Shown in pieces: positions 1-64,000 of a stretch of 64,000 nt of DNA (positions are counted from its first letter, which is position 1; each line of letters begins with the position of its first letter). This stretch comes from an uncultured Gemmatimonadota bacterium (GTDB lineage: Bacteria; JAAXHH01), in NCBI GenBank assembly GCA_951812955.1, contig OX638340.1, forward strand, positions 2,944,001-3,008,000. The letters run 5' to 3'. The notes under the pieces were generated by a model. That model had not been told where the DNA came from, made no database searches, and was given only the letters and a program-made list of their open reading frames with translations. The position numbers were made by a program, and so were the translations under genes.

Positions 1-3000
1 TTCGAAGGCCTCAAAAGTCCAGTCTACGGTGCCTCGCACGAAGGCCTTCAGCGTTTCCTTGTCCACCACGTCCTGCGCACGCACAGCTGGCGGATCCGGA
101 AGCGTGACTTCTGAAACAGCATCGGGGATATCCATGTTGAAGCCGCCTACCAGGATGAAATCACCCACGCCGAACCCGGATGCGTACGAAGTGGCGTAGG
201 CCACGCGGTTGGGATCGTCATTGGGATCGTTCGGATCATCCCAGGTGAATTCGACGAAACCCCCTCCTGAATTGGCCGCCGCGAGGATCTTCTGAACGAC
301 TTTTTCTCCTTTGTCGTCTTCCAGGTCGCTAATGTCAATGCCGTCGCGGGTCGGGTCGTCGCCGTGGAAGAACATCTCGCCTGCAATCGTCAGGACCGAA
401 AGGTACAGGTCTCCTTGTTTCCAATCGCCTTCGGAACGGAACGCGACACCCAGGGCCGGGAGTTCGTTGGCGTCGGTAATGCGTTCCAGGGAATCGGCCA
501 CAGTTTCGACAAATCCCTTCAGCGTCTCGCGGTCTACTACTTCGCTGGCCACGATCGTTGTTTTTTCCTTCACCGTGATCGTCGCCGACCCGATATCCTC
601 TCCCTCGTAAGTGGCCTTAACCACGATGGTCTCATTGGCGCCGTCGATCACATCATCCACCACGTCGAAGGTGAGCGTGGTGGAAGCCGCGGTGGCATTC
701 CTTGGGATAATGACCTCCAGCGTTCCTTCCACGGTGTAGTCATCGGAAGTGGCCGTACCGTCAAGAGACAGGTTGATGATCGTCGCCACCGGCACCGGGT
801 CATCGGTCAGCGTGGCAGTTACCGTCACTTCCTGGCCGTCACGGCCTTCGACTACGGATTCCGGATCCACGGCCAGCGTGATCTCCGGTACGTCGTCCAC
901 AGGTCTTCGGTAGAAGCCTGCGCCTACGACGAAGGTCTGCCCGGGATAATAATGCGGGAATTCAACCGTTTCGGCATAACTCACCTTGGGCGAACCCAGC
1001 TCTTCATCACCCATAACCGAAGGATCGTCATAGAAGTACTCGACAAAACCACCACCTGCTACCGCGGTATTTATGAGATCTTCGATAAAGCGCTTGCCGT
1101 TCAGGTCTTCGAGATCGATCCGGATCGCACCTTCCTGCGTCATGTCCGCCCCGTGAAAGAACACGTACCCATTCGTTGTAAGAATAAACAGGTAGATGGA
1201 GCCTTCTCTAAATGGTCCGTCTTCTTGCCTCAAAACGGCTGTCAGTGTCCCGGCCTCGACACCATGCGTCTCGAAAGCGGTAAAGGACCATTCGATCGCG
1301 CTTTTCACGAAAGCCTTAAGACTCTCCTTGTCCACCACGTCCCGTGCCTGGACAGCGGGCAAATCGGGCAGCATACCCTCTTCCGGATCGGGAATGTCCA
1401 TGTTGAAGCCGCCCACCAGGATGAAATCACCCGACCCAACAAAACCGGATGTATATCGGACCGCGTAAGCCAGCCGGTTCGGATCATCATTGGGATCATT
1501 CGGATCATCCCAGGCAAAATCTACGAACGCTCCCTCGGCGTCCGCTGAGATGATATCCTGAACTACTTTATTGGCGTTGTCGTCTTCCACATCGCTTATA
1601 TCGAACCCGTCCCGGGTGGGATCGTCACCGTGGAAAATCAATACGCCTTCAGGGGTGAGCACCGAAAGGTACAGGTCTTCATGTTTCCAATCGCCTTCTT
1701 CTCGGAGGACACCCCACAATCGAGGGACCTCGTTGATATCGGTAACCCGTTCGAGAGAATCCGCCACCATGTCGACGAATGCCTTCAATGTCACATCATC
1801 CTCCACGTCAGCGGCCGTAATACGTCCAGTAGCGTCAAGAATCGACAGCGTGTCGGCCGCCACTTCCTCCAGGTCGTGGTTGGCAGTGACGATGATGGTT
1901 TCGCCGTCCGCTTCCGCTACTTCGTTGTCCGCCACGTCGAACGTCAGTTCCGTGGTCCCTTCCGTCATCTCGGCGGGTATCGTGACGACCATCTCGCCGG
2001 TTACTGTGTAGTCGGTGTTCTCCACGGCCGTGCCCGACAGGGTCAGCGGCATTCGAACCGATACGGGCAATGCACCATCGGCCCGGGTTTGCGTAGCCGT
2101 CACGGTCACGGTCGCGGTCTCGCCCTCGGTCAACACATCGGGGTCTGCGGCCAGCTCGATCGTACCCACATGATCTTCAAGTTCGTCGAAGTATAAACCG
2201 GAGCCAATGATGTAATCGTTGCCATGAAACACAAACTCTTCGGCGTAGCTCAACTTCGGCGAACCGGTATCTTCGTCTCCCATGACATCCGGATCGTCAT
2301 AGTGATATTCGACAAAACCGCCACCTGCCTGTGCCGCGGCGATGAGATCCTGGATGAAGTACTTCCCGTTTACGTCCTGTTCATCCCATGCAGACATGTT
2401 CTGCAGGCTGGCGTTGGCTCCATGGAAGAACCAGTCTCCCTCGGTGGTCAAAACGAACAGGTAGGTGTGTTCGTGCCTCCAGGGGCTGCCTTCCTGCCTG
2501 AAAATATCCAGGTTCGCTGACAAGATGTCGAAACCGTATTGTTCGAGGGCTGTCTGGTAAGTGGTGATGGATCCCTCTACGAACTTTACGAGGGTACCCC
2601 GGTCCATCACCTCGGAAGCCGTGACCTCCGGGTGGGGAAGCTCATCCGGATTTATCGTGGGTGTGGGAGGGCTCGAACCGGAAAGATTCTGGCGGAATCC
2701 GCCGACCATGATCACCTTCTGTCCGGTTATACCTGAAGTGTAGCTCACGGCATAGGCAGTTTTAGCGGTATCTTCGTCCCCCTGCTCGTCCGGATCATCC
2801 CAGTAGTAATCGACGAAGTCGCCACCCTCCACGTCCGCGGCCGTTAAGAGCGCTTGCACCACCTTTGTGCCCATCGCATCTTCGACATCAGAGATATTTG
2901 CTGTATTTACCGAGTGGTCATTGGCATGAAGCCATACAATACCGCCCGGCAAAAGGATGATGAGGAAGGTGGTGCCGTCATTCCAGTCTTCCTCGTCGCT

Positions 3001-3240
3001 GATTTTGTGGATCCATCCGCTGATATCGTTCGGATTGGTAACCGCTTCCGCATCGGCCTTCGCATACAGCACGAACTGCTTGAGGGTCGCGTCGTCCATT
3101 ACCTGGCCGGCCGTAATCGGTTCGACCTGGGCAGCAGCCGGCCCTGCTCCAATGAGTAGGCTTACCACACCCATCATTACCCCTAAAACCAGAGTTGATA
3201 ACATCAATCTATCAGAAATAGAGGAACTCATAATTGGCAT
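1..3240 (-). CDS. Secreted multi-repeat protein (5' partial; continues beyond window start): signal peptide followed by tandem sCache_2-like sensor domains and Calx-beta-like domains
   Basis: My own reverse-strand translation gives ATG at 3240 (MPIMSSSISDRLMLSTLVLGVMMGVVSLLIGAGPAAAQ, signal-peptide-like). An internal segment I translated at ~1000-1200 reads YLFILTTNGYVFFHGADMTQEGAIRIDLEDLNGKRFIEDLINTAVAGGGFVEYFYDDP, which matches the sCache_2 consensus (GGGFVeYxWpkP...pKlsY). The + strand ORFs are only mutually similar shadows. The gene is absent from the ORF track because no stop lies in the window. Confidence 0.7.
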   Translation of the reverse strand, partial: MPIMSSSISDRLMLSTLVLGVMMGVVSLLIGAGPAAAQVEPITAGQVMDDATLKQFVLYAKADAEAVTNPNDISGWIHKISDEEDWNDGTTFLIILLPGGIVWLHANDHSVNTANISDVEDAMGTKVVQALLTAADVEGGDFVDYYWDDPDEQGDEDTAKTAYAVSYTSGITGQKVIMVGGFRQNLSGSSPPTPTINPDELPHPEVTASEVMDRGTLVKFVEGSITTYQTALEQYGFDILSANLDIFRQEGSPWRHEHTYLFVLTTEGDWFFHGANASLQNMSAWDEQDVNGKYFIQDLIAAAQAGGGFVEYHYDDPDVMGDEDTGSPKLSYAEEFVFHGNDYIIGSGLYFDELEDHVGTIELAADPDVLTEGETATVTVTATQTRADGALPVSVRMPLTLSGTAVENTDYTVTGEMVVTIPAEMTEGTTELTFDVADNEVAEADGETIIVTANHDLEEVAADTLSILDATGRITAADVEDDVTLKAFVDMVADSLERVTDINEVPRLWGVLREEGDWKHEDLYLSVLTPEGVLIFHGDDPTRDGFDISDVEDDNANKVVQDIISADAEGAFVDFAWDDPNDPNDDPNRLAYAVRYTSGFVGSGDFILVGGFNMDIPDPEEGMLPDLPAVQARDVVDKESLKAFVKSAIEWSFTAFETHGVEAGTLTAVLRQEDGPFREGSIYLFILTTNGYVFFHGADMTQEGAIRIDLEDLNGKRFIEDLINTAVAGGGFVEYFYDDPSVMGDEELGSPKVSYAETVEFPHYYPGQTFVVGAGFYRRPVDDVPEITLAVDPESVVEGRDGQEVTVTATLTDDPVPVATIINLSLDGTATSDDYTVEGTLEVIIPRNATAASTTLTFDVVDDVIDGANETIVVKATYEGEDIGSATITVKEKTTIVASEVVDRETLKGFVETVADSLERITDANELPALGVAFRSEGDWKQGDLYLSVLTIAGEMFFHGDDPTRDGIDISDLEDDKGEKVVQKILAAANSGGGFVEFTWDDPNDPNDDPNRVAYATSYASGFGVGDFILVGGFNMDIPDAVSEVTLPDPPAVRAQDVVDKETLKAFVRGTVDWTFEAFE
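300..3100. repeat. Intragenic tandem DNA repeat, period ~1266 bp (about 2.2 copies in window), inside the Cache/Calx gene
   Basis: Shadow ORFs 311..610 and 1571..2011 (+) share SSSRSLMSMPSRVGSSPWK / SSSTSLISNPSRVGSSPWK at an offset of exactly 1266 nt. ORFs 364.. and 1630.. are likewise offset by 1266. A third weaker copy lies near 3037 (offset ~1296). Confidence 0.75.
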
Positions 3241-3396
3241 CTCCCATCTTTGGATGGAATTTAAGATTCGAAAGTACGATTAAAGTCTGGTTTATGTAGC
3301 AATTGCAGTATGAAATTTCACTTTCTTTCTACGTCAAGTCAAAGTTCGACCTTCATTCAGATTCCATTAGATAGAAATGTAATTTTAATAACTGCT

Positions 3397-4798
3397 TCAA
3401 TCAGGTAACGCCTCGTTGCCGAACCGCTCGATGGCATCCAGGGTCTCCAGGACATCGTCCCATGAAGTGGTGTAGTTTACAATACAGAGTCTCAACGAGA
3501 ACTTCTCCCAGAGATTGGTAGAGGATATGAACGCACGGTCTTCCCAGAAGATGCGGACGAGGACCTTCTTGTTGATTGCGTCCAGGGCGGACTCGTCGAG
3601 GTCTGCATGACCGGGATTGACGCGGAAGCATACGATGCCCAGCGACCCTGGTAACAACATCTCCAAGGTATTGCTGTTCCTGATGTAATCCTCAGCTTGG
3701 GCAGCCAGTTCAAGTCCTTTGGAAACGGCTCGACGGAAGGCCGCCATGCCGAAGATCTGCACGGACATCCAAATCTTCAATGCCCGTACGGACCTGCTGA
3801 GTTGCAGACCTCGGTCGGAGAAATTCGGATGATTCGCCCCCCACACCGTGTCCTGCAGGATATCGTGCCGCACCGCGAAGGCGCGCTCCAGCGTACCGAG
3901 GTCCTTTACCATCAGGCACCCGGCTTCGTATGGCTGGTAAAACAACTTATGCGCGTCCAGGCCGATCGAATCGGCGCGCCCGATGCCTCGCAGAAGAGGT
4001 TTCCCCCGTTCGGTAATGACCGCGAAACCGCCGTAGGCGGCGTCGACGTGGAACCAGATGCCTTCCGCTTCGCATAGATCCGCCATCGTTTCAAGCGGGT
4101 CGATCGCGCCCGTGCTGCTCGCTCCGGCGTTGGCGCATACGGCGACCGGTTTATACCCTGCCGATCGATCCTGTTCTATCGCGTGCTTCAGCGCTTCCGA
4201 ATCAAGACGGTAGCGCGCGTCGGTCTGTATCAGCCGTGCGTTCTCGTCGGGAATGCCGATGATCCTGGCTGCCCGGACCAGTGCGCTGTGACTCTGGTCG
4301 CTCATGTACACGGTAGCGTTGTCGGGATTGCCTGCCGCTTCCCGCGCCGCGACCAGGGCTTCCAGACTGGCCGCAGATCCCCCGCTTGTCATGAGCCCTC
4401 CCGCGGTCTCCGGGTATTCAAGCCATCGCCTGAACCAGTCGATAACGACCAGTTCCATCTGGCTGGCCCCGCTAGAGGTCAACCAGGTGCACTGGTTCAC
4501 CTGGTGCGCGGACACCATGAAGTCGGCGAAGCACCCCGGGCCAGGTCGGCGAAGACGGCATGAACGCAAAAAAACGGGGATGGTCGTTACGGGCGCCGAG
4601 GGGCAGGATCTCCTTCGCCGCCCTTTCAAGGACCTCCGTCGCGGAGCTTCCCTGTTCGGGCGGTTCCTCCATGAGCTGGTCTTCGAGCTCCTTCTTGAAT
4701 TCACCGTCCCAGGCATGTTCTTCAGGGAGCTTCTTGATGCGTTCAACGATCAACTCCGCCGTCTTGTTGGCGAGTTCAAGCATGGTCTCGGGCGACAT
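3397..4798 (-). pseudogene. PLP-dependent group II amino-acid decarboxylase (aromatic-L-amino-acid/tyrosine decarboxylase-like), interrupted by a frameshift near 4530-4545
   Basis: The N-terminal part lies in ORF 4472..5029 (MSPETMLELANK...NDHPRFFAFMPSSPTWPGVL). The rest lies in the +1 frame of ORF 3397..4746 (..ADFMVSAHQVNQCTWLTSSGASQMELVVIDWF... DAHKLFYQPYEAG, which carries the PLP lysine). The frame switch falls at a CCCCGGG run. Confidence 0.6.
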
Positions 4799-5012
4799 CT
4801 GAAGGTCGCCGTTCGATTCAGCGGAAGTGCCTGTGCCATGCCCGCAGCCGGGTTTGGACGGATCGTGTGGAACGGCTATTTTGCCAGGATCGGATCGCAC
4901 GACGATAAATACCCGGGGATTTAGTGAAGCTGGTGTGAAGGTGTTAAAGGGTTGGTAAATCCAAGTATATATATACGAATTCTTGCCAAATAAAACATTT
5001 AAATATCTGTAC

Positions 5013-6260
5013 TTATTCCCACGAATCAAGGTACTCCTTCTGATCCGATGTCATCTTGTCACACGACAAGCCCATGCTTTCGAGTTTCATACCCGCGATA
5101 TCCCTGTCAATTTCTTCGGGAAGCACGTGAATACCCGGGGTCAGATCCTCGTGGCGTTTTACCAGGAACTCGGCGGCAAGCGCCTGGTTGGCGAAGGAAA
5201 GGTCCATCACGGCCGCCGGATGTCCCTCGCCCGCAACGAGATTGACCAAGCGTCCCTCTCCGAGAACGTGCAGTCTCCGGTTGTTTTCGAGCGTGTACTC
5301 CTCGACAAAAGGCCTTGCGGGACGTCGTGCTACCGCCAACTCGTCAAGTGCTTCCAGGTCGATCTCCACGTCGAAATGACCGGCGTTGGCCAGTACCGCG
5401 CCATCTTTCATGGCGGCCAGGTGGTCGCGGTTCACGACGCTTCGATTACCCGTCACGGTAATGAACAGGTCGCCCACTACGGCTGCTTCTTCCATCGGCA
5501 TGACGCGATATCCTTCCATGGCCGCTTCCAGCGCCGGAACGGGATCCACTTCCGTAATGACAACATGCCCACCCAGGCCCCGCACCCGCGAAGCCACGCC
5601 GCGGCCGCACCAGCCGTACCCGCACACCACAACGGTTTTGCCTGCAATCAGAAGGTTTGTTGCCCGTATGACACCGTCCAGCGCGCTCTGTCCCGTTCCA
5701 AAGCGGTTGTCGAACAGGTGCTTGGTTCTTGAATCGTTGACCGCAATCACCGGAAAGGTCAACGCTCCTTCGCGCGCCATGCTTCGCAATCGGCTTATTC
5801 CCGTCGTGGTCTCTTCCGTTCCTCCAATAACCCGTTCCAAGTGCTGTCGGTGACTAAGGTGTGCGGTCGTTACCAGGTCCGCCCCGTCGTCGAGCAGTAT
5901 ATCCGGTTTCGCCTCCAGCACGGTGTGCAGGTGTCTTCTGAAGGTGTCGGCGTCTTCACCCCTTTTTGCGAAAACTGGAATCTCGTGGTGCACGACCAGA
6001 CTGGCCGCTACATCGTCCTGGGTGCTCAGGGGATTGGAAGCGCATACGATCGGTTCCGCTCCACCCGCCTTTATCGCGGTGACCAGATTCGCCGTCTTGG
6101 TCGATATGTGCAGGCACACGCCTATACGCAGGTCTTCGAAAGGCTTTTCATGACAAAAACGGTCTTTAATGGACTGCAACACCGGCATCTGCCGGGCATC
6201 CCACTCCATTCGCGTTGCGCCGGCTTCAGCAAGATTCGGATCGCGGATATCAGGTTTCAT
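5013..6260 (-). CDS. ahcY: Adenosylhomocysteinase (S-adenosyl-L-homocysteine hydrolase)
   Basis: 415 aa; NAD-binding VVCGYGWCGRGVA motif and typical AhcY blocks are conserved across the full length. Confidence 0.92.
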   Translation of the reverse strand: MKPDIRDPNLAEAGATRMEWDARQMPVLQSIKDRFCHEKPFEDLRIGVCLHISTKTANLVTAIKAGGAEPIVCASNPLSTQDDVAASLVVHHEIPVFAKRGEDADTFRRHLHTVLEAKPDILLDDGADLVTTAHLSHRQHLERVIGGTEETTTGISRLRSMAREGALTFPVIAVNDSRTKHLFDNRFGTGQSALDGVIRATNLLIAGKTVVVCGYGWCGRGVASRVRGLGGHVVITEVDPVPALEAAMEGYRVMPMEEAAVVGDLFITVTGNRSVVNRDHLAAMKDGAVLANAGHFDVEIDLEALDELAVARRPARPFVEEYTLENNRRLHVLGEGRLVNLVAGEGHPAAVMDLSFANQALAAEFLVKRHEDLTPGIHVLPEEIDRDIAGMKLESMGLSCDKMTSDQKEYLDSWE

Positions 6261-6594
6261 GTTTTGGTTTCGTTATGGGTTGGTCAGCGATTGCCGCCGC
6301 ACGCAACCGCACCCACAAATCATGAAGTCGAGCGTATGGAAAAGTGTTACAACGGTTTAGGGAATATATGACTTCTGTTTTGAAACGCGTCAAGGTATAT
6401 GCAGCGGGTTGTAACGCTGGACCAGTTCCGCTCGGTGAATCAGAGATGCACACGCTTAAATGAATACCTTATATGATCTTGACATCCCCGGGCTGCGACG
6501 ACTAACATGGTGGGGCAAATGCTCAGGTTAAATTACTGATTTTCCGGGTCTTACACTGACCGCTCTTCCAGCCCTCCGATAGTTCGGACACCCC

Positions 6595-7938
6595 ATGCTC
6601 GACCTCTCCAGAAAACGCATCAACCGCACCATCCTAACCCTTGCGTGGCCGGCCATTCTGGAAAACCTGATGCACACGTCGGTCTATATCGTCGACAGCA
6701 TCTTCATCGGCTCCCTGGGCACGCTGGCCTTCGCCGCCGTCGGCCAGAGTTCCATGATCCTCTTTACCGTGGTTTTCGTGTTCTACGGGGTCGGGGTGGC
6801 CACGGGCGCCGTCGTGGCGAGGAACCTGGGCCGCAACGACAAGAAGACCGCCGCCGAAGCCGCCGGGCAGGGGATCATTCTGGGCACGACCATCGGGCTC
6901 ATGGTGGCATCGCTGGGGTTGATGTTCGGCGAGGACCTGATGGTGTTTCTGGGGACCGAGCCCGACGTCGTTGCGCGGGCCCAGGAGTACATGCCCATCG
7001 TCTTCGCCTTCAGCGTGCTGAGATTGTTCATCTACACCAGCAGCGGCATCCTGCGGGCGGCCGGCGACACCAAGACGCCCATGTGGATCACGGGCATCAT
7101 GAACATATACAACATTCTCGCAGACTGGGTGCTGATCTTCGGAATCGGACCCTTCCCGGAACTGGGCATTACCGGCGCGGCCCTGGCTACGGGTACGGCC
7201 TATGCGCTGGGCGCCGCTTTGCTGGTATTCAAGCTGTTTCGCCGTCACGCGAAATTCAGGCTGCAGGGCAGCGACCTGGGGCGGATCAGACCGGATCAAA
7301 TGCGGACCATCTTTCGGATCGCCGTACCGAATCTCGGGGAACAGATGGTCATGCAAAGCGCTTATTTCTCGTTCATGTGGATCGTGACCAGCCTGGGCAC
7401 GACGGCCCTGACCGCGCATTTCATGACCATACGGGTGGAGATGGTGTCCTTCATGCCCGTATTCGGGCTTTCCATGGCCGTGGCCACCGTGGTCGGTCAA
7501 AGCCTGGGGGCGGAACGCCCGGAGATCGCGGAGCTCGCCGTGAAGAAAGCCGCTCGAATCGGCCTGCTCGCCATGAGTGCGCTCGGTCTCGTCTTCGTCG
7601 CCGTACCCGGTCTGCTCGTAGGTATCTACAGTCCGTCGCCGGAAGTGTATGAACTGGCCGTGCTCTGCGTGCGTATCGCCGCCCTCGAATTGCCGACATC
7701 GGCCCTGCTGATGATCTACACCGGCGCCATGCGAGGCGCGGGAGACACCGTGAGCCCCATGCTGATCAGCATCTTCGGGGCGATCTTCCTGCGGATCGGC
7801 ATGATGTACGTGTTGGTGATCGAGCTGGGATTGGGATTGCCGGGGGTATGGTACGGTACGGCGCTTGACTGGGGCATCCGCCTGGTGATCGCCTGGTTCC
7901 TTTTCCGTAGGGGACGCTGGAAAAGGATCGCGATCTAG
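6595..7938 (+). CDS. MATE family multidrug/sodium efflux transporter
   Basis: 447 aa with 12 TM segments. The N-terminal LAWPAILENLM.. block is typical of NorM/DinF-type MATE transporters. Confidence 0.85.
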   Translation: MLDLSRKRINRTILTLAWPAILENLMHTSVYIVDSIFIGSLGTLAFAAVGQSSMILFTVVFVFYGVGVATGAVVARNLGRNDKKTAAEAAGQGIILGTTIGLMVASLGLMFGEDLMVFLGTEPDVVARAQEYMPIVFAFSVLRLFIYTSSGILRAAGDTKTPMWITGIMNIYNILADWVLIFGIGPFPELGITGAALATGTAYALGAALLVFKLFRRHAKFRLQGSDLGRIRPDQMRTIFRIAVPNLGEQMVMQSAYFSFMWIVTSLGTTALTAHFMTIRVEMVSFMPVFGLSMAVATVVGQSLGAERPEIAELAVKKAARIGLLAMSALGLVFVAVPGLLVGIYSPSPEVYELAVLCVRIAALELPTSALLMIYTGAMRGAGDTVSPMLISIFGAIFLRIGMMYVLVIELGLGLPGVWYGTALDWGIRLVIAWFLFRRGRWKRIAI

Positions 7939-8068
7939 TGGGCAGATCCCTGCCCGTATACGGTTTGACAGCGAGCAAGCGGGCGACTACCATTAGATGC
8001 CCGCTTGCCTGTCAACTAGATGTCCGATTGCCTGTCGACGCATGGCGTTTCCGGGAGATTCGTATCAA

Positions 8069-8512
8069 ATGAGAGTCGTATTACAGCGCGTCTCGAGCGC
8101 TTCGGTCACGATCGATGGCGCCGTAACCGGAGAAATCGGTCCCGGTCTCGTGCTGCTCCTCGGCATTGCCAGGGATGATGGGCCGGAGGACGTGGAGTAC
8201 GTCGTAAGCAAGTGTGTCGGACTGAGGATCTTCGGAGACGATCAGGGAAAGATGAATCGATCCCTGTTAGACGCGGGGGGCGAGGTACTGGCGATTTCGC
8301 AGTTTACTTTGTTCGGTGATACCCGCAAGGGTCGCAGGCCCAGTTTCGATGGCGCCGCGCCTCCGGAACACGCCGAACCGCTGTACGAACTGGCCGTTGA
8401 ACGCCTCAGGGAACATGGCCTACGGGTCGCTACCGGCCGTTTCGGCGCCTACATGGAAGTGTCGCTGGTCAACGACGGACCCGTGACCTTAACCGTCGAG
8501 TCCCGCCGATGA
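8069..8512 (+). CDS. dtd: D-aminoacyl-tRNA deacylase (D-Tyr-tRNA(Tyr) deacylase)
   Basis: [17 protein letters not shown]...[17 protein letters not shown] matches Dtd signature motifs. The start was chosen at the internal ATG (aa 25 of ORF 7997..8512). Confidence 0.88.
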
Positions 8513-9108
8513 AGCAGATCGTCCTGGCCTCCTCCTCACCCAGGCGGTCCGCCCTGCTCAGGCAGATTGGGATGACTTTCGAAGTGGTGCCGCCGGATGT
8601 CGACGAATCCCGGTTTTCCTTTGACGACGACCCTCCTGGCACGGTGGAAAGACTTGCCCTGGAGAAGGCTCGCAGCACGGCCCGCAGGGTCGACGCCCGT
8701 GGCCGCCTGGTGCTTGGCGCGGACACGGTGGTCCTATTCGAAGGCCAGGTGCTCGGAAAGCCGGTGGACGCGGATGATGCGTTCAGCATGCTGGGCAGGC
8801 TGACCGGCCGCACCCACCGGGTCCTGACCGGGTTTGCCCTGCTCGAGCCCGAAACGACGCGTTCCGTGACGGCGCACGAGTGGACGACCGTCTACATGCG
8901 TGACTGCACCCACCAGGATATTCGCGCATACGTGGATACCGGCGAGCCCCTGGACAAAGCGGGTTCCTATGGCGCCAACGCGCTGGGCGCCGGACTGATT
9001 ACCCGGGTCGAAGGCTGTTTCTATAACGTGATCGGCCTTCCCCTTTCCCGGCTGCTGATTGCGCTTGAAACCTTCGACGGCGCCGCGGCCGGCCGAAGGA
9101 CGGAATAA
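8509..9108 (+). CDS. maf: Maf-like nucleoside triphosphate pyrophosphatase (septum formation protein Maf)
   Basis: [17 protein letters not shown]... is the Maf N-terminal signature. A 4-nt overlap with dtd suggests translational coupling. Confidence 0.88.
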
Positions 9109-9116
9109 CCTCGCCC

Positions 9117-9635
9117 ATGGCCGATTTCCGAGGACATGTATGGGGAGGCCTGGTAGCCACGCTCCTTTCTCTGGCGCTCTGTGTCGCCGGACTGTGGTGG
9201 ACGGAACTTCTCGGTCCCTACCTGACCCTGGAAGTTTGGCCCAGGGTGCTTCTGCTGCTTTCGATCGGATTGTTGTCGGCCTGTTTTCCGGACGTGGATA
9301 CCGAGAGCAAATCGCAGCGGCTGTTCTACCGTCTGTTGATTCTGCTCGATATCTGGTTTATCTTGATCGGGGACTACCGGACAGCGGCCCTGCTGGGTCT
9401 CGGCGCCATGCTTCCGCTGCTCGGCAAGCACAGGGGGTGGACCCATACCTGGCTGGCCATGTTGCTGGTGCCCGCGCTGTTCCTGCTCGTCCCCATGTAT
9501 CTGAGAGGAACTGTTGAGTCCTTTCCGATAGTCTGTTACGTTGTATCGGTTTCGGCCTATGCCAGCCACCTGGTGCTCGATGGATATATCGAACACACGG
9601 GCAGGCGTATCCGCCGCCTGGTCGGGGCAAACTGA
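9117..9635 (+). CDS. Membrane-bound metal-dependent hydrolase, YdjM/DUF457 family
   Basis: 172 aa polytopic membrane protein with an HRGWTH motif. Confidence 0.55.
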   Translation: MADFRGHVWGGLVATLLSLALCVAGLWWTELLGPYLTLEVWPRVLLLLSIGLLSACFPDVDTESKSQRLFYRLLILLDIWFILIGDYRTAALLGLGAMLPLLGKHRGWTHTWLAMLLVPALFLLVPMYLRGTVESFPIVCYVVSVSAYASHLVLDGYIEHTGRRIRRLVGAN

Positions 9636-9664
9636 ACTGCGGTTGAAGTCATCCTGGAGGAATC

Positions 9665-9958
9665 ATGAAAAGCGCACTGGAAATCGCCATGGAAAAGACC
9701 GCCGGCGCACAGGAAGGCGGCAAGTTGACGGACGAGCAACGTACCGGGATCGCCGACCTGGAAAAGGAATACCAGGCCAAGATCGCGGAACAGGAGATCA
9801 TGAACGAATCGAAAATCAAGGCGTTGGCGGTTCAGACGCAGGGTCCCGAGTTTCAGGAGCAGGTACACGCCCTGCGGGAACAGTTGGTCCAGGAGCGGGA
9901 ACGTCTGGAAGAGGAAAAGAAGGCGAAAATACAGGCGGTTCGCGACCAGGCCTCCTAG
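9665..9958 (+). CDS. Small hypothetical coiled-coil protein
   Basis: 97 aa. A GGAGG sequence lies 7 nt upstream of the ATG. Composition is charged and helical (EQ-rich). Confidence 0.5.
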   Translation: MKSALEIAMEKTAGAQEGGKLTDEQRTGIADLEKEYQAKIAEQEIMNESKIKALAVQTQGPEFQEQVHALREQLVQERERLEEEKKAKIQAVRDQAS

Positions 9959-10018
9959 GATTACCTCTCCCGGTACCGGGTGTTCTACGCACTCAACATG
10001 CGCATCGGAGAATTTGAC

Positions 10019-11011
10019 ATGGCAAAAAAGCGTTTGCGCATCGCCTTGATCGGATGCGGAGGCAATATGCGGGGCGCCCACGTGCCGCGCATCCAGGCCG
10101 ACGGCGGCGTCGAGCTTGCCGCGGTCGCGGATACTTCGGAAGAAGCCGCCCTGGCATTGCTGGACAGGTGGGGCAGCCCGGTGCCCTGCTACGCCGATTA
10201 CCGGGAGATGATCCAGGATCAAAAAATCGACGCGGTGATGGTCAGTTCGCCTCACGCCTTGCATTACGAGCAGGTGGACTACGCCCTGGATCAGAATCTG
10301 CACGCCCTCGTCGAGAAGCCGCTCACCATTTCATCGCGGCATACGCGCGCTCTAATCAAGAAAGCGAAGGAAGAGAACCGGATTCTCATGGTCAGCTACC
10401 AGCGCAATTTCATGGCGCCGCATGCCTACGCACGGGAGTTGATTCGAAAGGGCACGATCGGCGAAGTGCGCGGCGTCGTAGCCTACGTCACGCAGAACTG
10501 GGGCGGTACCCGCGGATGGAGACTGGACCCGGCCCTGTCCGGCGGCGGCATGTTTCTCGATACGGGCAGTCATCTCGTGGCTTCCACGCTGTGGATTACG
10601 GATCTCAAACCTCTTGAGGTGAGCGCTTTCCTGGATCTGGCGGGCAGGGACGTGGATATCAACATGGTCGTGGCGGTTCGGTTCGAGGGCGGCGCGTACG
10701 GCACGCTGAACACCTTTGGAAACGCTTCCCGGCATGACGAACGCATCGCGATCCATGGCAGCGAAGGCAGCCTGGTGTTCCACCTGCACCAGTGGCGCGT
10801 CCAATCGGTGCTCTTGAACGACCAGCCCCTGAGCATACCCAAAAGGATCCGGGAGGATACGCCGGACGCGGCGTTCTTTCGCACGATTCGAAACGGCGGG
10901 AAGGGATATGAACTCCCGCACTTCGCGCTCGCCGTATCCCAGGTCAGCGAGGCGGCATACCGTTCGGTGGAGGAAGGAAAGCCCGCCCAGGTCGCGGGAC
11001 GGACCGCCTGA
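10019..11011 (+). CDS. Gfo/Idh/MocA family NAD(P)-dependent oxidoreductase
   Basis: MAKKRLRIALIGCGGNMRGAHVPRI is a Rossmann N-terminus. Catalytic-region blocks EKPL and MVSYQRNF are present. Confidence 0.85.
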   Translation: MAKKRLRIALIGCGGNMRGAHVPRIQADGGVELAAVADTSEEAALALLDRWGSPVPCYADYREMIQDQKIDAVMVSSPHALHYEQVDYALDQNLHALVEKPLTISSRHTRALIKKAKEENRILMVSYQRNFMAPHAYARELIRKGTIGEVRGVVAYVTQNWGGTRGWRLDPALSGGGMFLDTGSHLVASTLWITDLKPLEVSAFLDLAGRDVDINMVVAVRFEGGAYGTLNTFGNASRHDERIAIHGSEGSLVFHLHQWRVQSVLLNDQPLSIPKRIREDTPDAAFFRTIRNGGKGYELPHFALAVSQVSEAAYRSVEEGKPAQVAGRTA

Positions 11012-11033
11012 GCAACGGAACCAGGAGAATCCC

Positions 11034-11825
11034 ATGAGCGAAAAGGGACGGTTGGCCGGCAAGAAGGCGGTCGTCACCGGAGCGGGACGTGGCATCGGCC
11101 AGGCCATCGCGCTGAGACTCGCACAGGAAGGCGCCCATGTCGCCGCCGTGGACATCGACCGCGACAGCGCGGAAGCGACGGCCGGCCTGATCCGGGACGG
11201 CGGAGGCGCCGCCGCAGCGTTGACGGTTGACCTGGTCCGCGTCGACCTCATCGAACCCATGATCGAAGAAGCCGTATCGACGTTGGGCAGGCTGGATATC
11301 CTGGTCAACAACGCGGGAAGGGTGGAGATCAAACCGTTTCTCGACGTAACCGAAACGGAATGGGACCAGATCATGGATCTCAATCTGAAAGGGACGTATT
11401 TCTGCATGCAGGCGGGGGCCCGCAGGATGATCCGGCAGGGGGACGGCGGTCGCATCATCAACATGTCCTCCATTTCGGGCAGGCACGGCCGGGCCGATTC
11501 GAGCGTGTACGCAGCCAGCAAGATGGGGATCATCAGCATCACGCAGTCCGCCGCGCTTGCCTTCGCGGATCACGGGATCCTGGTCAACGCACTGTGCCCG
11601 GGCGTCGTGGCCACGCCCATGTGGGACCACATCGACGAGGACCGTGCCCGCCTGTTCGGCTACGAGCGGGGAACGGCCCGTGCGCGGCTCGTGGAGAAGA
11701 TTCCCCTCAAACGAGTCGCCCAGACCGAGGAGATTGCCGCCGCGGCTGTCTTCATCGCTTCCGATGAAAACACGCTGATTACCGGTCAGGCGATTAATGT
11801 AGACGGCGGCATGGAAATGAACTGA
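11034..11825 (+). CDS. SDR family oxidoreductase (3-oxoacyl-ACP reductase/glucose dehydrogenase-like)
   Basis: TGAGRGIGQAIA glycine motif, NNAG, and a YAASK catalytic Tyr-Lys pair. AGGAGA RBS precedes the ATG at 11034. Confidence 0.88.
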   Translation: MSEKGRLAGKKAVVTGAGRGIGQAIALRLAQEGAHVAAVDIDRDSAEATAGLIRDGGGAAAALTVDLVRVDLIEPMIEEAVSTLGRLDILVNNAGRVEIKPFLDVTETEWDQIMDLNLKGTYFCMQAGARRMIRQGDGGRIINMSSISGRHGRADSSVYAASKMGIISITQSAALAFADHGILVNALCPGVVATPMWDHIDEDRARLFGYERGTARARLVEKIPLKRVAQTEEIAAAAVFIASDENTLITGQAINVDGGMEMN

Positions 11826-11878
11826 ATCCACGGGTGGCGCGTTAGAGCAAACCCAGACGCGGCCGTTCGGGATTGACC

Positions 11879-11907
11879 TTGACAGTGCTGAGCGTCCGCC
11901 GTATACT
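11879..11907 (+). promoter_or_regulatory. Sigma70-like promoter (TTGACA-17 nt-TATACT) upstream of kptA
   Basis: Near-consensus -35/-10 elements with 17-nt spacing lie ~70 nt upstream of the start codon of 11977. Confidence 0.5.
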
Positions 11908-11976
11908 CGGTAGGTTCCAGATCTAAAGGCTGATCCCACCACTTCGTACTGGCCAGGCACAGGAAAGACACTATCA

Positions 11977-12579
11977 ATGGATCCAATAAGACGCGAGAGA
12001 CTTTCCAAGCTCCTTTCCCTGATACTCCGGCATAAACCCGAAAGATTCTCCATATCCCTCGATGAAAGGGGATTCGCACTGATCGACGACATCGTCGAGG
12101 CCATCCAGGAGAAGTTCGATCATCTGTCGACGGATGAAATCCTTGAGATAGCCGACGGCGCCGAGAAGAGAAGGTTCGAAGTGGACGGGGACCGCATACG
12201 GGCGCGGTACGGACACAGTTTCCCCATCGATCTGGGGCTGCCTCCCGCGGACCCGCCCGAGTTTCTCTACTACGCGACGGTACCCGCGCGGGCCTCGGTC
12301 ATAACCAATGGCGGCCTGTCCCCGAGCGACCGCCAGTATGTCCATCTTTCCCTGTCCGAAGAAATCGCGACGCAGGTAGCCATGAACCAGACGGATTCGC
12401 CGGTTGTTTTCCGCATCAACGCCCGGCAGGCAACCGAGGCCGGCGTGAACTTCTACGATCGCTCGCCAGTCATCCTGACGTCGGGCGTGCCCTCGGAGTT
12501 TATCGACGTGCTGAAGGAAGCGGCGCCTCCTCCCGCCGTATTTGGCCGCCGCAGGCGGAAGGCTCCTCCGCGCAGATAG
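11977..12579 (+). CDS. kptA: RNA 2'-phosphotransferase (Tpt1/KptA family)
   Basis: LSKLLSLILRHKPERFSISLDERGFALIDDIV ... HGT-like core ... RQYVHLS are Tpt1 motifs. Confidence 0.85.
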   Translation: MDPIRRERLSKLLSLILRHKPERFSISLDERGFALIDDIVEAIQEKFDHLSTDEILEIADGAEKRRFEVDGDRIRARYGHSFPIDLGLPPADPPEFLYYATVPARASVITNGGLSPSDRQYVHLSLSEEIATQVAMNQTDSPVVFRINARQATEAGVNFYDRSPVILTSGVPSEFIDVLKEAAPPPAVFGRRRRKAPPRR

Positions 12580-12580
12580 C

Positions 12581-13696
12581 ATGCGCCGCCTCGTCCTCCC
12601 CTTACTGGGCCTGCTGCTTGCGATTAGCCTGCTATTGTTCGACCTGACCATCCTGTGGTCGGGCCGCACCGCCATACGTCCCGTGATGCAGAAAGGCGTC
12701 GCCCTGGGGGTATTCAAAGCCTCCAAGGGAATGTCCTACTACCAGTCCTCCCTGGAAGACATCGCGGCCCTGGGCGCATCCCACCTTTCCGTACCTGTTT
12801 TCATCCTGCAGGATTCCGTAGATTCCGTCACCCATTTCTCCCGCCCGTCGGACGGCGCCACGCGGGAACAGCACGAACGCGTCGTCCGGGAAGTCATCGA
12901 CTACGCCCACCGGATGGGCTTGAAGGTCCTGCTCACGCCCATCGTCAACCTGGATCGCCCCGGCAAGAATGAATGGCGCGGGACCATAGCTCCGCGAGAC
13001 GTAGACGCATGGTTTGAGAGTTACCGGGGTCAGATCCGTCATTACGCCCTGCTGGCGGCGGAAATGGACGTTGAGTATCTGAGCGTCGGTACCGAACTCG
13101 TATCGACCGAAAGGTTCACCGGGCAGTGGCGGGAGATCATCGCCGAGGTGCGTGGGGTCTTTCCGGGACAACTCACCTATTCCGCGAACTGGGACCGGAT
13201 CGACCAGGTCGCCTTCTGGGACGAACTCGACTACGTGGGGATATCGGCGTACTACGAGTTGTCGGAATCTGAGGACCCCACCGTGGAAGAACTGGTCTCC
13301 GCGTGGAGCCCGGTCAAGGCGGGGTTGTTGCGCTGGCAGGCCCGGTGGAACAAACCCCTGCTGTTCACCGAGATCGGTTACATGAGCCAGTCCGGGGTCG
13401 CCGGCCATCCCTGGAACTATGTGTCGGAGGCCCCCCTCGACCTGGAGGCTCAGCGGATATGCTACGAGGCGCTGCGGCTGGCCTGGGAAGGGGAGGAACG
13501 GTTTGCAGGCCTGTACCTGTGGATATGGGAACCGGACAAACGGGGTGAATTGGACCGGGGTTACAATTTCGCGGGGAAACCCGCGGAAACCGTCGTGCGC
13601 GACTGGTTCCACAGCCTGCCGGACAATGCCAACGTCCTCGATTACGCCGTCAACGGCATGGAGAGGTTTCTGCGTTCCCTGCGAACGGGACTGTGA
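12581..13696 (+). CDS. Secreted/membrane-anchored glycoside hydrolase, clan GH-A TIM barrel (GH5/GH113-like)
   Basis: N-terminal hydrophobic anchor. Putative acid/base NE (GKNEW) and nucleophile Glu (LLFTEIGY). Family assignment is uncertain. Confidence 0.5.
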   Translation: MRRLVLPLLGLLLAISLLLFDLTILWSGRTAIRPVMQKGVALGVFKASKGMSYYQSSLEDIAALGASHLSVPVFILQDSVDSVTHFSRPSDGATREQHERVVREVIDYAHRMGLKVLLTPIVNLDRPGKNEWRGTIAPRDVDAWFESYRGQIRHYALLAAEMDVEYLSVGTELVSTERFTGQWREIIAEVRGVFPGQLTYSANWDRIDQVAFWDELDYVGISAYYELSESEDPTVEELVSAWSPVKAGLLRWQARWNKPLLFTEIGYMSQSGVAGHPWNYVSEAPLDLEAQRICYEALRLAWEGEERFAGLYLWIWEPDKRGELDRGYNFAGKPAETVVRDWFHSLPDNANVLDYAVNGMERFLRSLRTGL

Positions 13697-13758
13697 GGTA
13701 ACCGGCGCGCGCCGCTCTCGGACCGCCGCTCTCGGGACGCCTGGCCAGCCTGGACCGT

Positions 13759-15687
13759 CTAAACGGACACCGGCGCCTCGTGACCACCGTAGCCGAGTGC
13801 TTTCACGTCCCGATGCAGCCGATCGAGCACCCTGGTCCGTACCTCTTCGAACATCTCCCGGGTCAGGAAACTCACGCCGGGCAGGTCGCCCTTGGGCTGA
13901 CCCACGAAAACGTCGGACGGCAGATCGTATTCGGACTCCGTGATCCCCTGTTTCTGTTCGAGGGAAAACCCCAGGATGTGGGCCCGGTAGGTGGCGTCCA
14001 GCACCCGCTCGGCTGAGAAGGGCACGCCGAAAACGGACTCGATGCCTTCGCTGACCTGGTCCGGCGGGGCCATGGTGAACAAACATCCGCCATGCAGGTC
14101 CTTGTTGACCATCTTCCACCCTTCCTCGGTGATGTTGTGGACCCAGTAGTCCGCCGAATCGGGCTTGCAGTCCGGGTCCATCACGTATAGCAGGAAGGTG
14201 CGCATGGACATGTGGCCGCCGGCCACGGCGAAGGGGTAGCCCGGATTGGTCTGTCCCAGATAGGCGGAGAACTCGACCCCTTTGGCATGCATCGCGAAGC
14301 CCTCGCCACCGATCTCTTCGGCAATCACCCGGACACCCTTTCCGAATAGGGGTTCGCGGCCATAGGCGATATCCTCTTTAAGTCGGCGCGCACCTTCCGC
14401 GTCCCCGAAGGTTACGCCGCCCGCAACGGTGCCGTTACCACGGGAATTGTAGTCCATCAGGAAGGAGAGCACGACGTTGGCCGATATGGTATCGAACCCC
14501 AGGTCGTCGTCCAGCCGGGCGAGTTCCAGGTTGTCATGTGGATCCAGGATGCCGAGGTTGGCGCCGGACAGTTCCATGGGCTCGAACTCGAACCGGCCGA
14601 GGTAATCTCCATGGTTCCTCCGGGCCTTGCGCCAATCGGGATCCTTGCCGCCTTCCGGGATGTCGTAGAAGTCCTGGTGGCACGTTATCTGGCAGCCGTA
14701 GCAGCTCTTGTCGATGACGATGAAATCGTCCGATTCCCGCATGGTTTCCAGGTGTACCGGAACGGCCACGTTCTCGCCGGGCGGTTCGAAGTTCCGGTAG
14801 GGCAGCACGCCGAATCCATCGAGGATCTTGCTGTTCTTGCCCGTTCCGCCCAGTCCGTTCCGGTTGTGTGGATGGCGGTAACCCCGGCTCTGCTCGCCCC
14901 GCCCGATCTCGTTGTTGATGACCTTGAGCCGGTCGTCGCCCTTTCGGTAATAGTCCGTTTCCGACCTGGCCACAATGCCGATGATGTTCTTGGAACCGAG
15001 CACCGAGCCCATGCCGAGCCGGCCCGCGAACCGCCACTTGTCTTCCCCGCTCATCAACTGTTCCTGCGTCGATCCGACAATGGCCGCGTACCAGACCGTT
15101 TTCCAGTTTTCACCGGCCGGTCCGACGACGGCGAAATGGGCGTGGTATTCCTTGTCTTCATCGTTGTACTGCTCATCCAGATAGACCATCTTGTCCCGTA
15201 CCCGCGCGCCGACAAGATGTGCCGGGGCTTCGATCAGGGAAATATAGGGGCCGTCACTGGTCTGCTTTATAACCAGGAAGCTGGGACGATCCGCGCGGCC
15301 GGTGAGTATCAGGTCGCCGATGCCGGTATAGGAGAACTTGCGTCCGAAACTCCCGCTCATGGCCGACCAGACGGGCATGGGCTTTCCCGCCCGGGTACGT
15401 TTCAACGGGGAAAAACCCGAGAAATACGCCCGCAGCCCGGTCATGAACTGCGTGCCGGTGAAGCAGCCGGTGTTGATGACCAGCGGGGCATCCGGCGCGA
15501 AGGGATCGCTCACTTCATAGCCCGAGAGGATCTTGAACGACCGGCCGATGCCCCCGAGGAAGTCCATGTCGTCCTTGACCCGAAGGTCGTCGCTTCGGAC
15601 CTCGCGACCGGCGGACAGGTCGTATTCGATGCGGGTGTAGGTATAGTCGGTCACGTCTCCCGGCGTGCCGTTTCCAGGTTTCAGCAC
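13759..15687 (-). CDS. Aldehyde:ferredoxin oxidoreductase family (tungsten/molybdopterin AOR)
   Basis: 642 aa with N-terminal AOR_N and C-terminal AOR blocks (GxGTGKN.., EFS..). Confidence 0.75.
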   Translation of the reverse strand: MLKPGNGTPGDVTDYTYTRIEYDLSAGREVRSDDLRVKDDMDFLGGIGRSFKILSGYEVSDPFAPDAPLVINTGCFTGTQFMTGLRAYFSGFSPLKRTRAGKPMPVWSAMSGSFGRKFSYTGIGDLILTGRADRPSFLVIKQTSDGPYISLIEAPAHLVGARVRDKMVYLDEQYNDEDKEYHAHFAVVGPAGENWKTVWYAAIVGSTQEQLMSGEDKWRFAGRLGMGSVLGSKNIIGIVARSETDYYRKGDDRLKVINNEIGRGEQSRGYRHPHNRNGLGGTGKNSKILDGFGVLPYRNFEPPGENVAVPVHLETMRESDDFIVIDKSCYGCQITCHQDFYDIPEGGKDPDWRKARRNHGDYLGRFEFEPMELSGANLGILDPHDNLELARLDDDLGFDTISANVVLSFLMDYNSRGNGTVAGGVTFGDAEGARRLKEDIAYGREPLFGKGVRVIAEEIGGEGFAMHAKGVEFSAYLGQTNPGYPFAVAGGHMSMRTFLLYVMDPDCKPDSADYWVHNITEEGWKMVNKDLHGGCLFTMAPPDQVSEGIESVFGVPFSAERVLDATYRAHILGFSLEQKQGITESEYDLPSDVFVGQPKGDLPGVSFLTREMFEEVRTRVLDRLHRDVKALGYGGHEAPVSV

Positions 15688-15987
15688 GATATCCCCCTCG
15701 CTGTTGTACGGGTATCTGTTAACATCGTCATCGTTTTGGTATTCAAACGGGACCGCGCTGCATCACCACGCGGTCACGTATAATATATCAGGATTACGCA
15801 TACGAAAACAGCAATAATCCCTGCGGGGCAATGGGCGGTTGACAATTCCCCTGTATTTCATTAAAAATAACTGAAATCCACCACCAGGAACCATACGCAG
15901 GCGTGATTCACGAAATACGCGGATAACTCGACACCCCGACCGCGCCAACCACACACCACTTCGAGCTACGCCAAGCCGAGGACATCG

Positions 15988-16911
15988 ATGACAGACCTTT
16001 CCCAGCAGACCGAACCCGCGATCGAGGTCCCCCGGATCGTGGACGATGAACAGATCCAGTTCTACGTGGATAACGGGTATCTCGTCGTGCCCGACTTGAT
16101 GACCGGCGACGAACTGCAGGAACTGAAGGACGACCTGGTCGACGTGGCCCGGGGAAAGTATCCCTGCAGGGGGCTTGACCCGCCGGCGCCCGATGACACC
16201 GACGACGACGTGTTGCAGCGCATCCTGTGTATCCACCAGCCCCACTTCGTCAGCCAGGTGATCGAGCAGTACGTGCGCCATCCGAAGATCTGCGGGGTGC
16301 TGAGCCAGATTACCGCGGCCCATCTGCCCTACTGGGACGGGAGCGTAAAGTGCATGCAGTCCATGTACTTCATCAAGCCGCCCCGGTTCCAGGGCCAGGC
16401 CTGGCACCAGGACGAGATCTTCATCCCCACGCGGGACCGGTCCCTGATCGGCGCGTGGATCGCCGTGGACGACGCCACGATCGAGAACGGTTGCCTGTAT
16501 GTCGTGCCCGGTTCACACCGGAACGGTTATCTCTATCCGCAGCGGCAGCACGAGAACCCCGACGAGTTCGACTTTGCGCCCGAGAGCTACGGATTCGACG
16601 AGTCCGTGGAAGTGCCGGTCGAAGTCCGCGCCGGAGCCCTGGTCTTCTTCAACGGCTATCTCCTGCATCGGTCCTACAAGAACCGCAGCGATCAGCCCCG
16701 CCGCGTGCTGGTGAACCACTACTGCAACGCGTGGAGCCTGCTGCCCTGGGGCATCGAAGAGGGCGAGCGTCCCGCCACGGCCGACCGTCGCACGATCGTT
16801 CCGGTTTCCGGCACCGACCCCTACGCCTGGAAGGGCTACGAACCCACGCAGGACACGATCTGGATACGCAACTGCAAGGCGGCGGATGATATGAAGGAGG
16901 AGGCGGAGTAG
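15988..16911 (+). CDS. Phytanoyl-CoA dioxygenase (PhyH) family Fe(II)/2-oxoglutarate-dependent oxygenase
   Basis: AWHQDE (H-x-D) motif, a distal His, and a 2OG-binding Arg. Confidence 0.8.
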   Translation: MTDLSQQTEPAIEVPRIVDDEQIQFYVDNGYLVVPDLMTGDELQELKDDLVDVARGKYPCRGLDPPAPDDTDDDVLQRILCIHQPHFVSQVIEQYVRHPKICGVLSQITAAHLPYWDGSVKCMQSMYFIKPPRFQGQAWHQDEIFIPTRDRSLIGAWIAVDDATIENGCLYVVPGSHRNGYLYPQRQHENPDEFDFAPESYGFDESVEVPVEVRAGALVFFNGYLLHRSYKNRSDQPRRVLVNHYCNAWSLLPWGIEEGERPATADRRTIVPVSGTDPYAWKGYEPTQDTIWIRNCKAADDMKEEAE

Positions 16912-17170
16912 ACGGGGCCCGGCGAGAGATAGCTATTATCAAACTCGCACCGGGTAACGTCGTCGATTGCGAACCTGTAGACTTTAAGGGCGCCGTCGTT
17001 CGGCGTACTTTTGACCAGCGTCCTCTCAACCGGTGTTCTTTCGGCCGGCGTCCTCGTATTCTCCTCTAACCCAGCCTGCGTGTCCATCCTGATCAGCCCG
17101 CAAATCCGTTGACGTAACGGCCTCTTCCCCTTAGCTTCCGCTTTGCTTGTAATACCTAAACGCCTTATCA

Positions 17171-18664
17171 ATGTATCATCCCGTTTCCCGCGGAGCCCCC
17201 GTGAACGTCATCTGCATCTGCCTGGACACCTTTCGCGCCGACATCATCGGCCCGGGCAGGAAGTTCAGCCACGCGCACACGCCCAATCTCGACGCTTTCC
17301 ACGGCGGCAGCATCCGGTTCAACCGAGCGTATGGCGAAGGGCAGCCCACGCTGCAGGTCCGCCGCGCGCTGTTCACCGGGATGCGCAGTTTCCCCTGGCG
17401 TTACAACTTCGACCGGCGCGGACACTGGCATCATGCTCCAGGCTGGCACAAGATTCCCCCGGAGCAGGACACGATCGCCGAGGTGCTGCTGGAACGAGGG
17501 TACCTGACGGCCCTCATCGCCGACACCTATCATATGTTCAAGCCCACCATGAACTTTGCCCGGGGATTCGCGCACCTGGATTTTGTGCGGGGGCAGGAAT
17601 CGGACAACTGGAAAAGCGGTGACCCCCGGCTGGTGGAGGCGCAGCTCGCCCGGCACGTCCGGTCGCCCGTGGACATGGCCCGGCACGTGGGACTTGTGAA
17701 CTACCTGCTCAACCAGCGACACCGGAGGGAAAAGGACGACTACCAGTGCGCCCGGGTATTCAATTCGGCCTGCGAGTGGCTGGCCGACAACCATACGGCG
17801 GGGCCCTTCTTCCTGTGGGTAGACAGCTTCGATCCCCACGAGCCATGGGATCCGCCGCCGGAATATGCGGACCGGTACTGCGAGCATGACGGCCTCGATT
17901 TCATCCAGCCCGGCCCCGCTTACAGTAGAGGCGGGCCAGGCGGGGGCGGCCCGGGCGGACCATCGGAAGCGGAACTCAGGCGCATCGAGGCGCTGTACCT
18001 CGGCGAGGTCACCCTCGTGGACGAGTATGTGGGCCGGTTGCTGAACGCGGCCGCGGACCTGAACCTGCTCGATGAGACCATGGTCGTGATTCTGTCGGAC
18101 CACGGCACACAACTGCTGGACCAGGGGAAGTTCGGCAAGGGGCCTGATGAACTGCATCCCTTCAATACCCAGCTCAACCTCATGATGCGGGTACCTGGCG
18201 GGCCCGCGGACCTCGACGTGGACGCCTTCGTGCAAAACCACGACCTCATGCCCACGCTGCTCGGACGGCTCGGGATGCGGGCGGAGTGGACGGACGGGGA
18301 GGACCTGTGGCCGTTGGTCACGGGCGAAAAGGCATCGGTTCGCGACCGCGTGGTGACCGGATGGGCGGGCTTTGTCACGGGGAACGCCGTGGGCAGGGCC
18401 AGCGTCCGAGACGATCGCTGGAACTACTGCACGGCGGTGGGGTACGAGGACGAGGCTGGCGATGAACTCTTCGACCTGGAGGCTGATCCGGAAGAGCGGC
18501 GAAACGTGGCCGGTCTCCATCCAGAGATCGTCGCGGATCGCCGTACCGACGTGGAGGCCGTGATCGGCCAGCCTCTCCCCGGACAGATGGTGGAGGTGTG
18601 CGATGCGGCCCCCGGGCCCATGTCGCACTGGCTGGGACAGTTGCTGAAGAAGAGACAGGGTTGA
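17171..18664 (+). CDS. Sulfatase family protein (alkaline-phosphatase superfamily)
   Basis: ICICLDTFRAD N-terminal motif (C-x-x-x-R-like) and the general arylsulfatase fold. The larger antisense ORF 17168..18850 has arbitrary composition and is a shadow. Confidence 0.7.
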   Translation: MYHPVSRGAPVNVICICLDTFRADIIGPGRKFSHAHTPNLDAFHGGSIRFNRAYGEGQPTLQVRRALFTGMRSFPWRYNFDRRGHWHHAPGWHKIPPEQDTIAEVLLERGYLTALIADTYHMFKPTMNFARGFAHLDFVRGQESDNWKSGDPRLVEAQLARHVRSPVDMARHVGLVNYLLNQRHRREKDDYQCARVFNSACEWLADNHTAGPFFLWVDSFDPHEPWDPPPEYADRYCEHDGLDFIQPGPAYSRGGPGGGGPGGPSEAELRRIEALYLGEVTLVDEYVGRLLNAAADLNLLDETMVVILSDHGTQLLDQGKFGKGPDELHPFNTQLNLMMRVPGGPADLDVDAFVQNHDLMPTLLGRLGMRAEWTDGEDLWPLVTGEKASVRDRVVTGWAGFVTGNAVGRASVRDDRWNYCTAVGYEDEAGDELFDLEADPEERRNVAGLHPEIVADRRTDVEAVIGQPLPGQMVEVCDAAPGPMSHWLGQLLKKRQG

Positions 18665-18815
18665 ATCGTGGGTGGGCGGCGTGTAGGCGGCGTGTAAGCC
18701 GATCGCGCCCAACGCCGAAGCCATGCGCGCACCGAACCGCGCATAAACGATGGTCTGAAATAGCGGTCTGAAATAGCCATGAAGAAGAGTATGCAATCCA
18801 AACCTTTTATTGAGT

Positions 18816-18829
18816 TGTACAATTGTACA
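18816..18829. promoter_or_regulatory. Perfect 14-bp palindrome TGTACAATTGTACA (candidate operator) ~35 nt upstream of SDR gene 18865
   Basis: Exact reverse-complement symmetry in an AT-rich patch within a GC-rich genome. It is preceded by a perfect 13-bp tandem repeat (GGTCTGAAATAGC)x2 at 18751-18776. Confidence 0.4.
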
Positions 18830-18864
18830 TCTGATGTGGTCTTCATGCAACAGGAGTATTCAGC

Positions 18865-19647
18865 ATGCGGTTAGCAGGCAGGGCGGCCATCGTGACCGGC
18901 GCGGGGGACGGGATAGGGCGCGGGATCGCGCTGGCGCTTGCCCGGGAAGGCGCTTCGGTGGCGGTGTGCGACGTGAACGCCGACACGGTGACGGAGACCG
19001 GACGGCTGGTCGCCGAGACGGGACGGCCCGTCCTGGCGGAATCTCTGGACATCACCGACCACGGCGGGGTCAGGTCCTTCGTAGAGAGGGCGGCGTCCCG
19101 GATGGGGCGGATCGACATCCTGGTTAATAACGCCGCCATCATGCCCGTGTCCCCCGTCGAAGAGCAGGACGAAGCGGTGATGGCCCGCATCCTCTCCGTC
19201 AACCTGCTGGCCCCCGCCGTCTTCAGCAAGTATTGTATCCCGCACATGCGAGCCGCGGGCGGCGGATCGATCATTCACATGGCGAGTGTCACGGGCCACA
19301 ATGGGCATCCGGGGGTCGCGGTCTACGGGGCGACGAAGGGTGGACTGATCGCGCTGGCCCGGGGACAGGCCATGGAACTCGCCGTGGACAGGATCAGGGT
19401 GAATACAGTCTCTCCCGGCACGGTGGATTCCCCCATGTTGCACAACTTCGTGAATGAGAACGCCGAGGATCCGGAAGCCGCGCTCAGGGCCTTCGATCGG
19501 CTGCACCCCATCGGCCGGATTGCCACCATCGAGGAGGTCGCCAACGTCTTCGTGTTCCTGGCGAGCGACGAATCCAGCGATATCACGGCGGCGGATATCC
19601 GCTGCGACGGCGGCTACGCGGTCCAGGGCCGGCAGCCGACGGAATAA
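18865..19647 (+). CDS. SDR family oxidoreductase
   Basis: TGAGDGIGRGIA, NNAA, and a YGATK catalytic pair. Confidence 0.88.
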   Translation: MRLAGRAAIVTGAGDGIGRGIALALAREGASVAVCDVNADTVTETGRLVAETGRPVLAESLDITDHGGVRSFVERAASRMGRIDILVNNAAIMPVSPVEEQDEAVMARILSVNLLAPAVFSKYCIPHMRAAGGGSIIHMASVTGHNGHPGVAVYGATKGGLIALARGQAMELAVDRIRVNTVSPGTVDSPMLHNFVNENAEDPEAALRAFDRLHPIGRIATIEEVANVFVFLASDESSDITAADIRCDGGYAVQGRQPTE

Positions 19648-19730
19648 CGGCAAGGAGAAGATCCGCTCATCTGCGACGGCGGCTACGCGGTCCAGGGCCG
19701 GCAGCCGACGGAATGACGGCTAGATTTCAT
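19594..19730. repeat. ~57-bp direct duplication of the 3' end of the SDR gene (copy 1 19602-19650, copy 2 19671-19719)
   Basis: CTGCGACGGCGGCTACGCGGTCCAGGGCCGGCAGCCGACGGAAT(A/G)ACGG occurs twice. Copy 2 carries TGA instead of TAA. The flanking ATCCGCT is also duplicated. Confidence 0.85.
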
Positions 19731-19759
19731 CGGCCAGGAAACAGCTGCAAGGAGAACAT

Positions 19760-20743
19760 ATGTCAGTAGGAGTTTGCGCCTATTCATTCAATACGGGTCC
19801 CGACGCCTTCGAGCTCATGGACATGGCCGTCGAACACGGACTGGCCGGCGTGGAGTTCCCCCCGGACGACTGCTTGCCCGACCTGGCGCCGGCCACGCTG
19901 GAATCGGCCCGCGCCTGTGCGGAGGAACGCGGACTGTTCGTCGTGGCCGACGGCGGTCAGGTGGAGCGGGAGATGCTGGAGCGTCTCATCCCCGCGGCCT
20001 CCGGCCTCGGCGCGTCGACGTTGCGGGTGGTCATGAGCGGCGTACTCGGCGGGGACCGGCGTCCGCTGGCGGGACGGTGGAATGCCCATCTCGCGGATTG
20101 CAGGGATATTTTGCGCGAAGTCCTGCCGAAGGCGGAAGAGCATGGCGTGACCATCGCGGTGGAAAATCACTCCGACGCCACGTCCCACGACATGGCCTGG
20201 CTGTGCGAGGAATTGGACAGCCCGTACGTCGGCATTACGCTCGACGTGGGCAACGTGCTGGCGGTGTGTGAAGAACCCTTCGGGTACACGGAACGGCTGC
20301 TGCCCCATCTCCGTCATATCCACCTCAAGGACTATACGCTGCATCCTTCCAACGAGGGATTCCGCATAGCGCGATGCCCGCTGGGAGCAGGCGTGGTCGA
20401 CTATCCCGCCCTGCTGTCCCTGATCGACGGTTACCACGGCACGCGGGACCAGGGGGGCGGGATCGCGAAGACCATCGAACTGGGCGCCATATACGCCCGT
20501 CACGTGCGCATGCTCATGGCCGATTACTGGGCGGAGTATCCGGAACGGGACGTTAAAGAACTGTTGCCCTTTCTGCGGTTGTACTGGGCCCATGTTCGAC
20601 CGAAGGAAGAAGACTGGCGAACGCCCAGAGAGAAGGACGAACCGGTCGAGGTGCTGAAGGCATACGAGAATCGGCAATTCGAAGATAGCGTGTCCTATCT
20701 GAAGGAAATCGGGGCCGTCCAATCGAACTCCGTTACAACCTGA
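19760..20743 (+). CDS. Sugar phosphate isomerase/epimerase (xylose-isomerase-like TIM barrel)
   Basis: AVENH and HLKD metal-binding blocks typical of the AP endonuclease 2/xylose isomerase-like family. Confidence 0.7.
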   Translation: MSVGVCAYSFNTGPDAFELMDMAVEHGLAGVEFPPDDCLPDLAPATLESARACAEERGLFVVADGGQVEREMLERLIPAASGLGASTLRVVMSGVLGGDRRPLAGRWNAHLADCRDILREVLPKAEEHGVTIAVENHSDATSHDMAWLCEELDSPYVGITLDVGNVLAVCEEPFGYTERLLPHLRHIHLKDYTLHPSNEGFRIARCPLGAGVVDYPALLSLIDGYHGTRDQGGGIAKTIELGAIYARHVRMLMADYWAEYPERDVKELLPFLRLYWAHVRPKEEDWRTPREKDEPVEVLKAYENRQFEDSVSYLKEIGAVQSNSVTT

Positions 20744-20760
20744 ACAAGGCGGGTCGGCAA

Positions 20761-21855
20761 ATGAGCTTTTCCGTTAATTCCGGTGACCACCTTGAAACGA
20801 AGGCGGTCGAAATGAAGATGGAACGCCTCGACCAGTCCGACATGCATGGTTCCATCGGTTCGATACCCGACCAGGTGGAAGCGGCCTGGGGGGATATGAC
20901 GGGGCGCGTTTTCCCCGACGCCTGCCGCGACGTGGACCACGTCGTGGTAGCCGGGATGGGTGGATCGGCCCTGGGCGCGCATCTGATAATGGACGTATTC
21001 CGCGACAGGCTGTCCGTACCGGTGACCGTGGTTTCAGATTACCAGGCGCCCGCGTGGATCGACGAACGGACACTCATCGTGTTGTCCAGTTATTCCGGGG
21101 GCACGGAGGAGGTGCTGAACATGGCGCAGCAGGGCGCGTCCCGTAACATTCCCATGATCGCGCTGACTACCGGAGGCGAACTGGCGGCGCTCGCCGAAGG
21201 AAATCGCTGGCCGGCCGTAGTGTTCGGCAGCGAACTGAATACGTGCGGGCAGCCTCGGATCGGCCTGGGTTACGCGGTGACGTACCTACTCGGGATTTTC
21301 CGGCAACTGGGCTTCGTAGACCTCGCCGCGACGGAGATTACCCGGGCCATCATGCTGCTACGTGAGACGAATCAGGATTACAGGGAACCGGGAGAGGAAA
21401 ACCCCGCCTTCGAGCTGGCGCGATCGACGCAGGGCAAAACGGTGATGATCATGGCCTCCGAGCATCTCACCGGCAATGCCCACATCATGGCCAACCAGTG
21501 GAACGAGAATGCCAAGAACATGGCGGCGTGGTTCGCCATACCCGAGCTCAACCACCATCTGCTCGAAGGGATGACCTACCCCCGGGAAAACCAAAACGGG
21601 CTCGTCGCCGTGCTGGTCCAGTCCGACCTCTACGATCCGCGCAACCGCCGCCGACACGAGATCACCCGCGCCTTGCTCGAGGAACAGGAGATCGCCTGCC
21701 CGGTCATCAAGCCACGGGGAGATACGGCCCTGGAACAGGCTTTCGACCTGCTCCTGCTCGGCACCTATGCCAGTTTCTACCAGGCGGTCTTAAACGCAAC
21801 CGATCCATCCCCCATTCCCTGGGTCGATCAGTTCAAGCGTCGCATGGCCGGCTAA
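20761..21855 (+). CDS. Bifunctional phosphoglucose/phosphomannose isomerase-like SIS-domain protein
   Basis: SIS phosphosugar-binding block (VVVAGMGGSALGAHL.. LSSYSGGTEE). Archaeal-type PGI/PMI family. The start codon is uncertain (alternatives near 20815). Confidence 0.6.
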   Translation: MSFSVNSGDHLETKAVEMKMERLDQSDMHGSIGSIPDQVEAAWGDMTGRVFPDACRDVDHVVVAGMGGSALGAHLIMDVFRDRLSVPVTVVSDYQAPAWIDERTLIVLSSYSGGTEEVLNMAQQGASRNIPMIALTTGGELAALAEGNRWPAVVFGSELNTCGQPRIGLGYAVTYLLGIFRQLGFVDLAATEITRAIMLLRETNQDYREPGEENPAFELARSTQGKTVMIMASEHLTGNAHIMANQWNENAKNMAAWFAIPELNHHLLEGMTYPRENQNGLVAVLVQSDLYDPRNRRRHEITRALLEEQEIACPVIKPRGDTALEQAFDLLLLGTYASFYQAVLNATDPSPIPWVDQFKRRMAG

Positions 21856-21914
21856 AGGCACCACCCGCCACGATGTAGATCCCTTCCGGGTCACGCATCG
21901 AAAGACGGTACGGC

Positions 21915-24900
21915 ATGAGTGAAATCGTTACATACCTTGGTGGAAAGACGCTGCTGATTACCGGCGCCACGGGATTCCTCGCGAAAGCGGTCGTGGAAAA
22001 GATCCTGCGGTGCGCGCCGGAGGTCGGCCGCGTATACCTTGTCGTCAGGCCCCGCCGCAAGAAGGACGGCACTACGCTGTCGGCGGCGGAGCGCGTGGAG
22101 GATGAAATACTCCAGTCCGCCGCTTTCGCCCGTTTGCGCGAGATGCACGGCGACCGATTCGCACCATTCATGGCGGAGAAGGTTCATGCTGTCGAGGGGG
22201 ATCTGACCCTGGACCACCTGGGATTGGAGCCGGAACTGTACCGGCTTCTTTCCGAAGAGGTCAATGTCGTAATGACCTGTGCCGCTTCCGTTACCTTCGA
22301 CGAAGAAATCGACGCCGCCCTGCAGCTGAACGCTCTGGGCGCCAGGCGGATGATGGAATTCGCCAGAACGTGCAACCGCGCCATACTCGTCCACGTATCC
22401 ACGGCCTATGTCAATGGCCAGCTCAAGGGGCGCATCCCGGAAGTTCCACCACGGCCGGACTGGTCCATGGCCCAGGAAATGGGGATCAGCGACGCGCCAT
22501 TCGACCTGGAAAAGGAAATCCGGGGTATTTTGGCGAGGGCCGAAGAAATCCATGTTGCGTCACGATCGGCTGTCCAGCAGAAACGGTTCCGTAGGTCAGC
22601 CCTTCAACAGAACGCGCGGCCCACGCAGCGCTGGCTTGACGCCCAGATGGAGACCTTCCGTAAACGCTGGCTGAAGGAACAGCTTATCGAAGAAGGGATG
22701 CGCCGGGGACAGCAGTGGGGCTGGCACGACAGCTACACCTTGACGAAGGCCATGGGCGAACAACTGATCGTCAAGCATCGGGGCGAACTGCCCACGGTCA
22801 TCATTCGTCCGTCCATCGTGGAAAGCAGTCTCGTCGAGCCGGAACCGGGATGGATAGAAGGGCTCAAGGTCGCCGACCCGCTGATCGACGCGGTGAGCAA
22901 GGGCCGCCTGCCGGATTTTCCCGGCGATAAGGACATGATCGTGGACATCATCCCGGTGGACATGGTGGTAAACTCCATGCTGGCCGCCATGGAGCACACG
23001 GTCCGGGAGGGCGGAATCAGCGTGTACCACGTGTCTACGGGCGACCGGAATCCAATCCGATTCCAACAGGCCTTCGAACTTTCCTACGAGTACTTCCTGC
23101 AGCATCCACGCCTGAACCGGAACAACGAACCCATACCCATCCGGCGCTGGACCTATCCGACCCTCGCCCAGTTCAGACGGCGGTACAACCTGCGCTACGT
23201 CTATCCACTGAACACCGCGCTCTGGGTGTTCAACCGCTTCAGCCGCATCACCTTCCTGAATAACTGGAAGCGCAGAATAACCGTGCTGAAATCGGCGATC
23301 TCCCGCATGCTCTACTACGCTTCGATCTACAGTCCCTACACGTCCCTGGAATGCACCTTCGAAACCGGTCGGACGGTCGGCCTGCACGAACGGCTCGGGC
23401 CCGATGACCGGCTGCTGTTCAACGGCGACGTATCCAGAATACAATGGAAGACCTACTTCCAGGATATTCATATTCCAGGGTTGAAGCGCCACGTGTTGAA
23501 GACCGACGAACCCAGGCCCACGGTTACAGAAGAGGAGGAGGTTGCGGAGCGGTCGGGGTTTACCCAGGCGGAGGATGACCCCCTGCCCCACCTCGACACG
23601 TTGACGGATATATTGGCCAAGAGCGCGGATATGTACGGAGACAAGACCGCGATGCAGATGGAGCGTGAGGGGGTATGGGTCCGGTATTCTTTCAAGGACG
23701 TGCACGACCTGGCCGGCCACATGGGCTGGCAATGGCGGTCCGGCGGGCTGCACCCGGGCGACCGCGTCCTGCTGTTTTCGGAAAACAAGCCCGAATGGGG
23801 GATCGCCTGTTTTGCGGGTCTGGTGGCCGGAGCGGTGATCGTGCCCGTAGACCGGCGGTCATCGGCGCAGGAAGTGTGGCGCATTGCCCGGTTCACCGGT
23901 TCGAAGGCTGTCCTGTGTTCGGAAAGCGGTTTCGAGATGCTGAAAGCCTCGGAAGCACCGGACCTGGAGGTCGCTTTCTGGAATATCGACAACTACGGCC
24001 TCCCTTTCGATGCCTCGCGGCCGTCGGCGTCGCCGGTCGCCTTGAACGAGGAACCGCCCGCCTGGGCGCCGGTTCAACCCGATGCGCCGGCCGCCATCAT
24101 GTTTACACGGGGCATGGCTGCGGAGTCGCACGGCGTGGTGCTGTCCCATCGGAATTTCGTATCGAACCTGCTGTCTCTTGCCGAGATTCTGCGCGCCTAC
24201 CGGACCGACCATTTCCTCTCTCTGCTGCCCATGAGCCAGGCCCTCGAGTTCACCGGGGGATTCCTCATGCCCTTCTACGCGGGAGCGACCATTACCTATA
24301 CCGCTTCGGTACGTCCTCGATCCCTGGTCGCCCTGATGGTTGAATCCGAAATCAACTGCCTGATCGCGGCGCCCCGGATTTTCGGACTGATGCACCGGCC
24401 GCTGCAGCGTGCGGCCCGTGAATCGGATACGGACGTGGTTTCCCGCATGCGACTGCTGGTCAGCGGCGGCGGTACGCTCGCGTCGGATCTCTACCACGCC
24501 TACCGCGATTTCGGCCTCACCATACACGAGGGATACGGGCTCACGGAAGCGGCGCCGGTCGTGGCCGTGAACCCCATGGACCGAAGCAAACCGTCCTCCG
24601 TCGGCATCGCCCTTCCGGAGGTCGACGTGCGTATCGCAAATCCCGATGAGGATGGGAAGGGAGAAATCGTCGTGCGCGGGTCGAACGTCATGCTGGGATA
24701 TTTCGAGAACCCGTCGGCGACGGAGCATCGCATCCGCGACGGCTGGCTTCACACGGGGGACATCGGTTACATCGACCGGGACGGCTACTTGTACATCGCC
24801 GACCGCATGGAGCGCAGCCGCGGATCGAAGGATGTACCGGATGGTCGTCCGGGGAACGGCAAGTCCCGCAGCGCCACCGCCTTCTTCGACGTGGACGGAA

Positions 24901-25535
24901 CCATCGTCGACGCCACGATCGTACACTACTACGCCTTTTACAGGACCTGGGGTTATTCCGTTCCGAAGCGTCTGCTTTGGACCCTGGGCTTTCTGCCGAA
25001 GGTCGTCTATTACATGGTGCTGGACAAAATCAGCAGAAGCCGTTTCAACCAGGTCTTCTACAGGCAATACCGGGGATTCGAGCGCGGCGAGTGCGTATCC
25101 CGCAGCGAACGCCTCTTCAACGAAGTCATGCGGCCGCGCATGTTCACCGGCGCCGTCGAACGCATTCGGGAGCATCAGCAAAGAGGCGAGCGCGTGGTCC
25201 TGGTCACCGGATCCCTCGATTTTATCGTGGAACCCCTCGCGGAGTACACCAAGGCCGACGATCTCATCGCCCTGTCCATGAAGGAGGAGAACGGCCGGCT
25301 GACGGGAGAGCCGGAAGGGCCGCCGATCGGCGACGAGGAGAAGGCCCGTATCGTCCGGGATTACGCCGAACGGCGCGGCATCGACCTGGACCGAAGTTAC
25401 GCCTATGCCGACAGCAGATCGGACCGGCCCATGCTGGACCTGGTGGGACACGCCGTCGTGGTGAACCCGGGCGGGAAACTCAGAAAGGCTGCGGAAGCCG
25501 GCGGCTGGGAAGTCGTTAGCTGGACCCACGTATGA
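21915..25535 (+). CDS. Tri-domain fusion: fatty acyl-CoA reductase (NAD_binding_4/male-sterility type) + ANL-superfamily acyl-adenylating domain + HAD-IB phosphatase-like domain
   Basis: N-terminus: LITGATGFLAKAV Rossmann fold and VSTAYV (Y-x-x-x-K) of FARs. Middle: GYGLTEAAPV and LHTGDIGYIDRDGYLYIADR adenylation motifs, but the P-loop is degenerate (FTRGMAAESHG versus TSGTTGxPKG). C-terminus: FFDVDGTIVD DxDGT motif and VLVTGS of HAD-IB. Confidence 0.75.
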   Translation: MSEIVTYLGGKTLLITGATGFLAKAVVEKILRCAPEVGRVYLVVRPRRKKDGTTLSAAERVEDEILQSAAFARLREMHGDRFAPFMAEKVHAVEGDLTLDHLGLEPELYRLLSEEVNVVMTCAASVTFDEEIDAALQLNALGARRMMEFARTCNRAILVHVSTAYVNGQLKGRIPEVPPRPDWSMAQEMGISDAPFDLEKEIRGILARAEEIHVASRSAVQQKRFRRSALQQNARPTQRWLDAQMETFRKRWLKEQLIEEGMRRGQQWGWHDSYTLTKAMGEQLIVKHRGELPTVIIRPSIVESSLVEPEPGWIEGLKVADPLIDAVSKGRLPDFPGDKDMIVDIIPVDMVVNSMLAAMEHTVREGGISVYHVSTGDRNPIRFQQAFELSYEYFLQHPRLNRNNEPIPIRRWTYPTLAQFRRRYNLRYVYPLNTALWVFNRFSRITFLNNWKRRITVLKSAISRMLYYASIYSPYTSLECTFETGRTVGLHERLGPDDRLLFNGDVSRIQWKTYFQDIHIPGLKRHVLKTDEPRPTVTEEEEVAERSGFTQAEDDPLPHLDTLTDILAKSADMYGDKTAMQMEREGVWVRYSFKDVHDLAGHMGWQWRSGGLHPGDRVLLFSENKPEWGIACFAGLVAGAVIVPVDRRSSAQEVWRIARFTGSKAVLCSESGFEMLKASEAPDLEVAFWNIDNYGLPFDASRPSASPVALNEEPPAWAPVQPDAPAAIMFTRGMAAESHGVVLSHRNFVSNLLSLAEILRAYRTDHFLSLLPMSQALEFTGGFLMPFYAGATITYTASVRPRSLVALMVESEINCLIAAPRIFGLMHRPLQRAARESDTDVVSRMRLLVSGGGTLASDLYHAYRDFGLTIHEGYGLTEAAPVVAVNPMDRSKPSSVGIALPEVDVRIANPDEDGKGEIVVRGSNVMLGYFENPSATEHRIRDGWLHTGDIGYIDRDGYLYIADRMERSRGSKDVPDGRPGNGKSRSATAFFDVDGTIVDATIVHYYAFYRTWGYSVPKRLLWTLGFLPKVVYYMVLDKISRSRFNQVFYRQYRGFERGECVSRSERLFNEVMRPRMFTGAVERIREHQQRGERVVLVTGSLDFIVEPLAEYTKADDLIALSMKEENGRLTGEPEGPPIGDEEKARIVRDYAERRGIDLDRSYAYADSRSDRPMLDLVGHAVVVNPGGKLRKAAEAGGWEVVSWTHV

Positions 25536-26767
25536 AAGCGGTTCAATACATCAAAAGCGTACCCAGGTACCTGTTCGTACGGACGATCGGCCATCGCAGC
25601 CCCGTTTTGGCGACCGGCGCCCTGTCGTGCATACGCATGGTAGACGTCGATCCCCCGGTGCTTCCGACTCCGGCATGGGTGCGCATCAGACCGCGCTTGA
25701 CCGGCATATGCGGATCAGACCTCTCCACCATCAAGGCCGGCGGAAGCCCTTACTTTTCCCCCCTGATATCCTCGCCTTTTGTCCTTGGACACGAAGTGGT
25801 GGGCGAGGTCCTGGAGACCGGTCCCGAATCAGGGGGCGTGTCCCGGGGGGACCGCGTGGCCATCGAACCCGGTCTGTGCTGCCCTGTTCGGGGCATCGAC
25901 CCGCCGTGCCCGTCGTGCCGGGAGGGAGATTTCGGCCTGTGTGAGATGGTTATGCACGGCGATATTTCCCCTGGCATTCAGACGGGGTATTGCAGGGACA
26001 CGGGCGGCGGATGGAGCACATCCCTGGTCGCACACCCCTTCCAGGTCCATCCGGTGCCCGAGCGGCTGACCGATGAGGAAGCGGTCCTGATAGAACCATT
26101 CAGCTGTTGCCTGCACGCCGTGATGAAATCCTTTCCCTCCGATGATGAGACGGTGCTCGTAATCGGGTGCGGTGCGATCGGGTTGCTTACTATCGCATCC
26201 ATACGGGCCCTGGGAGCCAAATGCCGGATTCTCGCCGCCGCCCGTTATGGCCATCAGGAGACCCTGGCGGCTGAACTGGGCGCCGACCGGGTCATCGGCC
26301 GGGGCGACGGCCTATACGAAAGCTTGAGCGAGGTGACCGGGGCGGAAATCCATCGTCCGGAGATCGGGCGGCCCGTATTCATCGGCGGCGCAAACCGGAC
26401 CTTCGATTGTGTCGGTTCCTCCCGCTCCATCGACGACGCCCTTCGACTGACCGGATCCGGTGGATGCGTCACCGTCGTAGGCATGCCGGGTATACCTTCC
26501 GGCATCGACTGGACAGCCGTCTGGTACAAGGAATTGAAAGTCCAGGGCGCGTATGCGTACGGGACGGAAAAATATGAAAACCGATCCGTGCGGACCTTCG
26601 ACCTTGCCATGCGGTTGCTGGAGGAGGGCAAGGTCGATCTGAAACCCCTGTTAACGGACCTTTATCCTCTGAAGGACTACCGGAAGGCGATCGGCCGGGC
26701 GCTGAAAGCCGGAAGCCAGGGCGCGGTCAAGGTGGCCTTCGACCTGCGAGACGAACCGGCGCGGTAG
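25532..26767 (+). CDS. Zinc-dependent alcohol dehydrogenase (MDR family, threonine/sorbitol dehydrogenase-like)
   Basis: GHEVVGEV, a structural-Zn Cys cluster (CCPVRGIDPPCPSCREGDFGLC) and a GCGAIG Rossmann motif. It overlaps the upstream stop (ATGA). Confidence 0.85.
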   Translation: MKAVQYIKSVPRYLFVRTIGHRSPVLATGALSCIRMVDVDPPVLPTPAWVRIRPRLTGICGSDLSTIKAGGSPYFSPLISSPFVLGHEVVGEVLETGPESGGVSRGDRVAIEPGLCCPVRGIDPPCPSCREGDFGLCEMVMHGDISPGIQTGYCRDTGGGWSTSLVAHPFQVHPVPERLTDEEAVLIEPFSCCLHAVMKSFPSDDETVLVIGCGAIGLLTIASIRALGAKCRILAAARYGHQETLAAELGADRVIGRGDGLYESLSEVTGAEIHRPEIGRPVFIGGANRTFDCVGSSRSIDDALRLTGSGGCVTVVGMPGIPSGIDWTAVWYKELKVQGAYAYGTEKYENRSVRTFDLAMRLLEEGKVDLKPLLTDLYPLKDYRKAIGRALKAGSQGAVKVAFDLRDEPAR

Positions 26768-26805
26768 CCCGGATTCATTGAGAAAACGCAAAACGGAGTT
26801 CCCCC

Positions 26806-28491
26806 GTGCCCTACCTGAAGATTCTGCGCGCGGAAGTTCCGCAAGTGCATGTCCTCTCAAAGGATGTCACTACCCTGGGCCGTTCCGGGGAAGTCGATAT
26901 GCCCATCAGAGGGGACCGCGGTGTCTCCAAACTCCACGCGCGGATCGAAAGCGAGGCTGCGGGCTACGTGATCACGGACCTGGGCAGCCGGAACGGTACG
27001 TATGTCAACGATCATCCGGTCGCCGGGGAACCCGCCCCGCTGCTTTCAGGCGATCATATCAGGGTCGGACAGACTGTCCTGGTATTTGAAGGGGGAGAAC
27101 CGGATGGGACGCATTCCGCGGGCACGGGAACCGCGGATGCGGAGGCCGTGGCGAGTAAGGACGATCCGCAGGCGCCGGCGTCGCTGTTCCGGGCGGATCA
27201 ACTGCCCTATACGCAGGCTGGCCGCCCGCCCGTCCGTCAGCGTGCAGGCGCGGACAACCACCTGCTGAAGCTGACGGATCTGAGCAAGGCCGTCATGACG
27301 GTGCGCAGCGAAGCGGAACTGGGAGATCTCGTTACCCGGCGCCTGCTCGAGTGGCTGGAGGCCGACTGCTGTGCGATCGTCCATCCCCTGGACACCGAGG
27401 ATGGTTACGACCTCGAGATAAGGTCGCTGGTATCCCGTACCGGAAGAGAAGCCGGCGGCATCTCAATCAGCACCACCGCGGTGAAACAGGCCCTGGAAAA
27501 CCGGATGGCCTCCATCACCACGAATGCCCTGGGGGATGAACGGTTCAGGGACCAGCACAGCGTCATCCTCCGCGGGCTGGCGTCCATTCTGTGCGTACCC
27601 CTGTGGCATGAAGACCGGGTATTCGGTCTGCTGTACCTCGATTCATCGGATCCCGCCGCGCAGTTTACCGTGGATCACCTCGGTCTCGTCAGCGCGGCCG
27701 CCAACCTGGCCGCCATCAAGACCGACAACCTGCGCCTGTTCGACGCGGCCGTCGCCAAGAGCGCGCTGGACAAGGAACTGGCCCTGGCCGGGGAGATTCA
27801 GGCGGGCCTGCTGCCCGGAGAGCGCTACGTGTTCCAACGTCTTGCCTGCGCGGGAAAGCTCCAGTCCTGCGCGGCGATCGGTGGCGACTACTACGATTTT
27901 ATTCCTATTGGCGAGAACGTCCTGACGGTGACGATCGCCGACGTTACCGGACACGGTCCCTCCAGCGCGATGCTCATGGTCGCCTGCAAGACCATGCTGA
28001 CCACCCTCATAGAGATCCGGGTTCCCCTGACGGAACGGGTGACGCGGTTGAATGAATACATGGTCCACCACGCTGCATCCAACCAGTTCATTACTTTCTT
28101 CCACGCCGAAATCGACCTGGAGCACCGGTCGCTGAACTATTGCAACGCCGGCCACAATCCCCCCATGCTCCTGCCGCCCGGCGACGCGCCGCCTGCGAGA
28201 CTGCATTCCGCAGGCCCGCCGTTGGGGATCGTTTCCTGTCCCTTTGACCTGGAGACCGTGGATTTTCCGCCAGGGTCCAGGCTGGTCATGTACACGGACG
28301 GAATCACCGAGGCCTCAGACCCGGAAGGGGTGCTTTACGAGGAAGACCGGCTGGAATCGCTGCTGACAAGGTGTCGCCGGCAGGACGCGGACGCGTTGAA
28401 AAACAGCATCCTGGCGGAACTTCTGGAATTCACCGCGGGACGGGAACAGGATGACGACGTTACCCTGGCCGTAGTGGAATACACCACCTAG
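26806..28491 (+). CDS. FHA-GAF-PP2C (SpoIIE/RsbU-type) serine/threonine phosphatase
   Basis: The N-terminal FHA domain (GRSGEVDMPIRGDRGVSKLHARI... NGTYVN) is followed by a GAF domain and then a PP2C domain (GGDYYDF ... ADVTGHG ... YTDGITE). Confidence 0.8.
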   Translation: MPYLKILRAEVPQVHVLSKDVTTLGRSGEVDMPIRGDRGVSKLHARIESEAAGYVITDLGSRNGTYVNDHPVAGEPAPLLSGDHIRVGQTVLVFEGGEPDGTHSAGTGTADAEAVASKDDPQAPASLFRADQLPYTQAGRPPVRQRAGADNHLLKLTDLSKAVMTVRSEAELGDLVTRRLLEWLEADCCAIVHPLDTEDGYDLEIRSLVSRTGREAGGISISTTAVKQALENRMASITTNALGDERFRDQHSVILRGLASILCVPLWHEDRVFGLLYLDSSDPAAQFTVDHLGLVSAAANLAAIKTDNLRLFDAAVAKSALDKELALAGEIQAGLLPGERYVFQRLACAGKLQSCAAIGGDYYDFIPIGENVLTVTIADVTGHGPSSAMLMVACKTMLTTLIEIRVPLTERVTRLNEYMVHHAASNQFITFFHAEIDLEHRSLNYCNAGHNPPMLLPPGDAPPARLHSAGPPLGIVSCPFDLETVDFPPGSRLVMYTDGITEASDPEGVLYEEDRLESLLTRCRRQDADALKNSILAELLEFTAGREQDDDVTLAVVEYTT

Positions 28492-28589
28492 CCAGACCTC
28501 CGGGTGAACGCCGCCCGCGGCGTGACCCGCGGTTCCGACCCGCATGTCCTCCGCCCGCCTCAGAACAGTCGCCCGGCCAAGGCGCCAGT

Positions 28590-29642
28590 CTATATCCAAC
28601 CGTGATCGATGCTTACCGGCGTGCCGGACTGCTGATGCGTCCACTGTCCCCCGCTGGCCAGCGGTACCTCCCGGCCGGAAATGGACGACTGTTCGGCGGC
28701 GAACAGGATCTCCATGACGTGACGGCCCCATTCACCGGGCGTGGGCGGTTCGATGTCCTTGCGGATGGACTCGACAAACCCCTTCCACTCGTTGTACATG
28801 GGATGGGGCGGGTCGTCGAAGGGCACGTCCTCCCACTTGTTGTCCTTGCCGACCCTGACGTACTTCTCGCCCGATTCGCTGAAGCGCAGCGAGCCGTTCG
28901 CGCAGATCACCTGGCATTCGTGGTTGGGCCCGCCGTCGGCGTAACCCACGGCCACCGCCACGCCCGCCGTGCCGTTCTTGTACCGGATGAAGGCCGTGGA
29001 GGAGTCGTCCGCGGCCTGGTAGTGCGCCCGGTTGCCAATGGAGGCGGAGACCGATATTGCCTGGGAAGCCATGACCCAGGAGAGGCGGTCCACCACGTGG
29101 ACGCCGTTGGTCATCCACATGCCGCCGCCGTGGAACCTGCTGCGGTACTGGGGCCTGCGGCCGCCGTGCCCCCACTGCTTGGACATGTAGCATACTGCCG
29201 TGATAGCAGGGCCAAGCGCTCCGGAGTCCAGGATTTCCTTCGCCTTGACGCTGGTGCCGTAGAAATGCTGCGTCAGGCCCACCATGAGCTTGACGCGATT
29301 GGCCGCGGCTGCGGCGATCATGTCGTCGCACTGGTCCAGGCTGATTGCCATGGGTTTCTCCACCAGGACGTGCTTGCCGGCGTTGCAGGCGTCCACGGTA
29401 AGGCGGTGGTGAAGCTGGTGGCCAAGGACGATGGCCACGGCTTCGACCTCGTCGTCCGCCAACAGCTCCGTGTGGGTTTCGTAACCCCTGGGGATATCGT
29501 ACTTTTCCATGTATTCACGTCGCTTTTCTTCGAGCAGGTCCGCGACCGCGACGATCTCCACGCCAACCTGGTTGGTGATGGCCTCGCAGTGCGGACGGGC
29601 GATGCCGCCCAGGCCGATTATACCGACGCGCAGATTAGACAC
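28590..29642 (-). CDS. Gfo/Idh/MocA family oxidoreductase
   Basis: MSNLRVGIIGLGGIARPH... EKPMA ... are family blocks. Confidence 0.88.
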   Translation of the reverse strand: MSNLRVGIIGLGGIARPHCEAITNQVGVEIVAVADLLEEKRREYMEKYDIPRGYETHTELLADDEVEAVAIVLGHQLHHRLTVDACNAGKHVLVEKPMAISLDQCDDMIAAAAANRVKLMVGLTQHFYGTSVKAKEILDSGALGPAITAVCYMSKQWGHGGRRPQYRSRFHGGGMWMTNGVHVVDRLSWVMASQAISVSASIGNRAHYQAADDSSTAFIRYKNGTAGVAVAVGYADGGPNHECQVICANGSLRFSESGEKYVRVGKDNKWEDVPFDDPPHPMYNEWKGFVESIRKDIEPPTPGEWGRHVMEILFAAEQSSISGREVPLASGGQWTHQQSGTPVSIDHGWI

Positions 29643-29939
29643 AGGTAACGCTCCTTTGATGGGTGCATGGAAGTGGGCTGGCGGGGGTGGTTCAGATCAC
29701 GCCACCGCCGCGATCATATTCTGCTATCAGCTTCCTTCGGAATCTGTACGCTACTATCTGAATATAAAAGACGGCAGATCTTCTGCAGGCAATGGATTTA
29801 ACAACGCGAAACTTCAACATACCATCGCCCATCAGCATCGCCTTATACCGGTCACAGGTTGTTTCAGTCCGGATTATCGGCCTGAGTTCAAATATTCTGT
29901 ATAGATGAAGGTCATGTCATTATATTAGCGATCGTCTGT

Positions 29940-29962
29940 CAGCGCAGACATCATCTGCGCTG
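29940..29962. other. Perfect 9-bp stem/5-nt loop hairpin (CAGCGCAGA-CATCA-TCTGCGCTG) within a ~465-bp AT-rich ORF-free divergent intergenic region (29643-30180)
   Basis: Read directly from the sequence; no coding potential in the surrounding region. Confidence 0.5.
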
Positions 29963-30180
29963 TAGTAAAGTGATCAGTAATACACCCCCGCCAAGAATTT
30001 CTCGTAGCGTGCATTTTATTCCACATATCATCAATTACGCCCGCGATCCCAGGTCTGTGTTCAAAGCCTTGCCGGGTTCAGTCGCAATGGCGTTTGCAAC
30101 AATAGAGCTTGTTAAGTAAGAAGCACCTGTTTTTCTGGTTGGATAACACGTGGATCTATGGAACAGAATGGAATCTCAGG

Positions 30181-32421
30181 ATGGTTAATCTAGTACAGTC
30201 GTTTACGAGCCAGTGGAAGCAGGCGACGTTTGCCAGTGTGATCATGACATTGATCCTCATTCCTTATAGCTTCGCACTCTCGGCACTGATATTCCACGGT
30301 CCGCTTCAATCATTCACCTTGCCCGGGACCGGCCTACTGATATACGGCGCATTGATCTCCTGCTTATTGTTTGCCCTGGCCGGCAGCCACCGTGGTGTGC
30401 TCGCCGGGCCACACGAAATCGCCGCCGCGGCGTTCGCAACGATGAGCGCCGCCGTTGGAGTGAGTATGGTGAACGCGCCTGCCGAAGCGACTTTCATGAC
30501 CATGATCACTCTGTTCATACTCACCAGTGTGATTACAGGCCTGATCTTCTTTGGGATCGGTATCAGCCGGCTGTCCTACTTGCTGCGTTTCATCCCCTAT
30601 CCGGTTGCGGCCGGGTGTTTCGCCGGTTTCGGCTGGATTCTCTGCGTGGCCGCCCTGTCTATGATGAGTTCGATGTCACTTGAATGGCATACACTTCCTC
30701 GCCTTTTCGATGCCGATACAGTTTGGAAATGGATACCTGGTATCGCATTCGGAGTCATTCTATTGGTTGTCACGCGACGCGGAAACGCCATTCCCGTTCT
30801 AATTTGGAGTTTCCTGATCCTCACCGGAGTTTTTCATCTGGTTCTTTACGTTTTTGGCATTTCGATTGAAACGGCCAAGTCGGCCAATCTCCTTTGGTCC
30901 GGAAGCGGCGTTACCGGCGGCTTATGGCCCGTGTTCGGCCTTGATGATTTCAGCCTCGTGGACTGGAACGTGGTTGGGGAGCAGATTCCAGCGGTCATGG
31001 TCGTTGTATTGCTCATGGTACTGTGCTTGCTATTGAATTCGAACATAATGGAGGTGGCCTCCGGCGAGGAAATCAATCTTGACAAGGAATTCCGCGTGGC
31101 CGGCGCGGCGGGCATAATTGCCGGGGCGGGAGGCAGTCTCCCGGGGATACACTTCCCGGTATTGTCATCGACATCGCAAAAGCTGGGCGCCGACACGCCG
31201 TGGACGGGAGTCCTGACCTCACTGTGGTTAGGGTTGACCCTGATCTTCGGCAGCGCGGTACTGGAACTGATCCCGATATCATTAACAGGTGGGTTGCTGT
31301 TCTTCATTGGCGTTGACCTGCTGAACAACTGGTTGATTAAAGTCCGCCGGAGGGTCAGTGGAATCGAACACGGCGTCATCATCCTCATGGCACTGGGTAT
31401 TGTCGTCTTCGGATTTGTCGAAGGCATAGGCATCGGGATGCTTGCCAGCCTTTGTCCTTTGGCCGTTCATCTCCTACGGCTGGAACCGGTTGTGTCGTTG
31501 GAGACTGGAACGGACCATCGCAGCGCCAGGGTCAGGTCCGTACCCGACCGGGGCATTCTCCTTGCGCATGCTGAGCGGATCAAGATCGTCCGGTTGTGCG
31601 GCTATATGTACTTCGTCATAAATTACCGGTTGATGAATCACCTTAAGAAACTTATGGGACAGTCGCCTTCTCCGAAGTTCATCGTGCTCGACTGCTCGGA
31701 GGTCAAGTGGTTCGATGCATCTGCGATCAGTACGTTATGCATGTTTCTCTATACCACCGGATCCAGCGGGGTACGGGTCTTGTTTGCAGCCCCTCCAGCT
31801 CAGCTTCAGTCAAGTCTGGCTCATGATCTTCCAGACGCGTTGCGGAGCAGGATCTGGTTTGAAAAGAATCTGGACCATGCGCTGGAACGATGTGAAGACG
31901 CAATCATCGCGTCTGAAATCCGAAAACACGACGTTTCTTCGGAGGACGACCGGACAAACCTGCTGGATCTCGTGGGCGATGTAATGGAAGACCATCTTGA
32001 TCGGCAGGTTCGCTTCGAAAACCTGGTCGAGCAACTTATGCCCTGGCTGAAAAAGTGCGAATACGATACGGGGGACATGCTGGCCGGATCGCGCAATCTT
32101 CACGACGGGATGCAGCTCGTCGTCAGTGGCCGGGTTTCGGTCTACGATGCAATGGGCGCGCGGCTCCGCCAATACGGGCCCGGCAATGTTGTTGAACCCA
32201 GGGCCGCGTTCGAATTGCTCCGACCCTCTTCCAGAGCCATTGCGGAAGAGCCCTGTGTAACGATGAAGCTAACACCAGGCCAGAGACGCGGCCTGGAATC
32301 TGAGGTGCCCGGTCTCATCTGTGACCTCTACGGATACATGCTGACCGACGACGCCTGGACCGCTTCAGTCACCCCTGGAGAGAATCATGGACTTTATCCG
32401 GAAGCGCAGAAGCAAGGGTAA
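30181..32421 (+). CDS. SulP/SLC26 family anion transporter with C-terminal STAS and cyclic-nucleotide-binding-like domain
   Basis: SulP TM core, a STAS block (KFIVLDCSEVKWFDASAI), then a cNMP-like beta-roll (GDMLAGSRNLHDGMQLVVSGRVSVYD...YGPGNVVEPRAAFELL). An upstream TTG at 30109 is a possible alternative start. Confidence 0.75.
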   Translation: MVNLVQSFTSQWKQATFASVIMTLILIPYSFALSALIFHGPLQSFTLPGTGLLIYGALISCLLFALAGSHRGVLAGPHEIAAAAFATMSAAVGVSMVNAPAEATFMTMITLFILTSVITGLIFFGIGISRLSYLLRFIPYPVAAGCFAGFGWILCVAALSMMSSMSLEWHTLPRLFDADTVWKWIPGIAFGVILLVVTRRGNAIPVLIWSFLILTGVFHLVLYVFGISIETAKSANLLWSGSGVTGGLWPVFGLDDFSLVDWNVVGEQIPAVMVVVLLMVLCLLLNSNIMEVASGEEINLDKEFRVAGAAGIIAGAGGSLPGIHFPVLSSTSQKLGADTPWTGVLTSLWLGLTLIFGSAVLELIPISLTGGLLFFIGVDLLNNWLIKVRRRVSGIEHGVIILMALGIVVFGFVEGIGIGMLASLCPLAVHLLRLEPVVSLETGTDHRSARVRSVPDRGILLAHAERIKIVRLCGYMYFVINYRLMNHLKKLMGQSPSPKFIVLDCSEVKWFDASAISTLCMFLYTTGSSGVRVLFAAPPAQLQSSLAHDLPDALRSRIWFEKNLDHALERCEDAIIASEIRKHDVSSEDDRTNLLDLVGDVMEDHLDRQVRFENLVEQLMPWLKKCEYDTGDMLAGSRNLHDGMQLVVSGRVSVYDAMGARLRQYGPGNVVEPRAAFELLRPSSRAIAEEPCVTMKLTPGQRRGLESEVPGLICDLYGYMLTDDAWTASVTPGENHGLYPEAQKQG

Positions 32422-34180
32422 GCCGGCTCGTAGCCTGGCCCTCATCGTCCTCATCCAATTGGCTACTCTGACGGCCTCCGCGCAGTACATGCCGGTCGGC
32501 CCCGATGACGTGGTCGACCTGTCGCCGGTCATATCCGGACGCCATTACCAGTACTGGCCGGGAGGGCAGGTCCACCACCAGCCCCTCGTCGTACCCTATA
32601 TCGTCCATGGCGACCGGCCCTGGGCATCGGACCTGATCATCCTGGACGAGAATACGGCGACGCAGACGGATACGCCGGCCCACATGATGCCGCCCCAGCA
32701 CAGCGGGCTGCCGAACGCCCACTACTGGGGCGATTTGACGGTGGAGAAAGTCCCGGCATGGCAACTGGTGGGCGAGGTGTACAAGATCGACGGCCGTTCC
32801 ATGCTGGACCAGGCTCCACCGGGCGTAAGCCCCCTGTTTACCATGGACCTGGTCAAGGCGGCCGAGGCAGCCCACAGGCCCATGGGGCCGGGCGATGCCG
32901 TTTTGTATTGGAGCGGCTACGACGACCGCCACGATCTGCCCGTGCCCGAGGACCGCCGCCTGATCGTCGAACCGGTCGGCGGGACGGTACCCGGATGGCC
33001 CGCGCCCGATTACGATGCGGCCGAATACGTGGGCAGCCGGGGGGTGTGGCTGATGGGCATCGACAGCCCGAGCATGGGCGGGCTGGGCCCACCGAAGTAC
33101 GCGGCACAGGGTCCAGAGGGCATGTTCGAGAATCCTCTCGCCCTGGAAAGCCATCTCGGCCACTTCAAGTATGGCGCCGTCCATACCGAGGGATTGATCA
33201 ACCTGGGCAGGACACCCAACGGTTCGATGTACATCGCCCTGCCGGTGAAGCACGAGAACTCCCCCACGGTTGAAACCCGGGCCGCGGCCATTGTCAACCC
33301 CGCCCTGGCCTCGAGCCTGCTCGAAGCCGTGAAGGCCAAACGCGTGGTCGACCTGTCCGTCACCCTGTCCATGGAGCATCCAGTCTGGTGGCCGGGCCGC
33401 GGCGTGGGCCGCCACGTCTTCCCCTATTCGAGGGTACAACCCGTAAACTACTTCGATGGACCCTTCGGACCGTACTGGGTCAACACCCACATCATGGATG
33501 CCCATACAGGAACCCATGTGGATCCGCCCGCGCACTACGGTCCTCCGCCCGGATTCGATGAAGCCGCCTTTGACGAAACGACCCGCAGGGCGTTACGGGA
33601 CTTCGAGGCCGCTCACGGAACGCTCAAGCGTACGGAGAGAACGTCGGACAGGATCCCGCTGCACTGGTTCATGGGTCCCGCCCGGGTCATCAACGTGCAG
33701 CATCTTGTGGGGACGACCTCGCGGGAAGACTGGCCGGCGTCACCGGTCATCACGGTGGAGGACGTCAGAAGGCACGAAAGGTTATACGGAGAAATCGAGG
33801 GTGGGGAAGTCGTGCTTTTCCAGACCGGCCATACGGACGCCCACTTCCGCCGTTTCGAGCGCGGCCGAACGGATCAGAGCATCAAATCGCCCCTGGACGG
33901 GCTGTCCGAGGGCTGGCCGGCGCCGGGTCCGGACGTCATCGCCTACCTGGCCGGGAAAGGCGTGAAGCACGTCGGCATCGATGCGCCCGACATGGGTTCG
34001 GTGGATCCGGTTGAATCGATGAAGACGCACTGGGCGGCGGTGAACCACGACATGATCTTCACAGAGTATCTGATTGGCGTGGGGCAGCTTCCGTCGAAAG
34101 GGGCGTTCTACGTCTTCCTGAGTCCCCGGCTCGAGAACAATCACGGCGGACCGGGAAGGGCCATTGCCATACTACCGTAG
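32387..34180 (+). CDS. Secreted tandem-duplicated cyclase-family protein (kynurenine formamidase/arylformamidase-like, two domains)
   Basis: Signal peptide, then two cyclase-like halves carrying an H-x-x-x-H-x-D-x-P-x-H-type motif (TDTPAHMMPP in half 1, HTGTHVDPPAHY in half 2). Confidence 0.6.
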   Translation: MDFIRKRRSKGKPARSLALIVLIQLATLTASAQYMPVGPDDVVDLSPVISGRHYQYWPGGQVHHQPLVVPYIVHGDRPWASDLIILDENTATQTDTPAHMMPPQHSGLPNAHYWGDLTVEKVPAWQLVGEVYKIDGRSMLDQAPPGVSPLFTMDLVKAAEAAHRPMGPGDAVLYWSGYDDRHDLPVPEDRRLIVEPVGGTVPGWPAPDYDAAEYVGSRGVWLMGIDSPSMGGLGPPKYAAQGPEGMFENPLALESHLGHFKYGAVHTEGLINLGRTPNGSMYIALPVKHENSPTVETRAAAIVNPALASSLLEAVKAKRVVDLSVTLSMEHPVWWPGRGVGRHVFPYSRVQPVNYFDGPFGPYWVNTHIMDAHTGTHVDPPAHYGPPPGFDEAAFDETTRRALRDFEAAHGTLKRTERTSDRIPLHWFMGPARVINVQHLVGTTSREDWPASPVITVEDVRRHERLYGEIEGGEVVLFQTGHTDAHFRRFERGRTDQSIKSPLDGLSEGWPAPGPDVIAYLAGKGVKHVGIDAPDMGSVDPVESMKTHWAAVNHDMIFTEYLIGVGQLPSKGAFYVFLSPRLENNHGGPGRAIAILP

Positions 34181-34196
34181 GAACGGGCGGCCGCCC

Positions 34197-34333
34197 CGCG
34201 CTCGACCGGTGGGTACGCAGCAACACTTACGCGCGCAAGTCCGGGCAGTGCGCGGCCGCACCGGTCCGGTCGGTACGCTGTACCTCCGCGCTCGACAGGT
34301 GGGTACGAAGCCACTCTTTGCCGCGCAGGTCCG
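34197..34333. repeat. Two imperfect ~48-bp direct repeats (period ~90 bp) in the convergent intergenic region
   Basis: CGCGCTCGACCGGTGGGTACGCAGCAACACTTACGCGCGCAAGTCCGG versus CGCGCTCGACAGGTGGGTACGAAGCCACTCTTTGCCGCGCAGGTCCG. Confidence 0.6.
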
Positions 34334-34358
34334 TATCCGCGTGTGGTAAAGCGGCGTC

Positions 34359-34937
34359 TTACGAATCCTCCGCGTCCCGCCCAATCCCCAGGGCGTCCGC
34401 AACGCGGTTGATGTAGTTGAACCACGACGCGATCAATGTGATCTGAAGGATGGCGACGTCGTCGAATCCTACGGACCGTAATCCATCGATATCGGTTTTC
34501 TGAATTCTCGTGGCATCCTCGGTGAGCCGGATGACGAAATCCAGCATCGCCCGATCCTGCTTTTCCAGCGGCGCACTGTCGTAATCGTACTTGAGTGATT
34601 CAACCAGCTCGCTGTCCAACGTGACCCGACGCAGAAACTCTGCGTGCGAGTCAATTCAGTAAACGCACCGGTTAACCGATGAGACCACGGTCGAGATCAT
34701 CTCGTGCTGGCGGCGGTTCAATGGAAGGTCGGGCGACATCAGCACGCCGAAGGTGGCGAAGGCGTGATGCAGCGCGTCCGGGATCAGCGAATGGGATGCC
34801 ACGATCCCGGAGGTGCCGTCTCCTGTGGGGTGCACCGGCGTGTCGTACTCCGCGGGATAGAGCGATCGCTGCGCCTCGAGGGCGGCGAGCAGCCGGTCAT
34901 CCCCTTCTGTCGCGGATATCGTCTTGATCCAGGCCAT
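34359..34937 (-). CDS. AhpD-like / carboxymuconolactone-decarboxylase-family peroxidase-related protein with in-frame UGA (putative selenocysteine) at 34653-34655
   Basis: ORFs 34656..34937 and 34359..34619 lie in the same frame, separated only by TGA. Joined, they read ...VSSVNRCVY-[TGA][11 protein letters not shown].., which matches the CMD-family motif N-x-C-x-Y-C-x-x-x-H with TGA at the second Cys. Confidence 0.6.
34620..34649 (-). promoter_or_regulatory. Candidate bacterial SECIS hairpin immediately 3' of the UGA
   Basis: RNA sequence GACUCG-C-ACGCAG-AGUUU-CUGCGU-CGGGUC forms a 12-bp stem with one bulge and an apical loop containing GU. It starts 4 nt after the UGA, with the loop G at about +18. 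Confidence 0.45.
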
Positions 34938-36279
34938 GATCTTCTCCTGTATTGCTCGTTTGCGTGGATTGATTCCGAAACACGAGATAGTACACCGGAA
35001 TTCCCAGTGCGGTCACCCCCACGCCGATCATGGCCTGCAGCGGACTGTTGCCGAGCAGCAACAGCAGCACCACAGCAGCAAGGAGAAGAAACACGATCGG
35101 GGTGAAGGGATAAAGCGGGACCCGGTACGGCGGCATGTCCGGCCGTTTTCTGCGTATCACGAACATGCCCGCCACGGTCAGGGCGATAAACAGCACGGCG
35201 ACAAAGATGAAGTAATTCAGTATTTGCGTGAAGGTTCCCAGCCACACCAGCAGGGAGGCCAGTCCCCCCTGGATGGAGATCGCGAGATAGGGCGTGCCGA
35301 ATGTGGGATGGACCGTGCTGGCGAAACGGAGGAAGACGCCGTCCGTGGCCATGGCGTAGTATACCCTTGGCGCCATCAACAACAACCCGGTGAGACTGCC
35401 GACGATGGAGAGGATGACCACGGAGGAGAATAGGATGCCCCCGCTTCTTCCGAACAGCACCTCGCCGGCCTGGGCCGCGAAAGTCTCGTCGCTGGTGACC
35501 TGGGAGACCGGCACGAGATACATGAAGACGGCGCTCGTGGAGATATAGGTCAACGCGACAATAACCACGGCCAGTAGCAACGCCCTGGGCAGGGTCTTGG
35601 CCGGATCGCGGATTTCGCCGGCCACCTTGTTCAGATCCCACCAGCCGGCGAAGGCGAAGAATGCGCCCACGATGCCGCCCGCGAGCGCGCCGAACAGCGG
35701 TCCAGAGTCCGCGGGCCGTGCCACGAAGGGGGTGAAATTCGACCAGTCGCCGAGGCCCAGGCCGAAGCCCAGGATGGATATGACGGCGAGTACACCGACC
35801 TTGAAAATCGTCAGCAGGACGATGATCAACGCGCCGATGCGCACGCCGTAGATGTTCACTCCGGTGAGGACGATCAACACGGCGATGGCGAACATCTTCA
35901 TCGCGGCCGGCTCCATCGGATAGATGTGGGCCGCGTAACTCGCCATGCCGGTCGCCAGGGTCGCCGTGATTCCCGGATCCAGCACCATAAGCGACATCCA
36001 GCCGTACAGGAAGGCGGTCCGGGTGCCGTAAGCCTCGCGAAGATAGACGTATCCGCCACCCGCGTGGGGAAACCGGGAAGCCAGTTCTCCAAAGCAAAGC
36101 GATCCGCTCAGGGCCATCCCTGCCATCGCCAGCCAGATGACGAGCAGTAGCAGGGGGGATCCCAAAGACTTGGCCATCCCGGCGGGTACCAGGAATATGC
36201 CCACGGCGATCATGCCGCTGATCACCATCGCCGTGGTCGGCCAGATACCCAGTTGTCGACGCAGGTTACCCGAGGTCAT
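34897..36279 (-). CDS. APC superfamily amino acid/polyamine permease
   Basis: 460 aa, 12 TM segments, N-terminal AMVISGMIAVGIF signature. Confidence 0.85.
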   Translation of the reverse strand: MTSGNLRRQLGIWPTTAMVISGMIAVGIFLVPAGMAKSLGSPLLLLVIWLAMAGMALSGSLCFGELASRFPHAGGGYVYLREAYGTRTAFLYGWMSLMVLDPGITATLATGMASYAAHIYPMEPAAMKMFAIAVLIVLTGVNIYGVRIGALIIVLLTIFKVGVLAVISILGFGLGLGDWSNFTPFVARPADSGPLFGALAGGIVGAFFAFAGWWDLNKVAGEIRDPAKTLPRALLLAVVIVALTYISTSAVFMYLVPVSQVTSDETFAAQAGEVLFGRSGGILFSSVVILSIVGSLTGLLLMAPRVYYAMATDGVFLRFASTVHPTFGTPYLAISIQGGLASLLVWLGTFTQILNYFIFVAVLFIALTVAGMFVIRRKRPDMPPYRVPLYPFTPIVFLLLAAVVLLLLLGNSPLQAMIGVGVTALGIPVYYLVFRNQSTQTSNTGEDHGLDQDDIRDRRG

Positions 36280-36318
36280 GAAGAAGGTTTCATTGAGGCC
36301 GCGGTATGGACCGGTTGC

Positions 36319-37122
36319 TCACACCAGTTCAGGTTCGTTTTCGATCCGGCTCAACCAGTAGTGGTTGTCGAACTGGTCGTCTCCGGTCAGGAATCGCCAG
36401 AAGTGGATACGATTGACGTGTTCGATGCGTTCCTCGTTCCCGTGCCAGGGCTGGTTCGTACTTAAAATATGGTTTACTTCCGGGTCGTCGATGTCGTCCG
36501 TATTCCACAGACGCAGCTGCCGGACCGTGGGGTTGAGGCGCAGTTTGAACATGTAACGCTTTTCGTCGGTCCGGTTCGGCTGGGCGCAGTGCCACATGCC
36601 GTGATGGAGGACGATTACCGTCCCGGCCTTGCACACCATGGGTACCTGCCCCACGAAGTTGTGATACCGGGCGATGTCGGATTCACTGATCCGGCGGTAG
36701 TGGCTTCCGGGCAGGATCAACGTTCCGCCCATCTCCCTGGGCGTATCGTGGGCGAAATACATGAACTGGATGTCGAAATGCTTCCGCGTGTCGATAATGG
36801 CGTCCGCGTGCCAGTGCTGTCCGAAATGGTGGCCCGCCGCCACGGTGTGCACGGCATGGTGGTCGTACAGCGGGTCCTTTCCCACGAGACTGTGGATGAT
36901 ACCTTCGATCTCCGGCAGCCTGAACACACGTCCCACGGCCGTATCGTTCCAGATCGTGCTCAGGGGCGAACCCGCTTCTTCCCGGGGTACGGCCTGGTCG
37001 TCCATCTCCCGTTTAACGGCACGGTTGAGCTCATCGGGAACCAGTTCATCGAAGCGGAGATATCCTTCCGCGACAAACCGGGCCATCTGCTTGGAATTCA
37101 ATAGATGGGTGCTGTCAGCCAT
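36319..37122 (-). CDS. Phytanoyl-CoA dioxygenase (PhyH) family oxygenase
   Basis: HWHADAI (H-x-D) motif, a distal His (HHGMWH) and Arg. Confidence 0.8.
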   Translation of the reverse strand: MADSTHLLNSKQMARFVAEGYLRFDELVPDELNRAVKREMDDQAVPREEAGSPLSTIWNDTAVGRVFRLPEIEGIIHSLVGKDPLYDHHAVHTVAAGHHFGQHWHADAIIDTRKHFDIQFMYFAHDTPREMGGTLILPGSHYRRISESDIARYHNFVGQVPMVCKAGTVIVLHHGMWHCAQPNRTDEKRYMFKLRLNPTVRQLRLWNTDDIDDPEVNHILSTNQPWHGNEERIEHVNRIHFWRFLTGDDQFDNHYWLSRIENEPELV

Positions 37123-37423
37123 CGACCACCTCCATTTTTTCGAGTATGTACTCGTACTTGAGATAGGACACCTGGTATTCCGTACCCGGATAGGCCGGGT
37201 ACTGCTGGGGAAACTGTACGACCCGCCAGCCGTCTCTCATGGCGTCTACCACCGAATCGTAAGGTGGATTCGTAGCGCCGCCGGAGTCGGCCGCATCGCC
37301 CGAGGTGTGCCGCTCGTCGGCAGACGCGGTCCCATCGTATTCGGACCAGGCCACGACGCCGGCATGCAGGTCGGGAGTCCGCAGATAGAGCACCAGCAGC
37401 TTCTGACGTGATTCTGACATCAT
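37115..37423 (-). CDS. Hypothetical protein (102 aa), 8-nt overlap with downstream PhyH gene
   Basis: Co-directional ORF overlapping the next gene. No family recognised. Confidence 0.4.
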   Translation of the reverse strand: MMSESRQKLLVLYLRTPDLHAGVVAWSEYDGTASADERHTSGDAADSGGATNPPYDSVVDAMRDGWRVVQFPQQYPAYPGTEYQVSYLKYEYILEKMEVVDG

Positions 37424-37435
37424 GTTCCTTTCAGG

Positions 37436-37927
37436 TCATCCGGTTCCCGTGATGCGCTCGATCGTGCCGGTGGTGGACATTCCATCCATCACAGGTACCC
37501 TTTCCACGCGGCCGCCGTAGGCTTCCACCACGTCCCAACCCACCACTTCTTCGTGACCGTAGTGGCCTCCTTTGACGAGGATATCCGGTTTGAGCAGGAG
37601 GAGGAGGGGGATGGGGGTCGGTTCTTGAAAGAGGACCACGTGATCCACGCAGGCCAGGGCACCGAGCATGAAAGCCCGTTCCGATTCGTCGTATATCGGG
37701 CGTCCCTCGTCCTTGATCGTCCGGACGGAATCGTCGGTATTTATAGCCACGATCAGCAGGTCGCCGAATGAGCGCGCGGTCTGCAGCAGGTGGACGTGGC
37801 CGGGATGGAGCAAATCGAAACACCCGTTCGTAAACACGACAGTGCTGCCCTTCTGTCGTACGCGCTCCACCACCTTTGCAAGTTCATCGCGCTCGATGAG
37901 TTTGCCACAGGGTTGGCGAAGGTGCAT
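37436..37927 (-). CDS. D-glycero-beta-D-manno-heptose 1-phosphate adenylyltransferase (RfaE domain II / HldE C-domain, cytidylyltransferase-like)
   Basis: VVFTNGCFDLLHPGHVHLL nucleotidyltransferase motif. Confidence 0.85.
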   Translation of the reverse strand: MHLRQPCGKLIERDELAKVVERVRQKGSTVVFTNGCFDLLHPGHVHLLQTARSFGDLLIVAINTDDSVRTIKDEGRPIYDESERAFMLGALACVDHVVLFQEPTPIPLLLLLKPDILVKGGHYGHEEVVGWDVVEAYGGRVERVPVMDGMSTTGTIERITGTG

Positions 37928-38039
37928 AGCGGACCACAGGGTGCAATGAACGGGTAAGCCGGGCTGTTCTTGATGTAATATCGCGGGAGCCGGGAACTGT
38001 CAACCTAAATTACCAGCAGGAAGCCGTGAGATCTCGAGT

Positions 38040-39140
38040 TCAGGACCGCACGAACACCATGCCGGGCAACTGACGTACCGCGCCTTTGAGTTCGAGCGCC
38101 AGCAGAACGCCAAGGGCCTGCGACGAGGTGAGGGACTGGCCGGAAGCCAATTGATCGATGTGTTTCGGTTCCGACGATACCCGGCTGTACATGTTTTCTT
38201 CCTCGGACGACAGGTCGAACGACGGGGCAACCGGTCTGCGTTCGACCTTCGCAGGATCGAAATCGAGGTGCGGAGCCAGTTCTTCCACCACGTCCTCGAT
38301 CCGCTGGATCAGCTTGGCCGTGCCGTCTTTGATCAGCCTGTTGACCCCCTCGCTGCAGGGGGCTTTCAGCGGACCGGGAACGGCAAAGACCTCGCGGCCC
38401 TGGTCCAGGGCGAATCGGGCGGTGATCAGCGCTCCGCTGTTTTCTCCGGCCTCCACCACGACCGTACCCAGCGTTGATCCGCTGATGATCCGGTTCCGCT
38501 GGGGGAAATTTACCGCGTCCGGACCCGTACCGAAAGGATGTTCCGTCATCACGGCGCCATGGTCCCTGATCGATGCCATCAACTTACGGTTTTCCGCGGG
38601 ATAGGGCCTGTCCAGCCCCGATCCCAGCACAGCTACGGTACGGCCGTTCCCCTTCAGGGCCGTCCTGTGCGCGAGCGTGTCCACGCCACGGGCCATGCCG
38701 CTTACGACGGTGAAACCGTGCGCGCTCAGCTCGGCGCTGAACTCCTCGGCAATTCTCCGGCCGTAGGAAGAGGCATTCCGCGTTCCCACGATGGCGATGG
38801 ACTGTTCGTCCTTCGTCTCCCAGCGGCCGGAAACGAACAGCAACGGCGGTGGATCGTATATCTCGCGAAGCCGCCCAGGATATTCCTGGTGTTGGAAGGT
38901 GACGATTTGCGCGTCATACCGTTCCAGGAGTCGCAACTGGCGGTCGACAAAGGCCTGGTCCCGGTGGGTGCGTATCGCCCGGGCAATCTGCGGACCCAGC
39001 CCCGCTATCGCGGTCAATTCGTCCGTGGGAGCGGAAAGGGCGGCAGCGGGCGTCCCGAACTTGCGGAGCAATGCCTGGTACCGCGCCGCGCCTACACCCG
39101 GTACGCGGGCCAGTGTGAGCCAGGATGCCAGATCCGACAT
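38040..39140 (-). CDS. dprA: DNA-processing protein DprA (Smf)
   Basis: VVSGMARGVDTLAHRTAL ... VVVEAGENSGALITARFALDQGREVFAVPG Rossmann-like DprA core. Confidence 0.88.
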   Translation of the reverse strand: MSDLASWLTLARVPGVGAARYQALLRKFGTPAAALSAPTDELTAIAGLGPQIARAIRTHRDQAFVDRQLRLLERYDAQIVTFQHQEYPGRLREIYDPPPLLFVSGRWETKDEQSIAIVGTRNASSYGRRIAEEFSAELSAHGFTVVSGMARGVDTLAHRTALKGNGRTVAVLGSGLDRPYPAENRKLMASIRDHGAVMTEHPFGTGPDAVNFPQRNRIISGSTLGTVVVEAGENSGALITARFALDQGREVFAVPGPLKAPCSEGVNRLIKDGTAKLIQRIEDVVEELAPHLDFDPAKVERRPVAPSFDLSSEEENMYSRVSSEPKHIDQLASGQSLTSSQALGVLLALELKGAVRQLPGMVFVRS

Positions 39141-39232
39141 GGACAGATCCTTACAAATCGTGCATTCGAAGCAGGTTCGCTTGGCAGGGGTCAGGTGGCA
39201 AACGTCTGAGCGTGCGGTTCTCCGACTTAATT

Positions 39233-40258
39233 TCAGTCGAGACCGGCGGGACCGATCTCGTAAAGAATCCGGCCGATCTCCCGCAGGAACTCGGGGATGC
39301 CTTCGCCGGTGGCGGATGAGATCGCCAGCACGGGGTTATTGCGTTGCCCGGCGTGTTTGCCGCGGACGGGATCCACCGGGAGACTTTCCAGCATGGAACG
39401 ATCCACGATCAGGTCCAGTTTGGAAAACACGACCAGGGCGGGACGGGAAAGGAGTACGGAGTTGAACTCGCGGAGTTCGCTGACGAGCACCTCATAGTCG
39501 TGCAGGGGATCGGGCTGGCTCGCGTCGAGCAGAAAGACGAGGATCCGGGTCCGCTCGATGTGTCGGAGAAACTGGTGGCCGAGGCCCTTGCCTTCATGGG
39601 CGCCCTCGATCAGGCCCGGGATGTCCGCCATGACGAAGCGGTCGTATTCCCCCAGCTTGACGATGCCCAGGTTGGGTTCGAGGGTGGTGAAGGGATAGTC
39701 GGCGATTTTGGGTCTTACGGCGGACAGGCGGGACAATAGGGTGGACTTACCCGCGTTCGGATGACCGACCAGCCCCACGTCGGCGATCAGCTTCAGTTCG
39801 AGTTCGAGCAGGCGTTCCTCGCCCAACTGGCCTTCTTCCCAGCGACGGGGCGCCCGGTTGGTAGAGGTGGCGAAGGCCGAGTTGCCACGGCCTCCGTTTC
39901 CCCCGCGGGCGATGACCAGGGTCTGGTCCTCCCCGACCATGTCTGAGATTACCGACCCGGTCTCCCGGTCCTTGACGATGGTCCCGGGGGGGACGCCGAT
40001 CACCAGATCCGGCGCGTTCCGCCCATGCATGTCCTTACCCAGTCCGTGCGTGCCGTTCCTTGCCCGGTAAAGGTGCTGGAACTGGAAATCGAGCAGGGTG
40101 CGCTTGCCCGGGTCGACCCGCAGGACGACATGGCCGCCGTCGCCTCCGTGGCCGCCGTCCGGCCCGCCCCGCGGTACGTTCTTCTCACGCCGGAAACTGC
40201 AGCAGCCGTTGCCGCCGCGCCCGGCTTTTACGTGGATTCTCGCAAAGTCGACGAACAT
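39233..40258 (-). CDS. obg: GTPase Obg/CgtA
   Basis: Obg fold N-terminus (GGNGGRGG-type glycine-rich) and a G domain (GHPNAGKSTLL, DIPGLIEGA). Confidence 0.92.
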   Translation of the reverse strand: MFVDFARIHVKAGRGGNGCCSFRREKNVPRGGPDGGHGGDGGHVVLRVDPGKRTLLDFQFQHLYRARNGTHGLGKDMHGRNAPDLVIGVPPGTIVKDRETGSVISDMVGEDQTLVIARGGNGGRGNSAFATSTNRAPRRWEEGQLGEERLLELELKLIADVGLVGHPNAGKSTLLSRLSAVRPKIADYPFTTLEPNLGIVKLGEYDRFVMADIPGLIEGAHEGKGLGHQFLRHIERTRILVFLLDASQPDPLHDYEVLVSELREFNSVLLSRPALVVFSKLDLIVDRSMLESLPVDPVRGKHAGQRNNPVLAISSATGEGIPEFLREIGRILYEIGPAGLD

Positions 40259-40318
40259 GGGATATATCCGGGGTAACCCATCATCCGCGTTCGGTTAAAC
40301 GGACGCAGCGATCGATAT

Positions 40319-41548
40319 CTACATCCGTTCTATGATGGCGGTGCCGAATTCCGAGCACCTTACTTCCTTCGCGCTGTCCATCAGCCTGGCGAAATCGTAG
40401 GTCACGATCCTGTCCGCTATGGCCTTTTCGATACCCTGAACGATGAGGTCGGCCGCTTCGTCCCACCCGAGATGCCGGAGCATCAACTCGCCTGAAAGAA
40501 CGACCGAGCCGGGGTTGACCTTGTCCTGATTTGCGTATTTCGGCGCCGTGCCGTGGGTCGCTTCGAACACGGCATGCCCGGTAAGGTAGTTTATGTTGCC
40601 GCCCGGCGCGATGCCGATACCGCCCACCTGGGCAGCCAGCGCGTCGGAGATGTAATCGCCGTTCAGGTTCATGGTGGCGATGACGTCGAACTCGTCGGGA
40701 CGGGTCAGGATTTGCTGAAGGAAAATATCGGCGATGGCGTCCTTGATCAGGATCCTGCCTTGCGGGACGTTGCCCTGGCATTCGTCCCAGCTGATCAGCC
40801 GGTCCGGATACTCCTCCGCCGCGAGTTCGTATCCCCACTTCTGGAACGCGCCTTCGGTGTATTTCTGGATGTTGCCCTTGTGCACCAGCGTGACGCTATT
40901 TCGGTTCCGCGCGATGGCGTACTCGATCGCCGCCCGGATCAACCGCTTGCTTCCGGCCTCGCTGATCGGCTTGATGGCGATGCCCGAATCGGACCGGATG
41001 TCCCATCCGAACTGTTCCCTGCAGAATGCGATCAGCCTGCCGGCCTCGTCGCTGTAGGCCTCATGTTCCTTTCCTGCGTATACGTCCTCCGTATTTTCGC
41101 GGAAGATGACCATGTCCACTTTTTCGGGATGACGCACGGGACTGGGCACCCCGGTGAACCATCGTACGGGTCTCAGGCAAACGTACAGGTCGAGGATCTG
41201 GCGCAGCGCCACGTTCAGACTGCGGATACCGCCCCCCACAGGGGTGGTCAGGGGACCCTTGATCCCCACCAGGTATTCCTGGAAACGCGCCACGGTCTCG
41301 TCCGGCAGCCAACTGCCTGTAAGGTTGAAAGCTTTCTCTCCTGCCAGCACCTCGTGCCACCTGATGCGCCGATCTCCGCCGTACGCCTTTTCAACGGCGG
41401 CTTCGAAAACGCGTTGCGCCGTCCTCCATATATCAGGTCCCGTGCCGTCGCCCTCGATAAAGGGAATGACCGGCTGGTCGGGGACGTTCAGCACGCCCCG
41501 GTCATCAATGGTGATGGGTTGTCCACCAGCGGGTGGTTTAGTCGTCAT
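40319..41548 (-). CDS. icd: NADP-dependent isocitrate dehydrogenase
   Basis: 409 aa with isocitrate/isopropylmalate dehydrogenase signature blocks (NLNGDYISD). Confidence 0.92.
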
Positions 41549-41584
41549 GCGGGTTTCTTCCTCCTTCTGCCGAATGGATAATTA

Positions 41585-42508
41585 CTATATGCCGAGTTCG
41601 TCCAGGCTCTCCTGGTACACCGAGGCGGAAGCATGCAGCGCCGTGCGCTCGTCGTCCGACAACTCCAGTTCGATCACTTCTTCTATACCCGCGCTACCCA
41701 GCTTGACGGGCACCCCGACACAGACGTCCTGCAGTCCGTATTCCCCTTGCAGCATTACCGACGCGGGCAGCACGCGATTCTTGCCTTTCAGGACGGATTC
41801 CACCATCTGGACAACGGAGGCCGCGGGGGCGTAGTAGGCGCTGCCCGTCTTGAGGTAGTTGACGATCTCAGCGCCGCCGTCGCGGGTACGTTGCACGATG
41901 CGGTCGATGGCCTCACGAGGCAAAAGTTCGGTGATGGGAATACCGGAGACCGTCGTGTAACGGGGAATGGGGACCATGGTGTCGCCGTGTCCACCCAGAA
42001 TGATCGCCTGGGTATCTTCCATGGATACGCCCAGTTCCATGGCGACAAAGCTGCGGTATCGGGCGCAGTCGAGTACACCGGCCTGCCCGTAAACGCGTTT
42101 TCGCCCGAATCCCGATACCTTGAGGGCGATATAGGTCATGACGTCCAGCGGGTTGCTGACCATCAGGATCTGGGAATCCGGCGCGTACTTTACAATGTTT
42201 TCGGTGACCGACGTGATGATTTCCGCGTTCTTCTTCAGCAGGTCGAGCCGGTCCATGCCCGGCTTGCGGGCCAGACCGGCGGTGACCACCACGAGCGCGG
42301 CGTCTTCCAGGGCTGCGAAATCGTTGGATCCTTCTATCGCCGAATCATATCCCAGTACGGGTCCGGCTTCCATCATGTCCAGTCCCTTGCCTTGCGGGAT
42401 CCCGTCGACGACGTCGATGAGGGCGATATCGCCCAGTTCTTTCTGCGCGGCGTAAAGCGCCGCGGTCGCCCCCACGTTCCCCGCCCCGACAATGCCGATC
42501 TTTACCAT
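41585..42508 (-). CDS. mdh: Malate dehydrogenase (LDH-like MDH)
   Basis: KIGIVGAGNVGAT Rossmann motif, the substrate-specificity Arg, and GGHGDTMVP. Confidence 0.92.
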   Translation of the reverse strand: MVKIGIVGAGNVGATAALYAAQKELGDIALIDVVDGIPQGKGLDMMEAGPVLGYDSAIEGSNDFAALEDAALVVVTAGLARKPGMDRLDLLKKNAEIITSVTENIVKYAPDSQILMVSNPLDVMTYIALKVSGFGRKRVYGQAGVLDCARYRSFVAMELGVSMEDTQAIILGGHGDTMVPIPRYTTVSGIPITELLPREAIDRIVQRTRDGGAEIVNYLKTGSAYYAPAASVVQMVESVLKGKNRVLPASVMLQGEYGLQDVCVGVPVKLGSAGIEEVIELELSDDERTALHASASVYQESLDELGI

Positions 42509-42635
42509 TTGATCCTCCGTGGAATTACGATGTACCGGTCCTCGTCCAACCCGCTAGTGATGAAGAACCTTGCCAATTGCCGCATACTCGTGCCGGTCAC
42601 TCCCGGCTTTCCGTCCCGAGCGTCCCTTTTCCCGT

Positions 42636-43829
42636 TCATCGCGCCGTATTCATGTCGATCAGCAGCGACTCGCCGATAGCGTGATACCGGTCCGCTGCTT
42701 CCATCAGGTCCCGTGCCGTGTTGTGCGGGAAGGAGAACACCTCCACGCGCGGACCCAGTTCCTTGAGCAACTGGATCAGGGATACGAAATCACCATCGCC
42801 GCTGGCCAGGATGACGACGTCGACCTTTTCGGCCATTCTGATCATGTCGATGGCCATCTCCATGTCCCAGTCTCCCTTCGCGGAGCCGTCGCTGCGCCTG
42901 CGGAGGTCTTTCCGCTTAACCTGGTAACTGAACTGTTCCAGCATGGTAACGAACCCGCTCTGGTCCACTTCCGGAGTCTGAATCACGTATGCGTTCGCGC
43001 AAATCAGCCGCCTGTCACCCACGGCCGCCTGCAGGAGTTTCTCAAAATCCAGCCTGGCGGATATCCCGTAGTGCTGCCGCGCGGCGTACCACATGTTCTG
43101 CACGTCGATGAAGATGGCCACTCTCTCATCGATGGGGTGTCCGCGAACAACCTGCCCGCCGGGATCCGATTCGTGACGCAGGTTACTGAGTTGATCCACC
43201 TCCTGGCGGACGGCCTTTAAGGCTTTAAGGACGTCCATGCAGTGCGTCTCGATGTGTTTTACGGTGTCCCGAATAGCCGATCCCAGGTCCCGCGCCGCCG
43301 GGGAGGAGGGTACTCCCGCGGCCTCACCGTCCAGAACCGAATCACCCCGCAGGTACGGGAACGCCGTTTCTTCCGATACTCCAGACCGGGCGGGATCCGC
43401 CGGGGTCCGGTTCAGGAGTTCAATGGCTGGAGCGTGCACGGCCTCCCGCTCATCCAGCAGCATGGCCGTCGCCAGCCGCCCGCACTCCCGGCTGTAGGCG
43501 CTGGTGCGATCGCCCAGCAGCGAACCGATGCGCCCGGGGGACGTCGCGCCGACCCTCGAAATCTCCCTGGCGCTGGATTGAACCAGGGTACTGACGACCT
43601 GGGCAGCCGTGACCTCACGCTCGAAACAGTCCCTGGCAAGCTGAGTTGCCAGCACATGGGTCTCCGTGGACTCCAGGTCCTGGCCGTCGCTGGCCAGGCC
43701 GCAGATGTGGCAGAGTTTGGCGATCAAACTACGGTCGAGGGCGAGTTCCAGAAGCCGTGCCAGTCCGCTCTCGTCGACCCTTCTGAAGAGATGCCGGTAG
43801 TCCGGTAGTGTGTTGTGCCGATTCTCCAT
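42636..43829 (-). CDS. NYN (LabA-like/PIN-like) domain protein with ~230-aa uncharacterised N-terminal domain
   Basis: C-terminal VAIFIDVQNMWY ... DVVILASGDGDF are NYN ribonuclease-like motifs. Confidence 0.6.
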   Translation of the reverse strand: MENRHNTLPDYRHLFRRVDESGLARLLELALDRSLIAKLCHICGLASDGQDLESTETHVLATQLARDCFEREVTAAQVVSTLVQSSAREISRVGATSPGRIGSLLGDRTSAYSRECGRLATAMLLDEREAVHAPAIELLNRTPADPARSGVSEETAFPYLRGDSVLDGEAAGVPSSPAARDLGSAIRDTVKHIETHCMDVLKALKAVRQEVDQLSNLRHESDPGGQVVRGHPIDERVAIFIDVQNMWYAARQHYGISARLDFEKLLQAAVGDRRLICANAYVIQTPEVDQSGFVTMLEQFSYQVKRKDLRRRSDGSAKGDWDMEMAIDMIRMAEKVDVVILASGDGDFVSLIQLLKELGPRVEVFSFPHNTARDLMEAADRYHAIGESLLIDMNTAR

Positions 43830-43871
43830 GTCTCCACCGAGCTTTCGACAGGCTGCCGCGGTACCTCGCGG

Positions 43872-45083
43872 TCATCCCGCCAATGACGAAAGTCCTTTCT
43901 CTACCCGGTCCATCCCTTGCTCGATAACATCCAGGGTGGTTGCGTAGGAAAACCGCAGGCATCCTTCCGTCCCGAAGGCGGCGCCGGGCGCCGAGACGAC
44001 CTGGTACGCCTCGAGCAGGTACATTGCGAGGTCCAGCGATCCCTCGATGGGACTCCCGTCGGGCCGGCTGTGGCCCGAATAGGCCGACATGTCCGGGAAT
44101 ACGTAGAACGCGCCGCCGGGCCGGGCGCACGTCACGCCTTCCATGTTTTCCAGTCTTTCTATAATGTAGTTCCGGCGTTGATCGAATGCCCGAATCATGG
44201 GGGGCAGGAAGTCCTCGGGACCGGTCAGTGCGGTAATGGCCGCATGCTGGGTGATGGCGCTCGGATGCATGACGGTCTGCCCCTGGAACTTCACGACCAG
44301 ATCCATCACTTCTGCGGGACCGGCGGCGTAACCCAGGCGCCAACCGGTCATGGCGTACGCCTTGGACAGCCCGTTGACCACCAGCGCCTGTTCCTTCATC
44401 CGCGGATGAAGGGCCGCGATGCTCTCGTGGCGATGACCGTCATACAGGATTTTCTCGTACAACTCGTCGGTTATGACGAATATCCCGGATTCCATGACCA
44501 CTTCGGCAATGGCGTCGAGTTCTTCACGTGTGTACACCATGCCGGTAGGATTGGAAGGGGTGTTCAGCATGAGTGCCTTGGTCTTCGGCGTAATCGCGGA
44601 CCGCACCTGGCCGGCCGTCACCTTGAAAGAAGAGGATGAATCCGTATCCAGTACCACCGGCACGGCGCCCGCCAGTTTCACCATCTCGGGATAACTGACC
44701 CAGTATGGCGCCGGGACGAGGACTTCGTCTCCTTCGTCGCAGATCACGTATAGCAGGTTGTACAGGGCGTGCTTGCCGCCGGATGTCGTAGCAATTTGGT
44801 TTGGAGCGTACTCGAGTCCGTTATCCCTGGCCAGCTTGTGGCAGATCGCTTCCTTCAGGTCCAGGATGCCGGTCGCGGGTGTATACCGTGTTATGTTCTC
44901 CCTTATCGCCTCCATGCCCGCTTCCTTGATGTGCTCCGGCGTGGGGAAGTCCGGTTCACCCACGGCGAAGTTGAACACATCGACGCCGTCGCGTTTCATC
45001 GCGATGGCGCGTTCGTTGAGCACGGTGGTCGCGGAGGGTGCGATGCGATCCAGTTTTCGGGAAAGGGGACGTATAACAGGCAT
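43872..45083 (-). CDS. Aspartate/aromatic aminotransferase (PLP class I)
   Basis: NFAVGEPDFPTP ... NPTG ... SKAYAMTGWRLGY (PLP Lys). Confidence 0.9.
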   Translation of the reverse strand: MPVIRPLSRKLDRIAPSATTVLNERAIAMKRDGVDVFNFAVGEPDFPTPEHIKEAGMEAIRENITRYTPATGILDLKEAICHKLARDNGLEYAPNQIATTSGGKHALYNLLYVICDEGDEVLVPAPYWVSYPEMVKLAGAVPVVLDTDSSSSFKVTAGQVRSAITPKTKALMLNTPSNPTGMVYTREELDAIAEVVMESGIFVITDELYEKILYDGHRHESIAALHPRMKEQALVVNGLSKAYAMTGWRLGYAAGPAEVMDLVVKFQGQTVMHPSAITQHAAITALTGPEDFLPPMIRAFDQRRNYIIERLENMEGVTCARPGGAFYVFPDMSAYSGHSRPDGSPIEGSLDLAMYLLEAYQVVSAPGAAFGTEGCLRFSYATTLDVIEQGMDRVEKGLSSLAG

Positions 45084-45132
45084 TGGAATGGGGCGGCGCG
45101 TGGTGTGGGTCAGGCTTTAGTATGACCAGCGC

Positions 45133-45618
45133 TCAGGTGGTCGACCCGCGCTTCTCCGATAGCGCATTTAACACGGGAGGCGGGACTTGATGGCTTACAT
45201 CGCCACCGAATCGGAAGACCTCTTTGACGAGCGAAGAACTCACGTACACCGATGGTTCCCCGGGAAAGAACGAGACCGTGACCACCGTTGGGGCCAGGTG
45301 TCGGTTCATGAGCGCCATCTGGGATTCTGTTTCCAGGTCTCCGGTCGATCGAACACCACGGACAATGGCGCCTGCGTCTAAACTTTTTGCCAGGTCGACG
45401 GTCAACCCGTCCGAAGATAGTACTTCGACCCCTGACCAGCCATCCACGGCCCGCCGGAACAGGTCCACCCGTTCATCCACCGAGAACATCGGGTGCTTGC
45501 CTATGTTGGGCGCAACGGCCACCACGACCCGGTCGAACACGGCCAGCGCCTGTCTCAGTACGTCCAGATGTCCGTTGGTCACCGGATCGAAAGTACCGGG
45601 ATACACCGCAACTTTCAT
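45133..45618 (-). CDS. coaD: Phosphopantetheine adenylyltransferase
   Basis: AVYPGTFDPVTNGHLD nucleotidyltransferase motif; 161 aa. Confidence 0.92.
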   Translation of the reverse strand: MKVAVYPGTFDPVTNGHLDVLRQALAVFDRVVVAVAPNIGKHPMFSVDERVDLFRRAVDGWSGVEVLSSDGLTVDLAKSLDAGAIVRGVRSTGDLETESQMALMNRHLAPTVVTVSFFPGEPSVYVSSSLVKEVFRFGGDVSHQVPPPVLNALSEKRGSTT

Positions 45619-46343
45619 CGCCGGGTTCTCGATGAAGGAGGTGGAAGAACTGTAGGAAGGATTTCCGACCGGTTCACGGTCGCTGCCGGTACGGGCTGAA
45701 AGAACGACAGCGCCGTGTCTCCGATGTTCCGTCTGCGCGTCAGATCGAGACCGGGGCAGGTTTCCAGTGGATCGTCTCCGTGATGCTCCAGGACGAGCAG
45801 GCCACCTGGAGCCAATACGTTTCGTTCGCCAACGGTTCGGACAATTTCCTGGGCGACCGGATCGCCATAGGGTGGATCTGCGAGAATGACATCCACCACA
45901 CAGGCATGGTCGGCGAGTTGTCGGAGTCCCAGGATCGCATCCGTCATCCAGACCTTGGCCTTTCTGTTCGATGGGTTCTGTTCAAGCGGTAACCGCCCGT
46001 CATGCGGGACTTGCCCGTCATACGGGCCAGAACGGACAGGCTGACCTGGCTGACCAGGCTGTCCAGGCTGACCACCGAATTCGCAGCGGACCAGGTTGTC
46101 TCTTATCATCCGTACGGCACGCCGGTCGCTGTCGATGAACAGACAGCAGCGCGCCCCCCGGCTCAACGCTTCGATGCCCAGGCTCCCGCTGCCGGCACAC
46201 AGGTCCACCACCGTGCCATCGACGATCCTTACCGACAGGATGTCAAACAACGATCCGCGTACGCGGCTGCCGGTGGGACGCATGGCGCCGGTTACGGTCT
46301 TAAGCCGCCGGCCTTTGGCGGTACCCGTACCGATTCGCAGCAT
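45615..46343 (-). CDS. rsmD: 16S rRNA (guanine966-N2)-methyltransferase RsmD, with internal (GQP)n low-complexity insertion
   Basis: DLCAGSGSLGIEALSRGA and DPPY methyltransferase motifs. A 4-nt overlap with coaD matches the conserved rsmD-coaD pair. Confidence 0.85.
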   Translation of the reverse strand: MLRIGTGTAKGRRLKTVTGAMRPTGSRVRGSLFDILSVRIVDGTVVDLCAGSGSLGIEALSRGARCCLFIDSDRRAVRMIRDNLVRCEFGGQPGQPGQPGQPVRSGPYDGQVPHDGRLPLEQNPSNRKAKVWMTDAILGLRQLADHACVVDVILADPPYGDPVAQEIVRTVGERNVLAPGGLLVLEHHGDDPLETCPGLDLTRRRNIGDTALSFFQPVPAATVNRSEILPTVLPPPSSRTRR

Positions 46344-46389
46344 AATCCCCCACTTCCGGCCATTACCGTTCGGACCACATCGAAAATAG

Positions 46390-46418
46390 AATTTCAGGGG
46401 GTGAATGTCAACAAAAAA
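46390..46418 (-). promoter_or_regulatory. Candidate sigma70 promoter (TTGACA-17-TATTTT) for rsmD-coaD
   Basis: Read on the minus strand upstream of the rsmD start. Confidence 0.35.
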
Positions 46419-46447
46419 GCCCGGAGAGAACCCCTGTACCCGGGCTG
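46413..46447 (-). terminator. Rho-independent terminator downstream of comEA
   Basis: Minus-strand RNA AGCCCGG-(15-nt loop)-CCGGGCU followed by UUUUUU. Confidence 0.5.
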
Positions 46448-46494
46448 TTCGCGAGGTTATGCGACCAGGTGTTCCATGGGCGCTGGCCAGCCGC

Positions 46495-47025
46495 TCACTT
46501 CAGTTCCACGAAGGGGCGTAAACGGCCGAGTTTGGCGGGGCCGATTCCCTTTACTTCGAGCAGTTGTTCAACGCTTGCGAAGTGTCCTGACCGTTGCCGG
46601 TAGGCGATTATCTCCGCCGCCAGTTTCGGCCCGATGCCTGGAAGTTTCTGAAGTTCGGACGCAGGGGCGGTATTTACAGGCACTTGCAGGCCGCCGGCCG
46701 ATGAGGCCGGTTTCGAAGAGACTCCGGCGGCCGGGTATCCTGAATCCGACCTCCTGGGGTCGGCAGAAGGATCCGTAACGTTCCCGGCGGCCTTCTGCCC
46801 TTCGATTTCACGCGCCCCGGCTGGAGACTGCACCGCACCGGCCGCGGTGGTTCCCGAGACTGGCACCCTCTCGGGGCGGACTCCGGCATTAGGCCGTCCT
46901 ACGGCAGGGGCCGGTCCCAGATCGGGCAGGAAACCCGAATCGTACTGTTTCACGAGCAGAACGAAGGCTCCAACCAGCATACTGACCGCAACGAAAATGA
47001 CGGCTTGAATTTCCGCTCTCGTCAT
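46495..47025 (-). CDS. comEA: ComEA-like helix-hairpin-helix DNA-binding competence protein
   Basis: N-terminal TM anchor and C-terminal tandem HhH (VNTAPASELQKLPGIGPKLAAEIIAYR...GIGPAKL). Confidence 0.85.
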   Translation of the reverse strand: MTRAEIQAVIFVAVSMLVGAFVLLVKQYDSGFLPDLGPAPAVGRPNAGVRPERVPVSGTTAAGAVQSPAGAREIEGQKAAGNVTDPSADPRRSDSGYPAAGVSSKPASSAGGLQVPVNTAPASELQKLPGIGPKLAAEIIAYRQRSGHFASVEQLLEVKGIGPAKLGRLRPFVELK

Positions 47026-47098
47026 GGTTTGACCGTTCGATAGCCTTAGATGGTGCGTCGAAGCCGATTCTGTTACACCGGCGACACGGCAAGACCGG

Positions 47099-50000
47099 TC
47101 AGTTGAAAACGAACTCGGTCCACAGCCCGCCGCCTCGCCGAATCCGTTTCTGCCGGGTGATTACATTCAGCGTATTCGTAAACTCGAGCGTGACGCCGCC
47201 GCGGATGTACCTGCTGAACCGATAGTCCGTCGTGACCGAGAACCGGTTCTGATTCTGTCCGTTGCTGGGTTGGAAATCGCCGGCTATCCGCGATATAAGC
47301 GTCTCGTTGGTATTCCGGGTGTATTGCAGCCGGGCGTTAATGTCCCCGCTCGTCCGCTTCCCGAAGATCCGGATACCGGACCTGAGCCGGTAGTCCACCG
47401 CGACAGTGAGTGACCTGTTCTGCTGTTTCTGGTCGGTCGCGTTCCGTCCGAACTCGGTCAATCCGTCTAATGTTGTAAAGTTGCCTCGAATCACCACGCC
47501 CGCGTTCAGATCGAAGACGAAGCCGATCAGAGGAGACAGGGAAGTCGTGGTCGTCCGGGTGATACCGGCTTCACCAGGGTCCGTATCTCCCGCAGACCCC
47601 TGCGCGACCGCGGGGGCCACCTGCCCCAGGTCGGTGTTCTTCCCCTTGCGTCTCGAGTACCCGCTGGACAGTTCGATGCGGCGGAAGCTCCGGCCGAAGT
47701 CGCCCATGCTCCTGAGATTGGGACTCCACCGCAGGTTTACTTCAGGCCATGTGGTGTTATTCTGCTTCCGGTTCAGATTTGAGGACCGGTTATGGGTCGA
47801 CACCCACGTGGGCCGGATGGACAGGGTCGCGCCGCGTAACCGGATTCCCGTTCCCAGGTTGAAGGAAGACCGGTTCGCTTCCGACTCCTGGTTACGCTGG
47901 ATGCCGGTAACTCCGCCACCGGACCCCAGGGTATCGAACAGTACCGAGAAACTATCCGACAGCCCCATGCGTTCCCGCAAGGTCGGGCGGGATACCGCGT
48001 TGAAGAAGTTCTGGTTGCGGCTGATCGTGTAGTTCAGTGTGACCGGCGTGAAGTTACTCAAGACTGCGGCAAGCCGGTCCGACACGTTTCGTCGGAACCA
48101 TCCTGCGTCTTCTGGACTCGATCGTCGAGAAGATTCCCCGAGGACGTTCGATACCATTCTAGCCAAATTGACGTTCGTTCGCACGCCCTGCTGGTTGCTG
48201 AACGTGATGGTCCGCGCGCTTGGAGAAGCTCCGACAAGTTGCAACTGTGGATTCCGGTTCTCCGCGTAAGACGTGGTAAAGTTGTAGGACGGCCTGAACC
48301 AGGTCGTGATACCGGGACGATAGTCGACACCCAGGTTCTGGCGGTAGCTGGTTTCTGGACCGAATTCCAGCTTGGTAAAAGATACGGTGGAATCGGATTT
48401 CATGTCGTTGGAAACCGCGAGGTTGTAATTCATCCTCAAGGATCCGAAAGGTTCCATGATTGCCCGGATATTTCGGTTTAGATACCTGATGAAACGTTCG
48501 CCGCGGTCCGTACTTGCCGCCTCCGTTTCACCGGTGTTTCCGGCCACGACGGACTGCCTCGCCCTGTTGAGGTAGATCCGCCTGTCGCGATTTACTTCCG
48601 AGAACAACTCCAGTCGTACGGGCAGCGGGTTGAAAGTCAGTCCTGAAATAGACTCCGGCAATGGCATCCATCTTAGAATCGGCCACTGGATCTTAGAGCG
48701 CGGGGTCAGGTTGTAATGCAGTCGGGCCCGGTAGGAGCCGGACGTATCGATCCTGGAGACCGAGTGACGGAAATAACTGGTCGACGTGAAATCGAACCGG
48801 AATCGCTCCAGGGTCCAGGCGACGAAGGGATTCCTTGAACCGATACGCTTGGAGAAAGAAGCCGAAAACGAGCGGTCGTTGTTCTCCGTGCGCTGCGCTT
48901 CACGCTGTTCCTGGTTCAACAGGACGATATCGGACCCTACCTGCAACCGCGGCAGCCTCAGGTCGTTCTTCCAGCGGAGACGGAGTGGAATGGACAGTCC
49001 CCAGTCTTCCGGCAGCATGTTTCCCAGATTCAACAGGGAGGAAAAGTTTATCAAAGTGGATCTGCTCCCTGATTCTTCACCGCCAATCCTGCGGAAGTGA
49101 CTGCCCACGCTTCTGACGGTTCCGAACACTGATAAAACGTCGGCGAGATCGGCGTCGAACTTCAGTCGGCCGGCAAGTCCCCGGTCGCGCCTGACATCGC
49201 CCGCCCTCAGTTCGTCCAACCAGAGCTCACCTCCCACCAGAACCTGGTCGTAAGGATTGTAAATCCCCACTGTGATATGGCGAACACGGGCCAGGGCGGG
49301 TGAACCCAGAACCCTGTACTGCCTGTTTCCCTCCAGTTCGACTATGGCCAGCGTAAGCCCCTCATTTCGAGGACCATCCTTGAATCGCACGGGACGTGAA
49401 ATCCCGTCGCTCAGCGTAACCGCATAGGTCGTATCCGTTGTCGTCACCGTCCTCCGCGCTGTTTCCGTTTCGCTCTTGAGGACCGTCAGATCGTCGAAAA
49501 CGACCCTGAGATGGTTCGCTTCGTCCCATCCGGGCAAGACACGCGTCCGATATTCGTAATAGTCGAATTCTCCGCTTCCGAATCGAATAAAAAACTCGGG
49601 CGATCGGCCTGGTTCGAAGTTGTCCGAGCCGTGAATGTAAAGCCGCAGCGTGTTGTAGAGCGTATAGTCCTGATCGGAAAACAGCGTACGATAAGCCTGT
49701 GCGCTGTGGTGCGGCTGCAGGTTGGTATAGGTGATGATCAGGGACTGTTCCTTGTTCTGGAGGCCGGTCACCCGGTCGTACTCGATGATCGCACCGGGAG
49801 GCGACGTATATTCACCCGGATTGTCGTATGTGTTCTTCACGGCGACATCGAAAGTCTCTCCGGCGGCGGACAACGCGGAAGCAGGAACCGGATTGCCGGT
49901 GGAATCGGTTATCGCCCCGGTAAAGTCTTCCTGCCATTGGTTGCCGACGATATTGATGGAGGCGATACGCGTTTTTACCGGCTCGTCCACCTCCGTGATC

Positions 50001-53000
50001 CAAAGCCTGACCATTTCGATCCGCTCGAATGTCGGCATGCCCACCGAACCGGCGTAAGCGCGGTTCGCCAGGCCGGCAGCGCCTTCGGCCGTTTCTACAT
50101 CCGCACCGTCCTGGCGGTCCATGCCGTCCAACGACGGGTCCACACCGGCCGTCGCACCGAGGATTTCGGTGTCCAGCGGTATGCGGTACATGCGCCAGCT
50201 GTCCGGATTGCCCCAGTTGGAGCGATCCAGGTCGCCGCCGGCTACGAGCACCGTGTCATCGTGGTCCGGACTCAGATTCACGGCGAATTCGAAATAGTCG
50301 TTTTGTAAGTCCAGAAAGCCGGAGTAATCGAGATCTTCGGTATCGGGCCGACGGTTCTGATCCGGATCGTTGGCATTCACTTCCGGTCCGTTGATTTTGC
50401 TGTAGTCGACCTGGTCGACCGGCACGGAGCCACCCTTCGTACCTTTGAAGTGGAAGTTGTCCCCGTGTGGATCGGGGTTGCTCACCGGATCGTAACCGGC
50501 CTCCTCTTCGTCCCTCAGACCGTCCATCCCGATGTCTTCTTCCGGTTCCAGGAGGTTGTTGCCGAATCCGCCACTCCGGTCGTCTTCCGTATCCAGACTG
50601 TCGTTACCGTTGACATCCTCGCTGATTGCCCCGAGGTCGATATGCAGTTCGCCGCGATTCCCGTTCACCCATATCTCGATGAACCGGCTGCGCGTCTGGT
50701 CCACGTTGGCCCCGGAGAGCGGATGCATCAACCCGGCCCACCTGTTCAGCACGTCGCCCTGGCCGTTTTCCCGGCCGGGCGCGCTGAAGGTCGAGTCCGC
50801 AGACAAGCCGCCCCAGCGAAGGTCGGGTTCCGTGGGATCGTATTCCATGATCAGCACGTGCTGCAACTGGTCGCGGCCCGTGACCTCGCGGGTGGGGTAA
50901 ATCTGGCGGACATCGACCTGTTCGAGGGGATTGTACCAGATCATCCGGCCCCGCTGTTGGTGTTCGTATCGATCGGGTGGGCTGGCCGGCCGCCAGCCGC
51001 TCCGGCGCACGCCCAGGTCTGTTTCCTCCTTGCTTCCTTCGAAATCGTCGATAAACCCGTCGCCCAGGATATTGGGGTTGGGAACGCTCTGAGCCAGTTC
51101 GGCCTCGATGATCAACGAGGACGATTCGTCCGCCAGGTCCGCGGGGGAGATGAAATCCACGAAGGAAGTCAGAAAGTCAGGTTCGAACGCCAGCCGCGTA
51201 TCGATCCCCCACATCATGTACCGTCCGGTTTCACGGCCGATCCGGGACTTCTGCTCCAGGGACTTGTCGGACCGGTATAGAAATGTGCCTTTAATCCAGG
51301 ACTGTTCGCTGAACTGGTATTCACCCTGAAATCCCATCAGGGTGTTCGACACAGGCTTGAAGAACGGGGCAAACTGGAACTGGACGGTCACGTCCGCATC
51401 CGGGGTCAGAGCCTCCTCGTTCGTGAAACGGATCTGCCCGACTTCGTAGAGAATGATGTAATCGGTTCCCCGCTGCAGTTGCTGGCCGTTCAATCGCACG
51501 ATTTCACTCCCCTCGATGATATTGGTCCGCCCGAGGGAGTACTGGGACAACTGGTTACGGTATTCGACTTCAAGGAAGTACTTGTTCAGCCTGCTGTGCT
51601 GGCTGAAGATCTGTTCGCTCGAAAGATTATAGAACCCGGGCGTTTCATCGGGAAGGCCTTCGCCCTGCGTATTCGGATAGGCCAGTTGGCCGGCGGATGT
51701 TACGGTCAGGGCGGGCGCGAAGGGATACTGGTCCGGGAAAATCAGTTCCCCGCGTTCGAAATTGAACAACGCATAGTCGATGTCGACGATCCGGTCGGGC
51801 TCGGAACCGGGGTCCACCCCCCTCCGGTCGAGCCCCAGCAACTGGATGAAGGGCGTCCCGTTCTCGTCGACCTCACTGTGCTCGCCCTCGGACTGCAACT
51901 GGTAGATTCTCAATTCGAAATTGTTCGGATCGATGTCCGTCTGGCCGAGGTAATACACATTCCGCCACTCGTACTGCCAGGTGTCCCACTGGGCGGGATC
52001 GTCCGGGGCGGCGGGAGGGCGCTCCTGCTGCCGCTTGAGCAGGCGCAGCAGCGGGACGTCGCCTTCCAGTCGGCCGTACTTTTTGACTTCTCCGTTCTGG
52101 TTCACGGTCTCGTAGTATACTCCGAGCATGTCGTCTTCTTGCAAGGGCGTGTTCAACGCGATGTAGCCGAATTGCTGGTTTACGTAGAATTCGTCGGATT
52201 CCAGGTACCTGAACTTCCCTTCCACGAATTCACCCGCCTCGGAACCCTGGATGAGCACATCCTCCGAGTCGTACACGGGGGGATCCGGATAGGCATTGGC
52301 ATTGACCAGCTTGGCCTGGTTGGTCAGGGTGAGCCGTCCCGACACGTAGACCTGGATGACACGCACCGAGTCATCGGGCGCGACGCGGGACCCGTTTACG
52401 TCCCTGCGCGAGAAATCGCGGCGGTACTGCTCATCAATGAAATAGTAGGTCCTGCGCCTGAAGTCGAGGTCCCGGATCACCCGCTGAGACCCTTTGGTCC
52501 CGGCCTGGAACGTGGCGGATTCTCCTTCTCCCTTCTCCTGGCTGGCGATCGCGGTCAGGTGGAAGCTGCCGAGTTGGCCCGTCATTTTGACTCCAAACAA
52601 TCCGGTGTGCTGCTGCGTATAGCCCGTGAACTCCGTGTTCTTCAGATCGAGAGAAACGTTTCCAGCCTCGAAACTCTTCAGGATGCCGTTCCCATCCCGG
52701 CCGTCGTCGTAAACGTCCTGGTACCGAATGGCAAGGTTGTTGTCGAGGTCGGTGAACGCTTCGCTGTTCTGCTTGATGTTCACCTCGACCTTCTGGCCTA
52801 TGTTCCCGGAAACGGTAAACTCCTGGTTCTGCTTCATGGAAATGTTCGGTGCGCGAGAGAACCGGTTTGTCGCCGTACTCGCGCTGCCTTCCGTCCATTC
52901 GCTGGCCATGTCCATCTCGATGCGCTGGTTTCCGAGAATACGAATAACGGGCGTGCCGCCGCCCAGAAAAGTAGGCAGGTTCACCGGCAGATCGAGGGTC

Positions 53001-53401
53001 AGAAGGCCTTCCTGGCTCAGTCGGGTTTCGGTGTCGAAGACGTAGGACAGCACGGACGTTCGCCACAGTTTTTTGAATTGAGCCGCACTGCGAAGTCGGT
53101 AATATTGGTCAAAAGAGAGGACCAGGGGCACGCGGCGGCCAAGCCCCCGTTCTGCGTCTATGAAAGCCAGTAGCAGGAGGTCGGGATAGACGACGGTCCG
53201 GCCGCCCAAAGGCAACGGCCGGTCGGAGAGGGTACGCAGTGCCGGTCTGTTTTGCCCGCGGGCGATTTCGTCGACCTCATCGAAAGCAACGACGTGCAGG
53301 CGTGCGCTTTCGAGCCGGATCGCCGGGCCTTCCGCCAGTGCGGAGAAGGTCCACAGGGATATCAGCACGTGGCTGAAGACAATCGGACAAATGCGTTTCA
53401 T
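47099..53401 (-). CDS. sprA: Giant outer-membrane protein, SprA-like (T9SS translocon / gliding-motility cell-surface protein SprA family)
   Basis: 2100 aa with a signal peptide. Long beta-rich sequence of SprA character, ending in an aromatic beta-barrel C-terminus (..WTEFVFN). Plus-strand ORFs in this span are shadows. Confidence 0.6.
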   Translation of the reverse strand: MKRICPIVFSHVLISLWTFSALAEGPAIRLESARLHVVAFDEVDEIARGQNRPALRTLSDRPLPLGGRTVVYPDLLLLAFIDAERGLGRRVPLVLSFDQYYRLRSAAQFKKLWRTSVLSYVFDTETRLSQEGLLTLDLPVNLPTFLGGGTPVIRILGNQRIEMDMASEWTEGSASTATNRFSRAPNISMKQNQEFTVSGNIGQKVEVNIKQNSEAFTDLDNNLAIRYQDVYDDGRDGNGILKSFEAGNVSLDLKNTEFTGYTQQHTGLFGVKMTGQLGSFHLTAIASQEKGEGESATFQAGTKGSQRVIRDLDFRRRTYYFIDEQYRRDFSRRDVNGSRVAPDDSVRVIQVYVSGRLTLTNQAKLVNANAYPDPPVYDSEDVLIQGSEAGEFVEGKFRYLESDEFYVNQQFGYIALNTPLQEDDMLGVYYETVNQNGEVKKYGRLEGDVPLLRLLKRQQERPPAAPDDPAQWDTWQYEWRNVYYLGQTDIDPNNFELRIYQLQSEGEHSEVDENGTPFIQLLGLDRRGVDPGSEPDRIVDIDYALFNFERGELIFPDQYPFAPALTVTSAGQLAYPNTQGEGLPDETPGFYNLSSEQIFSQHSRLNKYFLEVEYRNQLSQYSLGRTNIIEGSEIVRLNGQQLQRGTDYIILYEVGQIRFTNEEALTPDADVTVQFQFAPFFKPVSNTLMGFQGEYQFSEQSWIKGTFLYRSDKSLEQKSRIGRETGRYMMWGIDTRLAFEPDFLTSFVDFISPADLADESSSLIIEAELAQSVPNPNILGDGFIDDFEGSKEETDLGVRRSGWRPASPPDRYEHQQRGRMIWYNPLEQVDVRQIYPTREVTGRDQLQHVLIMEYDPTEPDLRWGGLSADSTFSAPGRENGQGDVLNRWAGLMHPLSGANVDQTRSRFIEIWVNGNRGELHIDLGAISEDVNGNDSLDTEDDRSGGFGNNLLEPEEDIGMDGLRDEEEAGYDPVSNPDPHGDNFHFKGTKGGSVPVDQVDYSKINGPEVNANDPDQNRRPDTEDLDYSGFLDLQNDYFEFAVNLSPDHDDTVLVAGGDLDRSNWGNPDSWRMYRIPLDTEILGATAGVDPSLDGMDRQDGADVETAEGAAGLANRAYAGSVGMPTFERIEMVRLWITEVDEPVKTRIASINIVGNQWQEDFTGAITDSTGNPVPASALSAAGETFDVAVKNTYDNPGEYTSPPGAIIEYDRVTGLQNKEQSLIITYTNLQPHHSAQAYRTLFSDQDYTLYNTLRLYIHGSDNFEPGRSPEFFIRFGSGEFDYYEYRTRVLPGWDEANHLRVVFDDLTVLKSETETARRTVTTTDTTYAVTLSDGISRPVRFKDGPRNEGLTLAIVELEGNRQYRVLGSPALARVRHITVGIYNPYDQVLVGGELWLDELRAGDVRRDRGLAGRLKFDADLADVLSVFGTVRSVGSHFRRIGGEESGSRSTLINFSSLLNLGNMLPEDWGLSIPLRLRWKNDLRLPRLQVGSDIVLLNQEQREAQRTENNDRSFSASFSKRIGSRNPFVAWTLERFRFDFTSTSYFRHSVSRIDTSGSYRARLHYNLTPRSKIQWPILRWMPLPESISGLTFNPLPVRLELFSEVNRDRRIYLNRARQSVVAGNTGETEAASTDRGERFIRYLNRNIRAIMEPFGSLRMNYNLAVSNDMKSDSTVSFTKLEFGPETSYRQNLGVDYRPGITTWFRPSYNFTTSYAENRNPQLQLVGASPSARTITFSNQQGVRTNVNLARMVSNVLGESSRRSSPEDAGWFRRNVSDRLAAVLSNFTPVTLNYTISRNQNFFNAVSRPTLRERMGLSDSFSVLFDTLGSGGGVTGIQRNQESEANRSSFNLGTGIRLRGATLSIRPTWVSTHNRSSNLNRKQNNTTWPEVNLRWSPNLRSMGDFGRSFRRIELSSGYSRRKGKNTDLGQVAPAVAQGSAGDTDPGEAGITRTTTTSLSPLIGFVFDLNAGVVIRGNFTTLDGLTEFGRNATDQKQQNRSLTVAVDYRLRSGIRIFGKRTSGDINARLQYTRNTNETLISRIAGDFQPSNGQNQNRFSVTTDYRFSRYIRGGVTLEFTNTLNVITRQKRIRRGGGLWTEFVFN

Positions 53402-53596
53402 AGATTAACGAAAATAAACCGGGGGAGCGACACTCGCAACACCTGATCATACGTTGGAAGGACGCCCGGCGGGTACCTCGCGTTCCATGGCGGGAACCCG
53501 GAGGTAAAAGACTTGACAGGGACCGGAGCCGGGATTAGGGTACACGGGAACCGCTCGGAATCCGATTTCAATAAAGAACCCCGGAGTTCGCTTCCC

Positions 53597-53713
53597 ATGG
53601 AACAGCAAACCGCCGAATTGACCACGGGTGGATGGGTCTTTCTCGTGATCGCATGGACCGTGATCACAGGGTTGACCGCCGCTTGTTTTCTCCGGGTAAG
53701 AAAGCTGAAATAG
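53597..53713 (+). CDS. Possible small membrane protein (38 aa)
   Basis: A GGAG lies 9 nt upstream of the ATG. One TM helix (WVFLVIAWTVITGLTAACFL). Confidence 0.3.
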   Translation: MEQQTAELTTGGWVFLVIAWTVITGLTAACFLRVRKLK

Positions 53714-53903
53714 GATTCTGCCCCCGCCAGGTTGTCCTGGGGTCTCCCGTTTCGTCTTCCAGTCCGCCTCCCTCTCCGCCTTAAATCGCTGCCGATCCTC
53801 CGGCGTCGATTACCAGCCGTCAGCCCCGAACCACGTGCTTCGAACAACGCGTCATCCCGTCCCGAACGCGGCATGCCGTCCCATTCTAAATGCGCGCCCT
53901 GCT

Positions 53904-53932
53904 TGACATTTGGGCGTTTTTGCCGTATCCTG
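53904..53932 (+). promoter_or_regulatory. Sigma70-like promoter (TTGACA-17-TATCCT) upstream of moaD
   Basis: Consensus -35 with 17-nt spacer ~45 nt upstream of the ATG at 53976. AAAGGA RBS. Confidence 0.45.
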
Positions 53933-53975
53933 TAACGGTTTTCCCGACTTGGAATGATGCCTGCAAAGGACAGCC

Positions 53976-54233
53976 ATGCGGATCATCGTCAAATGTTTCG
54001 CCGGGTGCAGAGACGCGGTAGGCTCGACATCGGTCTCCGTGGAGTTCCCGGACGGCACCACCGTGGGCGAGGCCTTTGCGGAGCTCATTGATTCATATCC
54101 CGCACTGGCGAGTTATGACCGGAGCGTGATGCTGGCCGTGAACCGCGATTACGCCGACCGGCAGGTCGTGCTCGCGGATGGCGACGAACTGGCGTGCATT
54201 CCGCCTGTGAGCGGCGGCGCTACACGGCGTTGA
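53976..54233 (+). CDS. moaD: MoaD/ThiS-family sulfur carrier protein with 4-residue extension after the Gly-Gly (..PPVSGG-ATRR)
   Basis: Beta-grasp MoaD-like sequence. The codons after GG were read directly: gct aca cgg cgt tga. Confidence 0.7.
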   Translation: MRIIVKCFAGCRDAVGSTSVSVEFPDGTTVGEAFAELIDSYPALASYDRSVMLAVNRDYADRQVVLADGDELACIPPVSGGATRR

Positions 54234-54317
54234 CGCGGATCAGCAGAGGCTGATTCAGTCACCGGCGTTTACGCGGTTCAGCGGCGGCAGTCTTCGATAA
54301 AGGACGAAATCAGGCCC

Positions 54318-54731
54318 GTGTACAAGATCATTGACGAATACATCAAGCCGGATGCCCTCTTCGAGTGGTCCCTCAAGCCCCATCACGGCGCAGTAGTCAC
54401 CTTCGCCGGTACCGTGCGGGACAATACGGATGGCCGGCGGACGCTGCGGCTGGAATACGAGGCCTATGCCGAGATGGCCGAAGCCAAGATGCGGGAAGTG
54501 GGCGCGGAAATCCGCGAAAGATGGGGTATTGAAGACGTCGCCATGATTCATCGGGTCGGCACACTCGAAATCGGGGAGATCAGCATCCTGATCTCCGTGG
54601 CGTCCCCTCACCGCAAGAACGCATTCGAGGCCTGTTCCTACGCGATCGACCGCGTCAAGCAGATCGTGCCCGTCTGGAAGAAGGAAATCTGGGCAGACGG
54701 GGAGCGGGAATGGGTGGAACGTAATACCTGA
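54318..54731 (+). CDS. moaE: Molybdopterin synthase catalytic subunit MoaE
   Basis: VVTFAGTVRD ... HRVGTLEIGEISILISVASPHRKNAFEACSYAIDRVKQIVPVWKKE are MoaE blocks. GTG start. Confidence 0.85.
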   Translation: MYKIIDEYIKPDALFEWSLKPHHGAVVTFAGTVRDNTDGRRTLRLEYEAYAEMAEAKMREVGAEIRERWGIEDVAMIHRVGTLEIGEISILISVASPHRKNAFEACSYAIDRVKQIVPVWKKEIWADGEREWVERNT

Positions 54732-54746
54732 AATCCGGTCCCTGTC

Positions 54747-55898
54747 ATGATAAACCTAGACCACGGCGCGGCGCCGCCGGTTGACTCCCGTGTCATCGAA
54801 GAGATGGCGCCCTGCCTCCGCGAATACACCGGCAATCCTTCAAGCCTTCACCAGGCGGGTGCGCTTGCGCGCAACGTACTGGAACTGGCACGCGGCCGGG
54901 TCTCGGCACTGATCGGTGCCGATCCCGGCGAGATCGTATTCACCGCAAACGGAACGGAAGCGGACAACCTGGCCGTCAAGGGCCTGGCCCAGGCGAGAGC
55001 GAATCACGGGCGGCACATCGTCATTTCCAGTATCGAGCATCATGCCGTGCTGTATGCCGCGAAGGCGATGGAACGACAGGGATTCACGGTCACCCAGGTT
55101 CCGGCGGACGGGGACGGCATCGTGCCGCCCGACGGGATTGCGCGGGCCATGCGGGACGACACCATCCTCGTCTCCGTTACGCTCGCTAACGACGAAACAG
55201 GTACGATACAGCCCGTGCGCGAAATCGCCGAGATCGCCCACGGCAACGGTGCGGTCATCCATTCCGATGCCGTGGCCGCGATGGGGCGCCTGCCTGTAGA
55301 TGTTCACGATTTAGAGGTCGATGCCTTGTCCATTTCCGCCCGACCCCTGAACGGCCCGCCCGGCGCCGGCGCCCTCTATGTGAAGGAGGGTACCCGGCTT
55401 CGTCCCCAGGTGGAAGGGGGCGTGCAGGAAGACGGCCGCCGCGGCGGACATGAGAACATCCCCGCAATCGTGGGTTTCGGCAGGGCGGCGGAACTGGCGG
55501 CGGTGGAGTTGCCGGCCCGGATCGACCGATTGAAGCGGCTGGATGCATCGATGTTTCTTGGCCTGAAGGACCGCCTGCCGGATGTCTCCATCAATGGGCA
55601 CGAGACCCTGCGTCTGCCCGGGCACCTGAACCTGTGGATACCGGAGGTCGACGGGGAATCCCTGGTCCTGATGCTCGACGCCCGGGGGATTGCCGCTTCC
55701 GTTGGATCCTCCTGCACCGCCCAGGTGTCCAAGCCGTCCCACGTGCTTCTGGCCCTGGGACGGACGGCGGCCGAAGCCCGCTGCTCGCTGCTGCTCACCG
55801 CCGGTCCGGACACGGCCGAAGGCGAGGTCGGCGAGGCACTTGACGCCCTGACCGAGGTCGTGGGAGCGTTGCGGGCCATCGCGGGTGTGAGCGCATGA
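54747..55898 (+). CDS. Cysteine desulfurase (NifS/IscS) homolog lacking the PLP Schiff-base lysine (SISARP in place of SFSGHK)
   Basis: Collinear with E. coli IscS across the full length (IVFTANGTEADNLAVKG, AMRDDTILVSV, HSDA, GSSCTAQ...PSHVL). At the PLP site the DNA reads tcc att tcc gcc cga ccc = S-I-S-A-R-P. Confidence 0.7.
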   Translation: MINLDHGAAPPVDSRVIEEMAPCLREYTGNPSSLHQAGALARNVLELARGRVSALIGADPGEIVFTANGTEADNLAVKGLAQARANHGRHIVISSIEHHAVLYAAKAMERQGFTVTQVPADGDGIVPPDGIARAMRDDTILVSVTLANDETGTIQPVREIAEIAHGNGAVIHSDAVAAMGRLPVDVHDLEVDALSISARPLNGPPGAGALYVKEGTRLRPQVEGGVQEDGRRGGHENIPAIVGFGRAAELAAVELPARIDRLKRLDASMFLGLKDRLPDVSINGHETLRLPGHLNLWIPEVDGESLVLMLDARGIAASVGSSCTAQVSKPSHVLLALGRTAAEARCSLLLTAGPDTAEGEVGEALDALTEVVGALRAIAGVSA

Positions 55899-56128
55899 TG
55901 AGGCCGGCAATGACCCTGGATACATTCGGCCTGCTCTGTCCCGTGCCGATCATGAAAACCGCGTCGGCCATCCGGGAGATCTCCGTGGGCGAAGTCCTGG
56001 AAGTGCTGGCAGACGATCCCCAGATCCTGGAGGACATGCCGGCCTGGTGCGCGAGTAATGGACACGCGCTGCTCGACACCATAGAGGAAAACGAGGAATT
56101 CAAACTATACGTGCGAAAGGTAAAGTGA
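55895..56128 (+). CDS. TusA-like sulfurtransferase (SirA/YedF/YeeD family)
   Basis: 77 aa with a conserved LCPVPIM (C-P-x-P) motif. A 4-nt overlap with the upstream gene. Confidence 0.8.
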   Translation: MMRPAMTLDTFGLLCPVPIMKTASAIREISVGEVLEVLADDPQILEDMPAWCASNGHALLDTIEENEEFKLYVRKVK

Positions 56129-56232
56129 TTGCTCTGGCGTATCGCCGGATGTAGATTGCGCATCGAGATTCAGTTCGCGCGAAAGAATTTAGTAGGAACG
56201 AAACGCCGATATGCCACCGGTAGGAGAAAAAG

Positions 56233-57318
56233 ATGGCCCATGAAGTGACCATGCGGGACGTGGTGGACCGACTGAAGCAGATCATGTACCCGGGATTCGA
56301 CCGCGACATCGTCTCCTTCGGCCTGGTTAAGAACGTACAGGCCTCCGGCGGCCACGTGGCCTTCAGCCTGGCCTTTTCCACGCAGGACGAAGCTTTGCGG
56401 CGTCAGATCACCATGACGGCGAAAGAAGCGGTGGAGCGCATTCCCGGTGTGCACGACGTGCAGATCACCGGTCCGCCGCCGGGACAATCGGCCACGGCAC
56501 AGGGCCCCGCGGCGGGGCAATCGGGACAGCCCGGACAGCCCGGGCAGCCCGGCAAGATCGAACTGCCCGGCGTAAAGACCATCGTGGCAGTGGCCAGCGG
56601 CAAGGGCGGCGTGGGCAAATCCACGGTCTCGGTGAACCTGTCGGTGGCCCTGGCCGACGCCGGCGCGAGCGTGGGCTTGCTCGATGCAGATATTTACGGC
56701 CCCAGCATACCGACGATGATGGGCGTCAAGGACCAGCCCGGGGTGGTCGGTCAGAAAATCCTGCCCATGATCGCCCACGACATAAAGATGATGTCCTTCG
56801 GCTTCCTGATCCCGGAGGACCAGTCGGTCACCTGGCGCGGACCCATGGTCCACCAGGCCGTGCAGCAACTGCTGCGCGACGTCCTGTGGGGAGAACTGGA
56901 CTGCCTCGTCATCGACATGCCGCCGGGCACGGGAGACGCGCACCTTACGCTTACCCAGTCCGTGCCACTGACCGGCGGTCTGGTAGTAACGACGCCGCAG
57001 GACGTGGCCCTCATCGACGCGCGGCGCGGCGTGGCCATGTTCCAGCAGGTCAACGTACCCATACTCGGCATCATCGAAAACATGAGCTATTTCAAATGTC
57101 CCCACTGCGGCGACCGTACGGATATCTTCACGACGGGCGGAGGGAGAAAGGCCAGCGAAGCGCTGGGCGTGCCCTTCGTCGGCGAATTGCCCATCGATCC
57201 GGCGGTCTGCCTGGCGGGCGACCAGGGTACCCCCATCGTCCGGAGGGAACCGGACTCGCAGCAGACGGATGCCTTCCGCCAGGTGGCGGACACGTTGCGG
57301 CAATCGATCGGGGTATAA
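56233..57318 (+). CDS. apbC: Mrp/NBP35 (ApbC) Fe-S cluster carrier ATPase with N-terminal MIP18/DUF59 domain and internal (QPG)n insert
   Basis: Deviant Walker A (ASGKGGVGKST), a C-x-x-C motif (FKCPHCG) and an N-terminal DUF59. Confidence 0.85.
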   Translation: MAHEVTMRDVVDRLKQIMYPGFDRDIVSFGLVKNVQASGGHVAFSLAFSTQDEALRRQITMTAKEAVERIPGVHDVQITGPPPGQSATAQGPAAGQSGQPGQPGQPGKIELPGVKTIVAVASGKGGVGKSTVSVNLSVALADAGASVGLLDADIYGPSIPTMMGVKDQPGVVGQKILPMIAHDIKMMSFGFLIPEDQSVTWRGPMVHQAVQQLLRDVLWGELDCLVIDMPPGTGDAHLTLTQSVPLTGGLVVTTPQDVALIDARRGVAMFQQVNVPILGIIENMSYFKCPHCGDRTDIFTTGGGRKASEALGVPFVGELPIDPAVCLAGDQGTPIVRREPDSQQTDAFRQVADTLRQSIGV

Positions 57319-57332
57319 AGGGGAAAGCGACC

Positions 57333-58373
57333 ATGTCCAAATCCGTGAAAGCAGTCGGACTGCTGTCCGGCGGCCTGGACAGTACGATCGCGGCCGCCAT
57401 GCTGATGCGCCAGGGCATCGAAGTCCAGGGACTCACGTTCTACACCGGTTTCTGCGTGGTGGAACACAATCGAAGGTCCAAGACGCGGAAGCGCAAGAAA
57501 CCGGTGCGCAACGAGGCCCTGCAGGCCGGCGCCAAACTGGACTTGCCCGTGGAGATGATCGACATATCGGGACCGGACTACCTCAAGGTACTCACTGATC
57601 CCAAATACGGATACGGCTCGGCCGTGAACCCGTGTATCGACTGCCGCATTTTCATGTTCCGGCGTGCCCGTCAGTACATGGACGAGATCGGCGCCCAGTT
57701 CATGTTTACCGGCGAGGTCCTCGGACAGCGGCCCATGTCACAGCGCCGCCAGCCCATGAATGTCATCGACCGGGACGCGGAGCTGGACGGCCTGCTGCTG
57801 CGGCCGCTTTCCGCCAAGAAGCTGCCGCCCACGGTGCCGGAAGAGAAGGGGTGGGTCGACCGGGAGCAACTGGGCGACATCCAGGGCCGTTCCAGGCAGC
57901 AACAGATGGAGCTGGCCGAGGAGTACGGCATCGAGGACTATCCATCCCCCGCGGGTGGATGCTGCTTTCTGACCGACAAGAACTTCGGCCGGCGCATCCT
58001 CGACTTCTTCGAACACGAGGGCAAAGAGAACCTGACCATGGACGACGTGATGCTGCTCAAGATCGGCCGCCACTTCCGCGTCAAGCCCGACGTGAAGGTG
58101 GTGATGGGCAGGGAAGAAGGGGAGAACAAGTTCCTCGAACGCTACACGCCCGGCCGGTGGAGACTGGAGACGAAGGACGTCACGGGTCCGACCACCCTCG
58201 TCGAGGGCCATCCTACCGACGACGACCTCCGGCGGATCGCCGGCATGACCGTACGGTACGCGGGGTCGAAGGCCGATCCCGGCGCCACAGTGGCCTGCCG
58301 CTACGAAGATTCCGAGCGCACCCTCGAGCCGTCCCCGGTGGAAGAGTCTGTTGTGGAGGAATGGCGGATATAG
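57333..58373 (+). CDS. ThiI-like PP-loop ATP pyrophosphatase lacking THUMP domain, with ~100-aa uncharacterised C-terminal extension
   Basis: LLSGGLDST PP-loop; FTGEVLGQRPMSQ and LLRPL blocks align to the E. coli ThiI adenylation domain. Confidence 0.6.
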   Translation: MSKSVKAVGLLSGGLDSTIAAAMLMRQGIEVQGLTFYTGFCVVEHNRRSKTRKRKKPVRNEALQAGAKLDLPVEMIDISGPDYLKVLTDPKYGYGSAVNPCIDCRIFMFRRARQYMDEIGAQFMFTGEVLGQRPMSQRRQPMNVIDRDAELDGLLLRPLSAKKLPPTVPEEKGWVDREQLGDIQGRSRQQQMELAEEYGIEDYPSPAGGCCFLTDKNFGRRILDFFEHEGKENLTMDDVMLLKIGRHFRVKPDVKVVMGREEGENKFLERYTPGRWRLETKDVTGPTTLVEGHPTDDDLRRIAGMTVRYAGSKADPGATVACRYEDSERTLEPSPVEESVVEEWRI

Positions 58374-58581
58374 GGTATAACGAATTGCCGGCCTGAGAAG
58401 TCATCAGCGTGCAAATCGACCATAAAACCCACTTGCCTGACAGCTCTAAAGCCGGATAACCGGTTTTTGTTCGCTAGATTGTGAATACCAATCTCGACTG
58501 AAATAAGTAGCTATATTGAGGCTACAAGGAGATCGTTCATTGTGAATGCTGTTACAGTGAAGAATCTCCTCTTGTTCGCTA

Positions 58582-58610
58582 TTGACAAGTGATTATTGTC
58601 ACTTTACATT
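58582..58610 (+). promoter_or_regulatory. Promoter (TTGACA-17-TACATT) with embedded inverted repeat TGACAA..TTGTCA, candidate HigA operator
   Basis: Lies immediately upstream of the higB start (58615), in a low-GC patch. Confidence 0.4.
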
Positions 58611-58614
58611 CTGA

Positions 58615-58893
58615 ATGGTACGCAGCTTCCGACATCGTGGACTCAGACGCCTCTACAAGCGCGGCGATGCCAGCCTCATTCGTACCGACCTGCGCGAAAG
58701 AGTCGAAGTGATGCTGGCACAACTCGAAGTGGCAGGTACCGTGAACGCTATGCGCCTGCCTCGATACCGGTTACACGCTCTCAAAGGAGATCTTAAAGGC
58801 TACTGGTCGGTCACCGTGAAGGCCAACTGGCGCATCACCTTCCGCTTCGAGCACGGGGATGTCTACGACGTAGATTTGACTGATTACCACTGA
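58615..58893 (+). CDS. higB: HigB-like toxin (RelE/ParE superfamily mRNA interferase)
   Basis: 92 aa; RLYKRGD...LHALKGDLKGYWSV motif of HigB/'plasmid maintenance system killer'. Confidence 0.8.
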   Translation: MVRSFRHRGLRRLYKRGDASLIRTDLRERVEVMLAQLEVAGTVNAMRLPRYRLHALKGDLKGYWSVTVKANWRITFRFEHGDVYDVDLTDYH

Positions 58894-58910
58894 AGAAAGT
58901 AGGACTGAAA

Positions 58911-59204
58911 ATGCCCATGAAGAACCCGCCACATCCCGGTAAGGTGGTACGCGTGTCGTGCCTGGAACCGCTCAACCTCAGCGTGACCGATGGCGCGAAG
59001 GTGTTGGGCGTCAGCCGTCAGGCGCTATCGAATCTGGTGAATTGCCATTCGCGGATTTCCGGCGACATGGCGGTCCGGCTGGCAAAGGCCTTCGGCTCGA
59101 CCACGGAGACCTGGATACGTCTTCAGGCGGCTTACGACATCGCCCAGGCACAGGACCGAGAGGATCAGATCGAGGTTGAGCGTTACGTTCCACATGCGGT
59201 CTGA
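58911..59204 (+). CDS. higA: HigA antitoxin (XRE-family HTH)
   Basis: HTH block VTDGAKVLGVSRQALSNLVN. Lies immediately downstream of higB (toxin-first Hig order). Confidence 0.8.
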   Translation: MPMKNPPHPGKVVRVSCLEPLNLSVTDGAKVLGVSRQALSNLVNCHSRISGDMAVRLAKAFGSTTETWIRLQAAYDIAQAQDREDQIEVERYVPHAV

Positions 59205-59210
59205 TCAACT

Positions 59211-59879
59211 ATGACCGATCTCCCCGTTATAGAACGCACCTCCAACAGTTTGCCCGAGGTTTACGCGTCCATCATCTGGCTCCATGGTCTGGGGGCGGAC
59301 GGCGGCGATTTTGCGCCGATTGTTTCGCAACTGGGGCTGCCGGCGTCCTACGCGGTCCGTTTCGTGTTTCCGTCCGCGCCATCCATTGCAGTGACGATCA
59401 ACCAGGGGATGGTCATGCCCGCATGGTACGATATCCTGGAACTGGGCGGCGCCCGGTGTCACGACGAAACCGGGTTACGCGCTTCCGCGGGCAAGGTGCA
59501 GGCATTGATGCGACGGGAGATCGATCGGGGCGTACCGAGTGAACGAATCCTGCTGGCGGGCTTTTCCCAGGGCGGCGCGGTCTGTCTCGAAGCCGGGTTG
59601 TCGTTCCAACGCCGACTCGGCGGCATCATGGCCCTGTCTACCTATTTTCCGACGGCCGACAGCGTCATCGTGCATCCGGCTCAGAACAGGCTTCCCGTAC
59701 TGGTGTGCCATGGTTCGATGGACCCGATGCTGGACGTATCCCTGGGGCGCAACGCCGCAGAAGCCCTCAGTCGATTGGGCCTGGTTCCGGAATACAAGGT
59801 ATATCCCATGGCACACGAGGTGTCTCCACAGGAAATCATCCGGATCGGCCAGTGGATCCGTGCCATACTGGGGAACTGA
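59211..59879 (+). CDS. Alpha/beta-hydrolase carboxylesterase/phospholipase (esterase YpfH-like)
   Basis: IWLHGLGADGGD ... GFSQGG nucleophile elbow ... a C-terminal His. Confidence 0.8.
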   Translation: MTDLPVIERTSNSLPEVYASIIWLHGLGADGGDFAPIVSQLGLPASYAVRFVFPSAPSIAVTINQGMVMPAWYDILELGGARCHDETGLRASAGKVQALMRREIDRGVPSERILLAGFSQGGAVCLEAGLSFQRRLGGIMALSTYFPTADSVIVHPAQNRLPVLVCHGSMDPMLDVSLGRNAAEALSRLGLVPEYKVYPMAHEVSPQEIIRIGQWIRAILGN

Positions 59880-59890
59880 GTGGTGGTTTA

Positions 59891-60688
59891 CTAAGGCGGC
59901 GCATTGGAAGTTTTTGGATTCAATTCGCCGGTTCGAACGCTCATCAGATTCGCCGCGTTATCCTCCAGAAGAGCCTTGGCTGCGTCGTCCGAAAGATCGT
60001 TGACCACCCGCGCCACGGCCGCAGACGGCATGAAAACCGGGGCGTGGGAACCGAATAGCAACTTGCCCCCGAGTCCCGCGTCCACAAGCATCTTCACACT
60101 GTCCACTCCGTCCACCTGGGATGTATCCGCGTAAAAACCGGGTAGTTCGCGTAGCTCCTCCTTGAAGTCCCTCAGGACGGTCACGCTCGCCCCTCCGATA
60201 ACAAGCTTCAGTTCGGGGTGGCGCTTCGCCCCTTCCACCACGTCTCGTGCCGGTACGTCGGGAACCATGGCCAATGGGTGATGGCGTCTCGGGTCATCGA
60301 TCCGAACCTGGACCATCACGACCAGGCACGCTCGTCGCGCTTCTTCGAGCAAATCATCCGTCGCGGCTAAGCCATACCCGCCGTAACCAGGCAGCAGCTT
60401 GATCATACGGACGGCATGATGTACGGCAGCCTTTTCCAACTCCTCCGGCCAGGTGGGCAGCGTCGGGTCGATGACCGGCACGGGCCTGACGTCATCAAAC
60501 TTTTTTACCGCTTCGTAAACCTCCGAGTTAGATAGATGTGGATTGGCACTCCACGCGGCTGCCAGCGGGGCCATGAATATGCGTTCGACCCCCAGATTCC
60601 GTAGCGATGCACGTACCGACGCCACATCGTGCGGTACGTTGACCAGCGCCGGCCATGGCCCAGCCCAGGCGTTGACGTCGATGATCAT
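59891..60688 (-). CDS. Amidohydrolase-2 (PF04909) family metal-dependent hydrolase
   Basis: TIM-barrel amidohydrolase-2 blocks. The start was chosen at the internal ATG that forms an ATGA overlap with the upstream gene. Confidence 0.65.
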   Translation of the reverse strand: MIIDVNAWAGPWPALVNVPHDVASVRASLRNLGVERIFMAPLAAAWSANPHLSNSEVYEAVKKFDDVRPVPVIDPTLPTWPEELEKAAVHHAVRMIKLLPGYGGYGLAATDDLLEEARRACLVVMVQVRIDDPRRHHPLAMVPDVPARDVVEGAKRHPELKLVIGGASVTVLRDFKEELRELPGFYADTSQVDGVDSVKMLVDAGLGGKLLFGSHAPVFMPSAAVARVVNDLSDDAAKALLEDNAANLMSVRTGELNPKTSNAPP

Positions 60689-61563
60689 GAATCGCTCCCG
60701 GGTTCCTGCCCCTCTATCTCTCTGTCGCCGGGCCTGGTCCCTGGTCTCCCGTCCAACTTCAAGACCCGCAACGCATTGTCCCACAGGATCGCCCGTTTTG
60801 CCGTATCCGGTATATCCGCCCCAAGGACCTTGTTCATCGTGACGCCGAAGTGCCGGATAGGCGCGTCCGAACCATAGACGACCCGGTCTGCGCCCAGGCG
60901 CTGGACGGCCATTTCGACCATGCCGCTTTCCGGATCGCCGCCCGAGGTATCCACGACCACGTTGGGTACGTCGACCACCGCCTCGATGCCCCGGTAGCCC
61001 ACGCCGTTGAGATGGGCCATGATAATCCTTGCCCGGGGGTGGCGGAGGGCAAGGTCGGCCACGTCGAAGGGCGTCGATTCACCGGGCAGGTTGCCCGTGG
61101 TTTTCAGCCAGGCGTGTTGCAGCACCGGTACGTCCAGCGCGATGGCCGACTCCATGATCGGATCGAGGCCGGGATCGGTTACACGACGCGCCACCCATAG
61201 TTTCACGCCGGCCATGTCCTGGCCGCCGACGCATCGCTCGATTTCGGCGACGGCTTCGTCGGGGAAAGCCGGGGTAACGTAGCAGAACGGCAGGATCGCA
61301 TCCGGCTCGGCGTCTCGCATCCGAAGCACGTAGTCGTTCGCCAACCGGCACTGTTCGGACGTGGGCTTATACGGGGTGGTCTCGTACAACGAAAACACGC
61401 ACATCCGGGTAACTCCGGAGCGCCTTGCCGTGGCAATCAGTTGCTCGGCGTCCGAGGTTGCAGAGGATACCCCGTAGGAGCCGAAACAGTTCAGGGGGTG
61501 TACATGGATATCCAGCGCTGGTCCGTCCGGCAGAAGCCTTTTGCGCATGGAAGCAAGGGTCAT
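60685..61563 (-). CDS. Amidohydrolase-2 family metal-dependent hydrolase
   Basis: LDIHVHPL N-terminal H-x-H and conserved Asp/His positions. Confidence 0.7.
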   Translation of the reverse strand: MTLASMRKRLLPDGPALDIHVHPLNCFGSYGVSSATSDAEQLIATARRSGVTRMCVFSLYETTPYKPTSEQCRLANDYVLRMRDAEPDAILPFCYVTPAFPDEAVAEIERCVGGQDMAGVKLWVARRVTDPGLDPIMESAIALDVPVLQHAWLKTTGNLPGESTPFDVADLALRHPRARIIMAHLNGVGYRGIEAVVDVPNVVVDTSGGDPESGMVEMAVQRLGADRVVYGSDAPIRHFGVTMNKVLGADIPDTAKRAILWDNALRVLKLDGRPGTRPGDREIEGQEPGSDS

Positions 61564-61663
61564 GGCTTTGGAGCAGCTAGTTACATTGCGTGACGGGGCC
61601 GTGTTGCTGCTGCGGAACTACAGAAATCAGAAGGAGACCGTCACAGCCGACGGCAGGAAACCG

Positions 61664-62545
61664 TTACAGCCGGTAGAATGCGATGGCGTTGTCCCGGAAG
61701 AGCATCCTGCGTTCCGCGTCCGAGAGTCCGCTGGTCGCCCAGGACAGGGTCTCTACCCACCGGGGATAGTCGGTAGCCTGGAAGGCGACGGGCCAGTCCC
61801 CGCCGTACATGACGCGGTCGATGCCGAAACATTCGATCACGTGATCGATGTAGGGTTTCAGGTCTTCGGACGTCCACCGTTCCATGTCAGCTTCGGTGAC
61901 CAGTCCCGACACTTTGCAGCAGACATTGGGCATTTCCGCCAGGGTCTTCATCTCGTCCTTCCACGGGTCGAACACCTGGTTCCTGATATCGGGCTTGCCG
62001 ATATGGTCCAGGATGAAGGAGACTTCGGGGCACTGCCGGACAAATTCGATCGCATTCGCCAACTGTGGATGGAAGATGCAGATATCGAAGGATAGCCCGT
62101 GGGACGGAAGCAGGCGGACGCCTTCGATAAAATCGGGCTGGAGGCAGAATTCAACGGATTCGGGTTGCAGCAGTCGCCGTATGCCCTTGACCAGCGGAAT
62201 TCGGGCCAGGGTTTCGAGATCTTCATCGACCGGCGCACCCCGCTCAAGCTGTGCGTTGGCCACGATCCCGCGAATCCGGCCGTCCTCTCGGGCCAATCCG
62301 GAAACCCACTCCGCTTCCTGAACGTGTTGACCGGCGTCGCATTCGCATTGCACGAAGACCATCTGCTCCACGTGGACTTCCCCGCAGGCCTTCCGGTATT
62401 CATCCAGCAGGTACCGCTGGTTCAGCAGGGGGATATCGTCCAGCCAGCTGTACCGCAGGTGACTCGGGTCCCAGAGATGTACGTGGGTGTCGACGATGGG
62501 GTAGTCCAACATGGTAAAGTCCTCTGTTGCGGCCTGTTCAGGCAT
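61664..62545 (-). CDS. Amidohydrolase-2 family hydrolase (lactonase/decarboxylase-like)
   Basis: IVDTHVHLWDP H-x-H motif ... GGDWP; similar to the LigI/fuconolactonase group. Confidence 0.75.
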   Translation of the reverse strand: MPEQAATEDFTMLDYPIVDTHVHLWDPSHLRYSWLDDIPLLNQRYLLDEYRKACGEVHVEQMVFVQCECDAGQHVQEAEWVSGLAREDGRIRGIVANAQLERGAPVDEDLETLARIPLVKGIRRLLQPESVEFCLQPDFIEGVRLLPSHGLSFDICIFHPQLANAIEFVRQCPEVSFILDHIGKPDIRNQVFDPWKDEMKTLAEMPNVCCKVSGLVTEADMERWTSEDLKPYIDHVIECFGIDRVMYGGDWPVAFQATDYPRWVETLSWATSGLSDAERRMLFRDNAIAFYRL

Positions 62546-62766
62546 TTAGAAGGCTAGTATATTCGCGAGGTCATTCTACGATGGGGATCGTTTTCCGTCA
62601 ATGGTATTCACACCTTTTGTGCTTGAACATTCCCGCCGCCGCGTGTACTATGCTGGATCGTTCTCCACGTTTATTTATGAATCGATTCCATTAAAACGTC
62701 GCAGGCTGGATCACGGGCCTGAGCGTTGCATACTGATCTGGATCATCACCTTACGGACTTCCATCG

Positions 62767-64000
62767 ATGTCATCCGAAACCACCAACGAAGCCACCCGTC
62801 CACTCGGCAAGCTGTCGCCCCTGAAGATGGCCGCCGTGCCCACCTTCGCGGGCATGCTGAAATACATCGGTCCGGGCATCGTCTGGGCCGGGCTGGCGCA
62901 GGGCAGCGGCGAGCTCATCTGGTGGCCCTACCTGACCGCCAAGTACGGCGCGGCCTTCATCGGCCTCCTCATCCCGGCCGCCCTGATGCAATACTGGGTG
63001 AACGTGGAGATCGCCCGGTATACGATGATGACCGGGGAGACGGCCCTGACGGGTTTCAGCCGCATCGGCAAATGGTACGTTTCTTTGATCTGGGTGGGCG
63101 TTTTTCTGGAGAACATCTGGTTCGGCGCCTACGCGTCGGCGGGCGGGGGCGCGCTGGCGGAGTTGACCGGCTTCCCGGACGGATGGACGGTCCGCGGCCA
63201 GTCGCTCTTCTGGGCCTATCTGACCATCGGGATCTACCTGGTGGCCCTGTTCATGGGCCGCGTGGTCTACCTGATCGTGGAACGGCTCACCATGGCCGTG
63301 GTCGTCATCACGATCGTGGGAATCGTCTTCGCCGTATTCCAGCAACCCGTGCTGGCAGTGGCGGGCGAGTTCTTCGGCGTCCTGCTCACGCCCGGCTACC
63401 ACAGGCCCGCCAACTGGGATCCAGCGGACCTGTCCACGGTGCTCACCGCCATCGTATTCGCCGGGGCCGGCGGCTTCGGACAGCTCTTCCTCTCCTACTG
63501 GATGCGGGACAAGGGCGTGGGGATGTCGTCCTATATCGGACGTATAACGAGCCCCCTGCGCACGGCGCCGGAGGCTATTTCAGCTACGGGATACGCTTTC
63601 GAGGATACAGCGTCCAACCGGACGAACTACCGGAAATTCATGCGGTACCTGCACCTGGAATCCGGACTCGGCGTCACATTGAATCTGGTCACGACCGTCA
63701 TCATGTGCTGGCTGGCCTGGGCCCTGCTGAAGCCGCAGGGCATCGTTCCCCAGGGCTGGGAAATCGCCGTGGTACAGTCCGCATTCTTCGAGGTCAGTTG
63801 GGGCGCTATCGGCAAGATTATCTTCCTTGTCATCGCCGCGGCTTTCCTCTGCGATGCCTGGCTGCAGTCCACCGACGGCTTCGCCCGCATGCAGGCCGAC
63901 TTCATCTACGCCAACGTGAAGCGGGCGCGCCGGTTTCATTTCCGTACGCTGTATTATGGTTTTGTCGTGGTTTTCACCATACTGACGACGATTACGCTGC
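62767..64000 (+). CDS. NRAMP family divalent metal (Mn2+/Fe2+) transporter, 3' partial (continues beyond window end)
   Basis: ATG at 62767; frame is open to the window end. GPGIVWAGLAQGSGELIWWPYL N-terminal Nramp motif. Absent from the ORF track because no stop is in the window. Confidence 0.8.
   Translation, partial: MSSETTNEATRPLGKLSPLKMAAVPTFAGMLKYIGPGIVWAGLAQGSGELIWWPYLTAKYGAAFIGLLIPAALMQYWVNVEIARYTMMTGETALTGFSRIGKWYVSLIWVGVFLENIWFGAYASAGGGALAELTGFPDGWTVRGQSLFWAYLTIGIYLVALFMGRVVYLIVERLTMAVVVITIVGIVFAVFQQPVLAVAGEFFGVLLTPGYHRPANWDPADLSTVLTAIVFAGAGGFGQLFLSYWMRDKGVGMSSYIGRITSPLRTAPEAISATGYAFEDTASNRTNYRKFMRYLHLESGLGVTLNLVTTVIMCWLAWALLKPQGIVPQGWEIAVVQSAFFEVSWGAIGKIIFLVIAAAFLCDAWLQSTDGFARMQADFIYANVKRARRFHFRTLYYGFVVVFTILTTITL

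What the first reader, a model, noticed from the sequence alone, without database searches (positions are those of the whole stretch)
53976..58373. Compact sulfur-trafficking cluster: extended MoaD, MoaE, K-less NifS, TusA-like, ApbC/Mrp, THUMP-less ThiI-like
Six co-directional genes, two of them with 4-nt overlaps, all belong to sulfur-carrier or persulfide-relay chemistry. MoaD has 4 extra residues after GlyGly, so it would need a JAMM-type protease, and none is encoded here. The ThiI homolog lacks the tRNA-binding THUMP domain and has a novel ~100-aa C-terminal tail, so it may adenylate or thiolate something other than tRNA U8, for example the MoaD-like carrier. The combination looks like a non-canonical thiocarboxylate-generating system. 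Possible products are molybdopterin, a thio-cofactor, or selenium trafficking, given the selenoprotein found elsewhere in this window.
Basis: inference. Interest (0 to 1): 0.55.

Follow-up and report, generated by a model that had tools for sequence, protein, structure and literature searches.

The report
Conserved sulfur-relay operon, marine Gemmatimonadota
Six genes form a conserved operon joining molybdopterin synthase to a predicted but untested tRNA-thiolation module, with two unusual parts: a cysteine-desulfurase look-alike lacking its catalytic lysine, and a sulfur carrier that always needs trimming.

Summary
Window 53976-58373 carries six co-directional genes: moaD, moaE, a NifS-like gene, tusA, apbC/mrp and a ThiI-like PP-loop gene. 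One sigma-70-like promoter lies upstream. The same cluster, in the same order, occurs in 13 related loci of a marine Gemmatimonadota-like clade, several with different flanks.

Three details are real and stable in the clade:
- MoaD never ends in Gly-Gly. It carries a non-conserved 4-15 aa tail (longer in L006) or is fused to MoaE.
- The NifS-like protein lacks the PLP lysine (Lys to Pro/Ser/Thr) but keeps the catalytic Cys, and is under purifying selection.
- The ThiI-like protein has no THUMP or rhodanese domain.

The interpretation needs correcting. The "novel tail" is Pfam NFACT-R_2, an RNA-binding domain. The protein belongs to the ThiI+DUF814 family that Burroughs and Aravind (2014) predicted to make 4-thiouridine in tRNA with TusA. 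It also has the CxxC+C motif of [4Fe-4S]-dependent U8 sulfurases, which fits the ApbC neighbour. Tailed or fused MoaD cleaved by JAMM proteases is already known.

Most likely this is a lineage-specific operon joining molybdopterin synthase to a TusA-fed tRNA thiolation module. I found no support for a new thiocarboxylate-forming system or for selenium trafficking. The E1 enzyme, the tail protease and the sulfur source remain unidentified.

The parts
53903..53931 (+). Sigma-70-like promoter TTGACA-17-TATCCT, about 45 nt upstream of moaD. It is the only promoter-like site before or inside the cluster.
   Evidence: A TTGACA-N17-TAxxxT site is present upstream of moaD in 6 of 7 cluster loci. This is a consensus match, not proof of function.
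53976..54233 (+). moaD-like sulfur carrier (85 aa). Gly80-Gly81 are at 54213-54218, the 4-aa tail ATRR at 54219-54230, and the TGA stop at 54231-54233.
   Evidence: PF02597 E 9.6e-15. TIGR01687 MoaD family 50.5 bits (cut-off 49.5). TIGR01682 60.6 bits (below its 66.15 cut-off). Sequence.
54199..54288 (+). moaD-moaE junction with degenerate direct repeats of the moaD 3' end. It is an indel hotspot that generates the variable tails. moaD and moaE lie in one reading frame here, separated by a single TGA.
   Evidence: Repeats. The window has about 66 nt, and L006 about 50 nt, inserted relative to L001. In-frame arrangement. Fused in L002. Different frames in L006 and L007.
54318..54731 (+). moaE, the molybdopterin synthase catalytic subunit (137 aa, GTG start as listed).
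   Evidence: PF02391 E 1.9e-41. E 1.2e-38 to S. aureus MoaE 2qie, with the ...IVPVWKKEIW segment conserved.
54747..55898 (+). NifS/IscS-like protein without the PLP lysine (383 aa). Pro200 (55344-55346) replaces the Lys. The catalytic-loop Cys323 (55713-55715) is retained.
   Evidence: (TIGR03402 402 bits against a 531 cut-off). dN/dS about 0.22.
55895..56128 (+). tusA-family sulfurtransferase (77 aa) with the Cys-Pro-x-Pro motif (GLLCPVP). Its start overlaps the nifS-like stop by 4 nt.
   Evidence: PF01206 E 1.3e-23. Sequence.
56233..57318 (+). apbC/mrp-type Fe-S cluster carrier ATPase (361 aa). It has an N-terminal FeS_assembly_P domain, the P-loop GKGGVGKS and a CPHC motif.
   Evidence: PF10609 E 4e-103 and PF01883 E 7e-11. 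NF008669 ApbC 319 bits (cut-off 348). Sequence.
57333..58373 (+). ThiI-like PP-loop ATPase fused to a C-terminal NFACT-R (DUF814) RNA-binding domain (346 aa). PP-loop SGGLDS is at residues 12-17. CxxC is C101/C104 (57633-57644). C210/C211 are at 57960-57965. NFACT-R spans about residues 246-346 (58068-58370).

Best explanation
This is a lineage-specific operon of a marine Gemmatimonadota-like clade. It joins two known sulfur-consuming modules behind one promoter and lets them share a persulfide relay.

Module 1 is molybdopterin synthase (MoaD and MoaE). MoaD is made as a precursor with a short junk tail, or fused to MoaE. A protease encoded elsewhere, most likely a JAMM/MPN+ enzyme, must cut it after Gly-Gly. 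An E1 encoded elsewhere can then adenylate and thiocarboxylate it.

Module 2 is the ThiI+NFACT-R/TusA system. The PP-loop enzyme binds RNA through its NFACT-R domain and adenylates a uridine, predicted to be U8 of tRNA. It replaces the oxygen with sulfur at a [4Fe-4S] cluster held by the CxxC+C cysteines. TusA delivers the sulfur and ApbC/Mrp delivers the cluster.

The NifS-like protein cannot act as an ordinary cysteine desulfurase because its PLP lysine and three other PLP contacts are gone. It most likely serves as a non-catalytic Cys323 persulfide carrier or docking hub for TusA, translationally coupled to it. It may also supply a cysteine ligand during Fe-S handling, as A. fulgidus IscS2 does.

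Shown: the gene identities, the motifs, the conservation and the architecture. Inferred: co-transcription, direction of sulfur flow, the RNA target, Fe-S dependence, and the role of the NifS-like protein.
For: - The cluster occurs in the same order in 13 further loci: L001, L002/L003, L006, L007, L086, L087 and L089-L094. NifS-like identity falls to 51-60% in some, and flanks differ: SprA, glycosyltransferases, DHDPS, ABC transporters.
- There is a single promoter-like site, conserved in 6 of 7 loci, and no internal promoter- or terminator-like site on the + strand between genes.
- All six genes are under purifying selection, with dN/dS of 0.06-0.23.
- TusA is adjacent to this gene in 28 of 78 loci from other phyla. 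An ordinary Lys-containing NifS is adjacent in L008 and L079.
- The CxxC+C motif binds an essential [4Fe-4S] cluster in rhodanese-less U8 sulfurases (PMC9825150). An independent lineage places Rrf2-ApbC-DUF59 directly upstream of the same gene (L005/L009).
- MoaD tails follow an invariant ACIPPVSGG: ATRR, ANPR, TTRH, HAQR, VDFV, KQFPFTVNYHSNV, HATSDFRFRISN, SGICEVGFVKWEVGL, or fusion to MoaE.
- JAMM cleavage of MoaD-MoaE fusions, and the need for that cleavage, are published (PMC8832034; PMC4326299).
- MoaE is intact. A pterin-dependent AFOR is encoded in the same window.
- The Lys-less state is fixed in all roughly 76 clade members of the NifS-like protein. It shares the Lys and Gln183 losses with the PLP-free, inactive A. 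fulgidus IscS2 (PMC7585200).
Against: - No biochemical data exist for any ThiI+NFACT-R protein in the searched literature. The s4U8 target is still a prediction.
- No E1, JAMM protease, rhodanese or active cysteine desulfurase is encoded in the window or in the Pfam-annotated flanks of L001, L002, L086 and L087. The entry point of sulfur and the activation of MoaD are unaccounted for.
- The moaDE linkage is seen only in this clade. It could be a neutral gene-order accident fixed early, rather than a functional coupling.
- A Lys-less fold-type-I enzyme need not be inactive, because PMP-dependent dehydratases with His in place of Lys exist (from my own knowledge). His104, Asp180 and Ser203 equivalents are retained.
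Confidence: 0.6

Rival explanations
1. MoaD serves two clients, as TtuB, Urm1 and SAMP2 do. After processing and thiocarboxylation, the same carrier feeds sulfur to MoaE for molybdopterin and to the [4Fe-4S] cluster of the ThiI+NFACT-R enzyme for RNA thiolation. TusA and the NifS-like protein load the carrier.
For: MoaD and the PP-loop enzyme are co-operonic in all 13 clade loci. [4Fe-4S] PP-loop thiolases such as TtuA and NcsA are structural neighbours. From established knowledge, they take sulfur from ubiquitin-like thiocarboxylates. One E1 shared between cofactor and tRNA pathways is also known from Thermus and eukaryotes (my own knowledge).
Against: Outside this clade the ThiI+NFACT-R gene is never next to a MoaD/ThiS gene, but it is often next to TusA (PMC4075521). 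The protein has no TtuA-type zinc fingers in the Pfam result. No E1 is in the cluster.
Confidence: 0.13
2. The NifS-like protein and ApbC form an Fe-S assembly or transfer pair, analogous to the A. fulgidus (IscS-IscU)2 complex. The Lys-less protein contributes Cys323 as a cluster ligand. TusA brings sulfane sulfur, and ApbC is the scaffold or carrier. Clients would include the PP-loop enzyme and pterin/Fe-S enzymes such as AFOR. This partly overlaps with the best explanation.
For: The closest characterised relative is the PLP-free IscS2, with the same Lys and Gln183 losses (PMC7585200). Two other Lys-less NifS lineages sit in NifS-IscU-DsrE2-TusA clusters (L088; L095). ApbC is present in every clade cluster.
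Against: No IscU is in the cluster. ApbC is separated from tusA by about 100 nt and is not translationally coupled to the NifS-like gene. The direct overlap is with tusA. ApbC-type proteins are usually carriers rather than primary scaffolds (my own knowledge).
Confidence: 0.15
3. The THUMP-less PP-loop enzyme replaces the missing MoeB/ThiF E1. It adenylates or thiolates the MoaD-like carrier or another non-RNA substrate, giving a non-canonical thiocarboxylate-forming system.
Against: The C-terminal domain is a conserved RNA-binding NFACT-R domain. MoaD's carboxylate is blocked by a tail until it is processed. No PP-loop E1 for a ubiquitin-like protein is known (my own knowledge).
Confidence: 0.04
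4. The cluster traffics selenium rather than sulfur.
For: TusA-family proteins include YedF.
Against: TusA scores 43.5 bits against YedF (cut-off 79) and scores better against TusA. No SelD, SelA or YbbB domain was found in the window. A Lys-less NifS cannot be a selenocysteine lyase. Rfam gave no hit. The in-frame TGA after moaD is not conserved.
Confidence: 0.02

Closest known systems
ThiI+DUF814 (NFACT-R) / TusA predicted 4-thiouridine pathway (Burroughs and Aravind 2014, PMC4075521)
   Same: The architecture is identical: a ThiI-like PP-loop domain plus a C-terminal NFACT-R domain, with no THUMP and no rhodanese. The CxxC, internal Cys and GRxRxxQ motifs are present. A TusA neighbour is present, and in some genomes an IscS-like neighbour.
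   Different: Here the adjacent IscS/NifS-like protein has lost the PLP lysine, and moaD-moaE and apbC are added to the neighbourhood. The pathway itself has never been tested experimentally in the searched literature.
[4Fe-4S]-dependent U8-tRNA sulfurases TtuI of M. maripaludis and P. furiosus (PMC9825150)
   Same: Both are rhodanese-less ThiI-type PP-loop domains with a CXXC+C motif. Both use inorganic or relayed sulfur at a cluster.
   Different: The archaeal enzymes carry N-terminal NFLD and THUMP domains. This protein has a C-terminal NFACT-R domain instead. Cluster binding is not shown here.
Archaeoglobus fulgidus IscS2 (PDB 4eb5, 4hvk), a PLP-free, desulfurase-inactive IscS
   Same: It is a top PDB sequence match (E 3e-94). 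The Lys is replaced and Gln183 is replaced by Ala. The catalytic-loop Cys is retained.
   Different: The A. fulgidus protein pairs with IscU in an anaerobic archaeon. This one is bacterial, has Pro/Ser/Thr rather than Asp at the Lys position, has no IscU neighbour, and is coupled to TusA.
MoaD-MoaE fusions: MoaX of M. tuberculosis, and DR2607 of D. radiodurans cleaved by the JAMM protease DR0402 (PMC4326299, PMC8832034)
   Same: MoaD's Gly-Gly is not the translated C-terminus, so cleavage is needed for activity. One clade member (L002) is a true fusion.
   Different: Most clade members have a stop codon 4-15 codons after Gly-Gly, giving short non-conserved tails rather than a fusion. The junction is a repeat-driven indel hotspot. 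The protease has not been identified.
E. coli IscS-TusA relay feeding MnmA and, in part, MoaD/MoeB
   Same: A NifS/IscS-family protein and TusA are coupled, and the relay serves both tRNA thiolation and molybdopterin synthesis.
   Different: E. coli IscS is an active PLP enzyme. The E. coli genes are scattered rather than in one operon. E. coli ThiI uses its own rhodanese domain.

Membership tests
ThiI+DUF814 (PP-loop + NFACT-R) family | PP-loop ATP-binding motif SGGxDS | tested here: met
   SGGLDS at residues 12-17, invariant in 25 diverse members.
ThiI+DUF814 (PP-loop + NFACT-R) family | C-terminal NFACT-R/DUF814 domain, with no THUMP and no rhodanese | tested here: met
ThiI+DUF814 (PP-loop + NFACT-R) family | CxxC plus an internal Cys, and the GRxRxxQ loop motif | tested here: met
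   C101, C104, C210, G185, R186, R188 and Q191 are invariant. The motifs are as described in PMC4075521.
ThiI+DUF814 (PP-loop + NFACT-R) family | Conserved TusA gene neighbour | tested here: met
   tusA lies two genes upstream in the window. TusA is adjacent in 28 of 78 loci from other phyla.
ThiI+DUF814 (PP-loop + NFACT-R) family | Formation of 4-thiouridine in tRNA | not testable with these tools
   This is a prediction only. No experimental paper was found.
[4Fe-4S]-dependent tRNA sulfurases (TtuI/TtuA/NcsA type) | Three-Cys CXXC+C cluster site in the PP-loop domain | tested here: met
   The motif is invariant. C101 and C104 align with the NPCxxC of MnmA 9hln.
[4Fe-4S]-dependent tRNA sulfurases (TtuI/TtuA/NcsA type) | A bound [4Fe-4S] cluster that is required for activity | not testable with these tools
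   This needs anaerobic purification and spectroscopy.
Class I cysteine desulfurase (NifS/IscS) | Fold-type I Aminotran_5 domain with a catalytic-loop cysteine | tested here: met
   PF00266 E 4e-64. Cys323 aligns with E. coli Cys328.
Class I cysteine desulfurase (NifS/IscS) | Schiff-base lysine for PLP (E. coli Lys206) | tested here: not met
   Pro200 in the window, and Pro/Ser/Thr/Ala/Leu/Tyr in all roughly 76 clade members. His205 is also replaced by Arg and Gln183 by Ala. Therefore this protein is not filed as a cysteine desulfurase.
Class I cysteine desulfurase (NifS/IscS) | NCBIfam equivalog score | tested here: not met
   TIGR03402 NifS 402.5 bits against a 530.75 cut-off. IscS models are also far below their cut-offs.
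PLP-free IscS (A. fulgidus IscS2 type) | Lys replaced, Gln183 replaced, Cys retained | tested here: met
   The alignment to 4eb5 shows SSNDIYGPKG and DATASVG against the window's SARPLNGPPG and DAVAAMG.
PLP-free IscS (A. fulgidus IscS2 type) | Adjacent IscU partner | tested here: not met
   No NifU_N/IscU gene is present in the window cluster or in L001, L002, L086 or L087. IscU is present next to other Lys-less NifS lineages.
MoaD (MPT synthase small subunit) | ThiS/MoaD beta-grasp family with a C-terminal Gly-Gly as the last residues | tested here: not met
   The family match is met (PF02597; TIGR01687 above its cut-off). However, Gly-Gly is followed by ATRR, and every ortholog has a tail or a fusion. 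It is therefore a precursor form.
MoaE (MPT synthase large subunit) | MoaE domain with the conserved C-terminal Lys-containing segment | tested here: met
   PF02391 E 1.9e-41. RVKQIVPVWKKEIW aligns with RIKEIVPIWKKEIW of S. aureus MoaE 2qie.
TusA | TusA fold with the Cys-Pro-x-Pro active site | tested here: met
   PF01206 E 1.3e-23 and the motif GLLCPVP. It scores below the E. coli TusA equivalog cut-off (63.4 against 78), so it is a family member rather than a proven equivalog.
ApbC/Mrp/NUBPL Fe-S carrier | Deviant Walker A motif GKGGVGKS and a CxxC bridging-cluster motif | tested here: met
   Both motifs are visible in the translation (GKGGVGKST; CPHC). PF10609 E 4e-103. NF008669 scores 319 bits against a 348 cut-off.
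JAMM-processed ubiquitin-like carrier systems (QbsE/QbsD, MoaD-MoaE/DR0402, SAMP/HvJAMM1) | A JAMM/MPN+ protease encoded with, or near, the carrier | tested here: not met
   No JAB/MPN domain was found in about 57 window ORFs or in the annotated flanks of four relatives. The rest of the genome could not be searched.

The most novel reading that the evidence does not exclude
Lys-less NifS-like proteins may be a recurrent class of PLP-independent sulfur hubs that work with TusA-type carriers, and this operon would be their first example outside the IscU context. Sulfane sulfur would enter through TusA or another donor rather than from cysteine. It would be parked on the conserved Cys of the pseudo-desulfurase and then distributed to an Fe-S-dependent RNA thiolase, to an Fe-S carrier and to a protease-activated MoaD. 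Three independent Lys-less lineages (RP/RS, SQ/NQ, DL) all sit beside tusA.
Probability: 0.2. Interest if true: 0.6.

Novelty: new variant of a known kind. Interest (0 to 1): 0.42.

Why it matters
The operon gives a compact, conserved test bed for three open points in sulfur trafficking.
- Whether the ThiI+NFACT-R/TusA pathway, predicted in 2014, really makes thiouridine, and whether it needs an Fe-S cluster.
- What a cysteine-desulfurase homolog does once it has lost PLP chemistry in an oxic-ocean bacterium, outside the archaeal IscS-IscU context.
- How bacteria tolerate, and process, sulfur carriers whose Gly-Gly end is always masked.

It also shows that molybdopterin synthesis and RNA thiolation can be wired into one transcription unit, echoing the shared MOCS3/Urm1 logic of eukaryotes. 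None of this overturns current models. It extends them.

Tried and rejected
- Selenocysteine or read-through at the in-frame TGA between moaD and moaE. The single-TGA, same-frame arrangement is real in the window and in L001. However, moaD and moaE are in different frames in L006 and L007. The 8-bp hairpin after the stop lies in a window-specific insertion. Rfam found nothing. Rejected.
- A Moco or other riboswitch upstream. There was no Rfam hit in the whole window.
- An exact-sequence look-up of the window's PP-loop protein in the assembly collection found nothing. The nearest named record is a MAG labelled Candidatus Latescibacterota, at 94% identity (L006). Most other relatives are labelled Gemmatimonadota.
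- A search for E1, JAMM, rhodanese and SelD in the window by Pfam found none.
- A literature search for experimental work on ThiI+DUF814, and for a link between Lys-less NifS and TusA/DsrE2, returned only the 2014 prediction and no paper on that link.
- The 38-aa membrane ORF upstream (53597-53713) as a cluster component. It is conserved only where the SprA flank is also conserved. Rejected.

Full report
**What is there.** Window 53976-58373 holds six co-directional ORFs.
- Pfam and NCBIfam identify them as MoaD/ThiS (85 aa), MoaE (137 aa), a class-V aminotransferase of the NifS/IscS type (383 aa), TusA (77 aa), an ApbC/Mrp/NUBPL-type P-loop Fe-S carrier with an N-terminal FeS_assembly_P domain (361 aa), and a ThiI-like PP-loop ATPase (346 aa, ATG at 57333).
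- The spacers are 84, 15, -4, 104 and 14 nt, so only the nifS-like/tusA pair overlaps (ATGA).
- The only sigma-70-like site in or before the cluster is TTGACA-17-TATCCT at 53903-53931. The next one precedes the downstream higB.
- The cluster is bounded by a divergent 2100-aa SprA-like gene and by a higBA pair.
- Rfam found no riboswitch or other RNA family in the window, and ARAGORN found no tRNA.

**The three oddities are real.**
- MoaD ends PPVSGG-ATRR-stop.
- In the NifS-like protein, the E. coli IscS motif SFSGHKIYGPKG reads SISARPLNGPPG. The Schiff-base Lys is Pro, the preceding His is Arg, and Gln183 is Ala. His104, Asp180, Ser203 and the catalytic-loop Cys are kept.
- The PP-loop protein has neither a THUMP nor a rhodanese domain.

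**The cluster is conserved.** Homologs place the window in a marine Gemmatimonadota-like clade. One MAG at 94% identity is labelled Candidatus Latescibacterota.
- The six genes occur in the same order in L001, L002/L003, L006, L007, L086 and L087, and in six metagenome contigs, L089-L094.
- The NifS-like identity falls to 51-60% in the most distant of these.
- Flanks differ: SprA and amidohydrolases in L001, glycosyltransferases and ABC transporters in L002 and L086, DHDPS in L087. The gene order is therefore selected and not inherited synteny.
- A TTGACA-N17-TAxxxT site precedes moaD in six of seven loci.
- Pairwise dN/dS is 0.06-0.12 for ApbC, the PP-loop enzyme, TusA and MoaE. It is about 0.18 for MoaD and about 0.22 for the NifS-like protein. 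All six are functional genes, and the NifS-like protein is the least constrained.

**The ThiI-like protein is a known, predicted RNA thiolase.**
- Its C-terminal 100 residues match Pfam NFACT-R_2 (E 2.8e-21).
- A 25-sequence alignment gives an AlphaFold model with mean pLDDT 87.
- Burroughs and Aravind (2014, PMC4075521) described exactly this ThiI+DUF814 architecture: the CxxC and internal Cys, the GRxRxxQ motif, near mutual exclusion with THUMP-ThiI, and TusA as the one conserved neighbour, with IscS in some genomes. They predicted an alternative s4U pathway.
- All of these motifs are invariant here.
- In my survey of 78 loci from other phyla, TusA is adjacent in 28, and a normal Lys-containing NifS is adjacent in L008 and L079. 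MoaD and MoaE are adjacent in none.
- The CXXC+C motif was later shown to hold an essential [4Fe-4S] cluster in rhodanese-less archaeal U8 sulfurases (PMC9825150). That gives a rationale for the ApbC gene. A distant lineage independently places Rrf2-ApbC-DUF59 directly upstream of this gene (L005/L009).
- I found no experimental paper on the family.

**MoaD and MoaE.** MoaE is a good match to solved MoaE proteins, with the C-terminal Lys-containing segment intact. A pterin-dependent AFOR lies at 13759-15687 in the same window, so a real molybdopterin synthase is expected.
- After an invariant ACIPPVSGG, the orthologs carry ATRR, ANPR, TTRH, HAQR, VDFV, KQFPFTVNYHSNV, HATSDFRFRISN or SGICEVGFVKWEVGL. 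L006 has a long out-of-frame extension, and L002 has a direct fusion to MoaE. None ends in Gly-Gly.
- The junction contains degenerate direct repeats of the moaD 3' end. It differs between close relatives by 50-66-nt insertions. This explains why the tails are unrelated in sequence, and why moaD and moaE happen to share a frame across one TGA in the window and in L001 but not in L006 or L007.
- I therefore reject selenocysteine or programmed read-through at that TGA.
- Fused MoaD-MoaE proteins must be cleaved after Gly-Gly to be active (MoaX, PMC4326299). In Deinococcus a JAMM protease encoded elsewhere does this (PMC8832034).
- The simplest reading is that this clade has a constitutive processing protease. 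That would relax selection on where the stop codon falls.
- No JAMM, ThiF/MoeB or rhodanese domain is present in the window or in the annotated flanks of four relatives. I could not search the rest of any genome.

**The Lys-less NifS-like protein.**
- All roughly 76 clade members returned by the homolog search lack the Lys (Arg-Pro, Arg-Ser or Arg-Thr) and keep the Cys.
- A top PDB match, and the closest characterised relative, is A. fulgidus IscS2 (E 3e-94), which shares the Lys and Gln183 losses. That protein is PLP-free, has no desulfurase activity, and donates its Cys as a ligand to the IscU cluster (PMC7585200).
- Here there is no IscU. The gene is instead translationally coupled to tusA.
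- Two other Lys-less lineages, found among the more distant hits, sit in NifS-IscU-DsrE2-TusA clusters (L088; L095). Association of PLP-free NifS-like proteins with TusA therefore seems recurrent. I found no paper on this.

**Most likely mechanism (inferred).** One transcript encodes a shared relay and two consumers.
- TusA, docked on the NifS-like pseudo-enzyme, carries persulfide sulfur.
- The PP-loop/NFACT-R enzyme receives its [4Fe-4S] cluster from ApbC, binds RNA, adenylates the target uridine and thiolates it.
- Processed MoaD is thiocarboxylated with the help of an E1 encoded elsewhere and works with MoaE.
- I put about 0.6 on this composite reading.

**Rivals.**
- Dual use of MoaD as a TtuB-like donor for the PP-loop enzyme (0.13).
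- A NifS-like/ApbC Fe-S assembly pair (0.15, partly overlapping with the best explanation).
- Selenium trafficking (0.02).

**Verdict.** Every part has a known relative and the central enzyme family was predicted in 2014. The specific combination appears new: an obligately tailed MoaD, a bacterial PLP-free NifS-like protein coupled to TusA without IscU, and ApbC with an Fe-S-type ThiI+NFACT-R enzyme, all in one conserved operon. It is a new variant of known kinds, of moderate interest, and a good experimental handle on an untested tRNA-thiolation pathway.

Noticed in passing
window 54199-54288; L006 4669-4741: The moaD-moaE junction carries degenerate direct repeats of the moaD 3' end (GTGAGCGGCGGC...). 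It differs between close relatives by 50-66-nt insertions. In the window and L001, moaD and moaE are in one frame separated by a single TGA. In L002 they are fused.
   Followed up: yes
L088 474-3007; L095 9968-12579: Two other lineages of Lys-less NifS-like proteins (motifs GSQFYGPKG and SDLLYGPKG) lie in NifS-IscU-(Zn ribbon)-DsrE2-TusA clusters. PLP-free NifS homologs may therefore generally work with TusA/DsrE-type sulfur carriers. No paper on this link was found.
   Followed up: partly
window 13759-15687 (-): An aldehyde:ferredoxin oxidoreductase family protein (AFOR_N and AFOR_C) is encoded here. It is a tungsto- or molybdo-pterin and [4Fe-4S] enzyme, and so a possible client for both molybdopterin synthase and ApbC.
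   Followed up: no
window 58615-59879: A higB/higA toxin-antitoxin pair, with its own promoter-like site at 58582-58610, and a carboxylesterase gene are inserted between the PP-loop gene and three Amidohydro_2 genes. In L001 those three genes follow the PP-loop gene directly.
   Followed up: partly
window 53597-53713 (+): A 38-aa ORF with one predicted transmembrane helix (MEQQTAELTTGGWVFLVIAWTVITGLTAACFLRVRKLK) is conserved at 79-89% identity in L001 and L006. It was called as a gene in L001 and has no Pfam match. It is present only where the SprA flank is also present.
   Followed up: partly
window 47099-53401 (-): A 2100-aa SprA-like protein (SprA_N domain; a type IX secretion/gliding component) is transcribed divergently from the cluster.
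   Followed up: no
window 54237-54256: An 8-bp hairpin (GGAUCAGC-AGAG-GCUGAUUC) starts 3 nt after the moaD stop. It has no T-run, lies in the window-specific insertion, and is not conserved in L001.
   Followed up: partly
L005 5925-9044 and L009: In two hydrothermal 'BMS3' bins, the ThiI+NFACT-R gene is preceded by an Rrf2 regulator, ApbC/Mrp and a stand-alone DUF59 (FeS_assembly_P) gene. This is an independent link between this enzyme family and Fe-S carriers.
   Followed up: partly
window 21915-25535 (+): A 1206-aa multidomain protein combines a fatty-acyl reductase domain (NAD_binding_4/Sterile), an AMP-binding domain and a HAD hydrolase domain. This is an unusual fusion and was not examined further.
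   Followed up: no

What the first reader, a model, noticed from the sequence alone, without database searches (positions are those of the whole stretch)
54747..55898. IscS/NifS homolog without the PLP-binding lysine
The protein is collinear with E. coli IscS across the full length, including the catalytic Cys loop (GSSCTAQ...PSHVL). At the PLP site the invariant His-Lys (SFSGHK) is replaced by Arg-Pro (SISARP), which I read directly from the codons. Without the Schiff-base lysine, canonical PLP chemistry is unlikely. It may be a pseudo-desulfurase or scaffold within the adjacent sulfur-relay cluster, or act on a different substrate (for example a persulfide or selenium carrier).
Basis: seen in the sequence. 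Interest (0 to 1): 0.6.

Follow-up and report, generated by a model that had tools for sequence, protein, structure and literature searches.

The report
IscS-like protein without catalytic lysine
This gene encodes an intact, conserved copy of the sulfur-mobilising enzyme IscS that has lost the lysine and four other residues needed for its chemistry but kept its sulfur-carrying cysteine, so it is most likely a non-catalytic relay or scaffold in a sulfur-transfer operon, a kind of protein already known from one archaeon.

Summary
ORF 54747-55898 (+) encodes a 383-aa, full-length group-I IscS/NifS homologue. The PLP-site His-Lys is Arg199-Pro200 (codons CGA CCC, 55341-55346).

- **Not a sequencing error or pseudogene.** All 73 full-length orthologues lack the Lys. 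dN/dS is 0.20-0.28, which is purifying but 2-4x more relaxed than the neighbouring genes.
- **The loss is coordinated.** N155D, Q183A, H205R, T243H and R354L (E. coli numbering) are also changed. These sites are 92-99% canonical in 160 Lys-bearing homologues. Cys323, His98 (H104) and Asp174 (D180) are retained.
- **Conserved operon.** The gene sits in MoaD-like / MoaE / IscS-like / TusA / Mrp-ApbC / ThiI-like PP-loop+NFACT-R. The operon recurs in 20 Gemmatimonadota-type species MAGs and in relatives only 54-60% identical.
- **Precedent exists.** The best structural match is the Archaeoglobus fulgidus IscS (4hvk), a characterised Lys-less, inactive paralogue that binds PMP non-covalently. It is proposed to give a Cys ligand to the cluster on IscU.

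So the kind is known. This is a bacterial variant with a different substitution set and different partners (TusA and Mrp, no IscU). The most likely role is a Cys-loop-dependent sulfur or Fe-S relay, or a docking subunit. Biochemistry is untested.

The parts
53903..53931 (+). Promoter-like site (TTGACA-17-TATCCT) upstream of the six-gene cluster
   Evidence: Consensus scan. It found 2 sites against 1.2 expected, so this is weak evidence. No Rfam riboswitch is present in 53300-58700.
53976..54233 (+). MoaD/ThiS-like sulfur-carrier protein (85 aa) with a Gly-Gly followed by a 4-residue tail (GGATRR)
   Evidence: Pfam ThiS 9.6e-15 and NCBIfam moaD 60.6 bits. The tail after GG varies from 2 to 25 aa among orthologues.
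54318..54731 (+). MoaE, molybdopterin synthase catalytic subunit
   Evidence: Pfam MoaE 1.9e-41.
54747..55898 (+). IscS/NifS-like protein (383 aa) without the PLP lysine; the finding itself
   Evidence: The AF2 model has pLDDT 94. The best PDB fold match is 4hvk, TM 0.93/0.96.
55341..55346 (+). Codons CGA CCC = Arg199-Pro200, in place of the His205-Lys206 of E. coli IscS
   Evidence: Read from the sequence. Alignment.
55713..55715 (+). Codon TGC = Cys323, equivalent to the persulfide-carrying Cys328 of IscS
   Evidence: Invariant in 73/73 full-length orthologues. The surrounding loop has pLDDT about 60, as expected for a mobile loop.
55782..55793 (+). Cys346 (clade-specific, 92% conserved) to Leu349 (replaces the substrate-binding Arg354)
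   Evidence: At this column R is found in 159/160 Lys-bearing homologues and L in 76/79 of this clade.
55895..56128 (+). TusA sulfur-carrier protein (77 aa, CPxP cysteine); its start overlaps the IscS-like stop (ATGA)
   Evidence: Pfam TusA 1.3e-23 and NCBIfam TusA 63.4 bits. The overlap is read.
56233..57318 (+). Mrp/ApbC/NUBPL-type Fe-S cluster carrier ATPase with an N-terminal FeS_assembly_P domain
   Evidence: Pfam ParA/NUBPL 4e-103 and FeS_assembly_P 7e-11. NCBIfam ApbC 318.9 bits.
57333..58373 (+). ThiI-like PP-loop ATPase fused to a C-terminal NFACT-R_2 domain (346 aa); a predicted tRNA thiouridine synthase
   Evidence: Pfam ThiI 3.9e-12 and NFACT-R_2 2.8e-21. Only remote PDB matches, to MnmA and ThiI. 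The family was described in PMC4075521.

Best explanation
The gene encodes a non-catalytic paralogue of a group-I cysteine desulfurase. It keeps the IscS fold, the mobile loop with Cys323, and a strongly conserved basic docking surface. It has lost the Schiff-base lysine and the residues that hold the PLP O3' and the cysteine substrate, so it cannot take sulfur from free cysteine.

It is co-transcribed with TusA, an Mrp/ApbC Fe-S carrier, a ThiI-like/NFACT-R thiolase and MoaD/MoaE.

**Most likely role (inferred).** It acts as a docking and relay subunit. Its Cys323 loop either carries a persulfide exchanged with TusA, or supplies a cysteine ligand to a nascent Fe-S cluster on the neighbouring carrier. 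The second option is what has been proposed for A. fulgidus IscS with IscU. Either way it would serve tRNA thiolation and molybdopterin synthesis. The sulfur itself must come from another source, such as a housekeeping desulfurase or sulfide.

**Shown:** loss of the catalytic residues, retention of the Cys, selection, synteny and fold.
**Inferred:** no desulfurase activity, the partner contacts and the direction of sulfur flow.
For: **(1) Coordinated loss of catalytic residues.**
- In this clade: K206 becomes P/S/T, N155D in 78/79, Q183A, H205R in 73/79, T243H in 71/79 and R354L in 76/79.
- In 160 Lys-bearing homologues the same columns are 92-99% canonical.
- 8 type-II divergence sites were found, 5 of them (N155, H205, T243, A327, R354) at known cofactor/substrate or Cys-loop positions.

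**(2) Still under selection.**
- The ORF is intact at 383 aa in all 20 species MAGs.
- dN/dS is 0.20-0.28, against 0.03-0.24 for the five neighbours.

**(3) Relay features kept.**
- Cys323 is invariant, and the loop is predicted to be flexible.
- Arg110, Arg217, Arg219 and Arg231 are invariant. They lie at positions that form the ThiI/CyaY/IscX footprint on E. coli IscS (PMC2854127).
- The IscS Asp52 / TusA Arg31 salt-bridge pair is kept as D/E46 with R/K27.

**(4) Conserved context.**
- The six-gene order MoaD-MoaE-IscSL-TusA-Mrp-PPloop is conserved down to 54-60% identity, with unrelated flanks.
- There is a 4-bp ATGA overlap with TusA.

**(5) Precedent.**
- The best fold match is A. fulgidus IscS 4hvk, at 42% identity and rmsd 1.3 A.
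- That protein lacks the Lys (Asp199) and has no desulfurase activity.
- It is proposed to act as a scaffold giving a Cys ligand to the [2Fe-2S] cluster on IscU (PMC7585200; PMC8918507).

**(6) A published pathway prediction fits.** The ThiI+NFACT-R/TusA pathway, which sometimes includes an IscS-like protein, was predicted independently as an alternative s4U route (PMC4075521).
Against: - No biochemistry exists for any member of this clade.
- His98 (H104), Asp174 (D180), Thr70 (T76) and Ser197 (S203) are retained, and the new Arg199 and His235 could still bind a phosphate. A non-covalently bound B6 vitamer or another ligand, and some residual or different chemistry, therefore cannot be excluded. 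A. fulgidus IscS does bind PMP.
- No IscU gene lies in the cluster, so the A. fulgidus mechanism cannot be transferred directly.
- Only part of the E. coli TusA interface is conserved. W45 and E49 are not.
- I could not check whether the same genome carries a canonical desulfurase. None is in the 64-kb window.
- The relaxed dN/dS would also fit a merely structural role.
Confidence: 0.6

Rival explanations
1. It is still an enzyme. It would use a non-covalently bound B6 cofactor (PMP or PLP) or a remodelled pocket (Arg199, His235, Asp149, His98, Asp174) to act on a different substrate or to bind a different phosphorylated ligand. One example is a sensor or a lyase unrelated to cysteine desulfuration.
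For: - The ring-stacking His, the pyridine-N Asp and the phosphate-binding Thr and Ser are invariant.
- The replacements at H205, T243 and N155 are themselves conserved in the clade: R 93%, H 92%, D 100%. That looks like selection for a new pocket rather than decay.
- A. fulgidus IscS retains bound PMP although it has no Lys.
Against: - The Lys is the general base of all fold-type-I PLP chemistry.
- The column itself is unconstrained (S/P/T/L/Q/A/Y/H).
- The substrate-carboxylate Arg354 is lost.
- The conserved Arg/His/Asp may simply fill and stabilise an empty pocket.
- No characterised Lys-less fold-type-I enzyme is catalytically active, to my knowledge.
Confidence: 0.17
2. It is a regulatory pseudoenzyme that works by heterodimerising with, or competing against, a canonical IscS/NifS paralogue elsewhere in the genome. 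It would steer or throttle sulfur flow to TusA rather than carry sulfur itself.
For: - IscS active sites are built across the dimer. T243 and the Cys328 loop act in trans (PMC2854127).
- Pseudoenzyme paralogues often act this way (general knowledge).
- The constraint is relaxed but real.
Against: - No canonical group-I paralogue was seen in the window, or among the named Gemmatimonadota hits.
- The invariant Cys323 would not be needed for a purely regulatory role.
- Tight operon linkage with acceptors argues for direct participation.
Confidence: 0.15
3. It is a decaying gene or an assembly or sequencing artefact.
For: - It is the fastest-evolving gene of the cluster in the closest comparison: 92% identity against 97-100% for the neighbours in L001.
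Against: - The full-length ORF is kept in every orthologue.
- dN/dS is 0.2-0.28.
- The same substitutions appear in independent assemblies and in lineages down to 52% identity.
- The AF2 model is confident.
Confidence: 0.02

Closest known systems
Archaeoglobus fulgidus IscS (AF0564; PDB 4hvk, 4eb5, 4r5f), the 'inactive cysteine desulfurase paralog'
   Same: - Group-I IscS fold, 42-43% identity, TM 0.93-0.96.
- The PLP Lys is missing.
- Q183A and R354L are also shared (alignment).
- The catalytic-loop Cys is retained, as are the H104, D180, T76 and S203 equivalents.
   Different: - The substitutions differ: Af has Asn-Asp at 205/206, keeps N155 and has Ser at 243. This clade has Arg-Pro/Ser, Asp149 and His235.
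- Af IscS is paired with IscU. This one is paired with TusA and Mrp/ApbC, with no IscU gene.
- One is an archaeal sulfate reducer, the other a set of Gemmatimonadota-type bacterial MAGs.
- In the NJ tree the two do not group together (3% of bootstrap replicates).
Lys-less IscS-like proteins of Chloroflexi-type MAGs (e.g. P0080, P0110) and Methanosarcina acetivorans IscS1
   Same: - They share the loss of Lys, Q183 and R354 and keep the Cys.
- They are the nearest neighbours of this clade in 74% of NJ bootstrap replicates.
- A TusA gene is also present in their cluster.
- M. acetivorans IscS1 is reported to lack the Lys (PMC7585200).
   Different: - They have K206Q and N155G and keep T243.
- Their cluster is IscSL-IscU-Zn-ribbon-DsrE2-TusA. 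It has no MoaD/MoaE, Mrp or ThiI-NFACT-R.
E. coli IscS-TusA sulfur relay for mnm5s2U and Moco
   Same: - IscS homologue plus TusA, with MoaD/MoaE and a tRNA thiolase as likely downstream users.
- The R55 and D52 contact positions are conserved.
   Different: - E. coli IscS is an active PLP enzyme and is the sulfur source. Here the IscS-like protein cannot be the source.
- The W45 and E49 contacts are not conserved.
Predicted ThiI+NFACT-R (DUF814)/TusA pathway for tRNA 4-thiouridylation (Burroughs & Aravind 2014, PMC4075521)
   Same: - The window's PP-loop protein has exactly this architecture, with TusA adjacent.
- That paper notes an IscS-like neighbour in a subset of genomes.
   Different: - The paper assumed the IscS-like protein abstracts sulfur from cysteine. 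In this clade it lacks the residues to do so.
- In 80 metagenomic loci of the family, TusA is adjacent in 14 and an IscS-like gene in about 6. Of the 3 with readable active sites, 2 are Lys-less; a fourth, partial one has R354L.

Membership tests
Group-I (IscS/NifS) cysteine desulfurases | Fold-type-I / class-V aminotransferase fold, collinear over the full length | tested here: met
   Pfam Aminotran_5 4e-64. Aligns to 1p3w over residues 2-378. Foldseek TM 0.93-0.95 to IscS and NFS1.
Group-I (IscS/NifS) cysteine desulfurases | Schiff-base lysine (E. coli K206) in the S-x-H-K motif | tested here: not met
   Arg199-Pro200 in the window. No Lys at this column in any of 79 orthologues.
Group-I (IscS/NifS) cysteine desulfurases | Cofactor and substrate ligands N155, Q183, H205, T243 and R354 | tested here: not met
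   They are D, A, R, H and L in the window. The same columns are 92-99% canonical in 160 Lys-bearing homologues.
Group-I (IscS/NifS) cysteine desulfurases | Catalytic Cys on a long flexible loop (SSGSAC) | tested here: met
   GSSC323 is invariant. The loop has pLDDT about 60.
Group-I (IscS/NifS) cysteine desulfurases | Score above the curated equivalog cut-offs (NifS, IscS) | tested here: not met
   NifS 402.5 against 530.75 and IscS 314.6 against 643.2.
Group-I (IscS/NifS) cysteine desulfurases | L-cysteine desulfurase activity | not testable with these tools
   Needs an enzyme assay.
Inactive Lys-less IscS paralogues (A. fulgidus IscS type) | IscS fold without the PLP Lys but with the loop Cys | tested here: met
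Inactive Lys-less IscS paralogues (A. fulgidus IscS type) | Partnered with, and encoded next to, an IscU scaffold | tested here: not met
   No NifU_N/IscU gene in the cluster in the window or in any of the 25 orthologous loci. TusA and Mrp/ApbC are there instead.
Inactive Lys-less IscS paralogues (A. fulgidus IscS type) | Non-covalent PMP in the old cofactor site; Cys ligand to a [2Fe-2S] cluster | not testable with these tools
   Known for A. fulgidus only, from crystal structures.
Inactive Lys-less IscS paralogues (A. fulgidus IscS type) | Common descent with the A. fulgidus protein | tested here: inconclusive
   In the NJ tree built without active-site columns, the clade sits among other Lys-less sequences in 74% of replicates. 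A. fulgidus IscS joins it in only 3%.
ThiI+NFACT-R / TusA predicted s4U system | ThiI-like PP-loop with a C-terminal NFACT-R domain, CxxC plus an internal Cys, and an adjacent TusA with a conserved Cys | tested here: met
   Pfam ThiI plus NFACT-R_2. C101, C104, C210 and C211 are invariant. TusA is two genes upstream and carries the CPxP Cys.

The most novel reading that the evidence does not exclude
The Lys-less IscS-like protein is a PLP-independent sulfur hub that works in the reverse direction to IscS. It would accept a persulfide from TusA on Cys323, possibly relaying it through the clade-specific Cys346. It would then build or load the Fe-S cluster of the Mrp carrier and the ThiI-like thiolase. 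This would couple tRNA thiolation and molybdopterin synthesis to a sulfur source other than free cysteine.

The recurring link between Lys-less IscS homologues and TusA in two unrelated operon types (Gemmatimonadota and Chloroflexi) would then mark a widespread, unrecognised class of sulfur-relay pseudo-desulfurases in bacteria.
Probability: 0.2. Interest if true: 0.7.

Novelty: new variant of a known kind. Interest (0 to 1): 0.45.

Why it matters
Inactive IscS paralogues have so far been discussed as an archaeal oddity tied to IscU and sulfide-rich, anaerobic life.

Here the same loss is fixed and under selection in a bacterial lineage, and it is wired to TusA, an Mrp/ApbC carrier, a predicted alternative s4U synthase and molybdopterin synthase.

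About one in ten of the nearest 150 sequence clusters (50% identity) also lack the lysine, by my count. Automatic annotation as 'cysteine desulfurase' is therefore wrong for a sizeable group, and metabolic reconstructions may over-count sulfur-mobilising capacity.

The operon gives a compact, testable system for asking two questions:
- What does an IscS scaffold do once it can no longer desulfurate cysteine?
- Where does the sulfur for the ThiI-NFACT-R pathway come from?

Tried and rejected
- **Sequencing error or compensated frameshift at 55340-55350.** Rejected. The +1 frame has a stop codon, and all orthologues share the loss.
- **Pseudogene.** Rejected by dN/dS and by the intact ORFs.
- **Compensating lysine.** Lys329, just after the Cys loop, is conserved at 96% and was considered. 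The same column is also Lys in Lys-bearing homologues such as 9wep, and it is not a pocket position. Rejected as a Schiff-base substitute, but not measured in 3D because the model coordinates are not exposed.
- **Selenium metabolism.** There is no SelD in this clade's context, and TusA scores above YedF. No support.
- **Moco riboswitch or other RNA element upstream.** None found.
- **A canonical desulfurase in the same genome.** None is in the 64-kb window.
- **General pairing of the ThiI-NFACT-R family with Lys-less IscS.** Only about 6 of 80 loci have an IscS-like neighbour. It is not a general rule.
- **Original A. fulgidus papers.** PMID 23160436 and 25447670 are not held in the library. 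I used the secondary descriptions in PMC7585200 and PMC8918507.

Full report
**Observation**

ORF 54747-55898 (+) is real: 383 aa, ATG start, TGA stop. It is a full-length homologue of group-I cysteine desulfurases.
- Pfam Aminotran_5, 4e-64.
- E. coli IscS 1p3w, query 2-378 aligned to chain 5-383, E 1.9e-76.
- It stays below every curated NCBIfam cut-off: NifS 402.5 against 530.75 bits, IscS 314.6 against 643.2.

The segment DALSISARPLNGPPG aligns to E. coli DLMSFSGHKIYGPKG. Arg199 (CGA, 55341-55343) stands for His205 and Pro200 (CCC, 55344-55346) for the Schiff-base Lys206. The Cys loop GSSC323 is present. Its numbering agrees with the residues named in PMC2854127: W45, E49, D52, R55, R220, R237 and C328.

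**Not an error, and not only the lysine**

A search of 5.8 billion proteins gave about 79 orthologue clusters at 52-94% identity, named Gemmatimonadetes/Gemmatimonadota where a name exists. None has Lys at this column: S 34, P 30, T 8, L 2, Q 2, and A, Y, H once each.

Four more residues that bind the cofactor or substrate in IscS are replaced, and the replacements are themselves conserved:

| E. coli position | Replacement in this clade | Frequency (of 79) |
|---|---|---|
| N155 | D | 78 |
| Q183 | A (or S/C) | A 67 |
| H205 | R | 73 |
| T243 | H | 71 |
| R354 | L | 76 |

In 160 Lys-bearing homologues from the same searches, these columns are N 99%, Q 97.5%, H 92%, T 99% and R 99%. Retained are T76, H104, D180, S203 and C328.

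A comparison of clade against canonical conservation found eight type-II sites. It also found a clade-specific Cys346, conserved at 92%, three residues before Leu349.

**Selection**

The gene is intact and 383 aa long in every orthologous locus. Nei-Gojobori dN/dS against nine relatives with unsaturated dS is 0.20-0.28. The other genes give:
- MoaE, Mrp and the PP-loop gene: 0.03-0.16.
- MoaD and TusA: 0.00-0.24.

It is therefore under purifying selection, but 2-4 times more relaxed than its catalytic neighbours. It is the fastest-evolving member of the cluster in the closest comparison: 92% identity against 97-100% for the neighbours.

**Structure**

AlphaFold2 with a 125-sequence alignment gives mean pLDDT 94 and pTM 0.92. 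The only internal low-confidence stretch is residues about 321-330, the Cys loop, as expected for the mobile loop of type-I enzymes.

[quoted passage not shown] Human NFS1 and E. coli IscS, including the IscS-TusA complex 3lvj, follow closely. The model coordinates are not exposed, so I could not inspect the pocket.

**Context**

The gene is the third of six co-oriented genes:

| Coordinates | Gene |
|---|---|
| 53976-54233 | MoaD/ThiS-like carrier |
| 54318-54731 | MoaE |
| 54747-55898 | IscS-like |
| 55895-56128 | TusA (ATGA overlap with the IscS-like stop) |
| 56233-57318 | Mrp/ApbC with FeS_assembly_P domain |
| 57333-58373 | ThiI-like PP-loop ATPase with C-terminal NFACT-R_2 |

This order is kept in 20 species-level MAGs of the GTDB collection. 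It is also kept in more distant relatives (54-60% identity) whose flanking genes are unrelated.

There is a promoter-like hexamer pair at 53903-53931. No Rfam element and no internal terminator stands out.

The PP-loop protein belongs to the ThiI+DUF814 family. Burroughs and Aravind predicted that this family, together with TusA, forms an alternative tRNA 4-thiouridylation pathway, with an IscS-like neighbour in a subset of genomes (PMC4075521). Its CxxC and CC cysteines are invariant.

**How widespread is the loss?**

Among the 150 best 50%-identity cluster representatives, I counted about 16 without the Lys in the alignment. Lys-less sequences almost never keep Q183 or R354.

A Chloroflexi-type group (K206Q, N155G) sits in an IscSL-IscU-Zn-ribbon-DsrE2-TusA cluster. 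Another Lys-less protein lies next to a MoCF_biosynth gene.

I built an NJ tree without the active-site columns.
- The Gemmatimonadota-type clade has 100% bootstrap support.
- It sits among other Lys-less sequences in 74% of replicates.
- A. fulgidus IscS groups elsewhere, joining in only 3% of replicates.
- Fitch parsimony needs about 5 state changes on the tree.

The loss is therefore old and has probably happened a few times.

**What is known**

A. fulgidus IscS has Asp in place of the Lys and has no desulfurase activity. It carries non-covalently bound PMP. In the IscS-IscU(D35A) complex it gives its loop Cys as the fourth ligand of the [2Fe-2S] cluster. It was therefore proposed to be a scaffold subunit, with sulfide as the likely sulfur source (PMC7585200; PMC8918507; PMC13066941). 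M. acetivorans IscS1 also lacks the Lys. A 2021 review of bacterial desulfurases does not mention such proteins in bacteria.

**Interpretation**

The protein cannot perform the PLP chemistry that defines the family. The Lys, the O3' ligands and the substrate Arg are all gone. Yet it is maintained.

What selection preserves is informative:
- The loop Cys.
- The fold.
- A basic surface of invariant Arg110, Arg217, Arg219 and Arg231. It corresponds to the E. coli IscS patch (R116, R225, E227, M239) where mutations abolish ThiI, CyaY and IscX binding.
- Part of the TusA interface: the acidic D52 equivalent with the basic R31 equivalent of TusA, and the invariant R55.

I therefore favour a non-catalytic docking and relay subunit. 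Its Cys loop would exchange a persulfide with TusA and/or ligate a cluster on the Mrp carrier or the thiolase, serving tRNA thiolation and MoaD/MoaE. My confidence is about 0.6. Which of the two sub-mechanisms applies is open.

Rivals:
- A remodelled ligand-binding or catalytic pocket (0.17), suggested by the conserved Arg/His/Asp replacements and the retained H104 and D180.
- A regulatory heterodimer with a canonical paralogue (0.15).
- Decay or artefact (0.02, refuted).

**Limits**
- There is no biochemistry.
- I could not scan the complete genomes for a canonical desulfurase, an E1 or a JAMM protease.
- Pocket geometry was not inspected.
- The interface argument rests on homology to E. coli.

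**Verdict**

The kind of protein, an inactive Lys-less IscS paralogue, is already known. This is a new bacterial variant with its own substitution pattern and a different partner set. It is moderately interesting.

Noticed in passing
window 53976-54233, and the MoaD genes of L001-L029: The MoaD/ThiS-like carrier does not end at the Gly-Gly. It carries a tail (GGATRR here) that varies from 2 to about 25 residues among orthologues. It would therefore need C-terminal processing before thiocarboxylation. No JAMM-type protease or E1 gene lies in the window.
   Followed up: partly
window 58615-59204: A HigB-like toxin and HTH antitoxin pair sits between the PP-loop gene and the Abhydrolase_2 gene. 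In the closest relative (L001) these two genes are only about 130 bp apart, so the toxin-antitoxin pair is a recent insertion in this genome.
   Followed up: partly
L009 8001-10521; L034 474-3007: Chloroflexi-type Lys-less IscS-like genes (K206Q) lie in a conserved IscSL-IscU-Zn-ribbon-DsrE2-TusA cluster. In L009 this is preceded by Rrf2, a PALP (CysK-like) gene and an AIRS-family gene. This is a second operon type that links a Lys-less IscS homologue to TusA.
   Followed up: partly
L032 4190-7194; L033 1391-4395: Another Lys-less IscS-like protein (P0123, SAQQ motif) overlaps the end of a Complex1_51K/NADH_4Fe-4S gene and follows a MoCF_biosynth (MogA/MoaB-like) gene. This is a further link between Lys-less IscS homologues and molybdenum-cofactor genes.
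   Followed up: no
window 55782-55784 (Cys346) and Arg110/217/219/231 of the IscS-like protein: Two clade-specific features were found. One is a second conserved cysteine three residues before the lost Arg354 position. The other is an invariant four-arginine surface patch. Neither is present in canonical homologues.
   Followed up: partly
window 13759-15687 (-): An aldehyde:ferredoxin oxidoreductase (AFOR_N and AFOR_C domains), a tungsto-/molybdopterin enzyme, lies 40 kb upstream. It is a possible client of the MoaD/MoaE genes, and is unusual for a lineage usually regarded as aerobic.
   Followed up: no
window 47099-53401 (-): A 2100-aa SprA-like protein is encoded divergently from the cluster. 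Its orthologue in L001 carries PF14349 (SprA_N), the type-IX secretion translocon. It is conserved next to the cluster in the close relatives only.
   Followed up: no
PDB 9wep/9wer/9wew/9wfe/9wf8/9wfb/9wfy: The best sequence match among solved structures is a series of seven near-identical 406-aa 'cysteine desulfurase' entries that differ at a few active-site residues. They carry the Lys, yet they group inside the mostly Lys-less neighbourhood in the NJ tree. Their origin was not looked up.
   Followed up: no
window 21915-25535 (+): A 1206-aa fusion protein combines a NAD_binding_4/Sterile reductase domain, an AMP-binding adenylation domain and a HAD phosphatase domain. This is an unusual architecture, resembling a carboxylic-acid or fatty-acyl reductase.
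   Followed up: no
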